Virus record (IMG/VR): IMGVR_UViG_3300027835_000143
Location: 31,718-95,717 of that record
Length of the DNA stretch: 64,000 nt
Source: a virus
Reading direction: 5' to 3' (one strand)
Part shown: positions 1 through 64,000 of the stretch, piece by piece
Layout: each line of letters starts with the position of its first letter
Position numbering within the stretch: position 1 is the first letter of the stretch
Translations under genes and position numbers: made by a program
The notes under the pieces: model-generated
Databases searched by the model: none
What the model saw: the letters and a program-made list of their open reading frames with translations, nothing else
What the model was told of the DNA's origin: nothing

Positions 1-8
1 TCGACAGG

Positions 9-1964
9 ATGAGCGGCGCGCTCTACAAGATCAAGGACGACATGGCGGCCGCGTCGTCTGCGGCGACCACGCACGCCGCGGCGGCCACTGGTGTCGGCGG
101 CGCGTGGGCCGGCGCGGCTGGCGGGATGGCGATGGCCAGCGCGGCATCCGTGGCGGCCGCGAAGGCGATGCGCGAGCTGACGGCCGAGGTCGAGTCCGCG
201 TTCCTGCATGGCGTGCCGATGAACACGATGATCGCCGACTACGGGGACAAGGCGTACAAGGCGGTCGCCGCGTCCCTCGCACTCGGCGGCGCGATCTCTG
301 ACGTGACGGCCCAGATGGCCGCGTCGTACATGCTGCAGGAGGCGCACAAGATGGAGACCGCCGGTCTTACCGGCGAGATCAAGCCGATTGGCGCCAGCAC
401 AGAAGACCAGTACAAGCGCGAACTGGCGAAGGCCGACGAGTACTGGAAGGCGTACGAGACGCTCCAGACGAACGCGCTCAAGCGCGGCAGCGACGAAGCC
501 GTCGCCGTCGCCCAGCAGCACGTGGACCTGGACAAGATGCGCGGCGCCTCGCACGCCCAGCTCTTCGCCGACATGGAGCAGGTCGAGGTCGCGAAGGCGA
601 AGAGCGGCATCGAACAGGAGAATCGCCGGTTCGAGCTGGCGACAGATGGTGTCAACAAGCTGTCTGACACCTACCGCGTCATGGCTGAGGATCACCGGCA
701 GGCCGTCGCGCAGATGACCGCGGACTACGGACGCGGCGTCGCGACGCGCCTCGAAGCGGAGAAGGGCGCCGACTTCGGCCAGACGTTCAAAGCCGCGTTC
801 GCCGCGCTGCCGCAGGCGCTGCTCGCGGCGTTCCAGGGCGGTGGCGACATCGGGAAGACGATCGGCGGCCTGTTTGGGACGCATATCTTCGGCCCAGAGT
901 CCGGGCTGACGAAGCACCTGACGGGCCTGATGTCGGCCCATCTTGGCAAGACGATCGGCGGGGCGCTAGGGACGATGATCCCAGGGATCGGCACACTCCT
1001 CGGCGGCATGGCTGGGCAGCTGATCGGACCGCTGATTGGGAAGATCAGCGGCTTCTTCGCGCACCTGTTCGGCGGCGCGAGCGACCAGGAGAAGGCTGGT
1101 AGGCAGCTGACCGACCAGTTCGCGGCGTCGATGGGTTCGCTGGCGTCGGCGGCGGACCAGGCCGAGATCCGCGCGAACGAGGCCGCCGGCGCGAGCGCGA
1201 AGTGGGCGGAGACTGCCGTCACGGTCAAGAACGCGTACGTCGCCGTCGGACGTTCCGGGGAGGAGGCGCTCGCCGACGTCCAGCGCCTGTTTGACGCAGA
1301 GAAACAGGGTGGCGGCGCAGTACAGAAGGTGATCGATGAGATTACGGCGAAGATGCACGCTCAGGAATCGCAAGCGACTGCAACCGCTGAGACGTGGCTT
1401 GGTTCTATGGATACGGCTACCGCGGGCGTCATTTCTGGCGTAGACGCGACAGGGCGAGCATTTAGCGATGTCGGCCAGTCAGCCGTCGGCGCAGCGAAAG
1501 TCGCTGCCTCGGCATGGCAGATGGCCGTCAACAGCGTCGACGTCTCTAGGCTGAAGCAGCAGTTCAACTTCTCCTACACGTCCGGCGGCGGCACCGGCGA
1601 GCAGAGCACGAGCGAGGGCCGGAACGAGTCGCACATCTTTGAGGGGATGTCGGCGGCGGAGGCCGCGGCGGTCTGGCTCGCGGACGTCGCGAGCAGAGGG
1701 TCGACGGAGCAGGACTGGAATCGCGTCAAGGACCAGTACGGGTTCGCGGCCGGCGGCATCGTCACGGGGCCGGTCGACGCGCGGATCGGCGAGGGCGGAT
1801 CGCCGGAGATGGTGCTGCCGCTCCCGACCGGCGGCGGACCGGTCTACGACGCCGACGTCCACGACGAGATCCGGAAGCTCCGTGAGGATGTCGCCGCGAT
1901 GCAGCGCGACCAGCCGCGCGCGCTCGCGATCGCCATCCGGGACGCGCTGACACTGGCACGATAG
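9..1964 (+). CDS. Tail tape measure protein, C-terminal part (frame open to window start)
   Basis: Ala/Gly-rich helical sequence, GxxIGGxxG stretches, C-terminal FAAGGIVTGP..IGEGG.PEMVLPL motif. Confidence 0.85.
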   Translation: MSGALYKIKDDMAAASSAATTHAAAATGVGGAWAGAAGGMAMASAASVAAAKAMRELTAEVESAFLHGVPMNTMIADYGDKAYKAVAASLALGGAISDVTAQMAASYMLQEAHKMETAGLTGEIKPIGASTEDQYKRELAKADEYWKAYETLQTNALKRGSDEAVAVAQQHVDLDKMRGASHAQLFADMEQVEVAKAKSGIEQENRRFELATDGVNKLSDTYRVMAEDHRQAVAQMTADYGRGVATRLEAEKGADFGQTFKAAFAALPQALLAAFQGGGDIGKTIGGLFGTHIFGPESGLTKHLTGLMSAHLGKTIGGALGTMIPGIGTLLGGMAGQLIGPLIGKISGFFAHLFGGASDQEKAGRQLTDQFAASMGSLASAADQAEIRANEAAGASAKWAETAVTVKNAYVAVGRSGEEALADVQRLFDAEKQGGGAVQKVIDEITAKMHAQESQATATAETWLGSMDTATAGVISGVDATGRAFSDVGQSAVGAAKVAASAWQMAVNSVDVSRLKQQFNFSYTSGGGTGEQSTSEGRNESHIFEGMSAAEAAAVWLADVASRGSTEQDWNRVKDQYGFAAGGIVTGPVDARIGEGGSPEMVLPLPTGGGPVYDADVHDEIRKLREDVAAMQRDQPRALAIAIRDALTLAR

Positions 1965-1967
1965 GGT

Positions 1968-2783
1968 ATGTCGAACGTCCTGGCGCACGTCTTCGTTTCC
2001 GCCAAGGTGGCGTCCGCCGATGCGACCCTCGTCGACTCCGCGAAGTGGAACGACGGCCACGTGTTCACCGGCGGCGCGAACGGGAACCTGCTGTTCCGTG
2101 ACACGACGGACGCGACGTACGGTGCGGCGTGGTCCTCTGGCCTGACATATCTCAGCAGCGTCCTAAAGAACGCGGTCAACGGTCTTGCGGCCACGTCAAC
2201 CGACGGCTATGTCCTGGCGAACGAGACAGCAGCCACAGCTGGTGTCCCGGTCCAGCAATCTCCTCGACTCAGGTTCCGCAGCAACGTCTGGAACACCACA
2301 GCCGTGGCGGCGAACAATACGGATGATTGGTGGATTGAGAGCGTCCCGGTCAGCGGACTGACACCATCAGGGCTGCTGAAGATTGTGAGTTCGCTGAATG
2401 GAGGGGCTGCTCGAAACGAATTAACGCTGACTGGGGGCGCGGGAGGAATCGGGCTCACCATCATCAGTAACATCACCACCAATAGCGGGCTGATCGCAGC
2501 TGCTGGAGGATTCTTATCCTTTAATACACGTGGGGCCATCTATTCCCCCGCTGATGCCCAATTCAATTTCTTCAAAGCTGATCAGGTGACAGGCGTTGGT
2601 CTGGATTGGGGGACGGCGAATGTATTTAAGTTTCGCACCTCGGCCCAGACCGGCTACGCGACGGTGGATGCGCTGGCGTACTGGGTGAGCGGAGTGGCTG
2701 GCATCGATGCCACCGTGACGACGGGATTGCTGGTGGGCAAGACGATGACGTTCTCAAAGGGCGTTCTGACCGCATTCGCATAG
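1968..2783 (+). CDS. Minor tail/fibre-like structural protein
   Basis: Follows tape measure; Thr/Gly/Ala-rich beta sequence; C-terminal MTFSKGVLT resembles fibre tips; lower GC in 3' half. Confidence 0.55.
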   Translation: MSNVLAHVFVSAKVASADATLVDSAKWNDGHVFTGGANGNLLFRDTTDATYGAAWSSGLTYLSSVLKNAVNGLAATSTDGYVLANETAATAGVPVQQSPRLRFRSNVWNTTAVAANNTDDWWIESVPVSGLTPSGLLKIVSSLNGGAARNELTLTGGAGGIGLTIISNITTNSGLIAAAGGFLSFNTRGAIYSPADAQFNFFKADQVTGVGLDWGTANVFKFRTSAQTGYATVDALAYWVSGVAGIDATVTTGLLVGKTMTFSKGVLTAFA

Positions 2784-2785
2784 CA

Positions 2786-3223
2786 ATGGGGCGAGAAGCG
2801 AGATACAACGAAACAAGGCGACAAATGAAGCGACTATTAGTATTCGATGGCGGAGATGAAAGCAAGCGGATCTGCGTGGCGCTCCTGATGTCCTTGCGCT
2901 TCGGGCGCAGCCTCACGCAGACGGCACCTGGCAAGGCCGTCCTGCGGCAGGAGCGCGACATCAAGCGCGCGTTCGCGGTTGTCACGGAGCCGGACCCAGA
3001 GAAGGCCAATGACCTGCTCTGCCAGAAATGCGCGCACAAGGTCATGGAGCGCGATCCGGTCGCGCGGCGCCTGCTCTCTGGAGGCGGAACGGTCGAACTC
3101 ATCGACGCCGACGTCGAGCTGCTCACTGAGCGCATCGACAAGGGGCCGTGGACTGGTGACGTATCGGAAGACATGGCGGACGCGTTGGACTTCCTCGTGC
3201 GTGCCCCGGAGGCGAAGGCGTAG
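2786..3223 (+). CDS. Hypothetical protein (possible tail chaperone)
   Basis: Tightly packed ORF within the tail module. Confidence 0.45.
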   Translation: MGREARYNETRRQMKRLLVFDGGDESKRICVALLMSLRFGRSLTQTAPGKAVLRQERDIKRAFAVVTEPDPEKANDLLCQKCAHKVMERDPVARRLLSGGGTVELIDADVELLTERIDKGPWTGDVSEDMADALDFLVRAPEAKA

Positions 3224-3226
3224 GGC

Positions 3227-4786
3227 ATGAGTATCTCCATCAGGTCACGCATCGAGATCATGCTCGGCGGGGCGGACATCGCGTTCGACCCGTTAGCATT
3301 CGACATCTCCGCGTTCGATGCGGCGTGGACGGACATCTCAGATGACGTGCTCGGCCAGGTGTCGGCGCGGTACGGCATCCAAGGGAATGGCCCGAAGGAC
3401 GGCACGGCGAGCGGCGGCGAGCTGCACTTCGACCTCGACAACAGCGCGCAGAACGCCGGAGCGACGCTCGGCTGGTACTCGCCAGCCTCGGCGAGCGTCC
3501 GCGCCGGCTGGACGTACGGCGTGACGGTCCGTTGGGTACTGACCTATTCAGGCACCGACTACACGCGCTTCCGAGGGAAGGTCGGTTCGATTCAGCCGGA
3601 CCCTGGCCTCGCTATGGCGCGGCGCGTGCACGTCGTCGTCTACGACCACATGCGCGACCTCATGGATGCCGACGTGAGGCAGGTGACGACACAGATCTCG
3701 AAGAATGAGAACGATCTGATCACGGCCGTCCTCGCCGCGCTACCTTCGTCCTCGCAGCCGCCGGCGACCAGCTTCGATTCCGGGCTCGACACCTACGCCT
3801 ACGCGTTCGACAACGTCCGTGGTGGCGTGAAGGCCGGCACGCTCCTGAATGACATCGTGCTGAGCAGCTTCGGCGCGCTCTACACAAAGGGCGACGGGAC
3901 GCTCGTGTACAAGACGCGCCGGTCGCGGTCGCTCGCCGTCAGCGCCGCGACGCTGTCGGATACCATGCGCGGTCTCACGGTGCCGTCGACGCTCGACGGA
4001 ATCTTCAATCGCGTCCGAGCCGTGATACATCCGAAGACGGTCGACGCGGCGGCGACGACCGTGCTATGGGCGCAGACAGGGACGGCGCCAAGCCTGAGCC
4101 CTGGCTCATCGACGACGATCTGGGGGACGTACCGCGACCCTACGAATACGTTGAAGCTGATCGGCGCGACGGCGCAGGTCACGCCGATCGTCTCGACGAC
4201 GGACTACACGGCGAATAGCGCGAGTGACGGGAGCGGGTCGGACCTGACGGCGAACATGAGCGTGGTGACAACGGCGTTCGCGACGACTGTGCAGTTCGTC
4301 GTCACGAATACCGGAACAGCGACGCTCTACGTCACGAAGCTCCAGATCCGCGGGAAGGGCATCTATGACAACGGGCCGCGGACGTTCGAGAACTACGTCG
4401 CGCAGAGCTACGGCGACCGGCCGGTCACGATCGACCTACCGTATCAAGACGATGCCGCAGTGGCGCAGGATATCGCCGCCTACATCGCGGCGCAGTTCGG
4501 CAACCTGACGCAGCAGATCTCTGACGTCACATTCTGGACGCAGGCATCAGCCGCGCTCGCGACCGCCGCGCTGACGCTGGAACCGACCGACGTCGTGACG
4601 CTGACGGAGACGGTCAGCGGCCTCAGCGCCGTCAAGGTAGTGATCCAGGGCGTCGAGTTCGTCTGGAACTCCGCGAAAGAACTGCTCTGCAAGTGGCGTC
4701 TCGCGCCATCGTCGCCGTTCACGTTCTGGCAGCTCGGGACGGCCGGCGCGTCCGAACTCGGCCAGACGACTGTCCTGGGGTTCTGA
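3227..4786 (+). CDS. Tail hub/baseplate-like minor tail protein
   Basis: 519 aa, RFRGKV..I, GALYTKGDGTLVY.R, TLEPTDVVTL, C-terminal FWQLG...SELGQTTVLGF typical of siphovirus tail proteins. Confidence 0.75.
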   Translation: MSISIRSRIEIMLGGADIAFDPLAFDISAFDAAWTDISDDVLGQVSARYGIQGNGPKDGTASGGELHFDLDNSAQNAGATLGWYSPASASVRAGWTYGVTVRWVLTYSGTDYTRFRGKVGSIQPDPGLAMARRVHVVVYDHMRDLMDADVRQVTTQISKNENDLITAVLAALPSSSQPPATSFDSGLDTYAYAFDNVRGGVKAGTLLNDIVLSSFGALYTKGDGTLVYKTRRSRSLAVSAATLSDTMRGLTVPSTLDGIFNRVRAVIHPKTVDAAATTVLWAQTGTAPSLSPGSSTTIWGTYRDPTNTLKLIGATAQVTPIVSTTDYTANSASDGSGSDLTANMSVVTTAFATTVQFVVTNTGTATLYVTKLQIRGKGIYDNGPRTFENYVAQSYGDRPVTIDLPYQDDAAVAQDIAAYIAAQFGNLTQQISDVTFWTQASAALATAALTLEPTDVVTLTETVSGLSAVKVVIQGVEFVWNSAKELLCKWRLAPSSPFTFWQLGTAGASELGQTTVLGF

Positions 4787-4787
4787 C

Positions 4788-5210
4788 ATGCCGCTGATCC
4801 CGACCGACCGCATCTTCGGGCCGCGCGAACTTCACGGCATCGCGACGGCGCGCCAGTATCGGACGCTCGTTAAGCGCACGATGGCGAAGGGACGTGCGGC
4901 GTACCCGGCCCTGACGTGGCCGCCGCCGCACGACGTCCCGCTGCAGCCGCCGCACCGGATCGTCGTCAACCGGTCGCGCTGGCAGGTGCCGTGCGACTGC
5001 GGGAACTACCCGCTCTACGACCCGGAGTGGCAGATCGCCGGTTGTCTCGACTGCGGCGCGATCTACGTCGGGCCTCCGCCGCGACTCTGGCGGCAGCTTC
5101 GCGACCTCCTGCTCGCGCGCCCACGGCTGGAGAACAGGAACTGGGTCGGCGAGCCGCTCGACGTGATACTGGCTGAGAACGTCGCGAACGGCGTCGGAGC
5201 GCCGGCCTGA
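4788..5210 (+). CDS. Zn-finger hypothetical protein
   Basis: CDCG and CLDC pairs; coupled to neighbours. Confidence 0.55.
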   Translation: MPLIPTDRIFGPRELHGIATARQYRTLVKRTMAKGRAAYPALTWPPPHDVPLQPPHRIVVNRSRWQVPCDCGNYPLYDPEWQIAGCLDCGAIYVGPPPRLWRQLRDLLLARPRLENRNWVGEPLDVILAENVANGVGAPA

Positions 5211-6511
5211 TGGCATGGGTCTCGCCATCGAACCGCACGACGGGCACGCTGATCACGGCCGCGATCTGGAATCAGGACGTGGTCGCGAACCCGATCGCGC
5301 TCTACGCGAACCATGTCCAGCAGGTGTTCCGCGGGCTGCAGGTCCGCACGCATCCTGACAGTGACAGTTGGAAGACGAAGGTGATGCTTGTCCACGCGGA
5401 CGAGATCGTCTTCGACGATGGGACACGGATCGCAGCCGGCCTCGACCGTCTCGTGGCCGACATCACCGTGGCCGGCGCCGGCGGGCTCGACACGGGCGCG
5501 GAGGGCGCATCCCGGTGGTATGAGGCCTACTGCATCCGCAAGTCCAGCGACGGGACGCTGAACCTACTGCTGCATAGGGCGAAGGACTGGACGTCGGACA
5601 CGTCCTTCCTGACCGCGTCGGATGCGACGCGAGCCTTGCGCCTGTTGACGGCGACCGCGACTGACAAGCTCGCCCAGGGCGTGCAGTTCGCGAACAGTAA
5701 GCCGGTCCCGTTCATCGACATCTATCTGGCGACGAACACTACGCCGGTCGCCGGCAACATCTGGCTGACGCTGGAGTCGGATACTGCTGGCAGCCCGAGC
5801 GGCGTGGCGCTCGCAACGAGCGACAAGCTCGACGGCTCGCTGGTGTCAGCCGTCGGTCAGCAACTCGTCCGATTTGCCTTCCGCACGCCCTACACGGTGA
5901 CGGCGACGACACAGTACCACGTCGTCCTGCAGGGCGATTACACGCGCAGCGATACCGTGACCATCCTGTGGTACGGCGTGGCTGCCGGCGGATATGCGAA
6001 CGGCAGCGGGAAGCAGTACAACGGCGCGGCGTGGGCGGCGGCCACTGGCGTCGGTGACTTTCGGTTCAACGCCTACACGGAACTGAACAACGTCGCCGTG
6101 ACGATGCCGGCCGGCTACAACCAGAAGTGCTTGGTCGGATCCGTCCGCAACGACGGCGGCAGTGACTTCGTGCCGTTCATAGCAATTGACCGGGATGTGA
6201 AATATCGAGACCCATCCGCACTGGTGTCTGGCGGCGCGGCGACCTTTCAGACCTTGGTCGATTTGGCTGCCATTGTCCCGCCAGGCCCTGTCGTCGGCAC
6301 GAGTTGGGAGCTTGAAAATACCGGCCTGAACAATATACAGGTGGCTTCAGCGCTCGGTCAGAGCGGACACGTCTACGGCATCTACGTCGACGAGCCGCGT
6401 GCGGCGGCATTCATCGACACCGGCGCCGTGGTGCCCATCGAGAATCAGAGCCTCTATTACATGGTCGCCGCCGGCGCCTGCACGATCTATCTGCGCTCAT
6501 TCAGATGGTGA
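5210..6511 (+). CDS. Tail fibre/receptor-binding protein
   Basis: N-terminal MAW..P..RTTG.LITAA.WN anchor motif; GGLDTGAE..SRWY; central beta-sandwich insert. Confidence 0.7.
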   Translation: MAWVSPSNRTTGTLITAAIWNQDVVANPIALYANHVQQVFRGLQVRTHPDSDSWKTKVMLVHADEIVFDDGTRIAAGLDRLVADITVAGAGGLDTGAEGASRWYEAYCIRKSSDGTLNLLLHRAKDWTSDTSFLTASDATRALRLLTATATDKLAQGVQFANSKPVPFIDIYLATNTTPVAGNIWLTLESDTAGSPSGVALATSDKLDGSLVSAVGQQLVRFAFRTPYTVTATTQYHVVLQGDYTRSDTVTILWYGVAAGGYANGSGKQYNGAAWAAATGVGDFRFNAYTELNNVAVTMPAGYNQKCLVGSVRNDGGSDFVPFIAIDRDVKYRDPSALVSGGAATFQTLVDLAAIVPPGPVVGTSWELENTGLNNIQVASALGQSGHVYGIYVDEPRAAAFIDTGAVVPIENQSLYYMVAAGACTIYLRSFRW

Positions 6512-6518
6512 GGGTGAC

Positions 6519-7835
6519 ATGTCAGATTACGTGATGCCGATGCCGAGCACCGATCCCGCCATCAATACGGCCGCGTTCGTCGCGCTCAGGACGAGGGTCG
6601 CCGCAGACGGTAGCGGATGGATCTCGTTCCCATCCGGTGACTACACGTTCCAATTGATCGGCGGCAGCGGTCCGAACCAGACCTACGCCCTCGAGTTGCC
6701 GCCGCAGCGGTTCGCCGTCGTCGGTGCCGGGCATGGCGCGACGCGGCTCAGGCTCGCCGCCGGCAGCCCGACATGGGCGCGCGTGATCGGGACGAATGGA
6801 TCCGTCGATGGCCGGATCGCGCACCTGACGGTGGACGGCAACAAGGCTGCCGTCTCTGTCAGCGAGCAGTCACACGGTATCTTTCTGAGCAGTACGGAAC
6901 GCCTTACGATCGAAAATCTAGCCGTATACGCGACGCATGGCGATGGGATCTACTGGCACAATTATGCGCGTCGGAACGTCATCCGTGGCGTGCACTTGGA
7001 CGACATCGGCAGGGTCGGCATCCACGCGCAGACGTTCGAGAGCTGCGCCATTCGCGAGTCGTTCTTCACCGGCGCGATGGGGCAGGGCTGCATCAAGACG
7101 GAACAGGACAATCCAGGCACGATCGCGAACGGATTGACGATCGCGAACAATCACTTCGATGGCGATGGGTCCTACGCTGATAACTTCGCTATCCTCATTA
7201 GCGGCTTCGACTCCGCGAACCGAGCCTTGAAGATCATCGTTGAGGGGAACCAGATCAAGCGATTCCGGCTGGCGATCGGACTTGGAATCTGGTCGACCGG
7301 CTGGAACATTAGCGGGAACATCATCGACAGTTGCCACTCCGGGATCGTCGAGACGAATTACGCCGTCACCTACGGATATGACAGCCACGAGGATATCTCA
7401 ATCGCGGGGAACGACTTACTCTACATGATCGACGCAGGCTATGAGGAATGGGCGATCAGCCTGTCGAACGCGCGCGTCGCCTCCATCCTCGGTAATACGG
7501 CCTCGGTGCGCACGCGCGGGCTGCGCCTGCGCCACTGCACCGACATCGATACCGCGAGGAACAATATCATGATCCGCGAGGCGGACGGCATGGGTGTCAT
7601 GTTCTACCGCAGCCCGGACGTCTCATCGTTGGGGGATTCGGTACGTACTGCCGGTGGTGTCGCCTACGGTGCGTACATCGCCGACGACGCGACGTATATC
7701 GGCACGCCGGCGCAGATCCTCGACTTCACGGTGCGCGGGCATTGCCAGTACGGCATCCGGCGCGATCTCATCAATCCGACATTGGTCACGGTGCGCGACT
7801 TGATCGCGGCCGACGCGGTCTATCCGCTGTACTGA
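6519..7835 (+). CDS. Right-handed beta-helix (pectate-lyase-like) tailspike/depolymerase
   Basis: FPSGDY, GAGHGATRL, LTVDGNK, HGDGIY, repeated I.GN.I rungs; ATG 6519 after GAGG. Confidence 0.75.
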   Translation: MSDYVMPMPSTDPAINTAAFVALRTRVAADGSGWISFPSGDYTFQLIGGSGPNQTYALELPPQRFAVVGAGHGATRLRLAAGSPTWARVIGTNGSVDGRIAHLTVDGNKAAVSVSEQSHGIFLSSTERLTIENLAVYATHGDGIYWHNYARRNVIRGVHLDDIGRVGIHAQTFESCAIRESFFTGAMGQGCIKTEQDNPGTIANGLTIANNHFDGDGSYADNFAILISGFDSANRALKIIVEGNQIKRFRLAIGLGIWSTGWNISGNIIDSCHSGIVETNYAVTYGYDSHEDISIAGNDLLYMIDAGYEEWAISLSNARVASILGNTASVRTRGLRLRHCTDIDTARNNIMIREADGMGVMFYRSPDVSSLGDSVRTAGGVAYGAYIADDATYIGTPAQILDFTVRGHCQYGIRRDLINPTLVTVRDLIAADAVYPLY

Positions 7836-8007
7836 GGGTAAATGACATGGCAATCCTACGCACGACGGCGACGACGCTCATCGACATGGCGCTCTGCGTC
7901 TGGGATGGGACCAATGTCTAGGCGCATCCTGATCGCGATCTGGGTGGCGGCGCAATGGCTCGGCGCGGCGGCCGTCATCGCCGCCGTCGGAAGATGAGGC
8001 GGATGCG

Positions 8008-8337
8008 GTGGCTTGGATATTGACGTGGGCGCCGGCCGCGGCGCTGATCTGGGCGGTGATCTCCACAATCGTCGCGTGGGCATTCGCCTCCGGCAGGTTC
8101 ACCGGGCGCACGGTCACGCTCGACCAGCTCAATGCGGCGCTGATCGAGAAGGGCGTCGTCACTGAGGCTGTACTGCTGCGCCGCCTGGAGGCGGAGCGCC
8201 ACAGCGTGCGCGACGAGCTGAACGCAGCGACAGGGAAATGCGTGCCGCGCGAACTCTATACTTCGGAGCACCTGGCACTCGCGAACAAGGTCGACCGTCT
8301 TGAGCGCGCCTTCGACGGCGCGAGACAGAATGACTGA
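8008..8337 (+). CDS. Membrane protein, holin candidate
   Basis: N-terminal TM helix plus coiled coil, directly upstream of endolysin. Confidence 0.5.
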   Translation: MAWILTWAPAAALIWAVISTIVAWAFASGRFTGRTVTLDQLNAALIEKGVVTEAVLLRRLEAERHSVRDELNAATGKCVPRELYTSEHLALANKVDRLERAFDGARQND

Positions 8338-8872
8338 CCCTCTGCCGCCTGAGTACGCCGCGGTCCTCTCGGCGCTGTCCGACGCGCAGGTCGTCGCCGG
8401 GACGGCGTGGGCCGAGGCGCGAGCGCGGCTCGAGGGCGGCACGTGGCGAACGAACCCTCCGGAGGCGATGCACGACATCGCCGACGTCATCGACCGGCGC
8501 GTCCACGACCGACGGTGGTCTCGGCTCGGCTACAGGGGCGTCTGCCTCCAGCCGTTCGCGTTCTCATGCTGGCTACCGCGCGCAGGCGCCGACAACGACC
8601 GCGACCCGCAGCACCTCGCGGACAACTTCCAGGCGCTGATGGACCGGATGCGGCGGCTGCTCGCAGGCGAGACGCCGAGCGCCACGCTGTTGACGTGCCT
8701 CGCGATCGCGGAGGTCGTCACCGGCCGCGGCGCGCCGGACCCGACGTCACCGGTCGCCGGGGCGACGCACTACTACGCGAAGTGGCTGGCGGCGCCCCCG
8801 CGCTGGTCGCTACCGCCGTCAGTCCTCGTCGCCGAGCGGTTCGGCCAGAGGTTCTTCAGGAACGTGCGGTGA
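8330..8872 (+). CDS. Endolysin, SleB/cell wall hydrolase 2 family
   Basis: TAWAEAR (catalytic Glu), VIDRRV, VCLQPFAFSCW, GATHYYA, PRW, RFF. Confidence 0.85.
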   Translation: MTDPLPPEYAAVLSALSDAQVVAGTAWAEARARLEGGTWRTNPPEAMHDIADVIDRRVHDRRWSRLGYRGVCLQPFAFSCWLPRAGADNDRDPQHLADNFQALMDRMRRLLAGETPSATLLTCLAIAEVVTGRGAPDPTSPVAGATHYYAKWLAAPPRWSLPPSVLVAERFGQRFFRNVR

Positions 8873-8889
8873 CAGGGAGGTCTGAATAA

Positions 8890-9288
8890 ATGGACGCGAA
8901 CATGCTCATCGCGCAACTGATCCAAGAGGGCGTGACGCACGCGACGTGGGCGGCGCTCATCTGCTACGCGCTGCAGGCGCTGAAGCGGTCGGTGCGGTTC
9001 CGGTGGGTGACGCCGGACACGAAGGCCGTCAACGCCTGGATCTCGTTCCTGAGTGCTGGCGCTGTCGCGCTCGGCATTGGGATCGTCAGCACCGGGTCGT
9101 CGGCGACCGGGTTCGACGTCCACATCCACATCCCGCCGCTTGCTGCGCTCGCCGCTGGCGCGCTGGACTGGGGGAAGCAGTACGCGACGAACCAGTTCTT
9201 CTACGACAAGGTCGTGCAGCCGAGCGGAACGGCGCGTCCGGCGGACGTCGCCGGAGCGGTCCGCGATGCGCTCATGATGAAGTCGTGA
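8890..9288 (+). CDS. Membrane protein, holin-like
   Basis: 2-3 hydrophobic segments, good RBS, follows endolysin. Confidence 0.55.
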   Translation: MDANMLIAQLIQEGVTHATWAALICYALQALKRSVRFRWVTPDTKAVNAWISFLSAGAVALGIGIVSTGSSATGFDVHIHIPPLAALAAGALDWGKQYATNQFFYDKVVQPSGTARPADVAGAVRDALMMKS

Positions 9289-9303
9289 GGTGGGACGCAC
9301 ATC

Positions 9304-9549
9304 GTGGACGCCGGACGGCCGAATGCGTGCCCGGACTGCGAAACGTCGGCCCGTGCCGAACGGCTCGACGACGGCTGGTGGTTCTGCGCCGCCTGCGGCC
9401 TGGCCTGGCGTCACGGCGCAGACGGGAACATCGCGCGCGCGCTGACGAGTCATAGCCCGCGCGCGAAGGAGGTTGTCCTCGCCGCCGCGTCGGGCCGAGC
9501 GGCGCTGGGAACTGCCCCTCCCCCGAAGGGCAGAGCCGCCGGAGACTGA
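9304..9549 (+). CDS. Zn-ribbon hypothetical protein
   Basis: CPDC...WFCAACG. Confidence 0.45.
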   Translation: MDAGRPNACPDCETSARAERLDDGWWFCAACGLAWRHGADGNIARALTSHSPRAKEVVLAAASGRAALGTAPPPKGRAAGD

Positions 9550-9593
9550 CAAGTGGCGGGGACAACGATTCGGAACGGAGAAAGGATTAGGCC

Positions 9594-10001
9594 ATGCGTC
9601 CGGGGTTCCTGCTCGCCTGCCTCGTCGCGGCCGTCAGCCTCGGCGCGTCTCCGCCGGTTCCAGCACCGGTTCGCATCGCGCTGCCGTGGGGCTACGTCGA
9701 GCTGACAACGAACGAGGTATCGGTCGTCTCGACCGTCGACGACCCGCCGGCCGTGCGGCTGGTGTCCGTCGGGCGCGCGCTCGGCAAGGTCTCGTTCAAC
9801 CGCCTGCGTCCGGACGGCCGGCAGGAGGAGGTCGCGATCCTGCAGGGCAAGATCGACGAGCGGTACCCGTCGCGGCTCGCCGGCGAGGTGACGATCCACG
9901 TGCGGAACCTCGGCACCGGCGACTCGGCGATGGTCCCGGTCCTGCTGCTGCGGTCCGACGAGGCGGTCTTCTACGTCCCGGTCTATCAGGCGCGACGGTA
10001 A
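9594..10001 (+). CDS. Secreted hypothetical protein
   Basis: Signal-peptide-like N-terminus, beta-rich body. Confidence 0.55.
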   Translation: MRPGFLLACLVAAVSLGASPPVPAPVRIALPWGYVELTTNEVSVVSTVDDPPAVRLVSVGRALGKVSFNRLRPDGRQEEVAILQGKIDERYPSRLAGEVTIHVRNLGTGDSAMVPVLLLRSDEAVFYVPVYQARR

Positions 10002-10037
10002 CAAGCGGGTCACAGGCGAGACCTAGCAGGGTTAGCT

Positions 10038-10421
10038 ATGCGGGCACGTCTCCTCGTATCGGTCCTGGTGGTCGGTCCACTCCTGTTCCTCGTTGTCGCT
10101 GCGGCCGTTCGCGAGCCGCCGGTCGCGGTCGCGATCGAGCACGGCGCGATCCTCCCGTATCGTGGCACCGCGCGGCTCCGCGTCACGGTCGTGCCGAACC
10201 GTAAGAACGCCGGGCTCTGGACGGCCATCGAGTCGTCCGGCTACGCCTCCGCGCACTATGAGCAGCTCGACGGCGCGCACGCGCCTCGGGTGCGGTGGGT
10301 CGAGTTCAAGGACCTGCCGTCCGGCGACTACACGGCGTGGGTCCGCCTGTTGTGGGCGCACGGCGAGACGTCGGCGCGCGTGACCTTCATCGTCGGGCAC
10401 AGCAAGGAGCCGTTCCCGTGA
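10038..10421 (+). CDS. Secreted/membrane-anchored hypothetical protein (Ig-like?)
   Basis: Hydrophobic N-terminus; DLPSGDYTAWV strand pattern. Confidence 0.55.
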   Translation: MRARLLVSVLVVGPLLFLVVAAAVREPPVAVAIEHGAILPYRGTARLRVTVVPNRKNAGLWTAIESSGYASAHYEQLDGAHAPRVRWVEFKDLPSGDYTAWVRLLWAHGETSARVTFIVGHSKEPFP

Positions 10422-10690
10422 CCGCGCGCGGGTTCTGCGCGCCCGGCGAGGCCGAGGCAGCGAAGGGCGCCGTCCACGCGCTCGCGACTGCGCTCTGCGG
10501 TGTGATGGCGATCTACAACGGCGCCGCGTTCCTCTATAGGCGCGAGCGGCACCTGGCGTTCAACGCCGTCGCCTACGGCCTGGCGACGTGGTGGGAGGCC
10601 CAGCAGACCGCGCGGCACTGGCGCCGGACGGTACCTAGAACGGCGGAGCGATCTTTGAATGGCGGTCCTTGTCACCGCATGTCTTCGTAA
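10418..10690 (+). CDS. Small two-TM membrane protein
   Basis: GTGA overlap with previous gene; two hydrophobic helices. Confidence 0.5.
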   Translation: MTARGFCAPGEAEAAKGAVHALATALCGVMAIYNGAAFLYRRERHLAFNAVAYGLATWWEAQQTARHWRRTVPRTAERSLNGGPCHRMSS

Positions 10691-11240
10691 GTCCTGCGCG
10701 AAGGCTCCCGGCATAGATAACCTTCTCGGTCCCGCAATCGCACAAGCATTTCCATTTCGATTGGCCAACATACCTGATTGTCACGAGCGCGCCGAAGCGC
10801 GTTCCTATTTCAACCGGCGCAGTCGCAGAGATTTTTCCGCGGCTTAATCGCCGCACGCAATCAGAGCACGTCCCGGAGCCTGCTTGGAACGCGTCGCGCC
10901 GCTTAGACGAATCGCATTCAGGACATCGCTGAAGTAGATCATCAGGAATCCGTCGACCGCGCCGTCGCGACTGTTCCGGCCGCATCGTATAGGGGAAGAG
11001 CATTGGCTGTTTGAGATAACCAACCGCTGCCGCTAACCATCTACTGCCCCACGCGTCAAGGGTCCCGAGTCGGCTATTGCACGTCCCGCACAAGGCTCCC
11101 CTAACGAAGCCTGTCGAATGGTCGTGATCTAGCACGGCCGCCTCGGCCGGACAAAGGGCGCAACTGCCGGAAGAATTGGACGCAGCTAAGCGCAAGGCGT
11201 CCATGTAAGCCGGATCGTCTATTTTTGTTAGCCTTTTCAT
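10635..11240 (-). CDS. Endonuclease VII-type (HNH) homing endonuclease with C-terminal Zn/DNA-binding module
   Basis: CALC..LDHDHSTGFVRGALCGTCNSRLG; GTRFGALV..WKCLCDCG..L..G.TKTCG; the only convincing minus-strand gene. Confidence 0.85.
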   Translation of the reverse strand: MKRLTKIDDPAYMDALRLAASNSSGSCALCPAEAAVLDHDHSTGFVRGALCGTCNSRLGTLDAWGSRWLAAAVGYLKQPMLFPYTMRPEQSRRRGRRIPDDLLQRCPECDSSKRRDAFQAGSGTCSDCVRRLSRGKISATAPVEIGTRFGALVTIRYVGQSKWKCLCDCGTEKVIYAGSLRAGLTKTCGDKDRHSKIAPPF

Positions 11241-11252
11241 CTAAAATAAGTA

Positions 11253-11281
11253 TAGACACGTTTACCGGATATATGTATACT
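11253..11281 (+). promoter_or_regulatory. Sigma70-type promoter TAGACA-17-TATACT
   Basis: Near-consensus hexamers in an AT-rich island; perfect palindrome TCTTACGTAAGA (11283-11294) over the predicted start site. Confidence 0.7.
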
Positions 11282-11287
11282 TTCTTA

Positions 11288-11790
11288 CGTAAGACGCGAC
11301 GCTCCTACCGGGAGCCATTGACAACTGAATGACCAGCAGCGCCGGATGACCCCGCCGAAACGGAGGGCCGGCCGACAGGAAGGCAGCGAGACGGCCGGTA
11401 ACAGGTAGGCCGCCAGTCGCAGCCGCCAGAGACTCCCAACAACAACCGTAGAGCAGAGACCGCGGCCATGTCCGTATCGGTAATGAACTTTTGCCGGATA
11501 CGCGAAAACGGACCGCTGAGTACGCCGTCCGCGCCTTCACCAGGTTGACGTTTGAGACGGGAGTCCGCGCGATGGTGGATCGCGTAGATGTCGGTGCAGC
11601 GAGAACCGTCCGAGCCTACCCTTGCCGCGCGGCGGCTGGCGATTGTGGCGATGAGGACGCGGGCGCCGACATAGAGGGGGAAACGGGTAAGGCCCGGCCT
11701 GAGCGCCGGGCGCGCCGCTTCACGGAGCGCCGCGCCGGACGCTCGAACCGAGAACGGAACTTCAACCGCGCGGTCAATGACCGCCATAGA
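11288..11790 (+). ncRNA. Candidate large structured ncRNA / 5' leader
   Basis: No convincing ORF; many complementary segments (11411-11427/11631-11650, 11431-11447/11543-11565, 11588-11597/11663-11672, 11404-11410/11614-11620). Confidence 0.5.
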
Positions 11791-11800
11791 CGAGGCCGAC

Positions 11801-11923
11801 ATGATCACACTCCGCACCGTCCTGACCTACGGGTTCCTGCTGCTCGCGTCGCTCCACGGCGAGCACGTCCACTTGCACAGGCATGCAGCGCACGCGGTTC
11901 GCGTCCACGCGAACGTCCACTAA
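11801..11923 (+). CDS. 40-aa His-rich peptide with hydrophobic N-terminus
   Basis: GAGG RBS; MITLRTVLTYGFLLLASLHGEHVHLHRHAAHAVRVHANVH. Confidence 0.4.
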   Translation: MITLRTVLTYGFLLLASLHGEHVHLHRHAAHAVRVHANVH

Positions 11924-11982
11924 CTAATAATCGTCAGCGAGTTTTTAACCGCGCGCTACGCGCGCCTTAGAGGAGAACGACG

Positions 11983-12420
11983 ATGGTAAAACTATCCACG
12001 AAGAATGCCGACGTACTCCGCGCTCGCCGCGCGGACGCAGAACAGGTCTTCGAGCTGACGATGGAAGAAGCGCGCGCATTACCCGGACTCTTCGGACGGT
12101 TCGTGCCTGCAGCCTTCGAGCACGTCGGCTTCTATACGTGCACGAAGCTCGCGAACGGCGATGACCGGACCGGCGTTAAGACGCTCTACGTGCTCAAGGG
12201 TATCGACGCGCCGCGCTGCCATTTTATGAACTGCAAGAAGACGGTGACGCATACCGTTCAACGGCTCTGGACGATTCGCGGTCGCGCGCCGTTCGCGCAG
12301 CAGCATTGCTGCGACGATCACATACCCGGCATCTTCGATCGCGAGAGCACGTTCATGCGTTCGCTCCGGCGCGCTGGCTACGCCGTGTCGCGCTACTATC
12401 GAGTCGAGAGGATCAAATGA
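11983..12420 (+). CDS. Hypothetical early protein
   Basis: AGGAG RBS; Cys/His pairs. Confidence 0.6.
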   Translation: MVKLSTKNADVLRARRADAEQVFELTMEEARALPGLFGRFVPAAFEHVGFYTCTKLANGDDRTGVKTLYVLKGIDAPRCHFMNCKKTVTHTVQRLWTIRGRAPFAQQHCCDDHIPGIFDRESTFMRSLRRAGYAVSRYYRVERIK

Positions 12421-12710
12421 GAGTCGCCGTTATCTGCGAGACGTCCGGCAAAGTCCGCGAAGCTTTCAGAAAGCTTGGGCACGACGCGGTAAGCGTCGAC
12501 GTTCTTCCGGCAGATGATCGGAGCGCGTATCACTACGTCGCCGACGCGCTCGCGTATCTCGCCGAACATGAAGCGTCGCTCGATCTCGTCGTCGCGCATC
12601 CGCCTTGCACGTATCTCTGTAACTCCGGCGTTCAATGGTTGACGCGAACGCCGAAGATGCCGAAAGCCGGAACGCAGTGGGGCGTGCCGAGCGTCGATAC
12701 GCTGTTCTAA
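12417..12710 (+). pseudogene. Truncated phage cytosine-methyltransferase-like gene (N-terminal half only)
   Basis: MRVAVICETSGKVREAF..LGHDAVSVD and LVVAHPPCTYL motifs; stops at 97 aa before any ENP motif. Confidence 0.65.
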
Positions 12711-12720
12711 ACCGCCTTCC

Positions 12721-12735
12721 GTTAATCGCCTTAAC
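12721..12735. promoter_or_regulatory. Palindromic operator-like site GTTAA-TCGCC-TTAAC (5-nt spacer variant)
   Basis: Member of dispersed GTTAR-N4-YTAAC family. Confidence 0.5.
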
Positions 12736-12855
12736 CGGCAATTTGACTTGCGGCGTATCGCCGCCTTAGAGGAGCCTCCGATGAAAACTTCCAACGCTTC
12801 GATCTTCCGCCGCTACGCCGTCGCCGTCCGCGTCGTGCGGAATTAGGAGGTCAGT

Positions 12856-13263
12856 ATGAACGATGGAAACTTCAACGCATTCGAGAAGCGCGGAGCGCAG
12901 GCGACGCCACTGACGTTCGCGAAGACGTTCCGGCGCGGCGACCGCGTCGCCTATACGCTCGTCGATGGCACGGTCGCCGTCGGCGAGTTCGTCCGGATCT
13001 CGCGCGAATCCGGATTCGCGATCGTCGAGATCGGCGATCCGGACGGCCTGATCTCGGTCGACTTCGAAACGCTCCGGCACGCGCCGGTCGAGGTCGTCGG
13101 CCCGCTGCCTGCGCCGCTGCCGACGGCCTGCCCGGACTGCGGAGGGACGCTGACGGTAGACCCGGAGGCGCGCAAGGGCACGCCGCAGCCGGGAGGGCGG
13201 ACGCGCTACCGGACGGTGCGCGTCGCCTTCTGCGGCGGCTGCGAGTACGCGGTCGAGTGTTAG
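12856..13263 (+). CDS. Hypothetical protein with C-terminal Zn ribbon
   Basis: AGGAGG RBS; CPDC...CGGC. Confidence 0.65.
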   Translation: MNDGNFNAFEKRGAQATPLTFAKTFRRGDRVAYTLVDGTVAVGEFVRISRESGFAIVEIGDPDGLISVDFETLRHAPVEVVGPLPAPLPTACPDCGGTLTVDPEARKGTPQPGGRTRYRTVRVAFCGGCEYAVEC

Positions 13264-13272
13264 GCGATTAAC
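13259..13272. promoter_or_regulatory. Operator-like palindrome GTTAG-GCGA-TTAAC
   Basis: Just upstream of RBS of gene at 13287. Confidence 0.55.
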
Positions 13273-13286
13273 GAAGGGATGGTTCG

Positions 13287-13535
13287 ATGACGAGTGAGAC
13301 GCTGATCCGCAAGCTCGAAGCGGCCGGGTTCGAGCCGCATTCCTACAGCGGCCGGGCGATGTTCGGCCGTCAATGTGTGGCCGTCAGCGGCGGCGGGATG
13401 TTTGTGTGGCCGGCGACGGCCGTGCTGCGCGGGTGGCGGCAGGACAGCATGGGCCGCGGCGCCGTCATCTACTGGCCGGAGGTCGCGTGGCCAGGCGAGA
13501 TTGACGACGCGGAACTGCCCGATGGCCGCGCGTAA
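13287..13535 (+). CDS. Phage hypothetical protein
   Basis: SYSGRAMFG..C and DSMGRG.VIYWP motifs seen in small phage proteins. Confidence 0.6.
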   Translation: MTSETLIRKLEAAGFEPHSYSGRAMFGRQCVAVSGGGMFVWPATAVLRGWRQDSMGRGAVIYWPEVAWPGEIDDAELPDGRA

Positions 13536-13619
13536 GATGTGGATCCGAAAGAGGCGGCCGACTGCGAAGAACCGTTAAACGCGCCATGATCTGGCGCCAT
13601 AGAACGAGGAGACACGACG

Positions 13620-14306
13620 ATGGCAAAGACGCAGAAGCTGACGCGCGAGGAGAAGGCCGCGGCCGCGCAGGCGGAGCGGACGGCGAAATGGGTGGCGGAC
13701 TTCAAGGCGCGCCAGGAGCGCGCACGCGGCCGTCGCCTCTACAGCGAGCGCGACGCCTGGGACGCCACTTGCGCGGGGGTGGCGCCGAAGGGCGCCCGGA
13801 TCTACGACGCGACCGGGGCGCTCTGGGAGATGATGCGTGAGTGGAAGGACGCGACGGCCGACATCCGCCGGAAGATCCAGTATGCGCAGGAGCGGCTGAC
13901 GGAGTCGCTGGCACGCATGGACCGCGGCGAGCGCGCCGCGTATTACTCCGACGGCATCCTGTCCGGCCAGCTGGAGCTGGAGCGGCAGGAGCAGCGCGCG
14001 TGGACGCTGGCCGAGGCGGTCATACGGCTCGCCTACGCGACGAACTGGTACGTCCCGGACGTCCACCCGCAGCGGGAGCGGGACCGGATAGACCTGCTGC
14101 GCCGCGTGACGGCCGTGCGAACGGCCGGCGGGGAGTGGATCCTGCGGCGCGACGACGACGATGCGACGCGGTGGTTCGACGGCGCGGCGATGAAGTGGGT
14201 GTCTACCGCCGAGATCGACGAGGAACGTGGACGCGAAACCGCCTACGCCGACGAACTGTCGGCGCTCCGCGCGTTCGCCGCGCTCGTTGGTGACCGCGCG
14301 GAGTGA
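13620..14306 (+). CDS. Hypothetical protein
   Basis: GAGGAG RBS, coding-like composition. Confidence 0.6.
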   Translation: MAKTQKLTREEKAAAAQAERTAKWVADFKARQERARGRRLYSERDAWDATCAGVAPKGARIYDATGALWEMMREWKDATADIRRKIQYAQERLTESLARMDRGERAAYYSDGILSGQLELERQEQRAWTLAEAVIRLAYATNWYVPDVHPQRERDRIDLLRRVTAVRTAGGEWILRRDDDDATRWFDGAAMKWVSTAEIDEERGRETAYADELSALRAFAALVGDRAE

Positions 14307-14319
14307 AGGGAGGTAGGCG

Positions 14320-14598
14320 ATGATGCAGCAATGGGACCGGACCTGCACGACGCTCGACCACGTCTATCCGGCGACAGTACCGGGCACGCCGTGCCACTGC
14401 GGGAAGCGGACGTGGGCCGGCGCGCCGCGTTCGCAGGCGGCGAGGCGGCTCGCCTCCGGCACGGCCGTCGCGATCCGGGCGACCGGCGAGCGGACGCACG
14501 TCGCCGAGGTCGTATCGGACAGCGGCGACGTCGTCTACCGCGTCGCGCGGGAGAAGGGACGGACGCTGTTCGACCGCGACGAACTGGAGATCGTATGA
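14320..14598 (+). CDS. Hypothetical protein (Zn knuckle plus SH3-like)
   Basis: GGAGG RBS; CHCG. Confidence 0.5.
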   Translation: MMQQWDRTCTTLDHVYPATVPGTPCHCGKRTWAGAPRSQAARRLASGTAVAIRATGERTHVAEVVSDSGDVVYRVAREKGRTLFDRDELEIV

Positions 14599-14780
14599 GT
14601 AGCAAACTGAAACCGGTGCACATGCGCGCGTACAAGGCGCCCACGCGGAGCTGGGAGGGCACGCTCTGCGGCAGGCCGCTCGGCGACCTGACGTTCACGA
14701 CGAATACGCGGTACGTCACGTGCCGCACGTGCCGGCGGTCACTGCGCACGAAACCGGAATACCGCGAGGCGCGGCCGTGA
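14595..14780 (+). CDS. Small Zn-finger protein
   Basis: ATGA overlap; H..LCG..VTCRTC. Confidence 0.5.
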   Translation: MSSKLKPVHMRAYKAPTRSWEGTLCGRPLGDLTFTTNTRYVTCRTCRRSLRTKPEYREARP

Positions 14781-14932
14781 CCGCCGAGAATCTGCTCGGC
14801 ATCGGCACTGTCGCCAGCTCGCTCATCGGCATCGCTGCGCGCGAGTGCGGCCTGCGGCGGCTCGCCTCGGCGGCCGGCTACGTCACGCTCTGGCAGTTCG
14901 GCGTCCTGACGCTGCTGCTGCTGTTCGACTAG
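14777..14932 (+). CDS. Small membrane protein
   Basis: GTGA overlap; hydrophobic. Confidence 0.4.
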   Translation: MTAENLLGIGTVASSLIGIAARECGLRRLASAAGYVTLWQFGVLTLLLLFD

Positions 14933-14947
14933 GGAAGGAGTGGGACC

Positions 14948-15202
14948 ATGACAGGGAAGACTCCGCAGGAGCGCCTGCGCGACGCCGCGACGGAGGTCGA
15001 GGCGGCGCTCAAGGGGCTCGACATACGGGAGCACGCCTGCGAGTGCTGCAAGACGCGGCGGTTCGACAACTTCGCCCACGCGAAGGCGTACGCCGCGCTG
15101 AAGGAGACGCCGGCGAAGCTGCGCGACGCGGCCTCGCGGCTCGACGAGAAGGACGTCCATACGCGCCGAGACGGCGCCATCGATGAGAGGAGCCCATCAT
15201 GA
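14948..15202 (+). CDS. Hypothetical protein
   Basis: AAGGAG RBS; CECC. Confidence 0.5.
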   Translation: MTGKTPQERLRDAATEVEAALKGLDIREHACECCKTRRFDNFAHAKAYAALKETPAKLRDAASRLDEKDVHTRRDGAIDERSPS

Positions 15203-16242
15203 CCGGAGCCTGTGCACGACCCACGGAACTCTACGCCCTCGTCCGCGCCGCGATCGCGGCGCGCCTGCCGGTGCTCGTCACCGGCGCGCCTGGGCTCGGC
15301 AAGTCGCAGATCGTCGAGGCGGCGGCGGCGGCGGAGGGCGCCGACATGATCCTCTCCCATCCGGCCGTCGCGGACCCGACGGATGCGAAGGGGCTGCCGT
15401 GGCCATCGCCGGAGGGCGACTGCGCGACGTTCCTCCCGTTCGGCGAGCTGGCGCGGGCGCTCAAGGCGACGAAGCCGACGGTCTGGTTCCTGGACGACCT
15501 CGGCCAGGCGCCGCCGAGCGTGCAGGCCAGCTTCATGCAGCTCCTGCTCGCGCGGCGCGTCAACGGGCACGCGCTGCCGGACTGCGTGACGTTCGTCGCG
15601 GCGACGAACCGGCGGACGGACCGCGCGGGCGTCAGCGGGATCCTGGAGCCGGTGAAGAGCCGGTTCGCGTTCATCGTGGAGCTGACGGCGCACATCGACG
15701 ACTGGTGCGCGTGGGCGTTCGGGCACGGCATCCCGCCGGAACTGATCGCGTTCCTGCGGTTCCGCACCGAGTTGCTCTGCGACTTCAAGGCGAGTGCGGA
15801 CCTGACGAACTCGCCGCTCCCGCGCACCTGGGCGCACGCGGCGCGGATCCTAGCGCTCGGCCTGCCGCGCGGGATCGAGCAGGCGGCGCTCTGCGGCGCC
15901 GTCGGCGAGGGGGCGGCGGTCGAGTTCTCGGCCTTCCGGCGGTTCTTCGCCGAGATGCCGAACATCGACGAGATCCTCCGCGACCCGGACAGGGTGGCGG
16001 TCCCTGACCGGCCGGAGACGCTCTACGCCATCGTGACGGCGCTCGGCATGCGGGCGACGACGGCGAACTTCCCGAAGGTCGGGCGGTACGCGGAGCGGCT
16101 CGTCGCGGCGAAGCACGGCGAGTTCGCCGCGCTGCTGCTGCGCGACATCGTCGCGCGCGACGCCGGGGTCATGCAGTCGCCGACGTTCGTCAAGCTGGCC
16201 GCCGGGCCGCTCGGCGAGCTGATCGATGGGAGCAAGGCGTAG
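15199..16242 (+). CDS. MoxR-like AAA+ ATPase
   Basis: Walker A GAPGLGKS, Walker B WFLDD, VAATNR, KSRF, PRTW. Confidence 0.9.
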   Translation: MTGACARPTELYALVRAAIAARLPVLVTGAPGLGKSQIVEAAAAAEGADMILSHPAVADPTDAKGLPWPSPEGDCATFLPFGELARALKATKPTVWFLDDLGQAPPSVQASFMQLLLARRVNGHALPDCVTFVAATNRRTDRAGVSGILEPVKSRFAFIVELTAHIDDWCAWAFGHGIPPELIAFLRFRTELLCDFKASADLTNSPLPRTWAHAARILALGLPRGIEQAALCGAVGEGAAVEFSAFRRFFAEMPNIDEILRDPDRVAVPDRPETLYAIVTALGMRATTANFPKVGRYAERLVAAKHGEFAALLLRDIVARDAGVMQSPTFVKLAAGPLGELIDGSKA

Positions 16243-16281
16243 AGCCGCGGCAATCCGGCCGCCATGAAGGAGGGTAGGGCG

Positions 16282-17190
16282 ATGACGAACTACGCAGAGG
16301 TGAACGCGCGCGCGCTGCTCGTGAGCCTGCACGTCGCGGTCTGGGGTGCGCAGCGGTTCGACCGCGCCGTCAGCGACGCGGTCACGGACGGGAAGCACGC
16401 GGACAGGAGCAGCGGCCGGTTCAACAAGCACCTGTTCGGGACGACGCGCGCCGGGCGCGGGCACGCGCCGGAATTCTTCGCCGTGATCGACGCGGCCGAC
16501 CGGCTGCGCAACCTTCACGACCGCGAGACGCTGCCGTGGTCCAAGCGCGCCGGCGAGCGGCTGCTGCCGGTGACGAACTACTTCGACTACATGGCGAAGG
16601 TCCGCGCGGCCGGCGGCGAGTTTGAGTTGGCCGTCGAGGCGCTCATCGCCGCGTACCCACGGCTGCAGGAGGCGGCGCGGACGCGGCTCGCCGGCCTCTA
16701 CCGCGCGGAGGACTTCGTCGCGCGGGCAGACCTCCGGTGGCGGTTCCACTACGAGGTCGAGGTGACGCCGGTGCCCGGAGGCGGCGACGTCCGGCTCGAC
16801 CTGCCGCAGGACCAGATCCGGCAGATCGAGGCGGCGCTGACGGAGCGCATGGAGCGGACGACGCGCGAGGCGATGCGGGACGCCTGGGCGCGGCTGCACG
16901 AGGCCGTCACGCGCATCGCGCGGGCGAGCGGCGAGGGCGGGATCGTCCGGGAGTCGCTGCTCGAGAACGCGCGGATGGTCTGCGACGTCCTCCAGCGCCT
17001 GAACGTCGCCCAGGACGCGGACCTGGAGCAGATGCGGCGCCGCGTCGAAGCCGAGCTGACTGTCCTTTCGCTCGAGGACCTGCGGACGAACGACCGGCTG
17101 CGGACGGACACGGAGAGCAGGGCGCAGGCGATCCTGGCGCAGATGGCCCAGTTCTACGCGCCGGTGAAGGCCGATGCCATCCACGCGTGA
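16282..17190 (+). CDS. Conserved phage protein (DUF3150-like) of the AAA/vWA module
   Basis: TLPW...RLLP, YP.L...A..RL..LY...DF pattern; position between AAA+ and vWA genes. Confidence 0.55.
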   Translation: MTNYAEVNARALLVSLHVAVWGAQRFDRAVSDAVTDGKHADRSSGRFNKHLFGTTRAGRGHAPEFFAVIDAADRLRNLHDRETLPWSKRAGERLLPVTNYFDYMAKVRAAGGEFELAVEALIAAYPRLQEAARTRLAGLYRAEDFVARADLRWRFHYEVEVTPVPGGGDVRLDLPQDQIRQIEAALTERMERTTREAMRDAWARLHEAVTRIARASGEGGIVRESLLENARMVCDVLQRLNVAQDADLEQMRRRVEAELTVLSLEDLRTNDRLRTDTESRAQAILAQMAQFYAPVKADAIHA

Positions 17191-17464
17191 GCCGAAGGAG
17201 AAGGTCGGCCTCGCCCTGTGGCCGAAGCTGAAGCCGCACAACATCACCCTGCGTGCTCCGGTTCACGGGTCGCGAGCCTTACGGCTCGTCCAGCGGGAGC
17301 ACGGGACGCGCCACCGGAGAGCCGGTGGCGCGTGCGATAGCCTCGCGGCCGAGATCCGCAGGCAGATGATGAGGGACGAGCCGATGGCATTGTCGGCGGT
17401 GCGGACGGCCGTCGCGCGCACGGCGCGGCGGCTGCGCAATCTGATGAGGGAGGGGACATCATGA
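17174..17464 (+). CDS. Basic hypothetical protein
   Basis: Fills the gap, ATGA-coupled to next gene. Confidence 0.4.
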   Translation: MPSTREPKEKVGLALWPKLKPHNITLRAPVHGSRALRLVQREHGTRHRRAGGACDSLAAEIRRQMMRDEPMALSAVRTAVARTARRLRNLMREGTS

Positions 17465-18606
17465 CCAGGAAGCAGGTGACCGCAGACGACATCGTTCGGC
17501 GCGCGCGGACGGCGCTCATCCTCGACCACCCGTTCTTCGGCGCGCTCGCGCTCCGGCTGACGCTCGTCGAGAGCACGGAGCGGCCGACCGCGTGGACGGA
17601 CGGCAAGATCCTCGGCTACAACCCGGACTTCATCGCGACGCTCCCGTTCGCGGAGGTCGTCGGCGTGATGGCGCATGAGGTCATGCACTGCGCCTGCGGC
17701 CACCCGTGGCGGCGCGACGGGCGCGAGCCGCAGAAGGCGAACGTCGCGATGGACTACGCCATCAACTGGGAGATCGAGCAGTGCGGCCTGAAGCTCCAGG
17801 CGGGCCGGCTGCGCGAGGCGGCGTACGACGGCAAGTCGTTCGAATGGATCTACAACCGCCTGCCGGACGCGCGGCAGCGGAAGGGCGGCGGAATGCCGGG
17901 CGGCGGAATGCCTGGTGCGGGCGGCGAGGACGTCGTCGACGCGGTGACCGGCGCTGCTGGCGCCGAGGGTGCGACGGAGGCAGACTGGCAGCAAGCCGTC
18001 CAGCAGGCGGCGGCGGCGGCGAAGATGCGCGGCGACCTGCCGGCGTCGCTGGACCGGTTCGCGAAGGCGGCAGTGGAGCCGCGCATCGACTGGAAGTCGG
18101 TCCTCAGGCGGTTCGTCCAGCAGGCCGCCAAGAACGACTACAACTGGACGCGGCCGTCCGCGCGGTACCTCGCGCGCGGCCTCTACCTGCCGTCGCTGCG
18201 GAGCGAGGCGATGGGGCCGATCGCGGTCGCGGTCGACACGAGCGGCAGCATCGACCAGGTGACGCTCGACGCGTTCGCGGCGGAGATCAACGCCGTCGCG
18301 AGCGAGGCGCAGCCGGAGCGCGTCGTCGTCCTCTACTGCGACGCGCGGGTCCACCGGACGGACGTCTTCGAGCGGGACGAGCCGGTCGAGATGCATCCCT
18401 GCGGCGGCGGCGGGACGTCGCACAGGCCGGTGATGGACGCCGTGGACGCGATGCCGGAGCCGCCTGTCTGCCTGATCTGCCTGACGGACCTGATGACGGA
18501 GCACCGGGCGCAGCCGCCGGAGATGCCGGTGCTGTGGGCGACGACGTCGATGGCGTGGGCCGACAGGGTGCCGTACGGCGAAGTCGTGAGCCTCGAACGC
18601 GTATGA
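17461..18606 (+). CDS. DUF2201-type metallopeptidase plus vWA domain protein
   Basis: TAWTDG, HEVMH zincin motif, NVAMD..IN, MIDAS DTSGS, GGGTS, LTD. Confidence 0.9.
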   Translation: MTRKQVTADDIVRRARTALILDHPFFGALALRLTLVESTERPTAWTDGKILGYNPDFIATLPFAEVVGVMAHEVMHCACGHPWRRDGREPQKANVAMDYAINWEIEQCGLKLQAGRLREAAYDGKSFEWIYNRLPDARQRKGGGMPGGGMPGAGGEDVVDAVTGAAGAEGATEADWQQAVQQAAAAAKMRGDLPASLDRFAKAAVEPRIDWKSVLRRFVQQAAKNDYNWTRPSARYLARGLYLPSLRSEAMGPIAVAVDTSGSIDQVTLDAFAAEINAVASEAQPERVVVLYCDARVHRTDVFERDEPVEMHPCGGGGTSHRPVMDAVDAMPEPPVCLICLTDLMTEHRAQPPEMPVLWATTSMAWADRVPYGEVVSLERV

Positions 18607-18678
18607 CGTGCTGGCAGAATCGCCGCCAGCCGATGTCGTCGCGGCGATCAGGGATTGATTTACGGACAGGAGGCGCGA

Positions 18679-18876
18679 ATGTGCAGGACATGGAACGACC
18701 ACGAGTGGGGTGAGCCGCGCGTCGTCGCGGCCGGACGGCATCCGACGCAGGGCTACTGGCAGCGGGTCTCCTGCCGCTGCACGCGCGACGGGTGCGACCG
18801 CGAGCTGACCGTGACGCACTGGCCGACGCCATCGAGCGTACGGCCGGAACCGCAACAGACGGGAGGGGACGCATGA
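18679..18876 (+). CDS. Small Cys/His protein
   Basis: AGGAGG RBS; C..HEW..C..C. Confidence 0.45.
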   Translation: MCRTWNDHEWGEPRVVAAGRHPTQGYWQRVSCRCTRDGCDRELTVTHWPTPSSVRPEPQQTGGDA

Positions 18877-19637
18877 CGCGAACAGGAAACGAGGCTGCGG
18901 TCGCGCTCACACAGGAGATCGCGGAAGTATTCGCGGCGCACGGGGCGACGCTATGCCGGCCGTCGGTCGTCGAGGACAACGGGCAGTGGACGCTCCAGGT
19001 GACGTTCGTGGCGCAGACGACCGAGGCCGCGCTGGAGATCCTCGAACTCGCGACGGCGCTGCGGCGCGTGCAGGACGTCGCGCAGATCCGTGGGTTCGCT
19101 GAGACGTATGGCATCGAACCATGGAAGCTGGAGGCGCTGCTGCCTGACGCCGCGCGGGCCGGGCTCAAAGAACTGCGCACGCAGCATTCTGCGGCCGGCG
19201 ACGACCGCGTGCGCGAGATCGTGGCTGAGATCGCCGAGACGTTCCGCTGCTTCGGCGACGGCGTAATCGATGCCGCCTCCGACCCGGTCATGGCGGCTGC
19301 GGCCGCGCAGCAGCCGTTCTTCGCAGCCGGCGTTGACATCGCGCAGGTCGTCCGGTTCGTCCTTGAGCGATTGGAGGCCGGCAATGGTGCAGCGCGGGTG
19401 CCGTCGGCAGGTAGGTTAGGAGCAGGCCGAGCACCTCGTTGGTGTCCCTATGCGAAACGGAAACTGCTCGGCGACCTCGAACGGGCCGCCGAGCACAACG
19501 CCTCGCTGATGGAGACAGTACGGCGCCTGCGGGCGCGGCTCGCCGAGCGGCTCACGGCGGCCGGGACTCGACCGGACTGGAAGGCGCCACCGGTCGCCAC
19601 CCATGATGTCGGTCAGAAGAATGGAGACGGCCTATGA
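18873..19637 (+). CDS. Hypothetical protein
   Basis: ATGA overlaps at both ends. Confidence 0.5.
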   Translation: MTRTGNEAAVALTQEIAEVFAAHGATLCRPSVVEDNGQWTLQVTFVAQTTEAALEILELATALRRVQDVAQIRGFAETYGIEPWKLEALLPDAARAGLKELRTQHSAAGDDRVREIVAEIAETFRCFGDGVIDAASDPVMAAAAAQQPFFAAGVDIAQVVRFVLERLEAGNGAARVPSAGRLGAGRAPRWCPYAKRKLLGDLERAAEHNASLMETVRRLRARLAERLTAAGTRPDWKAPPVATHDVGQKNGDGL

Positions 19638-20200
19638 ACCTAAAGGAACGCTCGGCCGTGCGCACGACGCGGAAGAAGTGCGCGCGCTGCGGGCGCACCG
19701 GCTGGTACCGGCCGCGGGAGCGGCGGTGCAAGCAGATGGAGCGGACCGCGATGGGCAAGACCGGGTACTGGTGCTATGGCGCCCTGGCGAAGGTCGTCAC
19801 GGCTCGGAGGGCGCCGAGGCCCCTCGTGCCGCTGCTGGACCCGAGGCTCGGGATCGGGCAGGTGCTCGGCGAGGACTACCAGGCCCGCGTCGCGGCGGAG
19901 ATCCTGCGGCGCGGCGCCACGCACCGGGTGAAGTATGGGAGGCAGCTCACGGCCGTACGGATCGCCACGGCGAAGCTCGCGACGCGGATCAAGCGGCTGC
20001 AGACGGCGCTCCGCAAGCGGCAGCAGCAGGTCCGGCGGCTGGAGCGGCTGGCGACCCTGCCGGACGCGGAGGTCGAGGCCATACGGCGCAGGGCCGAGAC
20101 GGCCGCCAGGGTCCAGCAGGTCCGGCGGCGGCTCCTGAAGGCGTCTGGGCAGGCCGGGGCCGTGGACGCCTCGCGGCAGGCCGCCAGCGCGTCGCCGTAG
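19634..20200 (+). CDS. Basic Zn-ribbon/coiled-coil hypothetical protein
   Basis: CARC..C..C then Arg-rich coiled coil. Confidence 0.5.
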   Translation: MNLKERSAVRTTRKKCARCGRTGWYRPRERRCKQMERTAMGKTGYWCYGALAKVVTARRAPRPLVPLLDPRLGIGQVLGEDYQARVAAEILRRGATHRVKYGRQLTAVRIATAKLATRIKRLQTALRKRQQQVRRLERLATLPDAEVEAIRRRAETAARVQQVRRRLLKASGQAGAVDASRQAASASP

Positions 20201-20275
20201 CGAGAGCCGGCAGGGCCGCGTAGGGTTATCCGGCCGGGAACCGCGCGCCTTAGAACGGCGCTAATAGCCTCAGAT

Positions 20276-20289
20276 GTTAGTCGCCTAAC
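20276..20289. promoter_or_regulatory. Operator-like palindrome GTTAG-TCGC-CTAAC
   Basis: Perfect 5-bp arms in the intergenic gap 20201-20334. Confidence 0.6.
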
Positions 20290-20340
20290 AGCCGGCTGGC
20301 CTGGTGTATTAGAACGCTACAGGAGCGGAGGGAGGTGCTC

Positions 20341-20610
20341 ATGAGTGGGACGCTGCGCGTCCAGCGGCACCCGTGCGCGACATGCATCTACCGGGCGGAC
20401 TCGCCGCTGGACCTCCGGGCGCTGGAAGCGGCGATCGCGGACCCGCGCTGCGCCGGGTTCTTCGCCAACTTCCGCGTCTGCCACCACAGCGCTGATGCGT
20501 GCTGCCGCGGATTCTGGGACAGGTACCGCGACGCCTTCACGCTCGGGCAGTTGGCGCAGCGGCTCGGCCTCGTCGAGTTCGTGCAGGACGACATAGGGAA
20601 GAAGGAGTGA
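20341..20610 (+). CDS. Cys-rich phage protein
   Basis: PCATCIY, F.VCHH, CCRGF; GGAGG RBS. Confidence 0.6.
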   Translation: MSGTLRVQRHPCATCIYRADSPLDLRALEAAIADPRCAGFFANFRVCHHSADACCRGFWDRYRDAFTLGQLAQRLGLVEFVQDDIGKKE

Positions 20611-20613
20611 GAC

Positions 20614-20838
20614 GTGACGATGATCTACATCGTGATGGTCGCGCGCGCGTTCTCCGGCGACAAGATCCTGGACGTCTTCGCCGACGCGGACCTCGCGCGC
20701 CGCTGGATCGAGGTCGCCGCGCGGCTCGACGGCGTCCGGGGCGAGTGGCGGACCGGCGAGCACGGCGCGGTCTTCACCGACGGCATCGACGAGTGGCACG
20801 TGTTCCCGCGCGACCTGCGGGTGAGGGAGGAGGCGTGA
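20614..20838 (+). CDS. Hypothetical protein
   Basis: AAGGAG RBS. Confidence 0.5.
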   Translation: MTMIYIVMVARAFSGDKILDVFADADLARRWIEVAARLDGVRGEWRTGEHGAVFTDGIDEWHVFPRDLRVREEA

Positions 20839-21257
20839 TGGCGTCAGAAACGCGAGCGACGACTAAGAGGACGGCCGAACCGCAGTGGTATCCGGTGACC
20901 GACCTCGTCTTGTATGTGCACACGGCGAAAGCGGTCCGCGCAAATTCAGCGGTGCCAGCTGACCGAGTCCTGCTGGTAGTCGCGACCGGCGGAAAACAGT
21001 GCGAGGCATGGAAGTGCACGTGGACGCCGAAGGGTCTCGATCACCCGGCGTTCAAGAAGCCGTTACCGTTCACCGACGCAGGACTGCGACGCGGAATGAT
21101 TCGTGGCATCGCGCGAAACGGCAGCGAACCGACGGCAGTGTTCAAACCGGATTCATTCTATCGTCGGGTGACCGTGGCTCAGTTGAAAGGTGGCCAATAT
21201 GGCGTTCGAGACGACGGCGGACCAGTCCGACTTCGAGGCGCGCGCGGACCGGATTGA
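20838..21257 (+). CDS. Hypothetical protein
   Basis: GGAGG RBS, TGATG overlap. Confidence 0.5.
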   Translation: MASETRATTKRTAEPQWYPVTDLVLYVHTAKAVRANSAVPADRVLLVVATGGKQCEAWKCTWTPKGLDHPAFKKPLPFTDAGLRRGMIRGIARNGSEPTAVFKPDSFYRRVTVAQLKGGQYGVRDDGGPVRLRGARGPD

Positions 21258-21408
21258 GGAGCTGTGCGCGCAGATCGACCGGCTGACGTGGACACTCCTT
21301 GACGCGCAGTCCCCGCTCGCGCACCGGCTGCGGAAGAACGCGAAGGACATCGAACTCGCCGTCGCGGACCTGCGCGCGCTGGCGCAGAAGGGAGGACGGC
21401 AGTCGTGA
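21199..21408 (+). CDS. Small helical hypothetical protein
   Basis: AAAGGT RBS; amphipathic. Confidence 0.45.
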   Translation: MAFETTADQSDFEARADRIEELCAQIDRLTWTLLDAQSPLAHRLRKNAKDIELAVADLRALAQKGGRQS

Positions 21409-21491
21409 GGAAGGGTTCGTGTACACCATCGGCTACCGACACGTCTGTCAGGTGATCATCACCCGATGAAACCGCAAGGAGGCGGACGAAA

Positions 21492-21896
21492 ATGGGATTT
21501 CGATTATCGAAGGCGCAAGCACGTGACTGGGATGAACGGTGTACGCAACTATCCAAGATTCAAGCTCTCGCCGAGAGCGAGTTTGCGACGCTGCTACAGG
21601 AGCTCGACATGATCGTGGCGCCGCTCAACGACCTAATCCGCCGCTACATCGACGCGGCTACTGAGGTGCGCACCCTTGCTGAAGCGATTGCAACAGAGCA
21701 CCGCGAGAGTTACGACGAGCGTTCGGAGTAATGGCAGGAGAGTGATGTAGGACAGGCAGCGCTCGATTTTGTTGAAGCGTGGGAAAGTGTCGGAGATGCA
21801 CTACAGGATGTCGAGGAGATCGAGATCGTCGCGCCAGACGAGCCCAGCTTCGCCGATCTGACCCTCGCTGACCTGCCGGAAGGAGCAGACCAATGA
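21492..21896 (+). pseudogene. Acidic phage protein interrupted by in-frame TAA at 21729-21731
   Basis: YDERSE*WQESDVG...; frame stays open to TGA 21896, which overlaps the next ATG. Confidence 0.65.
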
Positions 21897-22225
21897 CACG
21901 GCCAATTGGCTATGACGCGCTGCCGAAGCGGTTCAAGACCTACATCGACGATCTAGAATCACAACTCCGGACGTTGGCAATGCAGGTTCCGGCTAGGAAG
22001 GCGGTCCAAGGTACGCAGCTCAAGCTCGTCGACCGCCTCTACCAAGGCAACGACGGCTATCTGTCGGATGATACGGAGTTCGCGTTCCTGATTGGAACTG
22101 ATGAGTTCAGGGTCAAAGCGGCGCGGAATCACGGCGTCGACGGCGTCGAGGTGTCGTCACCGAGCGGGCCGCTCGTCGTCCACCCGCGCGTCTCGAACGT
22201 CGTCGTGATCGGGGCGGCACCGTGA
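21893..22225 (+). CDS. Hypothetical protein
   Basis: AAGGAG RBS; C-terminal LVVHPRVSNVV. Confidence 0.6.
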   Translation: MTRPIGYDALPKRFKTYIDDLESQLRTLAMQVPARKAVQGTQLKLVDRLYQGNDGYLSDDTEFAFLIGTDEFRVKAARNHGVDGVEVSSPSGPLVVHPRVSNVVVIGAAP

Positions 22226-22389
22226 GCCGGTCGCCGCTCGGCGCGCTCATCCGCCTGCTGACGGCCTCGGCGAAGGTCGCGCGGGACGTCAACGCCGTCG
22301 CGACCGGCCACGTCGCGCGGCGAGTCAGGAACAGGGCTATCGGCCGCGCGCTCGGACGCCTCGGCGTCTGGCGGCGGCTCTGGAGGTGA
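22222..22389 (+). CDS. Small basic protein
   Basis: GTGA overlap; ARDVNAVATG..ARRV.NR pattern. Confidence 0.4.
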   Translation: MSRSPLGALIRLLTASAKVARDVNAVATGHVARRVRNRAIGRALGRLGVWRRLWR

Positions 22390-22393
22390 CGCG

Positions 22394-22624
22394 ATGACAG
22401 GACGACAGGACGTGCCGCTCTTGCTCCGTGACGGTTTCTTCGCATTCATGATCGCTATCAGCGTCGCGGTCGGCGTCGCGACCGGGGTGCTGCTGGCCTA
22501 TCAGGTAGACGCTAACCAGCCGATCCTCGCGGCGATTAGCTGCGTTAGCATGCTGGCGCAGGCTGTGTTCGTCGCCTTCGAGGCGCACTTGTGGAGGCGG
22601 GCGCGGAGCCTGCGCGGCCGGTGA
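22394..22624 (+). CDS. Two-TM membrane protein
   Basis: GGAGG RBS; two hydrophobic helices. Confidence 0.5.
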   Translation: MTGRQDVPLLLRDGFFAFMIAISVAVGVATGVLLAYQVDANQPILAAISCVSMLAQAVFVAFEAHLWRRARSLRGR

Positions 22625-23103
22625 GGGTCGGCTTCACGGGCACGCGACGCGGCATGTCGCAGCCGCAGAAGGACCAGCTTGCGTTCGTGCTCGGCATCTG
22701 CTGCCTGCCGCCCGGGCAGGAGTTCCATTACGGTACGCACGAGTCCGCGGTGCTGCTCGCGGACGTCGAGGCGGCGACGATCGCGGCCTCGTTCGGGTTC
22801 CGGCTCCGGCCGCATTACGCGCGGTCCGGCGAGGAACTGCAGCGCGACATGGAACAGGTCGCCTCGGTCGATCTCTTAATCGCCGCACCGCTGACGGACA
22901 GGGAGAAGATCCGGAGCGACACGTGGGCGACGGTACGGCGGGCGCGCGCGGCGCGGAAGCCGGTCGTCATGCTCTCGCGCGGCGACGCGGCCAGGCGCGC
23001 CGCGCCGCCTGACCATCTCCGCCTGGAACTCGTTAAGCGACTGACGGGAGGACGTCATGGCGGACCGCGACTTACGACCGACGTCACGCACCACACGGAT
23101 TGA
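22621..23103 (+). CDS. SLOG/YspA-like nucleotide-binding protein
   Basis: VGFTGTRRGM, LLIAAP, RSDTWATVRRA...KPV. Confidence 0.6.
   Translation: MRVGFTGTRRGMSQPQKDQLAFVLGICCLPPGQEFHYGTHESAVLLADVEAATIAASFGFRLRPHYARSGEELQRDMEQVASVDLLIAAPLTDREKIRSDTWATVRRARAARKPVVMLSRGDAARRAAPPDHLRLELVKRLTGGRHGGPRLTTDVTHHTD
23032..23045. promoter_or_regulatory. Operator-like site GTTAA-GCGA-CTGAC
   Basis: Abuts GGGAGG RBS of gene at 23057. Confidence 0.5.
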
Positions 23104-25033
23104 GCGCGCGCCGGAGGTCGTCCGGACCGGCGAGTGGTACTGGGTGACTGAGAGGGGCGGCCGGTGGCTCGGCTGCGTGACGCACCTCGGGACGAACTAC
23201 GTCGAGCTGCGGGGACCGTACGTCGGCAAGGACTATTGCAGCCGGCACGAGGAGCGCGTCCACCTCGACGCCTTCTCCGCGCGGTGCGAACGCGAACCGG
23301 ACGCGCGCGCGGTGATCGAGGCCGAACTCGCGCGGCGGCGCGGGACCGTCGCGCGCCTGCTCGGCGAGGTCAAGGAGCTGACGGCGCGGCTCGGCGTCTC
23401 GCACGCGGAGCGCCTCACGGACGGCGCCGTGGAGACGCAGGCGATCGCCACGCGGCAGGAGGGGCGGCTAAAGGACTACCGGAAGGCGCTTGCGAAGGCA
23501 GAGAAGACGGATCTGCCGGCGCTATTCAAGCGCATCGAGCACGAACACGAGGCGCTCGCCGCGTGGATGACGGCCGACCTGCTGCCGCTGCAGGCCCAGG
23601 CCGACCTGCTCGACCCGCTCGTCGCCGCGATCAAGGGCCGGATCCTGAACGTCGAGCTGTACGCCGGCCTCTGCGAGACGGTCGAACTCGTCGCCGACGG
23701 CGCGCCAGCGCCGCTCGCCGAGCCGGTGCGCGTCATGCAGCGGCGGCACTACATGGACGAGGAGTGCCTGGCGAACTATGAGGCCGGCGGGATGCGGATA
23801 GCCGGCCTGCCCGGGTTCGACCGGTGGCTCTCGAGGCCGGAGAACCGCGACCGCCTGCTGCCGTTCCCGCGCTGCGTCCTCGCCTTCCGCGTCCGGCGCC
23901 ACAGGAAGGAGGACGAGGGCGACTGGCGCGGGCGGTGGATCCGCATTGACGGCATCGCCGGCGACCCTGACGCGTGGACGTTCCTCTACCTGCGGAACGG
24001 CGAGCGGCTCTGGCGGCTGAACACCGGCATCGAGTTCGGCGAGCGGCTGTTTCCGGACGTCTCGCAGGCGCGGATGCTCGATGGCTCCGTCCTCTACGCG
24101 AAGTGCTTCGCCGGCGTGCGGCGCGGCGACGACGCCGAGCTGATCACGGATGGGCACTACGAGACGCTGAAGGCCGAGTACCTCACGCTGCGGGACGCGC
24201 GCAGCGATGACCTGTTCACGAAGGACGCCCGTCAGCGGAGGAAGAACGCGGAACGGATGCTCGCGTCGCGGCGGACGGAGGTCGCGAAGGCCGAGAAGAC
24301 GTTCGAGCCGATCTCGCTCGGCTTCTACTCTTGGGTCCGGTTCGACCGACGGAGCACGCTCTACGACGACGTCGCGGCCGTCGTCGCGGCGCACGTCGAG
24401 CGGCACAACCGTCTCGTCATGGTCCTGCAGGGGCTGCTCGACCGCAGCGAGGTCTTCCACCCGCATCCGCCGTACCGGCTCTGGGAGGCGGCGGACTTCG
24501 GGCGCGCGCTCGTGCTCGTGCACGATGAGAGCCGTGCACTGACCTCCGGCGCGGCGCCGGATTTCGAGGCGTACCGCGCGCGGCTGAATGCGACGCTCGC
24601 GACCGGGTCGACGTGCGTCGGCCAGGACGACTACTGGCAGGAGCGCGAGGCCATGCGTGAGAACGAGCGGCAGCGGAACGACTGGCGCGTCAGGCACGAG
24701 TCGCACTACACGCGGTTCACGCCGTACGGCGACCGCGGCCCAGGCGACCTCGCGCAGCCGATCCGTGTGACGAGGTCAGCTGCGGTGTTCGAATGGTCGA
24801 AGGAGCGGAGCCAGCGTGCGCGGCGGCGGTGGGGTACGCCGGACGGCGACATCCGGCGGACGCTGACGGTCCCGTTCGCGCGGCTGCTGAACGTCTCGGC
24901 CTACGTGCCGGGAGACTTCCGGCGGTTCTTCGCCGACCCGCGGACGCGGGCGGATTATTTGAAGTGGGCGCCGCTGCTGCTGGCGGCCGAGGACTGGCAC
25001 GCGAAGAGGAATGGGGAAGGGAAGAAGCGATGA
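23057..25033 (+). CDS. Large phage hypothetical protein (658 aa)
   Basis: Long ORF with strong RBS; ELYAGL.E, QRRHYMDEE, LQGLLDRS, FF.DPRTR..YL.WA blocks look conserved. Confidence 0.75.
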   Translation: MADRDLRPTSRTTRIERAPEVVRTGEWYWVTERGGRWLGCVTHLGTNYVELRGPYVGKDYCSRHEERVHLDAFSARCEREPDARAVIEAELARRRGTVARLLGEVKELTARLGVSHAERLTDGAVETQAIATRQEGRLKDYRKALAKAEKTDLPALFKRIEHEHEALAAWMTADLLPLQAQADLLDPLVAAIKGRILNVELYAGLCETVELVADGAPAPLAEPVRVMQRRHYMDEECLANYEAGGMRIAGLPGFDRWLSRPENRDRLLPFPRCVLAFRVRRHRKEDEGDWRGRWIRIDGIAGDPDAWTFLYLRNGERLWRLNTGIEFGERLFPDVSQARMLDGSVLYAKCFAGVRRGDDAELITDGHYETLKAEYLTLRDARSDDLFTKDARQRRKNAERMLASRRTEVAKAEKTFEPISLGFYSWVRFDRRSTLYDDVAAVVAAHVERHNRLVMVLQGLLDRSEVFHPHPPYRLWEAADFGRALVLVHDESRALTSGAAPDFEAYRARLNATLATGSTCVGQDDYWQEREAMRENERQRNDWRVRHESHYTRFTPYGDRGPGDLAQPIRVTRSAAVFEWSKERSQRARRRWGTPDGDIRRTLTVPFARLLNVSAYVPGDFRRFFADPRTRADYLKWAPLLLAAEDWHAKRNGEGKKR

Positions 25034-26844
25034 GACTGAAGCGGGACGGAGGAGGACAAGTGAAACAGATCCAGACGATCCGGACGCCAAGCGGTCCGCT
25101 CGCGCTCGTCAGGCAGACGGCGGAGAAACTCCTCGCGGAAGGCGTCATCAGCGGGACGATGGACGGCGATCTGCATGCGGCGGACGCGGCGACGGTGAAG
25201 GCCGCGATCCTAGCGTCCGCGATCTGCGACTTCTGCAGCGCGCCTGGCGCGGTGCACTTCTTCGACGTGCCGGACTTCGGCATTACGAAGAACGCTGATG
25301 CGACGAACTACTCCGCGTCGAAGTCGACCGGCGGCTGGATGGCCTGCGATGACTGCGACGCGCTGATCCGGGCCGACAAGCGGAAGCAGCTCCTTGATCG
25401 TGCCGTCTCGAACCACGCCTTCCCTAAGTTCTCGCGCCGGATGATCGAGGAGCTGTACGGGAAGTTCTGGCAGGGAATGGATGAGCGCGCCGCCGGTGCT
25501 GGCGCGGCGGCCGCGATCGCCGACTACGTCGAAGGGCAGCTCACTGAAGTCGCGCAGCAGCCGAGGACGGCCCGCGATGAACGGATCGCCGCGATCTGTC
25601 GCGCGACCGGGCTGTCGCCGCAGGAGATGATCACCGTCCTCGAACAGCGGGTCGCGCTCCTGGCGCGGCAGAGCGGTGAGATCAACCAGAAGATCGCGAC
25701 GGTCGGACACGAGATCTACGCGAAGCTCGCGCGGTTCGGACGGCAGATCGATAAGTTGGACCTCGGCGCGACGATCGACAAGCTGCTGGCAGAGCCTCGG
25801 AAACCGCTCGCCGACATCGTCCCGCACTGGCAGCGCGCGCTGGACGCGAAGTTCGAGGCGGCGCGGACGATCAGGGCGATCGTCGCCGGTGCGCGGGCGC
25901 TCATCCAGACGGATGCGACCGACCTGAACGATCCGCGAGCACTTCGAGATCTCGTGACGCGGACATCGCACGTCCGCGAGATGCAGGCGCTCGGCTTCGC
26001 CGACGACGTCCGGGCGCTCATGGCGGCGCAGGCGTACTCGTTCAACAGCGAGACGGCGTCAGCGATCCGCGAGGCCGCGCGGAGCGTGCCGCACGACGCG
26101 CCGCTCTCGTCGATCGAGACGCCGAACGTCGGCGCCGGCTGGTTCTGGTTCGCTGAACCGCTCGAACTCGCCGGAGCGCCTATGGTCTCAGACAAGACGG
26201 ACGCGCTGCTCTGGACGTGGACCGGGAGCGGAACGGACGCGTCGATCCGGTTCTCTGCGTTCGTCGTCGCGCGGAAGGGCACCGCCGCGGACGACCTGCT
26301 TGGGAAGGTCCTGCCGTCGACGAAGTGGCACTGGCCGCTCAACATGACCTTCCACGACATGCTCGCCTATAGCAGAGAGTGCCATCGCCGCGACTACGGC
26401 GAAGGCGGGAAGCTCCTGCGAGACGGCATGCGGATCGCCCCCGAGGAGGAGACGATGCGCGTCGTCGGCGAGCTGAGCCTGTTCTTCGTCATGGCCTGCC
26501 TCTGGTTCCGGCAGACGGTGCCGGTCCTGACGCGCGCGCCGGGGCAGGTCGAGCGGCACGCGCGGAAACGGATGATGCGGGAGCACAAGCTCGCGGAGCC
26601 GCCGACGGTGCAGGTCGTCGCGCTGCGGAAGTCGCTCCGCGTCCCGGCGGGGGCGGCGGAGGGCGACCGCGTCGCCGGCGCGCGGGAGTACCGCTGCCGG
26701 TGGATCGTCCGCGGTCATCCTCGCCTGCAGGCGTGCGGTCCGGGCCGCAAGGACCGCAAGCTGATCTGGGTCGAGGCGCACGTCGCGGGACCACCAGAAC
26801 AGCCACTTAAGACACGCCAGCGCGTTTACGCTGTGGTGCGTTAA
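25030..26844 (+). CDS. Large phage hypothetical protein
   Basis: N-terminal CDFC/CDDC; C-terminal WIVRGH.R.Q.CGP....KLIWV..H..GP. Confidence 0.7.
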   Translation: MRLKRDGGGQVKQIQTIRTPSGPLALVRQTAEKLLAEGVISGTMDGDLHAADAATVKAAILASAICDFCSAPGAVHFFDVPDFGITKNADATNYSASKSTGGWMACDDCDALIRADKRKQLLDRAVSNHAFPKFSRRMIEELYGKFWQGMDERAAGAGAAAAIADYVEGQLTEVAQQPRTARDERIAAICRATGLSPQEMITVLEQRVALLARQSGEINQKIATVGHEIYAKLARFGRQIDKLDLGATIDKLLAEPRKPLADIVPHWQRALDAKFEAARTIRAIVAGARALIQTDATDLNDPRALRDLVTRTSHVREMQALGFADDVRALMAAQAYSFNSETASAIREAARSVPHDAPLSSIETPNVGAGWFWFAEPLELAGAPMVSDKTDALLWTWTGSGTDASIRFSAFVVARKGTAADDLLGKVLPSTKWHWPLNMTFHDMLAYSRECHRRDYGEGGKLLRDGMRIAPEEETMRVVGELSLFFVMACLWFRQTVPVLTRAPGQVERHARKRMMREHKLAEPPTVQVVALRKSLRVPAGAAEGDRVAGAREYRCRWIVRGHPRLQACGPGRKDRKLIWVEAHVAGPPEQPLKTRQRVYAVVR

Positions 26845-26856
26845 AAAGGAGACGAG

Positions 26857-27552
26857 ATGTCGAGACGAGGGACAGCACCAAAATGTCCGCGCTGTGCGCA
26901 GTTCTACAAGGGCGCGCTGGCGCAGCACGTCTGCGGCAAGCCGGGCACGCGGCCCGGATACCGCGTGCCGAGGGATACCGTAGAGAAACGCGCCGCAGCG
27001 AATCGCGGTCGCAAGCAGACGGCGCAGGCCCGCGCGAACATGTGCGTTGCCGCGCGCACTCGTGCTGCGAAAGGAGGCCATCCGTTTCAACGCCAAGACG
27101 TTCGCGCGCGCGGAGCTGCGTCACGCCGCGGGAAGCCGGTTCTCTCATTCTTGAGACCGGATTCAGTTCATAAAAGAACCGAGGCCATCGCGAAGACGGA
27201 ACGGTCGCGCGCGTCGACGTCGATCGAGCTAACGGTCAGAGTTGCGCTGGCCGCTATGGGCGTGGCCTTTATCAGGAGCTATCCGGTCGCGCCGTTCATT
27301 GTCGACATGTTCGTGCCTGCGCTCGACCTTGCGATTGAATGCGACGGCGACTACTGGCATTCGCGTCCTGAAGCAGCTGCGCACGACGCTCGCAAGACAG
27401 CTGCGCTCGTGGCTGCTGGTCTGACTGTTCTAAGGTTGACCGAAACGGAGATCCGAAACGGATCGTTCTACGAGAAACTCTGTGCCGCCGTAGGCCGCAC
27501 GCCGAACTCTATCGACGGCGAGACGCCGAACGAGAAAGCGAAACGCCGATGA
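26857..27552 (+). CDS. DUF559/Vsr-like endonuclease with NUMOD3-like repeats (homing endonuclease)
   Basis: TSIE, FIVD, IECDGDYWH, D..K...L...G..VLRL.E; GRKQT....ANM. Confidence 0.8.
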   Translation: MSRRGTAPKCPRCAQFYKGALAQHVCGKPGTRPGYRVPRDTVEKRAAANRGRKQTAQARANMCVAARTRAAKGGHPFQRQDVRARGAASRRGKPVLSFLRPDSVHKRTEAIAKTERSRASTSIELTVRVALAAMGVAFIRSYPVAPFIVDMFVPALDLAIECDGDYWHSRPEAAAHDARKTAALVAAGLTVLRLTETEIRNGSFYEKLCAAVGRTPNSIDGETPNEKAKRR

Positions 27553-27788
27553 GCTACAGGTTCGTCGCGCGTCTCTCGCCGGGCCTCGTGCGCCTCAGCG
27601 GCGGCGAGTTCGGGATGCAGCTCTGGTCGGTCGGCTGGGCGCGGAAGGACGCGCGCTGCATGCACCGGACGACCTGCGGCCTCGCGCTGCCGAAGGGTAC
27701 GCGGACGTACCGGCCGATCACGAACGGAAACAACCGCATGCACCGCATCGGCGAGGCGTGCATGGCGCTCATGGAGGAGATCGGATGA
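27549..27788 (+). CDS. Small Zn-binding protein
   Basis: ATGA overlaps; C....CG...YRP....RI...C. Confidence 0.5.
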   Translation: MSYRFVARLSPGLVRLSGGEFGMQLWSVGWARKDARCMHRTTCGLALPKGTRTYRPITNGNNRMHRIGEACMALMEEIG

Positions 27789-28270
27789 CCATCAAGACGC
27801 GGGAGCGGAAGGCGAAGAGGCAGGCGAAGGGACTGCGGCCGCGTGACGGTGTCGTGCCGTACCCGTTCGGTGAGCGGTCCGATATCGAGGACATCGAGGC
27901 CGGCGAGCAGCGGGAGGAGGTACCTGGCGGCCTGAGGAAGGAGCAGGCTGTCGCGCTTGGGCGCAAGCTCCGCGACCGCATGGACGGCCACGGCTGGCGG
28001 CTACACGTCTGGCAGAACCTCGGCTGGCGCTACACCGTGCATCGCGGCCCGCTCTCGGTCTACCCGGTCTATGGATGTCGTGGCGGCGTAACGTACTTAT
28101 GCCGGCTCGCCGCCGCGCCTGAGGATACGAGCGGCTCCGGCGCCATCTTCTGGCCGGACCAGTCGCGCAGGCGCAACCCGAACGCCGCAGTCGCCTCGCA
28201 GCTCGTCGTGGCGCGGGCGTTCGTCGAGAGGTGTGTGCTCGCTATCGAAGCGGCCAGTAGTCAGCTATGA
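27785..28270 (+). CDS. Hypothetical protein
   Basis: ATGA overlaps; W..HVWQNLGW.Y. Confidence 0.55.
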   Translation: MTIKTRERKAKRQAKGLRPRDGVVPYPFGERSDIEDIEAGEQREEVPGGLRKEQAVALGRKLRDRMDGHGWRLHVWQNLGWRYTVHRGPLSVYPVYGCRGGVTYLCRLAAAPEDTSGSGAIFWPDQSRRRNPNAAVASQLVVARAFVERCVLAIEAASSQL

Positions 28271-29517
28271 CGGCCTACACGCTCCGCCCCTATCAGCAGG
28301 CGGCCGTCGACGCCTCGCTCGCCTACCTGCAGGACCGGAAGCTCGCCGGTCGGAACGGCATCGTCGTCCAGCCGACCGGCGGCGGGAAGTCGCTCGTCAT
28401 CGCCGCGCTCTGCGACCGGCTCGACGCCCCGGCGCTCGTCTTCCAGCCGTCGCGGGAGATCCTGGAGCAGAACGCGGAGAAGCTCGCTCACTACGGCTAC
28501 CGCGCCGCCGTCTTCTCCGCCAGCCTCGGGCGCCGGGAGGTCGGGCGCATCACGCTCGCGACGGTCGGCAGCGTGATGCGCTACCCGGAGGTCTTCCGCG
28601 ACGTGAGGTACGTGCTCGTCGACGAGTGCCACGCGGTGAACGCGCGCGGCGGGATGTACGACGAGTTCCTCGCCGGCCTCGCCGGCGTCCGTGTCCTCGG
28701 CCTGACGGCGACGCCGTTCCGGCTGGCGTCGAACAGCTTCGGGAGCGAGCTGCGGTTCCTGACGCGGACGCGTCCGCGCGTCTTCCGCGACGTCGTCCAC
28801 GTGACGCAGGTCCAGGACCTCGTACGCGCCGGCTGGTGGGCGCCGCTCCGCTACCTGACGGACCGGACGGTCGTCGACCGGTCGCGCCTGAAGCTGAACT
28901 CCAAGGGTAGCGACTACACGGACGAGAGCGTCCAGGGTCACCTGCTGGAGGTCGGCTTCGTCGGCGAGCTGCAGGCGGCGGTCGAGCGGCAGCTCGACGA
29001 GGGCCGGCGGAACGTCCTCGTCTTCACGCGGTTCGTGAACGAGAGCGAGCGGCTCGCGAAGGCCGTACCCGGGACGGCCGTCGTGACGGCGGAGACGCCA
29101 CCGCAGGAGCGCGCGCAGATCCTCTCGGACTACCGGCGCGGGAAGATCCGCGTCGTCTCGAACGTGGGAATCATCGCACTCGGCTTCGACTTTCCGGAGC
29201 TGGAGTGCGTCGTGCTCGGACGCCCGTCGATCTCGCTCGCGCTGTACTATCAGCAGGTCGGCCGCGGCGTGCGGCCGCATCCGGCGAAGGCGTACACGCA
29301 GGTCGTCGACCTCGTCGGGCTGACGCACCTGTTCGGCAAGGCCGAGGACCTCACGCTGCGGAAGGTCGGCGCCGGATCCGACCAGTGGGTAATGGCGAGC
29401 GGCGCGCGGCATCTGACGAACATCTATTTCTCGGACCGCGACAGCGTCAACCCGAAGATCGCGGCGAAGGCGATCGCGACGCGGCGGTACTGGGCGAAGC
29501 GAAGGAGGCGGGCATGA
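28267..29517 (+). CDS. SF2 DEAD/H helicase (RadD/UvsW-like)
   Basis: LRPYQ, PTGGGKS, DECH, LTATP, GFDFP, QQVGRGVR. Confidence 0.92.
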   Translation: MTAYTLRPYQQAAVDASLAYLQDRKLAGRNGIVVQPTGGGKSLVIAALCDRLDAPALVFQPSREILEQNAEKLAHYGYRAAVFSASLGRREVGRITLATVGSVMRYPEVFRDVRYVLVDECHAVNARGGMYDEFLAGLAGVRVLGLTATPFRLASNSFGSELRFLTRTRPRVFRDVVHVTQVQDLVRAGWWAPLRYLTDRTVVDRSRLKLNSKGSDYTDESVQGHLLEVGFVGELQAAVERQLDEGRRNVLVFTRFVNESERLAKAVPGTAVVTAETPPQERAQILSDYRRGKIRVVSNVGIIALGFDFPELECVVLGRPSISLALYYQQVGRGVRPHPAKAYTQVVDLVGLTHLFGKAEDLTLRKVGAGSDQWVMASGARHLTNIYFSDRDSVNPKIAAKAIATRRYWAKRRRRA

Positions 29518-30131
29518 AGAGACAGCAAGAAGTACTCGGTAGCGGGAAGATCGACCGCGGCCGGGCCTGTGAGCACGAACACATCATGCCGCGCGCGGTG
29601 CTCGTCCTGCGGCTCGGGATCGCCAGGATGCGCGCGCCGGCCGCGCAGAACATGAATGACGCGGACTTCGCCAGGGCGATCGCGGCGCTGCGGCGCGGCG
29701 CGGCCTACACCATACAGCCGGCGTTCAGCGGGCGGTGGGAAGAAGTGATCGTGAACTGCGGTGGCCGCGCCGCGGTCAGCCTGAGGCTGCCGCTGTCGAG
29801 GCCGGAGCTCGACCAAATCATCATCGGCGTGCCGAACTATATCTGGTCCGTCTTCCACGTCCGCATGTCGCGGTACGGGTTCCGGTGCCGCTGCTGCAGA
29901 CGGTTCATGCGGAGCCGGACTCGAGCCGCCTGGCTCCCGGCAGAGGCGACGGCCGGGATGACGCTCGCGGAGGTGCTCGCACTAGACGGCGGCGATAGGG
30001 ACTCGCTGGCCAGCCGCGCGCGGTGGTGCCTGCCGTGCGCCGCCGACCTGGCCGGATTGGCCGAAGCGGCGGCCGTCGCTGCGCGCTTCTCGCCCAGGCG
30101 CTTGACCGTTGACGTAGCGGCGCCGGATTAG
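29514..30131 (+). CDS. Hypothetical protein with Zn finger
   Basis: ATGA overlap; CRCC..CLPC. Confidence 0.45.
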   Translation: MKRQQEVLGSGKIDRGRACEHEHIMPRAVLVLRLGIARMRAPAAQNMNDADFARAIAALRRGAAYTIQPAFSGRWEEVIVNCGGRAAVSLRLPLSRPELDQIIIGVPNYIWSVFHVRMSRYGFRCRCCRRFMRSRTRAAWLPAEATAGMTLAEVLALDGGDRDSLASRARWCLPCAADLAGLAEAAAVAARFSPRRLTVDVAAPD

Positions 30132-30137
30132 TAGCGT
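30109..30137 (+). promoter_or_regulatory. Putative sigma70 promoter TTGACG-17-TAGCGT
   Basis: Good -35 box, 17-bp spacer, at start of a 700-bp gene-free gap. Confidence 0.45.
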
Positions 30138-30143
30138 CTGAAT

Positions 30144-30835
30144 ACGTAACCTGATTGGCAGACTATACACGCGCGGCCGGGATAGGTTATTCTTGCCGGT
30201 GAAGCTGCGGGTTGGGTTTGGCCGCCCTGACCGTAGACGACGGGTTCACCCGACGGTGTTTCGTTGATCGCACCGAAGGGAATCCGCAGCAGACTTTCGT
30301 CGCAGGATCGACGTCATGAGATTGTTCCTACAGACAATTCACGCCGTGAACCTCCAGCGCACCGTAGGTCTGCACATCCGCAGCTCCTGTTCTCCCGCTC
30401 CGAACGCGGCGGGCTCTAAGTAGGCGTTCCGTCGAGATTCCGCTCTCGGACGCGCGCGGGAACCACGTAGCGCGTGCGCCGGCCAAGTGGCGACCGACCG
30501 GGCGATGACGCCCTGGCGGTCACGCGCCGTTCCGGCTCCGGCTGGGACGGCCGCGGCACTATGGGACAGGGCTCCAGCCCAACGCCACGAGGTAGAGTGC
30601 GGCGCGCGGCGCCGTCGTCGGGTCACCTGCTGGAGGCGCGCCGGTTTGTCGGCGCGGAAAAAGCTGACGCTGCTCGGCATGGGCAGGCGGGGACTACCCG
30701 TCGTCTGCTCGGCCGACGCTGACGCGTCGTCCGGTCACGGTACGCTCTTACGGTTCGTTTCGGACTAGCTGGTTACAAGTACTTCGAGTACAACCTCTCG
30801 GATCAAGTACGTGGACGGGCCGTACTAAGTACGTA
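30144..30835 (+). ncRNA. Candidate structured ncRNA/regulatory leader
   Basis: Cloverleaf 30204-30290 plus a series of GC-rich hairpins; no convincing ORF. Confidence 0.4.
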
Positions 30836-30846
30836 GGAGGAAGGCG

Positions 30847-31155
30847 ATGCAGCACGTGATGGAGGTCCTCGACGCGAGCGGGCACGTCGAGCTGACGTGG
30901 ACGCCAGGGGACGCTGAGAGCGAGGCGACGGCGCGCGCGGAGTTCGATCGGCTGAAGGCCGCCGGGTTCGCGTTCTTCTCGACGCCTGGAGATGACGCGG
31001 AGGAGGTCATGGGCTGGCCGACGCGCGGTCGGCCGCCAGCGTGGACGAAGGCAGGGACGCTTGACGTGCGCACCGAGCCGATCGCGGAGCAGACGACGGA
31101 GTTCCGCCCTTATGCGAGCCGGACGGTCGCCGTCCGGCCGATGCGGGGAGGCTAG
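30847..31155 (+). CDS. Phage hypothetical protein
   Basis: AGGAGG RBS; LD.SG....W.P, C-terminal PMRGG. Confidence 0.65.
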   Translation: MQHVMEVLDASGHVELTWTPGDAESEATARAEFDRLKAAGFAFFSTPGDDAEEVMGWPTRGRPPAWTKAGTLDVRTEPIAEQTTEFRPYASRTVAVRPMRGG

Positions 31156-31157
31156 CG

Positions 31158-31352
31158 ATGGCGAGGAAGGACGCGAAGCGGAACGTGCGCGCGGTCACGA
31201 CGCTCCCGTGGGGCATGTCGGCGCTCGTCGACAGCCTCGTCGGGACGCTCTACGGGCAGACGCGCGCGGAGGTCCTGCGGTTCATGATCGTAAGTTGGGC
31301 GCACGACAACGCGCAGGCCGCGATCCGGCGCGAGACCGGGCAGGTGCGCTGA
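31158..31352 (+). CDS. Ribbon-helix-helix/CopG-like regulator
   Basis: beta strand plus VDSLV...YG.TRAEVLR helix pattern. Confidence 0.55.
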   Translation: MARKDAKRNVRAVTTLPWGMSALVDSLVGTLYGQTRAEVLRFMIVSWAHDNAQAAIRRETGQVR

Positions 31353-31945
31353 TGCCGGACGCCTCGACGCAGCCGCCGGCCTACGGCGACGGTGGCTCCA
31401 CGGCACGGACGCCGGCATGGGAGGAGACGGCTGACCTCGCCGGACGCCTCGCGCGCTCCGAGGTCGCGGCTGATACCTGCGTCGAATGGTGCGACTGGAC
31501 GCCGGCTGCGCGCCGGGAGTGCATCGCGCTCGCGTGCTACGAGATCGGACGGCAACGGGACCGGCGGCCGCAGCGGATGGCGCGGCGCCTATTTAGGTCG
31601 TGGCTGACGCAACGCCAGCGCGACGAGCACCGGCGGCGCGGCTCTGTCGTCGTCCGCGGGTCCGCCGGCGGCACCTACCGCGTCCAGCCGGAGTCTGTCA
31701 GGACGACCGTCCGCGTCGAGCGGCACGGATCGCGGTGGTACGCACGCGGCGCCTGGTACTGCCTGCACCCGGAGGACGTGGACCTCCCGCCAGCCGACCT
31801 CGCGCTCGCGCACCTGCTCCTGCTGACAACCGATGAGCCGGCGTTCCTCGCGGCGGCGAACGCGCACGCGGCCGGCGACCAGATGTGGGACCGCGACTAC
31901 CTGCGGCGCCTGCGTGAGGCACGCGACCGCGAGGCGGCAGCGTGA
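31352..31945 (+). CDS. Phage hypothetical protein
   Basis: V.GS.G..YRV, CLHP....P..D..LA..L.L..DE..FL..AN. Confidence 0.6.
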   Translation: MPDASTQPPAYGDGGSTARTPAWEETADLAGRLARSEVAADTCVEWCDWTPAARRECIALACYEIGRQRDRRPQRMARRLFRSWLTQRQRDEHRRRGSVVVRGSAGGTYRVQPESVRTTVRVERHGSRWYARGAWYCLHPEDVDLPPADLALAHLLLLTTDEPAFLAAANAHAAGDQMWDRDYLRRLREARDREAAA

Positions 31946-32427
31946 GCGTCCCGGACCTCTCGGCGATCAAGGCGCGGCTCCTGCCGAGACTCGACGACCC
32001 GTACTTCACGCGCGCGAACGAGCACGTCGGGAGGGGCTGCGATCACGTGAACGCCGGCATGACGCTCGACCACAAGTCGCGGACGGTCGCCTGCGCGTGC
32101 GGGACCGTCCTCGACCCGTTCGACGCCCTCGTGCTCTACGCGCGGAGCGAGGATCGCCTCGTCTCGACGCTGGGCGAGATGCGGAAGCGGGACGCGCGGC
32201 TGGCCGAAGAGAAGCAGCGCGAGAAGGCCCGGCGCCCGTTCGCGCGCGCGGTCGTCGGCCGAGCGGCGATTAAGGACGAGACGCTGAAGGCGGAGCCGAC
32301 GACCGGCTACGCGCTGACGCTGGAGTGCGGTCACGCGGCGCGGTGCGGCCCGGAGCGCGTGCCGAAGCGCGTCACCTGCCGGACGTGCCAGGCGGCGGGT
32401 CGGGCGGCGGCAAGCCCGGGGCCGTGA
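31942..32427 (+). CDS. Zn-finger hypothetical protein
   Basis: C.H, VAC.CG..LDPFD, LECGH, CRTC. Confidence 0.55.
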   Translation: MSVPDLSAIKARLLPRLDDPYFTRANEHVGRGCDHVNAGMTLDHKSRTVACACGTVLDPFDALVLYARSEDRLVSTLGEMRKRDARLAEEKQREKARRPFARAVVGRAAIKDETLKAEPTTGYALTLECGHAARCGPERVPKRVTCRTCQAAGRAAASPGP

Positions 32428-32430
32428 CTG

Positions 32431-32466
32431 TTTACTGTCCGCGCCGAATGAGCGTATACTGTCCGC
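32431..32466 (+). promoter_or_regulatory. Promoter TTTACT-18-TATACT with overlapping direct repeats, leaderless gene
   Basis: TACTGTCCGC at 32433 and 32457; ATG 7 nt after the -10 box. Confidence 0.5.
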
Positions 32467-32790
32467 ATGACTTCCCCTCACGGGACGTGGCAGCGGTACC
32501 GGCGGGAGTGCCGGTGCCGGCGGTGCCGGGCCGCGTGGGCGGCGTACATCCGCCGCAACCGCACGGCGCACGGCGTGCGTCCGGGTGTGGCCCGGATCGC
32601 GAAGGAGATCGCGCACGTCGAGGCGCAGCTCTCGTCCGGGGACGGCGTCTCGGTCGGCGTCTCGCTGACGCCGCTCGGCGGCCAGCTCCTGCTCGCGGCG
32701 CAGCGGCGGCTCGGCGTCCGGCGGCACGAAGTCGTCGAGGAGCTGCTGCGGCGGTGCGGCCCGGCGCTGATCGAAGGGGCGCCGGCCTAA
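32467..32790 (+). CDS. Putative DNA-binding regulator
   Basis: HGT...Y...CRC..C motif plus RHH-like C-terminus. Confidence 0.55.
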   Translation: MTSPHGTWQRYRRECRCRRCRAAWAAYIRRNRTAHGVRPGVARIAKEIAHVEAQLSSGDGVSVGVSLTPLGGQLLLAAQRRLGVRRHEVVEELLRRCGPALIEGAPA

Positions 32791-32793
32791 GAG

Positions 32794-32832
32794 AAGACAA
32801 AAACGGCCGCGCGGCATCTACCCCGCGCGGCC
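32794..32832 (-). terminator. GC-rich hairpin with A-tract (intrinsic terminator on minus strand)
   Basis: GGCCGCGCGG/CCGCGCGGCC 10-bp stem preceded by CAAAAAC. Confidence 0.45.
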
Positions 32833-32897
32833 ACCAGCAAGACCGGCCGAATGAGGCGGCCGCGCATGGTCACTTCCAATTATACGCAAGGCGTCCG

Positions 32898-33647
32898 ATG
32901 CGGCTCCTGAGCCACCTGCAGTCGCTCGTGACGGAGTACTCGCCGCGCGTCCACGCGAACGGGTTCATTCAGATCGACATCACGCCCGCCGTCCGGCTTC
33001 ACATCTGGGGTGACGCGCGGATCCCGAAGCAGAAGGTGCCGACGCCGATCCACGACCACGCGTTCGCGTTTACGAGCCGCGTGCTCGTCGGAAGCCTAAC
33101 GCAGCGCGAGTACGTTGCCGACCGAGAACTGAGCCTGATCGCGCTTCCGCGAGGAACGCTCGTCTGTCAGCCTGCGTTACCGGCGAACGCGCTGATCTGT
33201 CAGCCGCATCGCGCGCAGATTCGACGCGGCGAGGATACGACGCTCGCGCCGGAAGGACCGGCCGTCATCGTCCTGCCGAGGCGCGCGTTCGACGTCTCGC
33301 CGGAATCCGGCCGCGATACGTATTCGATGGCCGTCGGCGATCTCCATGAGACGGTGCCGACCGAGCCGTCCGTCTCCGTGATCGTGAAGACAGGCGCGTC
33401 GCTCTCGCAGGGTGGACCGTCGCCGCTCATTATGGTGCCGTACGGCCAGACGCCGTCGAACGAGTTCGACCGACACGCGGCGCTGGCCTTCTCCCGTATG
33501 TGGCAGATCGTCGCGGATGCGGTCGCGGTCGATCCGGAGGCCGTCGCGACCGGGATCATGTGGGCGCTCGGTGCGGAGGTACGCGCGCTGTCCGAGCGGC
33601 TCGATGACATCCGGCAGGACGCGCGAGAGAATCGCCTTCATGAATGA
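32898..33647 (+). CDS. Cupin-fold protein
   Basis: HANGF, RLHIW, IHDH..F.S.VL.G, Y.M...DLH. Confidence 0.65.
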   Translation: MRLLSHLQSLVTEYSPRVHANGFIQIDITPAVRLHIWGDARIPKQKVPTPIHDHAFAFTSRVLVGSLTQREYVADRELSLIALPRGTLVCQPALPANALICQPHRAQIRRGEDTTLAPEGPAVIVLPRRAFDVSPESGRDTYSMAVGDLHETVPTEPSVSVIVKTGASLSQGGPSPLIMVPYGQTPSNEFDRHAALAFSRMWQIVADAVAVDPEAVATGIMWALGAEVRALSERLDDIRQDARENRLHE

Positions 33648-33831
33648 CCCGCGCGACGAGGCGCTCGGGATCGGCGAGGCGCGCCAGCCCGCGCGCGACG
33701 CCGTCCCGCCGCGAAAGACGCAGCCGTGCCGCATCTGCGGCGCCGACGCGCAGGTGCAGCTCTGCATCGAGGTCGAGCCGTTCGATGTGTGGTTCTGCCT
33801 CGCGCACGCGCCGTTCGGAAACAGGGTATGA
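33640..33831 (+). CDS. Small Zn-finger protein
   Basis: CRICG...WFC..H. Confidence 0.45.
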   Translation: MNDPRDEALGIGEARQPARDAVPPRKTQPCRICGADAQVQLCIEVEPFDVWFCLAHAPFGNRV

Positions 33832-33907
33832 GGGGGCAGCGCGAGAAGCGGCTCGCACCGAGTCCATTCGGTCCCGTTCGAGCCGGGGCGCCTCCACCAG
33901 ACGCGTC

Positions 33908-33921
33908 GTTAATTGCTTAAC
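33908..33921. promoter_or_regulatory. Operator-like palindrome GTTAA-TTGC-TTAAC
   Basis: Perfect arms, intergenic, upstream of RBS of gene at 33942. Confidence 0.6.
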
Positions 33922-33941
33922 AGGACGGAAAGGAACGACCG

Positions 33942-35249
33942 ATGGCAGAACAGAGCACGGCGCTCGCGGAACGCGGGCAAGTGACGATCGACATCAAGAC
34001 GCTGACCGGAAGCAACATCAAGACGCAGGCGGACCTCGCGGAGCGGATCCTCGCCATGCAGGACCGCGTCTTCCTGCTCTCGCCGATGGGCGCGGCCGGC
34101 GCTATTTCGCCCGGCTACGAGGTGACGCCGCTGCTCGTTCCGATTGACCCGAGCGTCGACACTGAAAGCGGGCGCGGCGCGGACGTCTACTTCCAGGCGA
34201 GCATCCACGCGAAGACGAAGGTGCAACGGCAGGGTGGCGGCTATGACCTTGTGCCGCTAGAGGTCTCGCTGAACCATTACGGCCTGCTGAGGATCCTGAA
34301 CAACTTCGGCGTTAACGTCCGGCCGACGCGGTGGCTACAGGACGGCTCGACGGAACGGTACCTGTTCGTCTGTGAGACGGACGGAGACCTCATCGACTTC
34401 ACCGGCCAGCTCCGGATGCTGCCGACCGGGATCGGGAGCCTCGACGCGCGCGACGGCAGCGCGGACATCGGGGAATGGACGCCTGACGAGTGGGCGCGTC
34501 GCGTCGCGGTCGCGAACCTGCAGCGCGAAAAGACGCCGGTCCCTGACCGGTGGAAGGTGAAGCCGGAGCCGATCAACGGGTGGACCGGCGAGCGCGTGAT
34601 CCAGGTCCGGCGCTACGGCCGGCAGCTGGCGAAGACGAAGTCGCTGAACGGGCTCGCGCGGAAACTCGGCGTCAGGCAGTCCTACACGATCGCGGAGCTG
34701 AAGGCGAAGCCCTTCGTCATCCTGCGCGCGGTCTTCGTGCCGGACATGACGGACCCGCACGTGCGGCACATGGTCACGGCGGCGAACCTCGGCGCGCGCG
34801 ACCTGCTCTATCCAGGTTCGTCAGCGCCGGCTGACGCGACCGCGGAGCTGCCGGTGACGCACGCACCGGGTGAGGTCGGCCGGACGCTCGTCGGCGAGAT
34901 CGTCGCGCCGGAACCGGAGGCGCCGGAACGGATGCAGACGGCGCCTCCGCCGACGGATGCGCATCAGGTCGACTTCGAGGATCCGAAGCCGCAGCAGCCG
35001 GCGCCGGCCGACGACGAGGTCTACGTCGTGACGAAGGTGCTGGCGCAGGGCGACGGCGCGGCCCGGAGATTCTTCGTCGAGACGGACCGGCAGGTCACGC
35101 TCTATACGCCGGACGAGGCGCTGGCGAAGGTGCTGGTGAAGGCGGCGAAGGACAAGGCGCCGCGCCGGGTCGCGACGGAGCGCGTCGTCGTCGCCGGGCA
35201 GGCGTACCGGCAGGTGCTCGAAGTAGCGGCGGCTGACATGAAACTGTAG
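33942..35249 (+). CDS. Hypothetical protein, candidate ssDNA-annealing recombinase
   Basis: Position upstream of SbcCD; A.TKS.N...R..G..Y helix and Pro/acidic linker. Confidence 0.45.
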   Translation: MAEQSTALAERGQVTIDIKTLTGSNIKTQADLAERILAMQDRVFLLSPMGAAGAISPGYEVTPLLVPIDPSVDTESGRGADVYFQASIHAKTKVQRQGGGYDLVPLEVSLNHYGLLRILNNFGVNVRPTRWLQDGSTERYLFVCETDGDLIDFTGQLRMLPTGIGSLDARDGSADIGEWTPDEWARRVAVANLQREKTPVPDRWKVKPEPINGWTGERVIQVRRYGRQLAKTKSLNGLARKLGVRQSYTIAELKAKPFVILRAVFVPDMTDPHVRHMVTAANLGARDLLYPGSSAPADATAELPVTHAPGEVGRTLVGEIVAPEPEAPERMQTAPPPTDAHQVDFEDPKPQQPAPADDEVYVVTKVLAQGDGAARRFFVETDRQVTLYTPDEALAKVLVKAAKDKAPRRVATERVVVAGQAYRQVLEVAAADMKL

Positions 35250-35275
35250 GCGGGCCAGATCCGATCGGAGGATAT

Positions 35276-35917
35276 ATGCAGCCGTATGCGATTAAACGAT
35301 CCGAGACGATCACGTTCCCACCGTTCTCTGGCGTCCGCTGCCTGATGATGCCCTACGTCCAGGGCGATCCGTCGTCGGTGCCGGACGTCTACGCGGCGTA
35401 TCGGCCGATCCTCGCGTCGCTCGTCCTGAAGGCTGGCGACGTCGGCTTCCTGACGATCGACGAATCGATCGCAACGGCCGGAACGCCGCATCGCGGCGCG
35501 CGCGCGCGGTTCGGACGCGCGCTCCATACGGAGGTCGGCCGTGATCCAGCGCGTCGCTACTACTGCTGGGGAGGTCGCGAAGGTGGCGGATGGGGCCGCG
35601 TCCATCGCGTGACGCTCGACGGCGACGTTCGGATCCTGCTCGCGAATAATCTCGGCGAGACCTGCGCGGTCTGGAACTCTGAGCATCCGGAGACGTCGCT
35701 CGACGGCGATATCGGCGACGTGGCGGCTAGCTATCCGTATGACGCTGCGGCGTTCCTCGGCGCCGGAGAGGTCTATGAGATCGGGATCCTGACGCCGCAC
35801 GAGAGCCTTCCGGTCAGCGAGACGGTCGACCGTCAGTTCCTTCGGATCGTCTCATCCGGCGTCCACGGTCGCGAACCGTACTTCACGGAGAATCCGCTCA
35901 TGGAGCGCGCGCTATGA
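35276..35917 (+). CDS. Putative 2OG-Fe(II) oxygenase-like (double-stranded beta-helix) protein
   Basis: LTIDE, LHTE, PHESLP, RQFLRI. Confidence 0.5.
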   Translation: MQPYAIKRSETITFPPFSGVRCLMMPYVQGDPSSVPDVYAAYRPILASLVLKAGDVGFLTIDESIATAGTPHRGARARFGRALHTEVGRDPARRYYCWGGREGGGWGRVHRVTLDGDVRILLANNLGETCAVWNSEHPETSLDGDIGDVAASYPYDAAAFLGAGEVYEIGILTPHESLPVSETVDRQFLRIVSSGVHGREPYFTENPLMERAL

Positions 35918-36273
35918 TCGCGTTCGTTGTCGCGGTACGCGCGCTGCTCGGTCTCGTCTGGCGCGCCGAACGGAACGCCGATCCGTCTCGCGCAGGAACC
36001 TATCCGAACGGCTCGGTGCCGGACGGCGCCGGTCCGGAGTCGACGGCGCTCCGCGCGATACGGTTCGCCTGCGCGTCCGTGAACAACTACCCGCGCCGGT
36101 TTACCGGCTCGTGGTGCATGGGCTACGGCTACGTCTGCGGGCGGTGCCACATGTACGCCGACCCTGTCTCGAAGGAGCACCTGCAGCAGATGTGCGACGC
36201 GCTGAACGCGCTACCGGCAGAGGAGCAGCAGATGGCCGCTGCGCAGACGAGCGGAGGAGGACCGAGCATATGA
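35914..36273 (+). CDS. Hypothetical protein
   Basis: ATGA overlaps; CGRC. Confidence 0.45.
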   Translation: MIAFVVAVRALLGLVWRAERNADPSRAGTYPNGSVPDGAGPESTALRAIRFACASVNNYPRRFTGSWCMGYGYVCGRCHMYADPVSKEHLQQMCDALNALPAEEQQMAAAQTSGGGPSI

Positions 36274-36482
36274 ACGCGAAGGAACTGGCGGCCTACGACC
36301 TCTACGTCTCGGCTGCGATTGGTAGCCCGCTCGTCGCGGCGCAGGCCGGCATCGTCGACGTACGGCCGGATCAGGTCGCGGTGTACGTAGCTGGGTACGC
36401 CGACGCTATCGCGCGCGCGTGCATGGTGAAGCGCAGACGGTTCGGCGCCGGGGCGGTGACGAAACGAAAGGGACGCCAATGA
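36270..36482 (+). CDS. Hypothetical protein
   Basis: GGAGG RBS, ATGA overlaps. Confidence 0.45.
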   Translation: MNAKELAAYDLYVSAAIGSPLVAAQAGIVDVRPDQVAVYVAGYADAIARACMVKRRRFGAGAVTKRKGRQ

Positions 36483-37825
36483 CGACGTCCTACCGCTTCG
36501 TCGCCGTCGGCGACCTACATCTCGTCGCCGGCCCGAGGAACGCGGACCGGCTGGCCGCGCTCGACTACGTGATCGGTGACGCGGCGCTGAACCCGGTCGA
36601 CGCCTGGCTCTGGCCGGGCGACTTGACGCACGTCGGGATGACGATCGAGCTGCGGAACCTGCTCGCCGAGCGGACGATCCGCATGGCGGCGGTCGCACCG
36701 GTCGTCATCGTCCCAGGGAACCACGACCCGGAGGGCGACCTCGACTTCCTCGCACGGCTCAGGACGGTCTGGCCGGTCCACGTCTCGCGGAAGCCGGAGG
36801 TCGTCGACTGCGCGGTCAGGTCGGGACTCCACGTCGACTTCGGGAAGGATGCGGCGTTCGCGCTGTTCTGCCTGCCGTACCCGTCGAAGGGGATGCTCGT
36901 CGCGGCCGGGACGCCGCACGAGGGGATCGTCGCGACGGCCGACCGCGCGCTCGACCTGCTGTTCATGCAGGCCGGCGCGGACCTCGCCGCCGCCAGGGAG
37001 GCCGGTCGGCTAACCGGCGCGATCGGGCACGCGAACATCGCCGGGTCGGTCTCCTCGGTCGGCCAACCGCAGATCGGGCAGGAGATCGAGGTGACGGCGC
37101 AGCACCTCGCGCGTCTCGGGCCATGCTTCAAGGTCTTCAACCACATCCACAAGCACCAGCGCGTCGCGGACGGCGTCTATCCCGGCTCGCTTTGTCGGCT
37201 GGACTGGGGGGAAGTAGAACCGAAAGGGTACCTGGCGATTGAATGCGTGCGCCGCGAAGAGAACGCGGCGCCGGTCGCTCTCGGTGGCGGACTATCCGCG
37301 CATCCACGCATGGCGTGGTGGGGGCACGCGGAGACGTTCGTCGCGGTCCCGGTTGCGCCCATGTACCACGTCGAGGGCCGGCTCTCGCGCGAGGGGTTCG
37401 ACTGGCAGGTGACGAAAGGGCCAGGTGGACCGAAGGATGATCCGCCGCCGGCGCTGATCGATGGCGACGGGCCTGATTGGACCGGCTGTGATGTCCGCGT
37501 CAGGGCGAGCTACCTGCAGTCGGAGCGCGACGTCCTCGTTGACGCGCGCGAATGCGTAAAGCGGACGTTCGCCTGCGCGCGGCGGTTCGAGTTCGAGCCG
37601 GTCGCCGTACTGGAGCGGCCGCTCCGGGCGCCGGAGGTCGTCGCCGCGCGGACGCTCGGCGGGAAGCTGCTGGCGTGGGCGCGGCTGACAGACACGGCGT
37701 GGTCGGAGGAAATCGTGCGCTGCGCCGACCTGCTGCAGCAGACGGAGGACGGCGACGCGGTCGTCGCGGAGGTCGAGGCGCGGCTGGCGCCGCTCGCGGA
37801 CGTAACGGTACTGGAACCGGTATGA
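36479..37825 (+). CDS. sbcD: SbcD/Mre11-like metallophosphoesterase nuclease
   Basis: GDLH, GD, PGNHD, GH, NHIHKHQ, YPGS...DWGE..PKG. Confidence 0.88.
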   Translation: MTTSYRFVAVGDLHLVAGPRNADRLAALDYVIGDAALNPVDAWLWPGDLTHVGMTIELRNLLAERTIRMAAVAPVVIVPGNHDPEGDLDFLARLRTVWPVHVSRKPEVVDCAVRSGLHVDFGKDAAFALFCLPYPSKGMLVAAGTPHEGIVATADRALDLLFMQAGADLAAAREAGRLTGAIGHANIAGSVSSVGQPQIGQEIEVTAQHLARLGPCFKVFNHIHKHQRVADGVYPGSLCRLDWGEVEPKGYLAIECVRREENAAPVALGGGLSAHPRMAWWGHAETFVAVPVAPMYHVEGRLSREGFDWQVTKGPGGPKDDPPPALIDGDGPDWTGCDVRVRASYLQSERDVLVDARECVKRTFACARRFEFEPVAVLERPLRAPEVVAARTLGGKLLAWARLTDTAWSEEIVRCADLLQQTEDGDAVVAEVEARLAPLADVTVLEPV

Positions 37826-37944
37826 CGGTAAAGCTCAGGATCGCCGCGATATATTTATTGCTCGCGATGTGGACATGGCAGTTCTGGGCACTCGTAGCAG
37901 TCGTCGCCTGTTGTGGATGGCTATCCGGATACGATGTCCGCTAA
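37822..37944 (+). CDS. Small membrane peptide
   Basis: ATGA overlap; hydrophobic 40 aa. Confidence 0.3.
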   Translation: MTVKLRIAAIYLLLAMWTWQFWALVAVVACCGWLSGYDVR

Positions 37945-37966
37945 AAAACAGGAAATAGGTACGGTT

Positions 37967-38173
37967 ATGGCGAACAGCGACAAGGGATTCGCGTCGATGG
38001 ACAGGGTGAAGCAGCGCGGGATCGCGAGCAAAGGCGGGAAGGCCGCGCACGAGAAGGGCACCGCGCATCAGTGGACGTCCGAGGAGGCTATCGCCGCCGG
38101 CCGCAAGGGTGGCATGGCGGCACGCAGAAGGAAGCGCGTGTCCGACGCCGTCGACGACGCGCGGGAGGCTTAG
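37967..38173 (+). CDS. KGG-repeat stress-induced protein
   Basis: GFASMD..KQR.IASKGG.AAH.KGTAH.WTSEEA..AGRKGG. Confidence 0.9.
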   Translation: MANSDKGFASMDRVKQRGIASKGGKAAHEKGTAHQWTSEEAIAAGRKGGMAARRRKRVSDAVDDAREA

Positions 38174-38176
38174 GCG

Positions 38177-40702
38177 ATGCGCCTCGAACGGCTCTCGCTC
38201 GGTGGCTTCAATCATTTCGCCGGCCGGTTCGTGCTGGATCTGACGGACCTGCCGGACGGCCTGATCGCGATCGTCGGTCCGAACGGCGCCGGGAAGACGA
38301 CGGCGCTGGACGCCGCGATCGCGTGCCTCTACGGCCCTGGCGTCGCGAACAAGGCATTCCCGTCGCGTAACGGGACGCTGTTCCAGTACGCGACGAGCCG
38401 GGAGGCGTTCATCGAGACGGAATGGGACCTCGCCGAGCGCGGCCACGTGAAGTGCCGCGTCAACGTCGACGGCGACAGGCGGAAGGCCGAGGCCGTGCTG
38501 CTGGAACCGAATCTCGGCGTCTGCCGGACCCAGTGCGGCGGGATGATCGGGACGTGGCTGCCAGTCAACGTCAGCGGCCAGACGTCGACGTACCGGGACG
38601 CGGTCGCGGAGCGGTTCCCGTCGCTCCGCTCGCTGCTCGCCTCGGCGTACGCGGCGCAGAACCGGCGCGGCGGGTTCGGCGACCTCGGGCAGAAGGAGCG
38701 GCTGGAGCTGTTCGTCGAGCTGGCGGACCTCGCGCACCTGGAGGCGCGGAGCCAGACGGCCCGCCGGTGCCAGCAGGTCGCGGACGGCCTCTCGGCGCGA
38801 ATCCGGGCCGCGGTGGACGCGCTGTCGCGGGACCTCTCGCCGGAGGCGCTCGCCGCCATGGCCGCGCGGCTCTCCGTCCTGCTCGACGAGGAAGCGACGG
38901 TTATCGCAGTCAGGGCAGTCGACGTCCGTCGCGAGGAGGCACTGGAGGCCGGCCTCCCAGACGCCATCGCGGCGGCCGAGCAGCACGTCGTGGCGCGGAC
39001 GCGGGCGGACCAGCTCGCCGAGTCGGTCGGCCGCGCGGAGGCGGAGATCGAAGGGCATGACAGGGCGGCCGCGCGGATCCAGCGCGACCTCGCCGACGCC
39101 GTCGGCGCCGCCACGGACCGGCACACAGGGACGGTCACGGCCGTCGCGAAGCGGAGGAAGAAGGCGGTCGAGGCAGAGGCGCTGCTGACGGCTGACCGGC
39201 GGGAGCGGATCAGGAACAACGAGACGGTCCTCGCTCGCGCTGACGAGTACCGCGCGTCGGCTGCGGCGGTCGCGGACGCGGAGGCCGCCATCACCCAGGC
39301 ACGCGACGCCGAGCGGCTGCATCGGGATGCCGCGGCCGACGCCGACCGCGCGTCGGCCGCCGGGTCGCGGCAGCTCGTCGCGCTCCTCGCGGCGAAGCGG
39401 GAACTGGCGGCCGCGGTCGAGCGGAGCGCGTTGATCGGCCGGGTCAAGTTCGGCGATGACTGCGCGGTGGAGCCCGTGTGCCAGCTCGTCGTCGACGCTG
39501 CGGCGGCGCGGGGCCGTATCCCGGACCTCGAGACGCAGGTCGCCGGCGAGCAGGCGCTCCGCGACCAACTTACCGGCCTCGCGCAGGCGTCCGCCTCCGC
39601 GCAGGCGGAGGTGCGCGCGGCGGAGTCGCGCCGGCAGGAGGCGGAGCAGCGCGCGCTCGGGAATAAGGCCGCGGCGGCGCTGGTGCCGAAGATCGAGCAC
39701 GCGCAGGACCGGATCGACGAGTACCGCCGGGACGAGGTCGAGTCCGCGGCGGCCCACGCGGCGGCCCTCGCCGCGCTCGACGCAGAGGTGACGGCGGCCG
39801 ACGACGCGCGCGCAGCGGAGTCGGCGGCCGCGCGTGAGACGGCAGGGACGCGCACGCGCGAGTCCGACGCCGCCAGGACCGCGCTCGCCGACCGGGTCCT
39901 GCTCCTCAGCGCGCAGGCGGCCACCGCCAGGAGTGAGGCCGACGGGACCGCAGGTGCGAGGGCGGCGCTCGACGCGCTCGCTGCCGCGCTCCGCTCCGCG
40001 CGGGACGAGATCGGGAAGTCAGATACGCGCCGCGCCGCGCTCGGCGCCGAGCGGACGGCACTTGTCGCGCGGCAGCGTGAGGCCGAGGACCGGCAGGCGC
40101 GGGTCGCCGAGCTGTCCCGTCGGCTCCGCGTGGTCGAGGACGAGGGGCTCGGATGGCAGGCGCTCGCGCGCGCCTGCGGGCGGGACGGGCTGCAGCGGCT
40201 GGAAATCGACGCGGCCGGGCCGGTCGTCTCGGACCTCGCGAACGACCTGCTCCGCGTCGGCTACGGGACGCAGTTTTCGGTCGAGATCGTCACGCAGGTC
40301 GCGACGGCCGACGGGAAGGACGTGAAGGAGAAGTTCACGATCCTCGCCGTCGACAACGCGCACGGCGGCGAGCCGCGGGACATCGGCGACCTCTCCGGCG
40401 GGGAGCGGGTCATCGTCGAGGAGGCGATCCGCTGCGCGCTCGCCTGCTACGTGAACCTGCGGAACCGGACGCGGATCGAGACCTTGTGGCGGGACGAGAC
40501 GACCGGGGCGCTCGACGTGGAGCGCGCGCCGCAGTACGTCGCGATGCTGCGCCGGATGCTGACGCTGAGCGGTGCGCGGCAGTGCCTGTTCGTCACGCAC
40601 GTCCCGGCGTGCGCGGCGCTGGCGGACGCGCAGGTCCGCGTCGAGGCAGGGACGGCGACGGTCGCGCTGCCGCCATACAGGAATATAGAGGTGGCGGCAT
40701 GA
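38177..40702 (+). CDS. sbcC: SbcC/Rad50-like SMC ATPase
   Basis: GPNGAGKTT, Q-loop, long coiled coil with central Cys pair, LSGGE, DE..GALD, VTH. Confidence 0.9.
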   Translation: MRLERLSLGGFNHFAGRFVLDLTDLPDGLIAIVGPNGAGKTTALDAAIACLYGPGVANKAFPSRNGTLFQYATSREAFIETEWDLAERGHVKCRVNVDGDRRKAEAVLLEPNLGVCRTQCGGMIGTWLPVNVSGQTSTYRDAVAERFPSLRSLLASAYAAQNRRGGFGDLGQKERLELFVELADLAHLEARSQTARRCQQVADGLSARIRAAVDALSRDLSPEALAAMAARLSVLLDEEATVIAVRAVDVRREEALEAGLPDAIAAAEQHVVARTRADQLAESVGRAEAEIEGHDRAAARIQRDLADAVGAATDRHTGTVTAVAKRRKKAVEAEALLTADRRERIRNNETVLARADEYRASAAAVADAEAAITQARDAERLHRDAAADADRASAAGSRQLVALLAAKRELAAAVERSALIGRVKFGDDCAVEPVCQLVVDAAAARGRIPDLETQVAGEQALRDQLTGLAQASASAQAEVRAAESRRQEAEQRALGNKAAAALVPKIEHAQDRIDEYRRDEVESAAAHAAALAALDAEVTAADDARAAESAAARETAGTRTRESDAARTALADRVLLLSAQAATARSEADGTAGARAALDALAAALRSARDEIGKSDTRRAALGAERTALVARQREAEDRQARVAELSRRLRVVEDEGLGWQALARACGRDGLQRLEIDAAGPVVSDLANDLLRVGYGTQFSVEIVTQVATADGKDVKEKFTILAVDNAHGGEPRDIGDLSGGERVIVEEAIRCALACYVNLRNRTRIETLWRDETTGALDVERAPQYVAMLRRMLTLSGARQCLFVTHVPACAALADAQVRVEAGTATVALPPYRNIEVAA

Positions 40703-41019
40703 GGTCACGGGTCAAGGCCGCGCGCGAGTTGGCGCGCCAGCTGGCTAAGGGCGGCCATCAGTCATGGGCTGATATCGGGCAGGCGATCGCGGACCTGCTC
40801 ACTGGCGAGGCGACGTCGGAGGTCGTGGCGACGGTCGCGGCCGACCTGCGCACGGCGTGGCGGGAGAGCGGCGCGTGCGCGACGTATAGCCGGCGCGCGA
40901 CCTTTAACGACAAGGCCGACGACTCAACGGCCTGCAACGGCTGCGGGATCGCCGAGGTGCCGCACCGGTTGCTCCAGTTCGCCGAGCGGCTGGAGCGGAA
41001 CGCGAAGGGGACGTCGTGA
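40699..41019 (+). CDS. Hypothetical protein
   Basis: ATGA overlap; C..CNGC..H. Confidence 0.5.
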   Translation: MRSRVKAARELARQLAKGGHQSWADIGQAIADLLTGEATSEVVATVAADLRTAWRESGACATYSRRATFNDKADDSTACNGCGIAEVPHRLLQFAERLERNAKGTS

Positions 41020-41303
41020 AGGTCCGCCTCACGCTCGACGTCGGCGCGCACGAGCGGTACGTCGTGGCGAAGTACTTCGCGCCGGCCGCGAAGGACGGGA
41101 CCGCCGACCGCCGCCGGCTCCGCGCGTCGCGGGCGCAGGTGCGGCGGTTCGTCGCGGCGGCGCTGCGGAGCGCGGTGCGCGACCACGTGGAGCGCTTGCG
41201 CGGCAAGAGCCGCGGGACGGCGCACCGGCTCGAAGCCGGAGCTGGAGGCGACGGCGAGACGCTCACGCTGCCGCCGTCTCCGCAGCGGAGCCTGGAGTGG
41301 TAG
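41016..41303 (+). CDS. Hypothetical protein
   Basis: GTGA overlap. Confidence 0.5.
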   Translation: MKVRLTLDVGAHERYVVAKYFAPAAKDGTADRRRLRASRAQVRRFVAAALRSAVRDHVERLRGKSRGTAHRLEAGAGGDGETLTLPPSPQRSLEW

Positions 41304-41438
41304 CGGCGCGCTCGCGCATACTGGCGCGGCCGGACCTGCTGCAGCGATGCGTCTGCGGGAATACGTTGCGCGTCGCCGGGTCGTGGACTTGCTGGTCCTG
41401 CGGGACGTGCCACCGGATCTTGGAGCGGGAGGGGACGA

Positions 41439-41873
41439 GTGACGGACGAACTGACGCTGGAGCCGCCAGGCGGCAAGCGGAAGCGCAAGGTGCCGACGCC
41501 GCAGGAGAAGCTCGACTCTGGGTCGCCGACCGTGAGGCTTGAAGGCGCGTTCCAGCTCGCGTACGAGAAGCAATGGGGATTCCCCTACTTCCAGACGTCG
41601 CCGGCAGAAGACCGGAAGCACCTCGCGCAGATGCACGCACAGCTCGGCGAGGAGACGGCGTGCGGCCTCATCGCGGAATTCTTCGCGGCCGTGCGCCCTG
41701 TCGCGCAGGGCGGTGATCCGGTCGTCAGCAGGTGCCGCCACAGCAACGTCCGGGACTTCGCGTTCCACGCCCAGTACCTGCTGCTGCGGCGGAAGCGCGG
41801 CGCGGCCCTCGCAGACCGCACCGCTGACAACGTCAGCGAGATCATGAAGGCGACGGGGAGGACGAGACGATGA
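41439..41873 (+). CDS. Hypothetical protein (replication-initiator C-terminal-like)
   Basis: GGAGGG RBS; helical, located in replication region. Confidence 0.45.
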   Translation: MTDELTLEPPGGKRKRKVPTPQEKLDSGSPTVRLEGAFQLAYEKQWGFPYFQTSPAEDRKHLAQMHAQLGEETACGLIAEFFAAVRPVAQGGDPVVSRCRHSNVRDFAFHAQYLLLRRKRGAALADRTADNVSEIMKATGRTRR

Positions 41874-42136
41874 TCGCACGGTTCCTGGCCCGGCTGGTCC
41901 ATCGCATGTACGTGCGCGACATGGACGCGGCGCTCGCCGAGACGGACCGGCGCCTGCGGGCGACTGGCCGCGTCGACGTCTCGCCGTTGCTGGACGTGCT
42001 GCGGATATGGAGACGCTACCTCGCTCCGCTTGGGGAGGATCACCAGGCCGTCCGTGAACTGGAGGCGCTCTACGCCCGGGGGCTGTCGGTGCAGAGCCGC
42101 GCGCGCGCGCAGTGGACGGAGGCGCAGGACGCCTGA
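41870..42136 (+). CDS. Hypothetical protein
   Basis: ATGA overlap. Confidence 0.45.
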   Translation: MIARFLARLVHRMYVRDMDAALAETDRRLRATGRVDVSPLLDVLRIWRRYLAPLGEDHQAVRELEALYARGLSVQSRARAQWTEAQDA

Positions 42137-42464
42137 CGGCATCGCGCGTGAGGTGCTCGGCCCGGACCTCGACCCGGAGGCGCGGAAGGCGCTCGTCGTC
42201 CGCCTCGCGTGCGCCGTCGGGACGGCGCTCGACGCGGCGACGGAGGATGAGATCGCGGCAGCCGCCGGGACGCAGCGGATCGAGGCCGGGCTCGTCGCCT
42301 CCGCGCTGCGCGCGGCGCTGGAATCATTCATCCGGACGTGCGTACCGAGCCATGCGCAGCGTGCGCGGTACTGGCAGCAGATCGCGCTGGAGTCCGTCGA
42401 GGCGCGCGACGAGGAGGGCCGGCTGGCGCAGATCGAAGCGTCGCTGGGTCAGAGGAGGAACTGA
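42030..42464 (+). CDS. Hypothetical protein (true start probably near 42130-42155)
   Basis: Coding-like C-terminal part, TGATG-coupled to next gene. Confidence 0.4.
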   Translation: MGRITRPSVNWRRSTPGGCRCRAARARSGRRRRTPDGIAREVLGPDLDPEARKALVVRLACAVGTALDAATEDEIAAAAGTQRIEAGLVASALRAALESFIRTCVPSHAQRARYWQQIALESVEARDEEGRLAQIEASLGQRRN

Positions 42465-42667
42465 TGGAGCCGCGGAAGGACCAGGACGCGTTCCGCGAGG
42501 CCGCGCGGCGCAAGCTCGCCGCCGTCGCCGGCGCGTCCGTCGAGCTGTACGCCGACGTCCACTACATGGCGGACGGCGGCGCGTTCGTCGAGGCGCAGCT
42601 CTGGATCGCCGAGGCGGACGTGCCGGCGGCGCCTGAGCCTGTAACGGAGCCGAGCCGCGATGCCTGA
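42464..42667 (+). CDS. Hypothetical protein
   Basis: GAGGAGG RBS; GAFVEAQLWI. Confidence 0.5.
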   Translation: MEPRKDQDAFREAARRKLAAVAGASVELYADVHYMADGGAFVEAQLWIAEADVPAAPEPVTEPSRDA

Positions 42668-42851
42668 CGATGCCTTTACGATGCTCGAACGGATCGAGGA
42701 GCTGCTGCTGACCGGGCACTATGAATGGGCGCGCCGGACGCTTGAGGGAATCGCTCAGACGATTGACGCGACCGACACGGTGACCATCCGGCAGCAGGAG
42801 GCGGTCGAGCATATCATTGTCGGACGGCTGAAGCACGACGTGAGGGACTGA
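42660..42851 (+). CDS. Hypothetical protein
   Basis: Y.WA..TL.GI...I.....T..Q..AV. Confidence 0.5.
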   Translation: MPDDAFTMLERIEELLLTGHYEWARRTLEGIAQTIDATDTVTIRQQEAVEHIIVGRLKHDVRD

Positions 42852-42854
42852 CCG

Positions 42855-43075
42855 ATGACGGAGCGCGAGCAGTTCGAGGCGATACTAACGCGGGCTGGCG
42901 TGACGTGTCATATGGAGCAGGTTGATAGCCGAGACAGGCTGCAGCCGCCGTGCGGCGGCGTCGAGGTCGTGATTAACGCGAAGGACAGCGAGCGGAACCT
43001 CTGGTATCCCGGGTTCCAGGTCATTTTCCATTCGACATCTCTGGCGCCCTGCGTGCGGTAGGCGTATGGGAATGA
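42855..43075 (+). pseudogene. Frameshifted paralogue of gene 52825-53043
   Basis: MTEREQFEAILTRAGV...; -1 frame from 43031 gives FDISGALRAVGVWE*, matching the paralogue end. Confidence 0.7.
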
Positions 43076-43752
43076 GCGTGGACGTCGTCGTCATCAACTT
43101 CGTGCAGTACAGACTCGCCGGGTCGGCGCTGAAGGCCGACGGGGACGTCGCTGACTGGTTCGGTGCGCTGCTGTTCGAGCTGGCGGAGCGGCACGGCATC
43201 AAGCTCGCAGAGGCGCGCGTCAGGATCTACGCGGCCGACCTCGCGGAGTTCGAGCCGGCGCAGGTCGTCGCCGCCGCGCGGCGCGCGAGCCGGGAAGGCT
43301 CCGGGTTCTTCCCGCACAGTGCGGAGATACGGAAGGCGCTCGTCGGTTCGGCCGACGACGCCGCGCTGCTCGCCTGGAACGGGCTGGAGCGCGCGGCGGA
43401 GCAGGTCGGCTCCTACCGGTCGCTGGAGATCGAGGACCCGGTGACGGCGGCCGCGCTGCTGGCGACGTTCGGGGCGTGGTCGGCGTTCTGCGCCACGCCG
43501 GCCGGGCCGGCGCTGCTGGTCAAGCGGCAGGAGTTCCTCGCAGCCTACCGCCGGGCGCAGCGTGAGCGGCCGAGCGGCGCGCAGCCGGTGCGCTGCGCCG
43601 GGCTGTTGGAGGTCGGCCTCGCCAGGCTGACGGCCGGCGGGGAGATTGTGCACAGGCGAGAGCGTCCGGCATCGCTGTCAGCGGGCGCTGAGGTTAATCG
43701 CTTAACGGCTGGCGGCGGAGGTGACACGGATGGCGAAGACGAAGCGCAGTAG
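43072..43752 (+). CDS. DUF6475-like replication-associated protein
   Basis: FFP..AEI, AW......VGSY.S...EDP......GAW..FC......F...Y. Confidence 0.6.
   Translation: MSVDVVVINFVQYRLAGSALKADGDVADWFGALLFELAERHGIKLAEARVRIYAADLAEFEPAQVVAAARRASREGSGFFPHSAEIRKALVGSADDAALLAWNGLERAAEQVGSYRSLEIEDPVTAAALLATFGAWSAFCATPAGPALLVKRQEFLAAYRRAQRERPSGAQPVRCAGLLEVGLARLTAGGEIVHRRERPASLSAGAEVNRLTAGGGGDTDGEDEAQ
43693..43706. promoter_or_regulatory. Operator-like palindrome GTTAA-TCGC-TTAAC
   Basis: Perfect arms, upstream of GGAGG RBS of gene at 43730. Confidence 0.6.
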
Positions 43753-44032
43753 GCAGGCGGACCTCCCGGAGATGACCGAGCGGAAGATCAAGGACATCGA
43801 GGAGGCGGCGGATGACTACATCGAGCAGCGCGACGCGCGGATGTCGCTCACGAAGAAGGAGGTCGCGGCGAAGGGCGAGCTGAAGAAGGTGATGATGCGG
43901 CACAAGAAGGACCGGTACGAGTCCGAGGACATCGTGATCGAGATCGAGCCGCCGGACGGCGAGAGCACGATTACGGTCCGACGGAAGAAGAAGAAGCCGG
44001 TCGTGAAGGTCAATGCCGAGAAGGACGAGTAG
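43730..44032 (+). CDS. Small charged hypothetical protein
   Basis: GGAGGT RBS; Lys/Glu-rich. Confidence 0.6.
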   Translation: MAKTKRSRQADLPEMTERKIKDIEEAADDYIEQRDARMSLTKKEVAAKGELKKVMMRHKKDRYESEDIVIEIEPPDGESTITVRRKKKKPVVKVNAEKDE

Positions 44033-44115
44033 GAAGCCGGTGCGCAGGGCGGCCGCGGCGGCCGATCTCGCTGACGCCATCGACGCGCTACTCGGAGGAC
44101 GTCGTGGCGATTGAC

Positions 44116-44514
44116 ATGTCCCGCTCTCCGATCCCGAAAGGGGAGCCGCGGAAGCGGACGAAGGCCAGGCGGCAGCGCGCCGAAAAGACAAGGAAGGTCT
44201 GGGTGCGCGCGCGAGTGATGGCGCGCGACCACGACCGCTGCCGTCTCTCCTGGTACGCGGAAACACAGGCGCTATTCGGGGCCTGCAGCGGGGAGCTGCA
44301 ATGGGCGCACTGGGGGCCATACCGCCGGAGCAAGACGCGCGGGCAGGCGCCGGAGCGGCGGCACTGCCAGCAAGGTGGCCTGGCGCTGTGCGACGGCCAT
44401 CACGACGACTACGACGAGGGACGGCTGACGATCGACGCGCTGACGGAGCAGGAGTGCGACGGGCGCCTGCGGTTCGAGCGCGACGGGCAGGTCTGGGAGG
44501 AGCCGGCGGCATGA
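44116..44514 (+). CDS. HNH-type nuclease (NinG-like)
   Basis: ARD..RC....C.G.LQ.AH....LALC..HH..YD. Confidence 0.6.
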   Translation: MSRSPIPKGEPRKRTKARRQRAEKTRKVWVRARVMARDHDRCRLSWYAETQALFGACSGELQWAHWGPYRRSKTRGQAPERRHCQQGGLALCDGHHDDYDEGRLTIDALTEQECDGRLRFERDGQVWEEPAA

Positions 44515-45065
44515 GCGAGCACGACTGGTACACGACGGCGTCCGGGATCGCGTTCCTGCCGCTCGCGCCACGCATGGAGGACATCCGCATCGAGGACATC
44601 GCGCACGCGCTCGCGGCGACGAACAGGTTCAACGGCCACGCGCGCGTTCCGTATTCCGTCGCCCAGCACTCGGTGCTCGTCAGCCGCGCCCTCCGCGACG
44701 GCGGCGGCACGCGCCAGGACCAGCTCCACGGCCTGCTCCACGACGCCGCCGAGGCGTACCTCTGCGACGTCCCGCGTCCGCTGAAGCGACGGCCGGAGAT
44801 GGCGGCGTACCGGGAGGCCGAGGCGCGGCTGCAGGCGATGATCTACGCGCGGTTCGGACTGCCGCCGGAGGAGCCGGCGTCGCTGAAGCTTGTCGACCGG
44901 CGGATGCTGCGGACGGAGCAGCGGGACCTGATGCCGCCATCACCGCTGCCGGACGCCAGACCGGAGGAGCCGTACGCCGCGACGGTGGTCCCGTGGACGT
45001 TCGAGGCCGCGCGCATGCTGTTCCACGTAATGTACTCGATTATTCACGAGGATCTGTCCGAATGA
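44511..45065 (+). CDS. HD-domain phosphohydrolase (YfbR-like 5'-deoxynucleotidase)
   Basis: IEDIAHALA..NRFNGH, YSVAQHS, LLHDAAEAY..D.P.P.K. Confidence 0.88.
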   Translation: MSEHDWYTTASGIAFLPLAPRMEDIRIEDIAHALAATNRFNGHARVPYSVAQHSVLVSRALRDGGGTRQDQLHGLLHDAAEAYLCDVPRPLKRRPEMAAYREAEARLQAMIYARFGLPPEEPASLKLVDRRMLRTEQRDLMPPSPLPDARPEEPYAATVVPWTFEAARMLFHVMYSIIHEDLSE

Positions 45066-45688
45066 GTCTCTTCGGACCGACCGTCGCCGTACCACCGCAA
45101 GCCGGACGCTATCATGTCTTGTATCAAGATCCGCCGTGGCCGGAACGCGGCGGTGGTCAGATCAAACGCGGCGCCGACAAGCACTACGACCTGATGGACG
45201 TCGACGCGATCGTCGATCTCTTCCGGACGTTCGGCGAATGGTCCGCGCCGGACGCGCATCTCTACTGCTGGGTCACGAACAACTACCTACAGGCCGGTCT
45301 CGACTGCCTTAAGGCGGCAGGCTTCCGCTACGTCACTATCTGTACGTGGGTGAAAGATAGGCCAGGACTCGGTCAGTATTTCCGTGGCAAGACTGAGCAC
45401 GTACTTTTCGCAGTTCGCGGTTCGCTGCCGTATCGCGTGAAGGCCGACGGGAAACGCGCGCAGGGTGAGACCGTGTTCTACGCGCCGGAGCCGACCGATC
45501 TCGATCTGCTCCTTCCGGCCGACCTACCTGACGCGTTCGAAGCGCCGAGACGCGAGCATTCGAAGAAGCCGGAAGAGATGCGGCGGATCATCGAGTGCGT
45601 GAGCGCCGGTCCATACCTCGAACAGTTCGCTCGGCGTACCGCGCCTGGGTGGGACGTATGGGGCGCAGAAGCTCCGAAGGAACAGTGA
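45062..45688 (+). CDS. MT-A70 family DNA adenine methyltransferase
   Basis: DPPW, HY..M, LY.WVTN, W.K...GLG.YFRG.TEH, HSKKPE, LE.FAR...GWD.WG. Confidence 0.9.
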   Translation: MSLFGPTVAVPPQAGRYHVLYQDPPWPERGGGQIKRGADKHYDLMDVDAIVDLFRTFGEWSAPDAHLYCWVTNNYLQAGLDCLKAAGFRYVTICTWVKDRPGLGQYFRGKTEHVLFAVRGSLPYRVKADGKRAQGETVFYAPEPTDLDLLLPADLPDAFEAPRREHSKKPEEMRRIIECVSAGPYLEQFARRTAPGWDVWGAEAPKEQ

Positions 45689-45749
45689 TAGATGTCCTGC
45701 GTTCGACGAACCATAGAGTCCGCTTACTCTCTATCTTCGAAAGGATCGC

Positions 45750-46331
45750 GTGACGAAGAACTTCGCAGTCGTGCAGGAGACGATCGTATCCGTCGGCATC
45801 AGCGAGTACTTCGAGGTGACGCCGAAGGGGCTGGTCGTGACCGGCAATCCGTCGTTCGACGCGTGCGAGGCACTATGGGAGACGCTACGGACGTTCGAGC
45901 GGTGCATTCAGATGTCGCTCGGCGACGCGGCGAAGTACTTCCGGAAGCGGTTCGGCGACCGGGCCGACCAGATCCTCAGCGCCGCGACCGGCTGGTCGGA
46001 CGAGACTCAGCGCGGCTACGAGTGGGTGGCGGAGAAGGTGCCGGAGGCAGTCCGGCGGCTCGACGTCCTGACGTTCAGCCACCATCAGAAGGTCGCCGCG
46101 CTGCCGCCCCCGCAGCAGAAGAAGTGGCTCGACAAGGCCGCGGAGGGCGAGGACGGGAGGCCATGGTCCGTCGCGCGGCTGGATAAGGCGATCAAGGCCG
46201 GCGCCGACCAGGCGATCAGCGAGTGGGGCTTTTCGGCCTCGTTCGCCGACGTGCGGAAGCGGGACGACGCGATGAGCAGGCTCGAGGGGCAGGGCGCACG
46301 CTGCCGCGCGTGGGAGAAGCGCGGGCCGTGA
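45750..46331 (+). CDS. LmbU-like HTH DNA-binding protein
   Basis: LGD..Y...FG, T...Y.WVA..V....R...LTFSHH..VA. Confidence 0.55.
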   Translation: MTKNFAVVQETIVSVGISEYFEVTPKGLVVTGNPSFDACEALWETLRTFERCIQMSLGDAAKYFRKRFGDRADQILSAATGWSDETQRGYEWVAEKVPEAVRRLDVLTFSHHQKVAALPPPQQKKWLDKAAEGEDGRPWSVARLDKAIKAGADQAISEWGFSASFADVRKRDDAMSRLEGQGARCRAWEKRGP

Positions 46332-46900
46332 GCCGGATCGCGCAGGAGATGCAGCGGCAGGCGGACGAGATGCGCCTGACGAGGAAGAGGTCGGCGGCGT
46401 CCTCTCGCGGGCAGGAGTATGACAGGGCAGGCGCCGCGGCGCGCGTGGCAGTGAAGCGGCAAGCAAGGAGGACAGATGTGCCATTCGGGGACGAGACAAT
46501 AGGCAAGGGACCGGACACGGGCAGCCCGCCCGTGACGGACGTGACGGAGCAACTGCTGCCGGATCCACCGGCGGCACAGACGGTGGAAGCCGGAGGGGAC
46601 GACGACATGGCGAAGAAGAAGGCAACAGGCAAAGTTAAGCGCGCGCGCAAAGTTACGAAGGCTGCGCCGAAGCCGAGAACGCCGCGCGCCCAAGGGGTCA
46701 TGATGACGAAGGAGACGCCGCTCGATCCGTTGGCAGGCGTGCGCAAGAACCCGAAGAACAAGGTGCTGTTCATCAACAGGGATGCGGCGCTCGCACTAGT
46801 CCACCGACTGCTCAAGGACGCCGTCGGCGGCGGAAAGCTGACGGACGCGGAGCGGTTCGAGGCAGACAGGCTGCTCGCGCGCATCGACGCGCGGGCCTGA
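46328..46900 (+). CDS. Basic hypothetical protein (alternative start 46607)
   Basis: GTGA overlap; internal RBS before MAKKK. Confidence 0.45.
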   Translation: MSRIAQEMQRQADEMRLTRKRSAASSRGQEYDRAGAAARVAVKRQARRTDVPFGDETIGKGPDTGSPPVTDVTEQLLPDPPAAQTVEAGGDDDMAKKKATGKVKRARKVTKAAPKPRTPRAQGVMMTKETPLDPLAGVRKNPKNKVLFINRDAALALVHRLLKDAVGGGKLTDAERFEADRLLARIDARA

Positions 46901-46913
46901 AAAGGATACGCCC

Positions 46914-47153
46914 ATGGTGATAGACGACGCGCGGAAGCCGGCGCAGCCGGTGGATGGCCTGCTCGAGGACATGTTCGATCTAGAAACGGTCGAGCGGATG
47001 AAGGAGGCGCAGGCGTCGGACGCGTTCCAGCGCGTCGACTTGGATACGACCAATCCGGAGTATCGCTGTCCGCACTGCGGCTACGAGTGGCGCGGCAACC
47101 CACTGCCGCCGACCGGCGCGGAGATCAATGAGGACGGCGATGGCGAAGCGTAG
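46914..47153 (+). CDS. Small acidic Zn-ribbon protein typical of phage methylase loci
   Basis: YRCPHCGYEW. Confidence 0.6.
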   Translation: MVIDDARKPAQPVDGLLEDMFDLETVERMKEAQASDAFQRVDLDTTNPEYRCPHCGYEWRGNPLPPTGAEINEDGDGEA

Positions 47154-49383
47154 GGCGTCGGATGACTGGCAGCTCGGCATGTCGTTCGACGCCGAGACCG
47201 GCGCCGAGACAGTCGTCCCGATCGACGTACCTGGTGTCGCCGAGCCGGACCCACTCGACGAGATCCTGGCTGCGCCGTCGGCCGCGCCGTTCGTCTTCGA
47301 CGGTGTTCCGTTCGGGTCCGTCGGTGAGCTGCTCGCCGAGTGCGTGCCTGACGTGGACGCGGAGGTCGGCCTGGCGACCGACGCCGCGCCTCCTGAGGAG
47401 CCGGACGAGGATCTGTCACTGAACACGCGCGTCTGCATCGTCGATGCAGACGCGCAGGCGCCGACGGTCATGGCAGCCGGCATGGGCGACGCGAAGCTGA
47501 CGCAGACCTACCTCGGTGATGAGCGGACCGGGTCGCATCGGTTCGACATCGCCGGTGCGCGCCGCCTCGTCGTGCCTCCTGATAAACCTGCGCCGACGGT
47601 GATGGCTGGTGGGATCGGATCGGTAAATACCTCGCAATACACCGACGGTGTATTGCGAGGGAGCGCTGCTGAGGACGGCGTAAAGCCTCAGTACCGCATC
47701 CCGCTGATGCGTGAGATCGCCGCCGTCCAGTCGAATGGGCTGCTCGCCGTGTCGACGTTTACCGGCTGCGGCGGCAGCGACCTCGGGCTAGAGATGGCCG
47801 GCTACGACGTCCTGTGGGGCAACGAGTTCATACCTGCCGCGCAGGACACGTTCCGCGCGAACCACCCGCGGTCGCTGCTGGATACGCGAGACATCCGGAC
47901 CGTGACCGGCGCGGAGATCACGGCCGCGCTCGGCGGCAGGGAGATCGACCTGTTCGTCGGCTCACCTCCGTGCGCGTCGTTTAGTACGGCAGGTAAGGGC
48001 AGCAAGGGCTGGGGCCAGGTGCGGTCCTACAGTGACACGAAGCAGCGGACGGATGATCTGTTTGAGCAGTACATCAGACTCGTGGATGAACTGCGCCCAC
48101 GCGCGTTCGTAGCTGAGAACGTCGCCGGGATGGTGAAGGGCGTCGCGGTCGGGTTCTTCAGGCGCTACCTGCGGAAAATGCGGACGCTGCCGTACAACGT
48201 CGAGGCCAGGCTCTTGGATGCGCAGTGGCTCGGTGTCCCGCAGCGGCGCGTGCGGCTGATCTTTATCGGCGTGCGGAAGGATGTCGGCCGACCGGCGTGG
48301 CCGCGGAAGCTGGCGCACCGTTACTCGATCCGTGAGGCGATCCCATGGATTACCTCCGCGACGGCGAAGGGGCACAGCGACAGCGACTGGCAGAAGCCGG
48401 AAGATCGGATGAACGCTGAGGCACCGTGTCCGACGGTGCCTACTGGTGACAGCATGGGCTCCTTCTACGGCCATAACGTTGAACGAGTTACGATCCAAGA
48501 GGACGACTACGGAGAAGGCGTCGGCCGCCTGCGCAGCATTGATGCGCCTGGTGGGATCGGCGCGAATCGCGCCGATCCCAGAGACTTACCGCGCGTCATC
48601 TACGATGAGGGCTATAAAGGAACGCCGCCGAGAGACGTAACAGATGCCCCGGCGCCGACCATAAAGGTCGGCGCCGGGAGTTTATGTTCAACGCATTTCA
48701 TCGTTGACGGTGGCGGTCCCCCTGATGCCGATACGGTCCTCGGCGACAAGCGGCTGCAATCTATTTCGGACCGCCAGTGTGACGTTGTGATCGAGGGCTC
48801 ACACGGCTATGACGGCCACGCGCCGAGGTCTGTTGATGAACCGTCGGAAACGATCACCAACCGGACGCTGAGTGTTATCACTCAGCGTCCGGTTGAGACG
48901 GTCATCACCGATCGGAGCGGTTCGCAATTCCACCGGATTGATTCAAGCATCGACGAGCCGGCCGTTACGATTAAGGCGACGGAGTCGATGCAGGCGCTGC
49001 TCGACGAGCAGCGCCTGCATGAACCGAGCTACGGTGTGGAACCGCAGAGCGCCTTAGGGAACGCGGTCGGACTGGAGTGGGATAAGTTGCAACCAGGTGA
49101 GCAGAGCGATAAGTACCTGAGCCTGATCCGGCCTCACCCAGATGACGTGTGTCCGACGGTCACGCAACTCGGCGGTACGTCAGCTGCATCCGTCACGCAT
49201 CCGTTAGAGCGGCGAAAGTTCACCATCGCCGAGCTGCGCCGCATCTGTGGGTTCCCGGACGACTTCGTCTTGACCGGCACGTACTCGCAGCAGTGGGAGC
49301 GGCTCGGCCGCGCCGTGCCGCCACCGATGATGCGCGCGGTCGGCGAGGCGCTGGTCGCGGTGCTCAAGAAGGACGGCGCCTAA
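47140..49383 (+). CDS. C5-cytosine DNA methyltransferase homologue, predicted carboxymethyltransferase
   Basis: Motif I FTGCGG, IV GSPPC, VI ENV, VIII QRRVR, IX R..TIAE..R...FPD, X LGRAVPP (Arg for the usual Asn). Confidence 0.88.
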   Translation: MAKRRASDDWQLGMSFDAETGAETVVPIDVPGVAEPDPLDEILAAPSAAPFVFDGVPFGSVGELLAECVPDVDAEVGLATDAAPPEEPDEDLSLNTRVCIVDADAQAPTVMAAGMGDAKLTQTYLGDERTGSHRFDIAGARRLVVPPDKPAPTVMAGGIGSVNTSQYTDGVLRGSAAEDGVKPQYRIPLMREIAAVQSNGLLAVSTFTGCGGSDLGLEMAGYDVLWGNEFIPAAQDTFRANHPRSLLDTRDIRTVTGAEITAALGGREIDLFVGSPPCASFSTAGKGSKGWGQVRSYSDTKQRTDDLFEQYIRLVDELRPRAFVAENVAGMVKGVAVGFFRRYLRKMRTLPYNVEARLLDAQWLGVPQRRVRLIFIGVRKDVGRPAWPRKLAHRYSIREAIPWITSATAKGHSDSDWQKPEDRMNAEAPCPTVPTGDSMGSFYGHNVERVTIQEDDYGEGVGRLRSIDAPGGIGANRADPRDLPRVIYDEGYKGTPPRDVTDAPAPTIKVGAGSLCSTHFIVDGGGPPDADTVLGDKRLQSISDRQCDVVIEGSHGYDGHAPRSVDEPSETITNRTLSVITQRPVETVITDRSGSQFHRIDSSIDEPAVTIKATESMQALLDEQRLHEPSYGVEPQSALGNAVGLEWDKLQPGEQSDKYLSLIRPHPDDVCPTVTQLGGTSAASVTHPLERRKFTIAELRRICGFPDDFVLTGTYSQQWERLGRAVPPPMMRAVGEALVAVLKKDGA

Positions 49384-50861
49384 TGTGCGGCGTCGTGGCG
49401 GCTTTCGATCTCGGCACGGTTGAGCGCGGCGTCGAGGCGACTCGCCATCGCGGGCCGGACGCGATGGGCATCGTCCAGCACGGAGGCGTCGCGCTCGGCC
49501 ACGCGCGTCTCGCCGTCGTCGACCTGGACCCGCGCAGCGACCAGCCGTTCGTCGTCGGTCGCACGACGCTCAGCTACAACGGCGAGGTCTGGAACCACAA
49601 GGCCGTGCGCGCGGAGCTGCAGGCGCTCGGGCGCCGGTTCAGGACGGCCGGCGACACGGAAGTGGTCGCGACGGCGTTGGACGAGTGGGGCTGGGAAGGG
49701 CTCCTGCGGCTGGACGGGATGTTCGCTGCGGCGTGGACGCACGGTGATGGGCAGCTCTGGCTGGCGCGGGACCGGTTCGGCGAGATCCCGCTGCACTACA
49801 CGGAGACGGCCGCGGCCAGCGAGCTGAAGGTCCTGCAGGCGGCCGGCCGGATGGGGCCGGCCAGCTACGTGCCACCAGGAGCGGTCGTGGTCCTCGGCAA
49901 TGCTAGCGCAAGCCGGTCGTTCTCCTTTCACACCAACGGGCAGCCTGAGCCGTCAGCGCTGGGATTTGAGGCAGCTGCCTCCGCCGTCCGGTCGGCCGTC
50001 ATCCGTGGGGTGGCAGACCGGACCATGGCCGACGTGCCGGTCTGCGCGCTGCTGTCCGGAGGGCTGGACTCGACCGTCGTGGCGTGGTCTGCGCTGCAGG
50101 CGATGCCGGCCTTGGTGACCTACGTGGCCGTGCAGGATCGTCGATCCAGCGACCTCAGGATGGCTAGGATGGCTGCTTCCGACCTCGGCGTGGACCTGCG
50201 CGAGGTCGACATCCCGGCGCCGACGCCGACAGACCTGGCGCGGACGGTCGCGGCCATCGAGCTGCCGCACAAGGCGCAGGTCGAGATCGGCTGGGCCTGC
50301 CTGGTCCTGGCAGCGCGGATCCGGTCGGACGGGTTCAAGGTCGTGTTCTCCGGCGAGGGCTCGGACGAGCTGTGGGGGTCGTACGGGTTCGCCTACCACG
50401 GCATCAAGGCCGAGGGCTGGCACGCGTACCGGCGCCGGCTGTTCCTTGACCAGCACCGGAAGAACTTCGCGCGCTGCAACAAGGCGTTCATGACGGCCGG
50501 CGTCGAGTGCCGGTTGCCGTTCCTGCACCCGCCGCTCGTCGACCTGGCGTGGAGCCTGCCGGAGACGTCCGTCCGACGCGACCGGCGACCGAAGGCCGTG
50601 CTTGAGGAAGCGTTCAAGGACGTGGTGCCGCGCGCGATCCTGCGTCGCGCGAAGGTGGCGTTCCAGGAAGGGCTCGGGATGCGCGAGGCGGCGGCGGCGG
50701 CCGTGGACGCGCCGGCGACGTTCTACCGCGAGACGTTCGAGAGGATGTATGGTGAGACCGTTGATCGTCGGCGAGGCGCCGGCGCGGACAGGGGATCCAC
50801 GGAGGCCGATCACGGGCGCGTGCGGCCGGAAGCTGGCGACGCTCAGCGGGATCTCTTTTGA
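49383..50861 (+). CDS. asnB: Asparagine-synthetase-like glutamine amidotransferase
   Basis: N-terminal CG, HRGPD, H.RL, NGE..N, DTE, RDRFG, LSGGLDS, GEGSDEL, E.RLPFL. Confidence 0.9.
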   Translation: MCGVVAAFDLGTVERGVEATRHRGPDAMGIVQHGGVALGHARLAVVDLDPRSDQPFVVGRTTLSYNGEVWNHKAVRAELQALGRRFRTAGDTEVVATALDEWGWEGLLRLDGMFAAAWTHGDGQLWLARDRFGEIPLHYTETAAASELKVLQAAGRMGPASYVPPGAVVVLGNASASRSFSFHTNGQPEPSALGFEAAASAVRSAVIRGVADRTMADVPVCALLSGGLDSTVVAWSALQAMPALVTYVAVQDRRSSDLRMARMAASDLGVDLREVDIPAPTPTDLARTVAAIELPHKAQVEIGWACLVLAARIRSDGFKVVFSGEGSDELWGSYGFAYHGIKAEGWHAYRRRLFLDQHRKNFARCNKAFMTAGVECRLPFLHPPLVDLAWSLPETSVRRDRRPKAVLEEAFKDVVPRAILRRAKVAFQEGLGMREAAAAAVDAPATFYRETFERMYGETVDRRRGAGADRGSTEADHGRVRPEAGDAQRDLF

Positions 50862-51195
50862 CGCGTTCGTCAGGCGCTTCGCGCGCGCGAACGTCCTGCA
50901 GGCGTGGCCTGGGGCCGCAGGCAAGGGGTCGTCATTCCCGATCGCCGAGGCGATGGTAGGGTCGGATCGGATTCGGCGGCGGTTCACGCGAGGGCGCACG
51001 GTCGTCGTCCTCGGTCACAGGGCGGCGTCGGCGCTCGGCGTCTTCGGCGCGACGTACTTTCGGCCGGTCACGATCCGCGGCGCGACGGTCGTCGTCGTGC
51101 CGCATCCGTCTGGAGTCAACAGGTGGTACAACTCGCGCGCGAATGCCAGTCGGATGGGACGGTTCATGCGCGCGCTCGCGAAGGGAGAGCGATAG
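50749..51195 (+). CDS. Uracil-DNA glycosylase superfamily protein
   Basis: IVGEAP, G..G..L, N, VVVLG, HPSG.NRWYN. Confidence 0.7.
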   Translation: MVRPLIVGEAPARTGDPRRPITGACGRKLATLSGISFDAFVRRFARANVLQAWPGAAGKGSSFPIAEAMVGSDRIRRRFTRGRTVVVLGHRAASALGVFGATYFRPVTIRGATVVVVPHPSGVNRWYNSRANASRMGRFMRALAKGER

Positions 51196-51202
51196 GATCG
51201 CG

Positions 51203-51349
51203 ATGGTTGTCTACTGCGTGACTAATGCGTGGCGCATGAAAATTAGCGCGGCGCATCTCGGTAAGACTCGATCCGTCGAACACCGCAGGCGGATCAGTGA
51301 AGGAATGCGCGGGAAGAAGCGAGGTCCGTATGCCAGAAACGCGCGATAA
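51203..51349 (+). pseudogene. Internally deleted GIY-YIG/NUMOD3 homing endonuclease relic
   Basis: MVVYCVTN start fused directly to KISAAHLGKTRS.EHRRRISE...GKK repeats. Confidence 0.55.
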
Positions 51350-52061
51350 AACAATGCCTGTCGGGAAATGGGAGTTCAACGATGACGTTACCAACGCATT
51401 TTCGGACATGCTGCAGCGGTCGATCCCGCAGTATGACGTCATGCGTGACGCCGTGCTGTCCGTCGGCAGGCAGTTCGCGCAGCAGCGGACGCACGTTCTC
51501 GACATCGGCTGCTCGCGCGGCGAGGCGCTGGCGCCGTTCGTCGAGGAGTTCTACCCGAAGCCGAAGTTCATCGACAAGTTCGTCGGCGTCGAGATCAGCG
51601 AGCCGATGCTCGCGGCGGCGCGCAAGCGGTTCGAGGGCCACGTCGCCAACGGCATCGTCGAGATCCTGCCGATGGACCTGCGCGTGGAATACCCGCAGGT
51701 CCGCGCGTCCGTGACGCTGTCCGTGTTCACGCTGCAGTTCATTCCGATCGAGCACCGGCAGCGCGTCGTGCAGGACGTCTACGACCACACGGTCCACGGC
51801 GGCGCGTTCATCCTCGTCGAGAAGGTCCTCGGCGAGACGGCGCGGCTGGACCGCGTCATGGTGGAGCGGTACTACCGGATGAAGGCGGACAACGGCTATT
51901 CGCAGGAGGCGATCGAGCGGAAGCGCCTGTCGCTCGAGGGCGTCCTCGTGCCGGTCACGGCGTCGTGGAATATGGAGCTGCTACGCCAGGCCGGGTTCAA
52001 GGAGATCGACACGTTCTGGGCCTGGATGAACTTCCGCGGCTTCGTCGGCGTGAAACGATGA
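51330..52061 (+). CDS. cmoA: Carboxy-S-adenosylmethionine synthase (CmoA-like)
   Basis: W.F...V...F.DM..RSIP.Y, DIGCS.G, FTLQF, EK, K..NGYS...I..KR.SLE.V. Confidence 0.85.
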   Translation: MPETRDKTMPVGKWEFNDDVTNAFSDMLQRSIPQYDVMRDAVLSVGRQFAQQRTHVLDIGCSRGEALAPFVEEFYPKPKFIDKFVGVEISEPMLAAARKRFEGHVANGIVEILPMDLRVEYPQVRASVTLSVFTLQFIPIEHRQRVVQDVYDHTVHGGAFILVEKVLGETARLDRVMVERYYRMKADNGYSQEAIERKRLSLEGVLVPVTASWNMELLRQAGFKEIDTFWAWMNFRGFVGVKR

Positions 52062-52372
52062 ACGTCATGGCGAACGTCAGGGCGTCAGATCCGGACACGA
52101 GCCACGCCGCCGCCGTACGTGGTCCGGAGGTGCGACGGAAGGACCTCGACACCGCGCTCGCGCACCTGCGCCAGGCCGGGCAGGCTGGATTGACGGACTT
52201 CGAGCTGGCCGCAAAGATGAACAGGCAGCAGACCAGCGCCGGAAAGCGGCGCGGCGAACTCCGCGACGCCGGTCTCGTGCGCGACAGCGGCCGTCGTCGT
52301 CGCGCGCCGAGCGGCAGTTCTGCCATCGTGTGGGAATCCGTCCCACAGCAAGGAGACTTATGGGTTCGCTGA
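52058..52372 (+). CDS. Winged-HTH protein
   Basis: R.SDP.TS..AA, GLTD.ELA, RR.EL...GLV.DSG. Confidence 0.7.
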   Translation: MNVMANVRASDPDTSHAAAVRGPEVRRKDLDTALAHLRQAGQAGLTDFELAAKMNRQQTSAGKRRGELRDAGLVRDSGRRRRAPSGSSAIVWESVPQQGDLWVR

Positions 52373-52815
52373 ACAAGGTGATCGCGATCGGCAACCTCGG
52401 GCGTGACTGCGAGATGCGCTACACGCCGGGCGGGCAGGCCGTCGGGACGTTCAGCATCGCGTGCACGGAGGCCTGGACGGACCGCGAGAGCGGCGAGAAG
52501 AAGGAGCGGACCGAATGGATCCGTTGCGTCCTCTGGGGCAAGCAGGCGGAGAGCCTGCAGGAGTACCTGAAGAAGGGGAAGCAGGTCGCGATCGAGGGGT
52601 CGATGCAGACGCGGTCCTGGGACGACAAGGACGGGAACAAGAAGTGGATGACGGAGGTCAAGGTCCACCGCGTGACGCTGCTCGGCGGCGGGCCGCGGAG
52701 CGACCGTGGCCGGGACGAACAGCCGGCGCGGAACGACGACGCCGGGGCGCAGCCGGAGTACGCGGCGGACCCGTCGGCGATGACGCCGGTCACAGACGAC
52801 TACATCCCGTTCTAG
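52360..52815 (+). CDS. ssb: Single-stranded DNA-binding protein
   Basis: LNKV..IGNLGRD.E.RYT, TEW, KG..V.IEG..QTR.W, C-terminal DDYIPF. Confidence 0.97.
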   Translation: MGSLNKVIAIGNLGRDCEMRYTPGGQAVGTFSIACTEAWTDRESGEKKERTEWIRCVLWGKQAESLQEYLKKGKQVAIEGSMQTRSWDDKDGNKKWMTEVKVHRVTLLGGGPRSDRGRDEQPARNDDAGAQPEYAADPSAMTPVTDDYIPF

Positions 52816-52824
52816 AGGGACACG

Positions 52825-53043
52825 ATGACCGAAAAGCAGCAGTTCGAGGCCATGCTCACGCGCGCAGGCGTGGTCTTCAGCACCGACGACGCAACAGGGG
52901 AGTTGACCGTCGTCGCCAAGGACGGAGAGCAGATCGCCTTAAAGAAACCTGGCGCGCCGCACAACCTCGGATACTCAGGGTTTATGGCAGTGTTCCGGTT
53001 TACGCCAGCCGGCCTGCTGGCGGACGTCGGGATCTGGGAATAG
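52825..53043 (+). CDS. Small phage protein (intact paralogue of 42855)
   Basis: GYSGF...F.F...G.L..VGIWE. Confidence 0.65.
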   Translation: MTEKQQFEAMLTRAGVVFSTDDATGELTVVAKDGEQIALKKPGAPHNLGYSGFMAVFRFTPAGLLADVGIWE

Positions 53044-53141
53044 GAATGCGGATAGGAACGCGCAGCGTCCTTTTCGTGTGGTACCGAAATGTGCAGGACT
53101 ACGTGCGCCGTTGGGTCGATGTGCACAAGGACGGCCGATAG

Positions 53142-53486
53142 ATGGCGACGAACGCAGGCCGTGGCGCGTACTATAAGGGCCGCTCGAAGAAGCACTTGGA
53201 GCGCGCCGGCTATCAAGTCGCAGACATGGAACTCGTGCGGACTGTCTGGACTCCAAATGGCCCTGTGCCGACGAAGCGCGATCAGTGGGGCTCGGACCTT
53301 GTGGCAAAGAATAGTTCGGAGACTGTCTATGTTCAGGTTAAGAGCGTAGCTATGCGACGCAGGCCAGACGTTGCGGCTGCTATGCGGGCTTTCATCGCCG
53401 CTGGGCCGTGGCCACCACACACGCGTCGAGTAGTGCATGTGTGGCGTAAGTTCGATGCTGCCCCGGAGGTGATCGAGTGTCCGTGA
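53142..53486 (+). CDS. PD-(D/E)xK nuclease, Holliday junction resolvase-like
   Basis: G..Y......LE..GY.V, D.WG.DLVA, YVQVK. Confidence 0.7.
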   Translation: MATNAGRGAYYKGRSKKHLERAGYQVADMELVRTVWTPNGPVPTKRDQWGSDLVAKNSSETVYVQVKSVAMRRRPDVAAAMRAFIAAGPWPPHTRRVVHVWRKFDAAPEVIECP

Positions 53487-54808
53487 CCGTGCCGACTGTC
53501 GACCGGGTGCTCCCACACGATCTCGAGGCCGAGCGGTCGATCCTCGGCGCGATCCTCGTCGAGAACTCCGGCTGGGCGAAGGCCGCAGCCATCATCGCCG
53601 GTGCGTCCTTCTACCGCGACGCACACCGGCGGATCTGGGAGGCGATGCAGCGGCTCGCCGCCGCCGGGTCGGCGCTGGACTTCGGACTGCTCCGGAGCGA
53701 GCTGCACCGGACTGGCGAGGAGGACGAAGTCGGCGGGGCCGCCTATATCGCGTCGCTCGTAGATGGCGTGCCTCGCTCCGTGAACGTCGAGCACTACTGC
53801 CGCGTCGTCCGCGCCAAGGCGCTCCTCCGGGAGACGATCTACGCGGCGAACCAGATCCTGACGAACGCGTACGACGCGGAGACGGACCCAGCGATGATCG
53901 TCGAGGACGGCGTCACGCGGCTGCTCTCGCTCGCGCGTCCGGAGTCCGCTGGCCCAGTCCGGATCGGCACCGCGGCGCTCGACTACCTGCTCGAGCTGGA
54001 GACGCCGCCGGAGGCCGGCCTCTCTGTCGCGACCGGGTTCGCCGACCTCGACGAGATGCTCCTCGGCGGCTTCCAGCGGAAACGGCTCGTGATGATCGCC
54101 GGCCGTCCGGGAATGGGCAAGACCACGCTGGCGATGAACATCGCCGAGCACGCCGCAGAGTCCGGCGGGTCTGTCGTCGTGTTCTCGCTGGAGCAGGATA
54201 GGCGCGCGCTCGCCGAGATGGCAGTCGCGCGGCAGGCCGGAATCGACTCGCACAGGCTCCGGGCGCGCGCGATCGGGCAGAAGGACGGCGTGCGGCTCGC
54301 GGCCGCGGTGGAGCGGCTCGGGCGGATGCGGCTGCTCATCGTCGACGACGTCCTGACCCAGACGCAGATGCAGGCGTGGGCGCGGCGGCTCAGCGAGGAG
54401 CACGAGGCGCGCCTTTTCATCGTCGACTACCTGCAGCTGATGGGTGACCTGAAGGCGCGCGACCGGCGGGTCGAGGTCGACCAGCTCTCTCGCGAGTTCA
54501 AGCGCATGGCGAAGGACCTCGACGCGGTCGTCGTCGTGCTCTCGCAGCTGACGCGCGGGCCGGAGCAGCGCGCGGACAAGCGTCCGCAGATGTCCGACCT
54601 GAAGGAGTCCGGGGCGTTAGAGGCGGACGCGGACCACATCGTGCTGATCTACCGTGACGACGCCTACAACCGTGACCCGAATAACCCTGAGGCCGGGATC
54701 GCGGAGCTGATCTTGGCGAAGAACAAGGGCGGGCCGACGGGCGTGGCGAGGGTAGCGTACATACGGGAGCAGTCGCGGTTCGCGAGCCTCGCGATGTGGA
54801 GCGAATGA
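53477..54808 (+). CDS. dnaB: Replicative DNA helicase
   Basis: PH.LEAE..ILG, TGF.DLD, GRPGMGKT, FSLE, VDYLQL, LSQL.R, SDL.ESG.LE.DAD, AKN..G.TG. Confidence 0.96.
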   Translation: MSVTVPTVDRVLPHDLEAERSILGAILVENSGWAKAAAIIAGASFYRDAHRRIWEAMQRLAAAGSALDFGLLRSELHRTGEEDEVGGAAYIASLVDGVPRSVNVEHYCRVVRAKALLRETIYAANQILTNAYDAETDPAMIVEDGVTRLLSLARPESAGPVRIGTAALDYLLELETPPEAGLSVATGFADLDEMLLGGFQRKRLVMIAGRPGMGKTTLAMNIAEHAAESGGSVVVFSLEQDRRALAEMAVARQAGIDSHRLRARAIGQKDGVRLAAAVERLGRMRLLIVDDVLTQTQMQAWARRLSEEHEARLFIVDYLQLMGDLKARDRRVEVDQLSREFKRMAKDLDAVVVVLSQLTRGPEQRADKRPQMSDLKESGALEADADHIVLIYRDDAYNRDPNNPEAGIAELILAKNKGGPTGVARVAYIREQSRFASLAMWSE

Positions 54809-55040
54809 GATTGATTTCGAGTTGCGCGGTTCCGGCTTCGGCCGGCGCGGGTCAGGACGAGTCGTCAAATCAGATAGCTAACCTGTATCGGAGGGGTGAC
54901 TCTCGGATCTGGATGTGGCAGTCGGGTACTGATGATGAGGATCTGAAGAGAGCCCGCGGGACCGGTGTGTTACCGTGTCCGGCCGCGCGCGTTTTACTAA
55001 CGGCTCCGGAAAGGGGCTATACTTGCCGCCGATCCTGTAC

Positions 55041-55337
55041 ATGCTGACGCCAGCCGCGCTGGTCACGTCGCTCGCCGTCGTCGCAATCGTCCTGACGGCG
55101 TCATACGCCATCATCCGCGTCATCGTGCGCCTCCGCGCCGGCCGGCCGGACCGGCTCGCCGACAAGCTGATCGCGGCGAACGCCTTCCGGTACCGCGACG
55201 GCATGCGGACGCAGGACCGGCTAAAGACGGACACGGCCGGCGAGCGCGTCTGGCAGGCGGCTGTCCGGGCGCAGCGAAAGGCGCGTAAGAGCAAGCCGGC
55301 CGCGAAGGCGCCGGCGAAGCCGAGGCTCGTCGCGTGA
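55041..55337 (+). CDS. Membrane-anchored basic protein
   Basis: N-terminal TM helix; TATACT at 55018 upstream. Confidence 0.45.
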   Translation: MLTPAALVTSLAVVAIVLTASYAIIRVIVRLRAGRPDRLADKLIAANAFRYRDGMRTQDRLKTDTAGERVWQAAVRAQRKARKSKPAAKAPAKPRLVA

Positions 55338-55552
55338 GCACGGTCGCGACACGCCACCGTACCGACCACAGGCTCGACACAGTGCCGGAGCGGCCGCTAA
55401 CGGATGGCGAGCTGCACCGGCTCGGCGTCCTCGTCAACCAGCGGCTCGACATCGGCTCGATCCTAGGCGCCGACGTCGACACGTCAACCCTCGTCCTTAT
55501 CCGGCGGCTTATCGGGACTGAACGCGCGCGGCGGCTGCATGGCGGTACGTAA
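55334..55552 (+). CDS. Hypothetical protein
   Basis: GTGA overlap. Confidence 0.4.
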   Translation: MSTVATRHRTDHRLDTVPERPLTDGELHRLGVLVNQRLDIGSILGADVDTSTLVLIRRLIGTERARRLHGGT

Positions 55553-56129
55553 GAAAGATTCCATCGCGGCACCGTACGGCAACCGTATCGTCGGGACGGC
55601 GATGGTTCCTGCCGGGCAGCTCCTCGCGAACGAGCTGAACCCGTTCGTCCATCCGAAGCCGCAGCAGGACGTCCTCGACGGCATGCTCACGCGCGTCGGC
55701 TTCGTCCAGCACGTGCTCGTCAACCGCCGGTCAGACCAGTCATGGGGCCAGCAGCGCGGCGTCGAGGCGGTGATCGACGGGCACCTGCGCGTCGAACTCG
55801 CGCTCACGCGCGGCGAGGAAACGGACGTGCCGGTCGCGTACGTCGACTGCACCGCCGATGAAGAGCGCGCGCTCCTACTGTCGATCAATCCGATCGCGAC
55901 AATGGTCGTGCCGGACGCAGCGAAGATCGCCGAGATGGCGCTCGAGCTGCCGGAGGACCTACGCGCGTTGACGGAGGTCCTCCGGCAGGAGCGGAAGGGC
56001 GCGCGCCGGACGGTCGTGTTCGAGACGACGGAGTGTAACCGCGTGGTCGTCGACTGCGAGTCGGCTGCGCAGCAGCAGGCCCTGCTCATCAGGCTCTCAG
56101 GCGAGGGCTACGCGTGCAGGGCGGAATGA
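55539..56129 (+). CDS. ParB/Srx-like N-terminal domain protein
   Basis: N..NP..H...Q, VG....V.VN, IDGHLR, VPV.YVD....E. Confidence 0.75.
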   Translation: MAVRKKDSIAAPYGNRIVGTAMVPAGQLLANELNPFVHPKPQQDVLDGMLTRVGFVQHVLVNRRSDQSWGQQRGVEAVIDGHLRVELALTRGEETDVPVAYVDCTADEERALLLSINPIATMVVPDAAKIAEMALELPEDLRALTEVLRQERKGARRTVVFETTECNRVVVDCESAAQQQALLIRLSGEGYACRAE

Positions 56130-56868
56130 CTATGCAAGGGGTCTACGCGATCGTCAACGCCGTGAACGGCTGCCGGTACATCGGCAGCTCGAAGGACATC
56201 GCCGGCCGCTGGCAGGATCATTCGCGAGGACTGTCGCGCGAACAGCATCATTGCGCGCACCTGCAGCGGGCGTGGAACAAGTACGGCGCGGTGGCGTTCC
56301 GGTTCGAGATCGTGGAACTCGTACTGCTGCGCGAGCAGCTCCGTGAGAGGGAACAGCGGCACCTAGACTCGACGCCGAACAAGTACAACGTCAGCGTCAG
56401 CGCAGATCACGGGCCTGGCATGACAGGACGCCGGCACACGGCCGAGACGCGAGAGAGAATTAAAGAGGCGCGCGCGCGACAGGCGCGGCGCCATTGCAGC
56501 GAGGAGACGAAACAAAGGATGTCTCTGGCGCAAAAGGGCCGGCCGTCGCCGCACCGTGGGCGTCACCTATCTCAGGAAGTCAGAGATAAGATTCGGCGAA
56601 CCAAAACAGGTAAGCGCGTACGACAGTCCTTGACTCTGAAGCAGTGGAACGCGTCGCCGCCCAATTGCGCGGCCGCAAGAGGCCAGACGTCAGCGAGCTG
56701 TTAAAGAAGCGATGGCGCGACCCTGTCCAGCGTGCCAGCGTCACCGCTAAGATTAAAGCCGCGCTAACAGGGCGCGTCTGTACCGCCGAGCACCGTGCTG
56801 CGATGAGCGTAGGACGGAAGCGCGCGCGCCGACAAAGGGAGATCGTAGATGCCTACCGGAACGATTAA
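56126..56868 (+). pseudogene. GIY-YIG homing endonuclease with NUMOD3 repeats, frameshifted near 56614-56640
   Basis: GVYAI.N..NG..YIGSS, R...H, LQ.AWNKYG, REQ; NUMOD3 repeats continue in the -1 frame to 56868. Confidence 0.75.
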
Positions 56869-57055
56869 ACGTTTGATTAAAGATAGAGGTTTTGGATTCA
56901 TTCGCCCTGCGGGCGGCGGCGAAGAACTCTTTTTCCACCGTTCTGCCGTGCGCGAGAACGGCTACGACGCGTTGACGGAGAACCAGCGCGTCTCGTACGA
57001 CGAGGGCAGCGGCACGACGAAGGGGCCGCGCGCCGAGGACGTCCGCGCGATCTGA
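56849..57055 (+). CDS. Cold-shock domain protein
   Basis: RGFGFI (RNP1), LFFH.S (RNP2), KGPRA.DV. Confidence 0.95.
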   Translation: MPTGTIKRLIKDRGFGFIRPAGGGEELFFHRSAVRENGYDALTENQRVSYDEGSGTTKGPRAEDVRAI

Positions 57056-57062
57056 GCGTCCG

Positions 57063-57446
57063 ATGCACATGCACGCGCGCGAGACGGTAAACACGCAGTG
57101 GATCGCTGAGCGGCTCGCCGACCTGCTGTCGTCCTGGTGGCTCGCCGGCGCGCCGGAAATGCGCGACGCGGTGCCGGTCGTGACGGTCTACGGCGGCCTC
57201 TGTGACCTCCCGCTGGCACAGGCGGCACCGCGCAAGGCGGGCCGTCGGATCGTCAGGCTCGCGTACGACTACGAGGAGCAGTTCGCCGCGCACGCGTACC
57301 TGCCTGAGGCCGAGTTCGAGAGGCAGGTCATCCGGCCGCTGGCGACGTCCGGCGAGGCGCTCCGGGCGCGCGTCCGGCAGGCGCGCCGGGAACATGAGGA
57401 GCGAATGGTCTACAAGCACGATACGAGTCGGCGATGCAGGTCGTAA
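57063..57446 (+). CDS. Hypothetical protein
   Basis: Fills gap in coupled operon. Confidence 0.45.
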   Translation: MHMHARETVNTQWIAERLADLLSSWWLAGAPEMRDAVPVVTVYGGLCDLPLAQAAPRKAGRRIVRLAYDYEEQFAAHAYLPEAEFERQVIRPLATSGEALRARVRQARREHEERMVYKHDTSRRCRS

Positions 57447-58456
57447 TCACCGGTGGTTCCGGGTTCCTCGGCAGGGCGCTCGTCTCGCGCCTCTGCCGAT
57501 CGGGCGCCGACCGCATAGCCACGTTCTCACGCGATGAGCAGAAGAGAGCCGCGCTCCAACGCGAGTTCGCATGGCATCCAGGCTTCAGAGTTTATGCTGG
57601 CGATGTGCGCGACGCCGGCCGGCTGCCGGATCTCTTCTACGGTTGCGAAGCTGTGATCCACTGCGCCGCCAGAAAGATCGTCAGCGGGCACCCGGACGAG
57701 CCGGAGGAGATGCTGAAGACGAACGTCTGTGGCACGCTCAACGTCGTCAACGCCGCTCGCGCTGCCGGGTGCCGGAAGCTCGTGTTCGTGAGCAGCGACA
57801 AGGCTGTCCGGGCGGAGAACGTCTACGGGAAGTCGAAGGGGCTGGCAGAGGATCTCGTCGTCAACGCGAACGCGCGGACGATGCACGACGGCCTCCGCTG
57901 CGGCGTCGTGCGGTATGGAAACGTCATCGGATCGACCGGATCCGTCGCCGTCTTCTGGCGGCAGCAGGCGCAGCGCGGACTGCCGCTCCAGATCACGGAT
58001 CCGCAGATGACAAGGTTCTGGATTACCGCGGCGCAGGCGGTCGACCTCGTCCTGGCGGCGCTCGCGAACCTGCGCGGTGGCGAGATCGTCGTCCCGCACC
58101 TGCCGGCCGCGCGTATCACGACGCTCGCCGAGGCGATCGCCGGGGACGGCGTGACGTTCCGGCCGGTCGATGACGTCCCGATGGAGCGCGCGGCGAACGC
58201 GGCGCGGCAGGGCGGTGAGAAGGTCCACGAAGAACTGCTGTCAGCGACCGAAGTGCGGCGTGCGGTGCGGCGCGATGACTATTACGTCATTCCACCCTTC
58301 CAACATTCTGAGATGTGGGATGCCAAGCCGTGGCTCGGCCAGCCGGTAGACCAGGCGCTCGCCTACCGGAGCGACGTCTGGCCGTGGCAGCTAACCGTGG
58401 CTGATATGCGCGAGCTGCTCGCGTCCTGCGACTCGATCGCCGAGGCGCGCCGGTGA
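57434..58456 (+). CDS. pseB: UDP-GlcNAc 4,6-dehydratase (PseB/FlaA1-like)
   Basis: TGGSGFLG, FSRDE.K, GDVRD, H.AA.K.V, SDKA, YG.SK, VRYGNV.GS.GSV, ITD..MTRF, GEK.HE.L. Confidence 0.9.
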   Translation: MQVVITGGSGFLGRALVSRLCRSGADRIATFSRDEQKRAALQREFAWHPGFRVYAGDVRDAGRLPDLFYGCEAVIHCAARKIVSGHPDEPEEMLKTNVCGTLNVVNAARAAGCRKLVFVSSDKAVRAENVYGKSKGLAEDLVVNANARTMHDGLRCGVVRYGNVIGSTGSVAVFWRQQAQRGLPLQITDPQMTRFWITAAQAVDLVLAALANLRGGEIVVPHLPAARITTLAEAIAGDGVTFRPVDDVPMERAANAARQGGEKVHEELLSATEVRRAVRRDDYYVIPPFQHSEMWDAKPWLGQPVDQALAYRSDVWPWQLTVADMRELLASCDSIAEARR

Positions 58457-59169
58457 GCGCGCCGCGCGTCGTCGCCGTCGTGCAGGCACGGTTCGGATCC
58501 TCGCGGCTGCCAGGGAAGGCCATGCGGGTCCTCGCCGGGAGGCCGATGCTCGCGCACGTGCTCGAGCGCGCCGCCGCCGTCGAGGGCGTCTCGACGATCG
58601 TCCTCGCGACGACCGTCCGCGAGTGCGACGACGCGCTGGCTGCGCTCGCTCTAGCATCCGGCGTCCCGTGCTTCCGCGGCGACGAGGCGGACGTCCTGAC
58701 GCGGTTCGAGCTGCTGGCGCAGCTCCATCGTGCGGACGTCATCGTCCGCCTGACCGGTGACTGCCCGCTGATCGACCCTGCGGTCTGCGCCGCGGTGCTC
58801 GCGGAGTTCGCCGAGCCACCGCAGGCCGACTTCGCCTCGAACGACACGACGTCGTCCGGCTACCCGGACGGCACCGACTGCGAGGTCATCGGCCGCGATG
58901 CGCTGCGAGAGGCATGGCGGAACACGCGCATCCAATCGGACCGCGAGCACGTGACGCCGTGGATCCGGCGTCACAAGACCTGCCGGACGGTGCGGTACGC
59001 CGGGCCGGACGACCTGCGGCGCGTCAAGCTCTCGGTAGACACGGAGGAGGACTTCGCGCGCGTCAGCAAAATATTCGCCAAGCTGAAGCCAGGCGAGACG
59101 TCGCTGGCCGCGACGCTGCGCGCGGCCGGCGTCGCGCTCGGGAACGGCCGGACGCCGGGACGGATCTGA
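58453..59169 (+). CDS. spsF: SpsF/PseF-like acylneuraminate cytidylyltransferase
   Basis: QAR.GSSRLPGK, FRG.E.DVL.R, R.TGDCPL.DP, P.G...E, REHVT, LSVDT.ED. Confidence 0.88.
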   Translation: MSAPRVVAVVQARFGSSRLPGKAMRVLAGRPMLAHVLERAAAVEGVSTIVLATTVRECDDALAALALASGVPCFRGDEADVLTRFELLAQLHRADVIVRLTGDCPLIDPAVCAAVLAEFAEPPQADFASNDTTSSGYPDGTDCEVIGRDALREAWRNTRIQSDREHVTPWIRRHKTCRTVRYAGPDDLRRVKLSVDTEEDFARVSKIFAKLKPGETSLAATLRAAGVALGNGRTPGRI

Positions 59170-59170
59170 A

Positions 59171-60043
59171 ATGGAGATGGAGCCGATCGTCATCTACGCA
59201 CTGGTTGACGGCGAAGGGAGACGTCGTTACGTCGGGAAGACGACATGCTTGAAGCGCCGCTTCGCGAGGCACCGCCGGCCGAGGCCGTGGGCGGTAGGAG
59301 TGATCGTGCTCGAAGAGTGCACCGCAGAGGCGTGGCAGGAGCGCGAGAAGTACTGGATACGACATGCGCGGCGAAGCGGATGGCCCATCGAGAACCTTGC
59401 CGACGGCGGTTGCTCAGGGAGGCCGAATAATTTCGGCATGACAGGCCAGAAACATTCTGCCGATGCGCGCGCCAAAATTTCAGCGGCACAGCTGGCGTCA
59501 TGGGTGACGCCAGAGCGTCGCGCGAAGGACGCGGCGAATAATCGGAGACGCGGCCCGCTGCCAAAGGCGCGACCGCCGCGCGAGCCGAAACAGAACGCCC
59601 GTTTCGCGAAGGGTAACATTCCGTGGAACGCTGGCCGAACCAAGGACACCGACGAACGTGTCGCTTCTATAGGTGCAAAAGTCGCGGATAGGCTGCGCGG
59701 CCGCGCGCCGTCAAACAAAGGTCGGCCGCAGTCTGACGCGGCGCGCGCTGCTAATAGCCGCGCGCATTCTGGCCTGCGATGGAGTCACAATCGGCGTGCA
59801 GCATTCGAGCGGTCACGGGAGGCGTGGTTGCTTACGCTACGAGGTGTACGTCGTAGCAAGTCGTGGACGGCTAAACAACGCGCGGCGCGCGGCTATCCAG
59901 CTATGGTCACCGTCAGGTGTGCTGTGTGCGATACCGCGCGGACGATTCGAGAGACTCAGACTAAGCGTGGTAGAGGTAAATATTGTTCTGCGCGGTGCAG
60001 AGGGATCGCTTCCGCCGCAGCGCGCTGGAGGAAGGCGTCGTGA
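59171..60043 (+). CDS. GIY-YIG homing endonuclease with NUMOD3 repeats and C-terminal Zn finger
   Basis: IYAL......YVGKT, R...H, RE..WI, N...GG; G.KHS...R.KIS; C..C...KYCS..C. Confidence 0.8.
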   Translation: MEMEPIVIYALVDGEGRRRYVGKTTCLKRRFARHRRPRPWAVGVIVLEECTAEAWQEREKYWIRHARRSGWPIENLADGGCSGRPNNFGMTGQKHSADARAKISAAQLASWVTPERRAKDAANNRRRGPLPKARPPREPKQNARFAKGNIPWNAGRTKDTDERVASIGAKVADRLRGRAPSNKGRPQSDAARAANSRAHSGLRWSHNRRAAFERSREAWLLTLRGVRRSKSWTAKQRAARGYPAMVTVRCAVCDTARTIRETQTKRGRGKYCSARCRGIASAAARWRKAS

Positions 60044-60903
60044 AGACTACCGTCATTGCCGAACCTGGCTGTACGCATGAAGGATCTTTCCAGAAGATGC
60101 AATCACTTATAGCTCTCGCAGCCGATTGCGGCGCGACCGGTATCAAGTTCCAATGGTGTTCAGATCCTGAGATGCTCGCGCGGCGACGTGACGCCGCAGA
60201 CATGTTGCCGTACTACCAATGGCTGAAGTTCCCGCTCGACTGGCTCGCCGACCTGCGGGCGCGCGCGACGCAGCGCGGCCTGACGTTCGGCTGCACGGCG
60301 TACCTGCCGCGCGACGTAGCGGCCGTCGATCCGTATATCGACTTCTATAAGATCGCTGCATTTGAGGCGACGGCCGCGGACTTGATCGCGGCAAACGTCG
60401 CCCAGATGCGCGGGAACGAAAAGCCGCTCGTCGTCAGCCTCGGACTCGGCGCGGCGGCGACAGACCTGCGCGTGCTCCTGAACGACGCCGACATATCGGC
60501 TCGTACGCTGCGCCTCCGCTGCGTCTCAGCGTATCCGACGCCGATTGGCGAACTCGGCCTCGCGGCGCTGCATCCTGGCGGCGACGATCCGATCGACGGC
60601 CTGTCAGACCACACGGCAGCGGACGATCCCGACTCACTGAACGTCGGCGCGCTCGCCGTCGCAGCCGGCGCGCGATGGATAGAGCGCCACGTCCGTCTCG
60701 CCGAGTGCCGCGAGAGTAATCCGGATCATGCCGTGTCGTTCTCGGCCCACCCGTTCGCGGAGTACGTCCACCGCATCGTCGTCGCGGAACAGGCGACCGT
60801 CCGCCGTACCGGCGCGGCGCCGTCTGAGCAGCCAATGGAGCGCCACAAGGCGAAGGGACCGTCAGATGCCAGCAGCAGCCGTAGAAGCCGTCGCGCTGAG
60901 TGA
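60040..60903 (+). CDS. neuB: NeuB/PseI-family nonulosonic acid synthase (no SAF domain)
   Basis: VIAE.G..H.G, GA..IKFQ, KIA.FE, S.G, CVS.YPTP, GLSDHT, GA..IERH, PDH..S. Confidence 0.88.
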   Translation: MKTTVIAEPGCTHEGSFQKMQSLIALAADCGATGIKFQWCSDPEMLARRRDAADMLPYYQWLKFPLDWLADLRARATQRGLTFGCTAYLPRDVAAVDPYIDFYKIAAFEATAADLIAANVAQMRGNEKPLVVSLGLGAAATDLRVLLNDADISARTLRLRCVSAYPTPIGELGLAALHPGGDDPIDGLSDHTAADDPDSLNVGALAVAAGARWIERHVRLAECRESNPDHAVSFSAHPFAEYVHRIVVAEQATVRRTGAAPSEQPMERHKAKGPSDASSSRRSRRAE

Positions 60904-61204
60904 GTGCGCCGGCTGCGGCCGGTCCGACCTCCCGCTCGCGGCAGTCACGCTGTGCACGCCGTGCTTCCGCCTGAACGACGAACGCGTGACGGCCGTCCGG
61001 CTCCGGCTCTCAGGCGACGTCGACTGGGAGGACGTGCGGAAGTACGGCATCTACGACCGGTACGGCGTCCCGATCGCGACCGTGCTGCGGATCGAAGACG
61101 GGTGGTCCGGTGCGCAGCAGCACGGGATGATGTCGACAGGACGGATACGTCTCAGCACCGTACCAGACGTGAAGGCGCTGACGGTCAAGGAGCTGAAGCG
61201 ATGA
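60866..61204 (+). CDS. Zn-finger hypothetical protein
   Basis: CAGC...LC..C. Confidence 0.4.
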   Translation: MPAAAVEAVALSECAGCGRSDLPLAAVTLCTPCFRLNDERVTAVRLRLSGDVDWEDVRKYGIYDRYGVPIATVLRIEDGWSGAQQHGMMSTGRIRLSTVPDVKALTVKELKR

Positions 61205-61404
61205 GCGAGTTCCCTGAATGGTTGGAGGACAGGATCGGTATCGTGTCTGACCTCTCGTCAGCCGAGGCGAGGGATCTCCACAAGTCGCTGGACGTCCTGC
61301 GCCGTCACGTCCCGGACCTCGACGAGATCATGGCCGAGCACCCGACGCGCGCGCGGTTCCGGTCCTGGCCGTTCCTGAAACGGTACGCATTCATATGCCG
61401 GTGA
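61201..61404 (+). CDS. Small hypothetical protein
   Basis: ATGA overlap, AAGGAG RBS; resembles phage E.R..I..EA domains. Confidence 0.45.
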   Translation: MSEFPEWLEDRIGIVSDLSSAEARDLHKSLDVLRRHVPDLDEIMAEHPTRARFRSWPFLKRYAFICR

Positions 61405-61410
61405 GGCTCG

Positions 61411-62103
61411 TTGACATCGACGTCTGCGCGCGACAATATCGGCCGCTCGGTCATCGAAGAGAGGATCGGCCAGATGCGATTAGATGATTTCTGGCGGTCG
61501 TCGCGGTGGCTCGAATACGAGCTGGCGTACGGCGACGCGCAGGGCACGCGGAGCGCGCAACTCGCGGCGGCGATGTGGCGCACGCGTGTCGTCGACCTCG
61601 CGCGGCCGGTAGAGGCGCTCTGGCGCGACGTCCGTAGGAGCTACCACGCGCTGATCCACCGCGCGGAACGCGTCTGGCCCATGCAGGTCATGACAGACAC
61701 CGACGTGGGCGTCGACTTGCCCGGCCCGCGGGTGCTGCACGCGGTGGAATCCGGACGCGTGACTCGGCCGCTGCGGACGTGGGCGCTGATGGCCGACTGG
61801 ACCCGCGCGGAAAGCGGCCTCTGCGTGTCCGCGCGCGACGACGACCCGCCGTATCACATGGTCGGCTTCGCCTACTTCATCCGCGACGGCGCGTGGGGCT
61901 ATTACGCGAGCGCCGCGACGGTGCGGCGAGACCTGAACCACGCCATCGTCTGGCGCGCGATGCTGGAATTGCGCTCCAGCGGCGTCCGATGGCTGGAGAT
62001 GGGCTGGCAGGGTGAGGCGCAGGGCGACAAGGGGAAGTCGATCGAGTTCTTCAGGAGAGGCTTCGGCGGAGCCGACCTGCCGCTCGACGCGGAGCTGGCA
62101 TGA
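61411..62103 (+). CDS. FemAB-like GNAT protein (start uncertain)
   Basis: VDL....E.LW..VR.SY..LI; YY..AA; H...W..M..L...G...LE.G; F..GFGG. Confidence 0.75.
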   Translation: MTSTSARDNIGRSVIEERIGQMRLDDFWRSSRWLEYELAYGDAQGTRSAQLAAAMWRTRVVDLARPVEALWRDVRRSYHALIHRAERVWPMQVMTDTDVGVDLPGPRVLHAVESGRVTRPLRTWALMADWTRAESGLCVSARDDDPPYHMVGFAYFIRDGAWGYYASAATVRRDLNHAIVWRAMLELRSSGVRWLEMGWQGEAQGDKGKSIEFFRRGFGGADLPLDAELA

Positions 62104-63437
62104 CGAAGTATGACGAATCCGCCAGGTACCTCGCGCGCGCTGGTATTATCCCTGGCCGGTCGCTAACGCATAGCAAGGCGCCGGGACGCATGTTCGACGT
62201 CGGCACCGGGCCGCTCTACGCCTCGTACGGCGACGGCTGCCGCCTGACGGACGTCGACGGCAACGAGTTCGTCGACATGGTCTGCGCGCTCGGCGCGATC
62301 AGCCTCGGCTACGGCGCCGCCGCAGATGCGGCGCAGGATGAGGTCTCGGACGGGTGGGTCTACTCGCTGCCGTCGTTCCGTGAGGTCGTCGCGGCCGAGA
62401 CGTTCCTCGAGCACGTCGCGCCGTGGGCGTCGTCGGTCCGGTTCGTCAAGACCGGGTCCGAGGCGCTACAGGCCGCCGTCCGGTTCGCGCGCGCGGCGAC
62501 GAGCCGTAGCATCATACTCATCGCTGACAACGCGTACCACGGCTGGCATGACTGGGTGCAGGCGTCGCACGGGACGCGGCGGACCTCCGGCGGCGGCTAT
62601 GAGCCGGCACGCGTCGATGCACGCATCTTCTCGTCGGTCTCGTTGGTCCACCCTCCCATGCACTGGTGCCTCGACGACACGTGGCCGAACGGCGTGCCGA
62701 TCGGCTACACGTCAGGCATAGGCGTCTACAGGTACGGCGACATGGGCAGCCTCGCCGCCGCCGCGAGCGCGGCCGGCTCGTCATCGTCGGCGTCAGGACG
62801 GACGCAGCAGTGCGTCGGCGCGGTGATCGTCGAGCCGGCACGGTGGGAAGACCCGAACCCGGACGGGTTCCTGCAGCGCGTCCGGAACTGGTGCGACGCG
62901 AACGGTGCGCTCATGATCGTCGACGAGATGATCTACGGCGGCCGGTGGGCGCTCGGTGGCGCGACGCAGCACTTCGGAGTGACGCCGGACCTCGCGTGCT
63001 TCGGGAAAGCGATCGGGAACGGCGCGCCGATCGCGTGCGTAGCCGGCAACGAGGCGCTCGCGTTCCTCGGCGAGACCGTGTCGGGCACCTATAGCGGAGA
63101 CGCAGCCGCGCTCGCCGCCATGCAGGCGACGCTACTGACGTATGCGTCGTCACCGGTGGTCGAGACGTTGTGGGCTAACGGCCGGCTGCTGCAGGCAGGC
63201 CTACGCGAGATCGCCGCGTCCGCGCCATCGCCGTGCGTGGCGGAGGGGCAGGCCGTGCATCAGCGCCTGCGGTTCACCGAGCGGCCGGACCTCGGCCGGG
63301 TGTTCGCAGGCGAGATGGCCTCGCGCGGCGTCCTGTGGCATCCGGACGTCGTGAACGTCATGGCGGCGCACGCACCGACTGACATCAACCTCGCGCTCGA
63401 CGCCGCGCGGGCGAGCATGGCGGCGGTGCGCGCATGA
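62100..63437 (+). CDS. Class III PLP aminotransferase (GSA-aminomutase-like, sugar pathway)
   Basis: G.GC...DVDGN.F.D, LG...LGY, F.KTGSEA, YHGWHDW, I.EP, I.DE, CFGKAIGNG. Confidence 0.88.
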   Translation: MTKYDESARYLARAGIIPGRSLTHSKAPGRMFDVGTGPLYASYGDGCRLTDVDGNEFVDMVCALGAISLGYGAAADAAQDEVSDGWVYSLPSFREVVAAETFLEHVAPWASSVRFVKTGSEALQAAVRFARAATSRSIILIADNAYHGWHDWVQASHGTRRTSGGGYEPARVDARIFSSVSLVHPPMHWCLDDTWPNGVPIGYTSGIGVYRYGDMGSLAAAASAAGSSSSASGRTQQCVGAVIVEPARWEDPNPDGFLQRVRNWCDANGALMIVDEMIYGGRWALGGATQHFGVTPDLACFGKAIGNGAPIACVAGNEALAFLGETVSGTYSGDAAALAAMQATLLTYASSPVVETLWANGRLLQAGLREIAASAPSPCVAEGQAVHQRLRFTERPDLGRVFAGEMASRGVLWHPDVVNVMAAHAPTDINLALDAARASMAAVRA

Positions 63438-63874
63438 TCACGCTCCGCGCAGTCACGGACGCTGACGCAGTCGCGCTGTACCGCTGGCGCAACGATGACG
63501 AGGCGCGCAAGTACAGCGGTAGCAGCGGCCGCATCCCGTGGCAGGAGCACATCACCTGGTTCGGGAACCGGCTGCTCGCCGGTGCGTGGCTCATCGCGAC
63601 GTCCGTCCCGGAGGCGACGGCAGTCGGAACCGTGCGCTGGGACAGGCACTTGGACGACCGGACGTGGATCTCGGTCCTCGTCGCGCCGGAGCATCGCGGC
63701 CGCGGCGTGGGCGCGGCGATCGTGCTCGTCGCGACCGGACGGCGGGCGGGGCCGGTCTACGCGCGGATCCACGAGGGCAACGCACCGTCGCTCCGCATCT
63801 TCGCGCGCGCGGGCTACGTCCGGCTCCCGGAGGAAGATGACGGCGTCTGGCAGACATGGTGGAGGATGGTCTGA
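63434..63874 (+). CDS. PseH-like GNAT N-acetyltransferase
   Basis: LY.WRND, I.W.EH..WF, VG.VR.D, RGRG.G, N..S.R.F..AGY. Confidence 0.8.
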   Translation: MITLRAVTDADAVALYRWRNDDEARKYSGSSGRIPWQEHITWFGNRLLAGAWLIATSVPEATAVGTVRWDRHLDDRTWISVLVAPEHRGRGVGAAIVLVATGRRAGPVYARIHEGNAPSLRIFARAGYVRLPEEDDGVWQTWWRMV

Positions 63875-64000
63875 TGGCATACTACTGGATCTTCTGGACG
63901 ATCGCCGCGTTCATGGCCGTCAGCCTGCTCCACAATCTGACGGCCGCGCTACTGGCGTCCGCGTCCGCGCTGCGCGCCGAAACGGTGCAACGTCAGGGGG
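63874..64000 (+). CDS. Membrane protein, partial (runs off window)
   Basis: GGAGG RBS, TGATG overlap, hydrophobic N-terminus. Confidence 0.4.
   Translation, partial: MAYYWIFWTIAAFMAVSLLHNLTAALLASASALRAETVQRQG

Follow-up and report, generated by a model that had tools for sequence, protein, structure and literature searches.

Genome context and organization of the locus

The window, i.e., the whole stretch of DNA that was analysed, comprises 64,000 nucleotides and corresponds to bases 31718-95717 of the 95,717-bp IMG/VR record IMGVR_UViG_3300027835_000143, which represents an uncultured, metagenomic, high-GC phage (94% complete according to CheckV). Nearly all genes of this phage are located on the plus strand. 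The following features were distinguished at the locus (positions are those of the window):

10635-11240, minus strand: Endonuclease VII/HNH-type gene, 201 aa (Pfam PF02945, E 5.2e-14; PHROG endonuclease VII/HNH families)
11253-11281, plus strand: match to a sigma-70-type promoter, TAGACA-17-TATACT, found by a consensus scan
11288-11776, plus strand: non-coding stretch, read as an untranslated 5' leader (chance-level structure, no homologues, no coding signal)
11305-11817, minus strand: open frame of 170 aa, judged probably spurious (codon score -0.22; pLDDT 37)
11491-11970, plus strand: open frame of 159 aa (codon score -0.34; no homologue found)
11588-11597 paired with 11663-11672, plus strand: long-range helix of 10 bp with one G-U pair, enclosing 65 nt (mean pair probability 0.93)
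11761-11800, plus strand: first of five copies of a start-associated element (TTCAAC, a 6-bp hairpin, CGCCATAGA and GAGG)
11801-11923, plus strand: small ORF of 40 aa, first gene of the presumed early operon (GC by codon position.72/.35/.90; codon score +0.24; period-3 p=8e-7)
11983-12420, plus strand: next early gene, 145 aa, Cys/His-rich (codon score +0.18; second copy of the start-associated element upstream)

To the left of the leader there are plus-strand genes followed by the convergent endonuclease gene, while a long run of plus-strand genes, mostly without known families, extends to the right. An island (10600-12850) with a G+C content of 0.57-0.63, compared with approximately 0.68-0.73 in the flanking sequence, extends from the endonuclease gene across the leader to the first early genes. 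The endonuclease gene itself has a GC content of 0.58 (.57/.56/.60 by codon position) and lacks a period-3 signal (p=0.75); this composition and the missing periodicity suggest that it is of foreign origin. An inverted repeat, AAGTATA/TATACTT, spans positions 11248-11282. Owing to this repeat, a TATACT precedes the endonuclease ATG by 8 nt on the minus strand, which suggests that the gene has a divergent promoter and that its mRNA has no leader or almost none. The possibility that the endonuclease gene resides in a group I intron was considered and rejected, as neither minus-strand exons nor an Rfam match were found.

The candidate promoter

The first-pass annotation had pointed to TAGACA-17-TATACT as the best promoter in the window, divergent from an HNH endonuclease gene, and both statements were confirmed. 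The site (11253-11281, plus strand) is the sole 10/12 match to the sigma-70 consensus in the 95.7-kb genome, of which both strands were scanned in full, the next best being seven sites with 9/12 matches, and the divergent gene at 10635-11240 is indeed an endonuclease of this type. Within 2 kb, one promoter match was counted vs 0.3 in shuffled sequences. The match lies inside one of only four AT-rich islands genome-wide. Judged by its sequence, this promoter probably fires, with a predicted transcription start near 11288, within the palindrome TTACGTAA (11285-11292), which occurs only once in the genome.

Another stretch free of ORFs, ~700 nt long (30144-30847), follows a further sigma-70-like promoter, TTGACG-17-TAGCGT, and has no similarity to the region 11241-11990. 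TACGTAA is found 5-6 nt past the -10 hexamer in both cases, at 11285-11292 and at 30143-30149, so that both of these promoters preceding long non-coding stretches carry it. As an operator common to the promoters at 11253 and ~30110 this heptamer was nevertheless rejected, since TACGTA was observed 7 times vs 7.1 expected and the recurrence may be a coincidence.

Coding potential of the stretch downstream of the promoter

Coding potential was assessed with a codon model trained on 54 confident genes vs 116 shadow ORFs of the same genome; the real genes score +0.27 per codon on average (5th percentile -0.19) and the shadow ORFs -0.33. No frame with a sustained positive codon score was found between 11301 and 11700, and the period-3 GC signal is absent from 11290-11776 (p=0.39), whereas all 33 of the 33 native coding windows of equal size gave p<0.01. 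The earlier statement that about 500 nt following the promoter are devoid of a credible ORF thus holds from 11290 to approximately 11720, from where a plus-strand frame (i1) scores as coding. The plus-strand frame of 159 aa is of a length reached in about 2.5% of shuffles. A plus-strand gene frameshifted from frame i0 to i1 was also tried and rejected: neither frame scores as coding before 11720, and no homologues were found.

One gene caller did call the minus-strand frame at 11305-11817, which appears as a 167-aa gene (P0001) on one 16,263-bp public contig (the contig that also carries P0004) and is uncalled in the 95.7-kb record. This ORF is probably spurious. Its codon score falls below the 5th percentile of real genes and is shadow-like, its GC content by codon position is flat (.66/.62/.69), and the AT skew of its sense strand (-0.29) lies beyond the range of the 54 confident genes. 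Its product matched only itself among 1.84 billion (1.84e9) representative proteins, belongs to no Pfam or PHROG family, and was modelled by AlphaFold2 at the low pLDDT listed above. No promoter was found for it on the minus strand, and its start overlaps that of the clearly coding plus-strand ORF. That it is a real orphan gene of 165-170 aa, possibly foreign and co-oriented with the endonuclease gene, is therefore unlikely; we retain this explanation as a minor one, since frames open over 170 codons are rare in shuffles (2.4%) and since the neighbouring endonuclease gene, which is certainly real and lies in the same island, is likewise without native codon statistics. The public gene call and a GGAG that precedes the minus-strand ATG (11802) by 7 nt also speak in its favor.

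In 11310-11430 the plus strand is A-rich and contains only 4-6% T (it includes CAACAACAAC), and its AT skew of +0.69 is the highest of any 120-nt window in the genome; all other top windows are the sense strands of plus-strand genes and have nearly equal values. This loading of A over T fits a plus strand that is transcribed and sense-like, and it speaks against the minus-strand ORF. None of the protein-binding motifs screened for enrichment held up once multiple tests were corrected for, and GGA is as frequent as expected. No repeat families or iterons were found in the stretch, which makes a replication origin unlikely, and this candidate was rejected.

Predicted folding and complementarity

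The many complementary segments of the stretch had been taken as the sign of a novel large structured ncRNA, with five long-range pairs quoted in its support. All five pairs do exist at the positions given, but the number and length of the complementary segments are at chance level when compared with dinucleotide shuffles. There are 13 Watson-Crick stems of at least 7 bp (9.6 +/- 3.0 in the shuffles) and 3 of at least 8 bp (2.7 in the shuffles), and the longest stem, of 8 bp, compares with a mean maximum of 8.7. The counts remain at chance when G-U pairs are allowed, with 3 stems of at least 10 bp vs 2.5 in the shuffles. In the partition function only the pairing of 11588-11597 with 11663-11672 is favored among the quoted helices, and chance would be expected to give a helix of that size; the other four have probabilities of no more than 0.005. 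Several local hairpins are predicted at p>0.9.

The predicted fold of the 506 nt between 11285 and 11790 (plus strand) has an energy of -211.3 kcal/mol. Dinucleotide shuffles reach -204.9 +/- 6.4, which gives z = -1.01, with 14 of the 100 folding equally well; in 150-nt windows of the plus strand, z ranges from -1.72 to +1.13. The architecture of the leader is what any 66% G+C sequence of the same composition adopts, and the proposed structured ncRNA was not borne out: its fold is no better than that of shuffled sequence, and complementarity of a kind that any sequence of such composition gives makes the region unfit as an ncRNA candidate. Since the power of z-scores is limited for RNAs of ~500 nt, a z near -1 is compatible with a functional RNA. 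Chance-level folding takes away the positive evidence for structure; it does not prove the absence of function.

Searches with the 4227 models of Rfam release 15 gave no match in the whole window at the gathering score. With permissive filters and a threshold of E<=10, the region 11100-12100 was likewise without a match. This agrees with the first-pass annotation, which had recognized no known RNA family here. No tRNA or tmRNA was found. GOLLD, ROOL, HEARO and OLE are large phage- or prophage-associated structured ncRNAs represented in Rfam. The stretch resembles them in its size class of several hundred nucleotides and its phage context, and differs from them in matching none of the Rfam models, in showing no excess folding energy and in having no homologues.

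A discrete functional structured ncRNA of ~500 nt on the plus strand, with no known relatives and with a fold that escapes thermodynamic tests of low power, is improbable in our estimation. It would account for a strong promoter match placed directly upstream of a stretch without coding signal, for the one well-defined 10-bp helix and the confident local hairpins, and for the retention of sequence that a phage would be expected to shed if useless. Against it stand the overall and local z-scores, stem counts at chance, the negligible probabilities of four of the five quoted helices, the empty Rfam search, the lack of a terminator-like 3' end, and the absence of conservation in any of the collections searched.

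On the opposite strand, 11296-11455 can be folded into a long irregular hairpin of -73 kcal/mol, with z between -2.3 (3 of 200 shuffles) and -3.0. A minus-strand structured RNA at this position was rejected, since no promoter was found for it and since its signal is marginal once the 28 windows tested are taken into account.

Search for relatives

No homologue of 11241-11982 was detected by blastn among 50,697 phage records, and an exact 24-mer search of IMG/VR gave no match. In 31 related IMG/VR loci, blastn and six-frame tblastn revealed nothing similar to 11241-11990, and BLAST comparison with five whole related genomes returned only chance matches of 21-30 nt. Searches starting from the neighboring genes yielded no usable relatives in viral contigs (IMG/VR), JGI metagenome contigs or GTDB genome contigs. 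The relatives that were found through the endonuclease and the ATPase have only those mobile or modular genes in common with this phage. The ATPase belongs to a plus-strand module (15199-18606) that encodes a MoxR-like ATPase (PHROG 1297), a 308-aa protein and a DUF2201 metallopeptidase/VWA protein. The combination of the MoxR-like ATPase and the DUF2201 protein is common to 31 IMG/VR contigs (ATPase identity 42-73%), in which nothing else within 10 kb is shared. Among these module relatives, many have the match to the DUF2201 gene split in two. In the collections searched, the stretch 11288-11800 is thus lineage-specific and an orphan.

This absence from all relatives examined, the position of the stretch within the lower-GC island beside a mobile-type endonuclease gene, and stop-poor frames that are slightly above chance could also be explained if it were what is left of one or several decayed genes, or the scar of an endonuclease cassette insertion, which is now merely read through. 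We regard this origin as distinctly doubtful, given that no frame has detectable protein similarity and no period-3 signal is left. It is compatible with reading the stretch as an untranslated leader, and the two are hard to separate.

The start-associated element and the first early genes

The first-pass annotation extended the candidate RNA to 11790, a position that falls within a separate, repeated element placed just upstream of the small ORF starting at 11801. In this first copy of the element, TTCAAC is followed by a hairpin (11770-11784; pair probability 0.82), CGCCATAGA (11782-11790) and GAGG (11792-11795), the latter located 5 nt before the ATG. The core motif, CGCCWTAGA, occurs five times in the window, at 11782, 11963, 12762, 13595 and 20246, always on the plus strand, vs 0.67 occurrences expected; no shuffle reached five. 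Each of the first four copies follows a predicted 6-bp hairpin, whose sequence differs from copy to copy and which often comes after TTmAAC. The distance from the motif to the next ATG, which is provided with a Shine-Dalgarno site, is 10-16 nt in these copies. The last 30 nt of the stretch therefore belong to a distinct recurring feature, which might act as a phage-specific promoter, as a site of processing or as a signal for translation.

Cluster K mycobacteriophages carry start-associated sequences (SAS), with extended inverted repeats (ESAS), of unknown function (PMC3203893). The element described here resembles them in being a short motif placed just before several start codons, in one orientation and preceded by an inverted repeat. 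It differs from ESAS, whose 17-bp imperfect repeats have a consensus for each genome, in having 6-bp arms that vary between copies, and CGCCWTAGA has no sequence relationship to the Cluster K motifs (PMC3203893).

The ORF at 11801-11923 is a genuine coding gene, as its codon score and strong GC periodicity show; it has been called as a 40-aa or a 48-aa protein on public contigs. The 40-aa protein combines a single hydrophobic helix with a His-rich tail, in which 7 of 20 residues are His, and no homologues were found beyond its own contigs. The product of the next gene (11983-12420) contains the motifs PRCHFxNC ... HCCDxHIPG and may bind zinc. Its single homologue among 5.8e9 proteins (P0003; an 83-aa sequence, 61% identity) is encoded on a 2,096-bp ENA contig.

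Comparison with antitermination and attenuation leaders

The alternative offered in the first-pass annotation, an antitermination leader of the early operon, was upheld in part. The anatomy fits (a promoter, ~510 nt of non-coding sequence and genes on the same strand), but the case for antitermination comes down to a boxA look-alike, CGCTCCTA at 11300-11307, which matches CGCTCTTA at 7 of 8 positions; the latter is the lambda-type consensus and may not be that of the host. Given that 8-mers with one mismatch to boxA are rarer in the window than chance predicts (21 observed vs 43 expected), this match probably carries no information. A 5-bp hairpin predicted with p>0.9 at 11301-11315 overlaps the boxA-like site; its loop, UACCG, is not of the boxB type, in which a hairpin with a GNRA-like pentaloop lies downstream of boxA. 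No antiterminator domain, N-like or Q-like, was recognized in the downstream ORFs, which is weak evidence given that N proteins are small and divergent. An exact copy of CGCTCTTA, the lambda boxA 8-mer, is located at 30743 within the second ORF-free stretch (30144-30847), one of two exact matches in the window vs about one expected.

In lambda, the leader between PL and N is about half as long as the ~510-nt leader described here. What the locus would share with the lambda PL and PR leaders is a host-type promoter that borders the early region, followed by a presumably untranslated stretch and a first early gene on the same strand. Unlike in the lambda nut leaders, there is neither a significant boxA/boxB pair nor a recognizable N-like or Q-like protein encoded downstream.

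Long untranslated RNAs invite termination by Rho, and a leader of ~510 nt hints at some protective or regulatory feature. The stretch might accordingly control read-through into the early genes, either by lambda-nut-like antitermination or by Rho-dependent attenuation in C-rich, G-poor stretches. Windows with more C than G are present at 11410-11460 and 11735-11800, and the boxA-like match lies ~12 nt past the predicted transcription start and overlaps a confident hairpin. With boxA-like 8-mers below expectation, a loop that is not of the boxB type and no recognizable antiterminator domain among the ORFs downstream of the leader, we consider such control unlikely.

Proposed interpretation of the stretch as an untranslated leader

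On balance we favor, though not strongly, the explanation that 11288-11800 is untranslated sequence at the head of the early operon, a long 5' leader or a spacer, with no demonstrable structure. The arrangement expected of such a leader was found: a promoter match upstream, no coding signal between 11290 and 11720, and plus-strand genes at 11801 and 11983. With a fold no better than that of shuffled sequence and no relatives, the stretch is most likely just the untranslated leader of this operon, rather than a new structured RNA.

According to this model, transcription from the host-type promoter at 11253-11281 would run through the leader of ~510 nt as far as 11801, where the rightward early operon would open with the 40-aa ORF, introduced by the element composed of the hairpin, CGCCWTAGA and the Shine-Dalgarno site. 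The leader would be filler specific to this lineage, or a simple spacer with a regulatory role at most, situated in the lower-GC island beside the mobile-type endonuclease gene, and its sequence itself would have little or no function. Phage genomes are compact, and a functionless leader of 500 nt would be unusual, which counts against filler. The leader could instead be a lineage-specific regulatory RNA that acts through processive antitermination, Rho attenuation or long cis-acting RNA timing the early genes, that is thermodynamically invisible, and whose relatives are unsequenced; to this we assign a low probability. Should the structured-RNA explanation prove true, a new large phage RNA would head the early operon.

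Three results are of practical use for this otherwise unannotated phage. The 167-aa minus-strand gene call of the public contig is flagged as probably spurious, a candidate promoter of the early region is now located, and the early genes are taken to begin at 11801, just after a start-associated element that recurs in the window.

Follow-up and report, generated by a model that had tools for sequence, protein, structure and literature searches.

What does a phage write into its DNA with a cluster of genes that places a cytosine C5-methyltransferase (C5-MTase), an asparagine-synthetase-family ligase and a CmoA homologue side by side, and why does a protein of the UDG fold stand among them? The cluster occupies positions 46914–52061 of the window, a stretch of 64,000 nucleotides (positions 31,718 to 95,717 of the IMG/VR record IMGVR_UViG_3300027835_000143), from an uncultured phage whose terminase shares no more than 33% identity with that of any GenBank phage. 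It comprises five coupled genes on the + strand, encoding in order a zinc-ribbon protein (ORF79), the C5-MTase, the AsnB-type ligase, the UDG-fold protein and the CmoA homologue. A preliminary description had named the last four and called them coupled; all four were found on the + strand where it had placed them, and the coupling is real. ORF79 and the C5-MTase gene overlap by 26 nt, the C5-MTase stop and the ligase start are merged in the sequence TAATG, and the UDG-fold gene begins 113 nt within the ligase ORF, with a Shine-Dalgarno sequence (GAGAGGA) just before it. A gap of about 134 nt lies upstream of cmoA.

For the enzymes of Synechococcus phage S-B43 it has been shown that CmoA makes carboxy-SAM (Cx-SAM) and that CmoX writes 5-carboxymethylcytosine (Yang et al., Nat Commun, December 2025, PMC12783734). 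The reading offered in the preliminary description agrees with this published CmoA-CmoX-CmoY pathway, and its caution that the core chemistry might not be new proved right (PMC12783734). The cassette is likely to encode a pathway of the same kind for hypermodifying cytosine in phage DNA, with a UDG add-on and a split ParB-ribbon partner. Its proteins are assigned from their homologues, from the catalytic residues that they conserve and from gene linkage.

The C5-MTase (47128–49383, + strand, 751 aa; PF00145, E 2.5e-50) is a homologue of CmoX-type DNA cytosine C5-carboxymethyltransferases. Its motifs can be read directly as GSPPCASFS, AENV, QRRVR and ERLGRAVPP, and its best PDB match was SpCmoX (8YF3, E 2.9e-49), the HaeIII MTase, an ordinary C5-MTase, scoring 3e-22. 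The catalytic Cys282, located in SPPC, aligns with C98 of SpCmoX, and the ENV and QxRxR elements are present. Motif X had been described as LGRAVPP in place of the canonical GNAVPP, and this was borne out by the alignment, in which ERLGRAVPP corresponds exactly to ERVGRMVPP of 8YF3 and Arg728 occupies the position of R350. In SpCmoX, R350 contacts the carboxymethyl group of Cx-SAM; the wild-type enzyme takes Cx-SAM only, and the R350N variant used neither cofactor (PMC12783734). The precedent invoked earlier, the conversion of M.MpeI into a carboxymethyltransferase by the N374K substitution, is as stated (PMC12783734).

Across 13 C5-MTase homologues the catalytic columns were invariant, and the motif X residue varied together with the presence of CmoA. 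Arginine was found in 11 of the 13, with CmoA in the locus in all 11 cases, while the two homologues with asparagine (L023 and L025) had no CmoA nearby. This co-variation provides an independent, genome-only check on the cofactor-switch residue, which has been put to use in carboxymethyltransferases engineered for methylation sequencing.

The CmoX homologue is considerably larger than SpCmoX (751 versus 372 aa): about 200 aa extend it at the N-terminus, and about 230 aa are inserted in the target-recognition region. Repeated D-x-P-x-P-T-[VI] motifs occur in the insert, and its GC3 is low (0.62–0.72). In the AF2 model the core (residues 185–410 and 640–751) was confident, and the extension and insert had pLDDT values below 50. 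The protein would be expected to flip the target cytosine, with Cys282 attacking C6 and the carboxymethyl group passing to C5, while Arg728 would hold the cofactor carboxylate; the product would be 5-carboxymethylcytosine. Because the carboxylate-binding arginine is retained, the transferred group should be carboxymethyl and not an amide.

The cofactor would be supplied by the CmoA homologue, a predicted carboxy-SAM synthase (51330–52061, + strand; TIGR00740, E 9e-44; phrog_4752, E 4e-73). Its ORF (51297–52061) opens at a GTG at 51297, and the likely start is the ATG at 51330, which follows GAGG. The TIGR00740 score of 149.9 bits lies below the curated NCBIfam equivalog cut-off of 193.3 and the NF011995 score of 103.4 below its cut-off of 285, but the CmoA models were still by far the best matches. 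Residues 22–253 align over the full length to H. influenzae YecO (1IM8, E 3e-30) and E. coli CmoA (4GEK, 3e-28). The arginine of the K-R-x-x-L-E motif, pointed out in the preliminary description, is kept, RKRLSLEGV aligning with QKRSMLENV of E. coli (Arg199). Identity was 45–49% to the CmoA proteins of jumbo Erwinia phages and 27% to SpCmoA of S-B43. On sequence grounds, the enzyme is predicted to convert SAM and host prephenate into carboxy-SAM; in L005, L086 and L116, three of the related loci, a gene for DAHP synthase adjoins cmoA or lies close to it, which fits a demand for prephenate.

The third core gene encodes a glutamine-dependent AsnB-type amidotransferase/amide ligase, a glutamine-type "CmoY" (49383–50861, + strand; TIGR01536, E 1.5e-80; Pfam GATase_6/7 and Asn_synthase). 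The true start is the ATG at 49383 (MCGVV...), which gives a protein of 492 aa. The Ntn Cys2, the PP-loop SGGLDS (within LLSGGLDS) and SGEGSDE are all kept; against E. coli AsnB (1CT9, E 1.8e-42) the equivalents of R49, N74-G75-E76 and D98 are conserved, and the catalytic columns were invariant in 25 homologues. The final residues, about 36 in number, extend beyond the usual C-terminus and across the start of the UDG-fold gene. The ligase is 51% identical to gp124 of Streptomyces phage TurkishDelight. A tblastn search of 50,697 phage records at E 1e-5 did not return S-B43, which is present in the collection, so that no similarity to SpCmoY was detectable in it.

Since the Ntn cysteine and the AsnB glutaminase residues are kept, ammonia derived from glutamine would be the natural nucleophile. 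The ligase probably belongs to the glutamine-type cluster of Yang et al. 2025, in which A0A7T0Q3R0 is an entry; this cluster was predicted to use glutamine-derived ammonia, and no soluble enzyme was obtained from it by the authors (PMC12783734). The AsnB-type enzyme would adenylate the carboxylate of 5-carboxymethylcytosine at the PP-loop site and amidate it with ammonia freed from glutamine at the Ntn-Cys domain, thus probably capping the carboxymethyl groups as a simple amide. The intact glutamine-hydrolysing domain, together with the tblastn result for SpCmoY, likewise leads to the prediction of a simple amide and not a glycine amide. The expected base, 5-carbamoylmethylcytosine, would be a neutral amide that may shield the DNA from restriction. 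This anti-restriction purpose is suggested by analogy with S-B43, where 5cxmC blocked HhaI (PMC12783734).

For the comparison of gene content, 80 IMG/VR viral loci encoding the glutamine-type ligase were examined. Ligase, CmoX and CmoA occurred together in 72 of the 80, the remaining loci being cut by contig ends; the co-occurrence in related phages on which the preliminary description had made its reading depend was thereby found for all three core genes. The UDG-fold gene was present in only 3 of these loci and absent from 77, and is thus not required for the pathway. The nearest relative of the cassette, L005, contains CmoX, UDG and CmoA without a ligase, which marks the ligase as an exchangeable module.

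Two other readings of the core genes have to be weighed at this point. The pathway might stop at, or branch from, 5-carboxymethylcytosine, with the AsnB-type enzyme attaching a group other than ammonia or amidating carboxy-SAM before transfer, so that something other than 5-carbamoylmethylcytosine would be the final base. SpCmoY, the sole characterised ligase of the system, does attach glycine (PMC12783734), 5-carbamoylmethylcytosine as a DNA base is named nowhere in the literature searched, and the exchangeability of the ligase in L005 also fits such an outcome. However, the complete and invariant set of AsnB glutaminase residues is hard to explain without ammonia delivery, and the arginine of CmoX argues for transfer of a carboxymethyl group; another end product is therefore considered unlikely. 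A role in RNA or metabolism, in which CmoA would serve tRNA cmo5U formation or drain SAM, the MTase would yield 5-methylcytosine and the AsnB homologue asparagine, appears highly improbable. It draws on the classical function of CmoA in tRNA modification, on the NCBIfam name of the ligase model (asparagine synthase; the TIGR01536 score is barely above its cut-off) and on the SAM depletion by CmoA raised by Yang et al. (PMC12783734). Against this, the cassette contains no CmoB, and its MTase, of the DNA C5 class, has SpCmoX as its closest solved relative and arginine where motif X would have asparagine. The cofactor behaviour of SpCmoX and its R350N variant (PMC12783734), the co-variation of arginine with CmoA and the adjacency of the three genes in 72 of the 80 viral loci point the same way, to a DNA hypermodification pathway.

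The small zinc-ribbon protein ORF79 (YRCPHCGYEWRG YRCPHCGYEWRGNP; 46914–47153, + strand) is the first gene of the cluster and was absent from the preliminary description. It had no Pfam, NCBIfam or PHROG match, and was recognized by a ribbon motif in the alignment of a ParB-like family: its homology is to the C-terminal tail, CPxCGYxWxG, of the ParB-like proteins encoded ahead of CmoX in related loci. Upstream of CmoX in L005 there is a homologue with 54% identity, and 4 of the 80 CmoY loci have one as well. A ParB N-terminal-domain-like protein of 196 aa without the zinc ribbon is encoded at 55539–56129 (+ strand), identified by BLASTP clustering with ParB-like neighbours of CmoX. The protein alone had no Pfam match at E 0.01, and the family profile A5, with this protein as its first row, matched Spo0J/ParB/Noc structures (E 4.6e-10). 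The two proteins may represent a split form of the ParB-ribbon partner that adjoins CmoX elsewhere.

When compared with S-B43, the cassette shares a Cx-SAM synthase homologue, a homologue of C5-MTases in which SPPC and the motif X arginine are present, an asparagine-synthetase-family ATP-dependent ligase as the next component, and probably an association with ParB-type proteins. It differs from S-B43 in the UDG-fold gene inside the cassette and in the distribution of the putative ParB domain and the zinc ribbon over two genes 8 kb apart. The order (ParB)-CmoX-glutamine amidotransferase-CmoA is also seen in gp121–gp125 of TurkishDelight (NC_073473), which in contrast carries a pair of ParB-like genes, encodes an MTase of 423 aa and lacks a UDG-like gene, and whose CmoA falls in the other CmoA lineage (28% identity to the CmoA here).

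The UDG-fold gene (50749–51195, + strand) encodes a compact UDG-superfamily protein of 148 aa (PF03167, E 2.8e-5, just above the cut-off; phrog_12275) with GEAP as motif A, Asn48 and PHPSGVNRW as motif B. In the family alignment A1 (35 sequences) H119, N48 and PHPSG were invariant, and within GEAP the G, A and P were nearly so, the E being replaced by Q in a few sequences. The 4Fe-4S cysteine ligands of family-4 UDGs were not found: there was no conserved cysteine column among the 35 sequences, and the single cysteine in 148 residues implies that no Fe-S cluster is bound. There was no sequence-level match to solved structures. The AF2 model (pLDDT 95.6) matched MUG, UdgX, family-4 (Tth UDG) and TDG structures in Foldseek, with probability 1.00 for MUG, UdgX and family 4 and TM values of 0.6–0.7. 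The closest predicted viral structures were the small UDGs of Bordetella phage MW2 (TM 0.84) and Sinorhizobium phage phiM9. The alpha/beta fold, the GE.P-type motif A, the HPS motif B and the invariant Asn between them are shared with family 2 (MUG/TDG), family 4 and UdgX, whereas the protein here is far smaller and lacks the Fe-S cysteines and the KRRIH loop of UdgX.

The genomic context of this family was followed in 38 viral loci, with neighbours taken within 7 kb. About 14 had a CmoX-type MTase and about 14 a TET-associated glycosyltransferase (TAGT) within this distance, often adjacent, and about 11 of the 38 lay in generic replication or nucleotide-metabolism contexts. Four of five complete TAGT phages had no C5-MTase; together with the generic contexts, this means that MTase-driven deamination cannot be the only reason for the family. 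Members were also found in 41 Pseudomonas phage records, M6/LKO4-like phages (Yuavirus) among those listed; in M6-like phages the family neighbours the genes of thymidine hypermodification, the LKO4 member lying about 2 kb upstream of PLP and radical-SAM genes. The thymidine of M6 is known to be hypermodified (PMC5889632). A single 417-aa ORF between CmoX and CmoA encodes, in three metagenome contigs (L017, L019 and L020), a fusion of a UDG-like domain with a ligase domain of the PP-loop, Asn-synthase-like type. The small UDG-like gene, though recurrent in pyrimidine-modification clusters of phages, had no mention in the literature searched.

Most probably, the UDG-fold protein is an add-on acting as an uracil-type glycosylase that protects a heavily modified genome. 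It would probably act on uracil that the MTase produces in a side reaction, or on modified cytosine that has been deaminated and lies opposite G, and would thus be a functional analogue of Vsr beside Dcm. In the E. coli Dcm-Vsr pair, a C5-MTase is accompanied by an overlapping gene whose product repairs its deamination product, Vsr being an endonuclease and not of the UDG fold. A published precedent ties UDG activity to thymidine-hypermodified phage genomes, UDG domains being part of the DNA polymerases of SP-15, YerA41 and phiLo (PMC13697223); these UDGs are larger and fused to the replicase, unlike the protein here. Common to these systems is a repair activity, of base excision or of mismatches, genetically tied to a pyrimidine C5-modifying enzyme or genome, which in the present cassette is predicted from the genes.

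Another reading would make the UDG-fold protein a base-flipping or substrate-presenting partner, for example one that holds flipped 5-carboxymethylcytosine for the ligase. The ligase-UDG fusion, the start of the UDG gene within the ligase ORF and the recruitment of helix-hairpin-helix glycosylase-fold proteins, a different fold, as transferases in thymidine hypermodification (PMC5889632, PMC8989533) all agree with it. Nevertheless, most CmoX loci with a UDG-like gene have no ligase and nearly all ligase loci have no UDG-like gene, the Asn and His characteristic of UDGs that recognise uracil are retained, and the family occurs in generic replication contexts as well; a repair glycosylase is preferred, and the partner role seems rather doubtful. 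A broader view may be put forward tentatively: the UDG-fold proteins could form an accessory family dedicated to the hypermodification of pyrimidines at C5 in phages (carboxymethyl-cytosine, glycosyl-type TAGT and M6-type aminoethyl-uracil), with a pocket fitted to C5-substituted pyrimidines, in a phage whose genome would also contain 5-carbamoylmethylcytosine. Such a protein could be a quality-control glycosylase, clearing modified bases that are deaminated or incomplete, or a non-excising, base-flipping subunit from which the ligase would receive the modified base; the fusion hints at the latter.

As the core pathway is already published, the cassette is chiefly one more member of it. It probably falls in the glutamine-type branch of the pathway, and if the ligase works as predicted, the phage DNA would carry 5-carbamoylmethylcytosine, the DNA counterpart of the tRNA ncm5 group. 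The UDG-fold gene raises the little-studied question of how heavily modified phage genomes stay free of uracil and deamination products, a question accessible at the bench because cultured Pseudomonas M6-like phages carry the family. Another possibility is that UDG folds have become part of the modification machinery.

The modification cassette described at positions 46914-52061 was confirmed, with five genes present on the + strand. ORF79 (46914-47153) overlaps by 26 nt the gene for a 751-aa C5-cytosine DNA methyltransferase homologue of the CmoX type (47128-49383; PF00145, E 2.5e-50). The methyltransferase stop and the following start are overlapped as TAATG, and the gene for the ligase, a 492-aa Ntn-Cys asparagine-synthetase homologue opening with MCGVV (TIGR01536, E 1.5e-80), therefore begins at 49383. 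The gene for the uracil-DNA glycosylase (UDG)-fold protein starts at ATG 50749, preceded by GAGAGGA and lying 113 nt inside the ligase ORF. A spacer of about 134 nt separates this gene from that of the CmoA homologue, whose probable start is ATG 51330.

The motifs named in the preliminary description were read directly in the sequence. The methyltransferase contains GSPPCASFS, AENV, QRRVR and ERLGRAVPP, the last including the LGRAVPP form of motif X, and the arginine of K-R-x-x-L-E in the CmoA homologue lies in RKRLSLE, which matches QKR(199)SMLE of E. coli CmoA.

The suspicion that the core chemistry might not be new was well founded, as it coincides with the CmoA-CmoX-CmoY system of Synechococcus phage S-B43 studied by Yang et al. 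(Nat Commun, December 2025; PMC12783734). In S-B43, carboxy-SAM is made by CmoA, 5-carboxymethylcytosine is written at GC sites by CmoX, and glycine is ligated to the carboxylate by CmoY (PMC12783734). In the 1.9 A structure of S-B43 CmoX (SpCmoX, 8YF3), the carboxymethyl group is contacted by Arg350, and SPPC together with R350 served as the criteria for the authors' database search for CmoX (PMC12783734).

Among PDB sequences, the best match of the methyltransferase homologue was 8YF3 (E 2.9e-49), followed by the HaeIII methyltransferase (3e-22). With positions counted along the alignment, R728 corresponds to R350 and C282 to C98. The CmoA homologue aligned over its full length to CmoA structures from H. 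influenzae and E. coli and scored below the NCBIfam equivalog cut-off. Its identity to SpCmoA, the S-B43 enzyme that has been tested, is only 27%; among phage proteins it is closest to CmoA of jumbo Erwinia phages (45-49% identity).

The ligase showed no detectable similarity to CmoY of S-B43. It aligned instead with E. coli AsnB (1CT9, E 1.8e-42), keeping the equivalents of R49, N74-G75-E76 and D98, the PP-loop SGGLDS, and SGEGSDE. The second-largest ligase cluster of Yang et al. likewise has a glutamine-hydrolysing domain and was predicted to use ammonia; no soluble enzyme was obtained (PMC12783734). The earlier interpretation, in which the phage would write 5-carboxymethylcytosine and amidate it with glutamine and ATP as an anti-restriction modification, is supported as an inference. 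It agrees with the published pathway and with the prediction made by Yang et al.

The neighbourhood was found to be conserved. A ligase profile search of IMG/VR returned 103 relatives, and 80 loci were kept; CmoX was present in 72 of these and CmoA in 72, the remaining loci ending at contig edges. Two gene orders were observed. Loci with a ligase about 50% identical to that of the window have (ParB)-CmoX-ligase-CmoA, and a large group with about 45% ligase identity has CmoA-ligase-CmoX. The closest cultured example is gp121-125 of Streptomyces phage TurkishDelight.

At the R350 position of motif X, arginine was found in 11 of 13 aligned methyltransferase homologues, and all 11 loci also encode CmoA. 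The other two (the related viral loci L023 and L025) have asparagine, and CmoA in neither locus. This pattern confirms the cofactor-switch residue independently, on genomic grounds.

DAHP synthase catalyses the first step on the way to prephenate. Its gene lies directly after cmoA in L005 (8181-9017), a relative of the window, and near cmoA in L116 (8571-9293) and L086 (12-290); none was found in the window's own genome. Such locations next to or near cmoA suggest a boost of the shikimate route by some phages, to supply prephenate for carboxy-SAM.

Locus L005 is also the nearest relative of the cassette, with identities of 54% for ORF79, 59-67% for CmoX and 63% for CmoA. Its order is ORF79-CmoX-UDG-CmoA, without the ligase. 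In the window, the ligase ORF extends about 36 codons beyond the end of its homologues and crosses the UDG start, as expected if the ligase gene was inserted ahead of a pre-existing UDG gene. The ligase is a movable module.

CmoX is unusually long, and the AF2 model was confident for the catalytic core only, with pLDDT below 50 at residues 1-183 and 410-640. An insert of 230 aa (codons 400-650) had a GC3 of 0.62-0.72, compared with 0.8-0.9 in the remaining gene and its neighbours, and may have been acquired recently or be evolving fast. Seven D-x-P-x-P-T-[VI] motifs resemble the TL..GG recognition loop of C5-methyltransferases, and a multi-specific enzyme with several tandem target-recognition domains was therefore considered. 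This was not supported, as the repeat detected by self-BLAST was the short motif only and the AF2 pLDDT was below 50.

A perfect 13-bp G+C-rich inverted repeat was observed at 48648-48678 (CCCGGCGCCGACC ataaa GGTCGGCGCCGGG, then a T-rich tail); it is terminator-like and lies within the coding low-GC3 insert of CmoX (residues ~507-517). In another related locus (L008, 5308-6948), the CmoX ORF opens with an in-frame extra C-terminal module before the complete CmoX. This module, which covers the last part of the target-recognition region together with motifs IX and X (the latter reading ERLGRSVPP), could be a tandem duplication or a fusion remnant.

ORF79 contains YRCPHCGYEWRG, and its CPxCGYxWxG ribbon is the same as the C-terminal end of ParB-like proteins preceding CmoX in relatives. 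The ParB-like family profile matched Spo0J/ParB/Noc (E 4.6e-10), and a member without the ribbon was located at 55539-56129. The ribbon in ORF79 and the separate ribbonless gene indicate that, at the level of sequence, the usual ParB-ribbon partner of CmoX is split in two in this phage.

Several neighbouring genes were also recorded. An MT-A70 family (N6-adenine) methyltransferase lies at 44993-45688, 1.2 kb upstream of the cassette, and MT-A70 genes also occur near the UDG-like gene in L005 and L011. A Polysacc_synt_2 (PseB-like) dehydratase (57434-58456), beginning 1.3 kb after the ParB-like gene, opens a stretch (57434-63874) read from sequence alone as a nonulosonic-acid cluster; sugar-nucleotide enzymes are also found in loci with both a TET-associated glycosyltransferase (TAGT) and the UDG-like gene. 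In L011, the UDG-like gene is preceded, at a distance of about 450 nt, by a 1210-aa ORF (2915-6547) in which residues 100-316 form a TAGT domain and residues 853-1208 a family A DNA polymerase domain. The TAGT is itself preceded in several loci by another conserved domain, some 100 aa long (W..W.GMPEF.Q ... T.SIWYP) and without a Pfam match, either as small ORFs just upstream (L009, L018, L029, L035) or fused to a ParB N-terminal domain (L039, L042).

The window forms the final 64 kb of one 95,717-bp virus record, classed by IMG/VR as linear and estimated by CheckV to be 94% complete. Its G+C content is about 67%, and nearly all likely genes are on the + strand. No near-identical DNA was found in GenBank phages, in a search from which the record of this genome itself may have been masked. 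The large terminase reached at most 33% identity to any phage among 50,697 GenBank phage records, and DnaB was equally uninformative, the matches of both (31-38% identity only) being spread over phages of many hosts. On these sequence comparisons, the source is an uncultured phage whose lineage is undescribed, and they point to no particular host. The idea of an actinophage host had one basis, the ligase, for which a Streptomyces phage gave 51% identity, and was not retained.

The UDG-fold protein had no significant match among PDB sequences, and neither it nor ORF79 matched any PADLOC defence model. Its AF2 model (pLDDT 95.6) matched E. coli MUG, UdgX, family-4 UDG and TDG at TM 0.6-0.7; among viral models it came closest to two small UDGs, one from Bordetella phage MW2 (TM 0.84) and one from Sinorhizobium phage phiM9. 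In an alignment of 35 family sequences, N48 and PHPSG were invariant, G, A and P of GEAP were nearly invariant, and no conserved cysteine was present.

Genomic contexts of the family were taken from 38 IMG/VR loci retrieved with the family motif. A CmoX-type methyltransferase lay within 7 kb in about 14 loci, mostly as the gene directly upstream, and a TAGT (PF20691) was present, often adjoining, in about 14. Generic replication or nucleotide-metabolism neighbourhoods accounted for about 11. The UDG gene occurred in only 3 of the 80 ligase loci, and of five complete TAGT phages, four lacked a C5-methyltransferase. The family is thus enriched in clusters for pyrimidine-C5 modification and is neither confined to nor required by them. 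In the same five phages no ThyA-type hydroxymethylase was found, and a Tet_JBP search without a match was uninformative, control genomes being equally silent. The literature searched contained no mention of the UDG-fold gene in these modification contexts.

The simplest reading is that the protein would be an active uracil-type glycosylase clearing uracil or deaminated modified bases from hypermodified genomes. Such a putative repair role beside CmoX can be likened to that of Vsr beside Dcm, and a second analogue is offered by the UDG domains carried by polymerases of thymidine-hypermodified phages (PMC13697223). The protein may alternatively be a base-flipping partner in the modification itself, as is hinted at by a natural fusion, in which a PP-loop Asn-synthase-like ligase domain and a UDG-like domain form one 417-aa ORF between CmoX and CmoA (L017 6209-7462, also L019 and L020; three metagenomes; 47% G+C). 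Complex prediction for the ligase and UDG-fold protein, run without controls, scored 0.00 and weighs neither way.

In GenBank, the family was found in 46 records, 41 of them Pseudomonas phages, with M6, LKO4 and PAE1 among the matches listed. In the M6-like Yuavirus LKO4 (NC_041934), gp09 (7001-7507), annotated as 'uracil-DNA glycosylase', belongs to the same small family and sits between ribonucleotide reductase and PLP/radical-SAM genes, the latter about 2 kb downstream. M6 DNA contains the hypermodified thymidine 5-(2-aminoethyl)uridine (PMC5889632). The interest of the cassette lies in its predicted amide product and its UDG-fold accessory, and gp09 of the M6-like Yuavirus phages provides a cultured system in which the UDG family could be tested.
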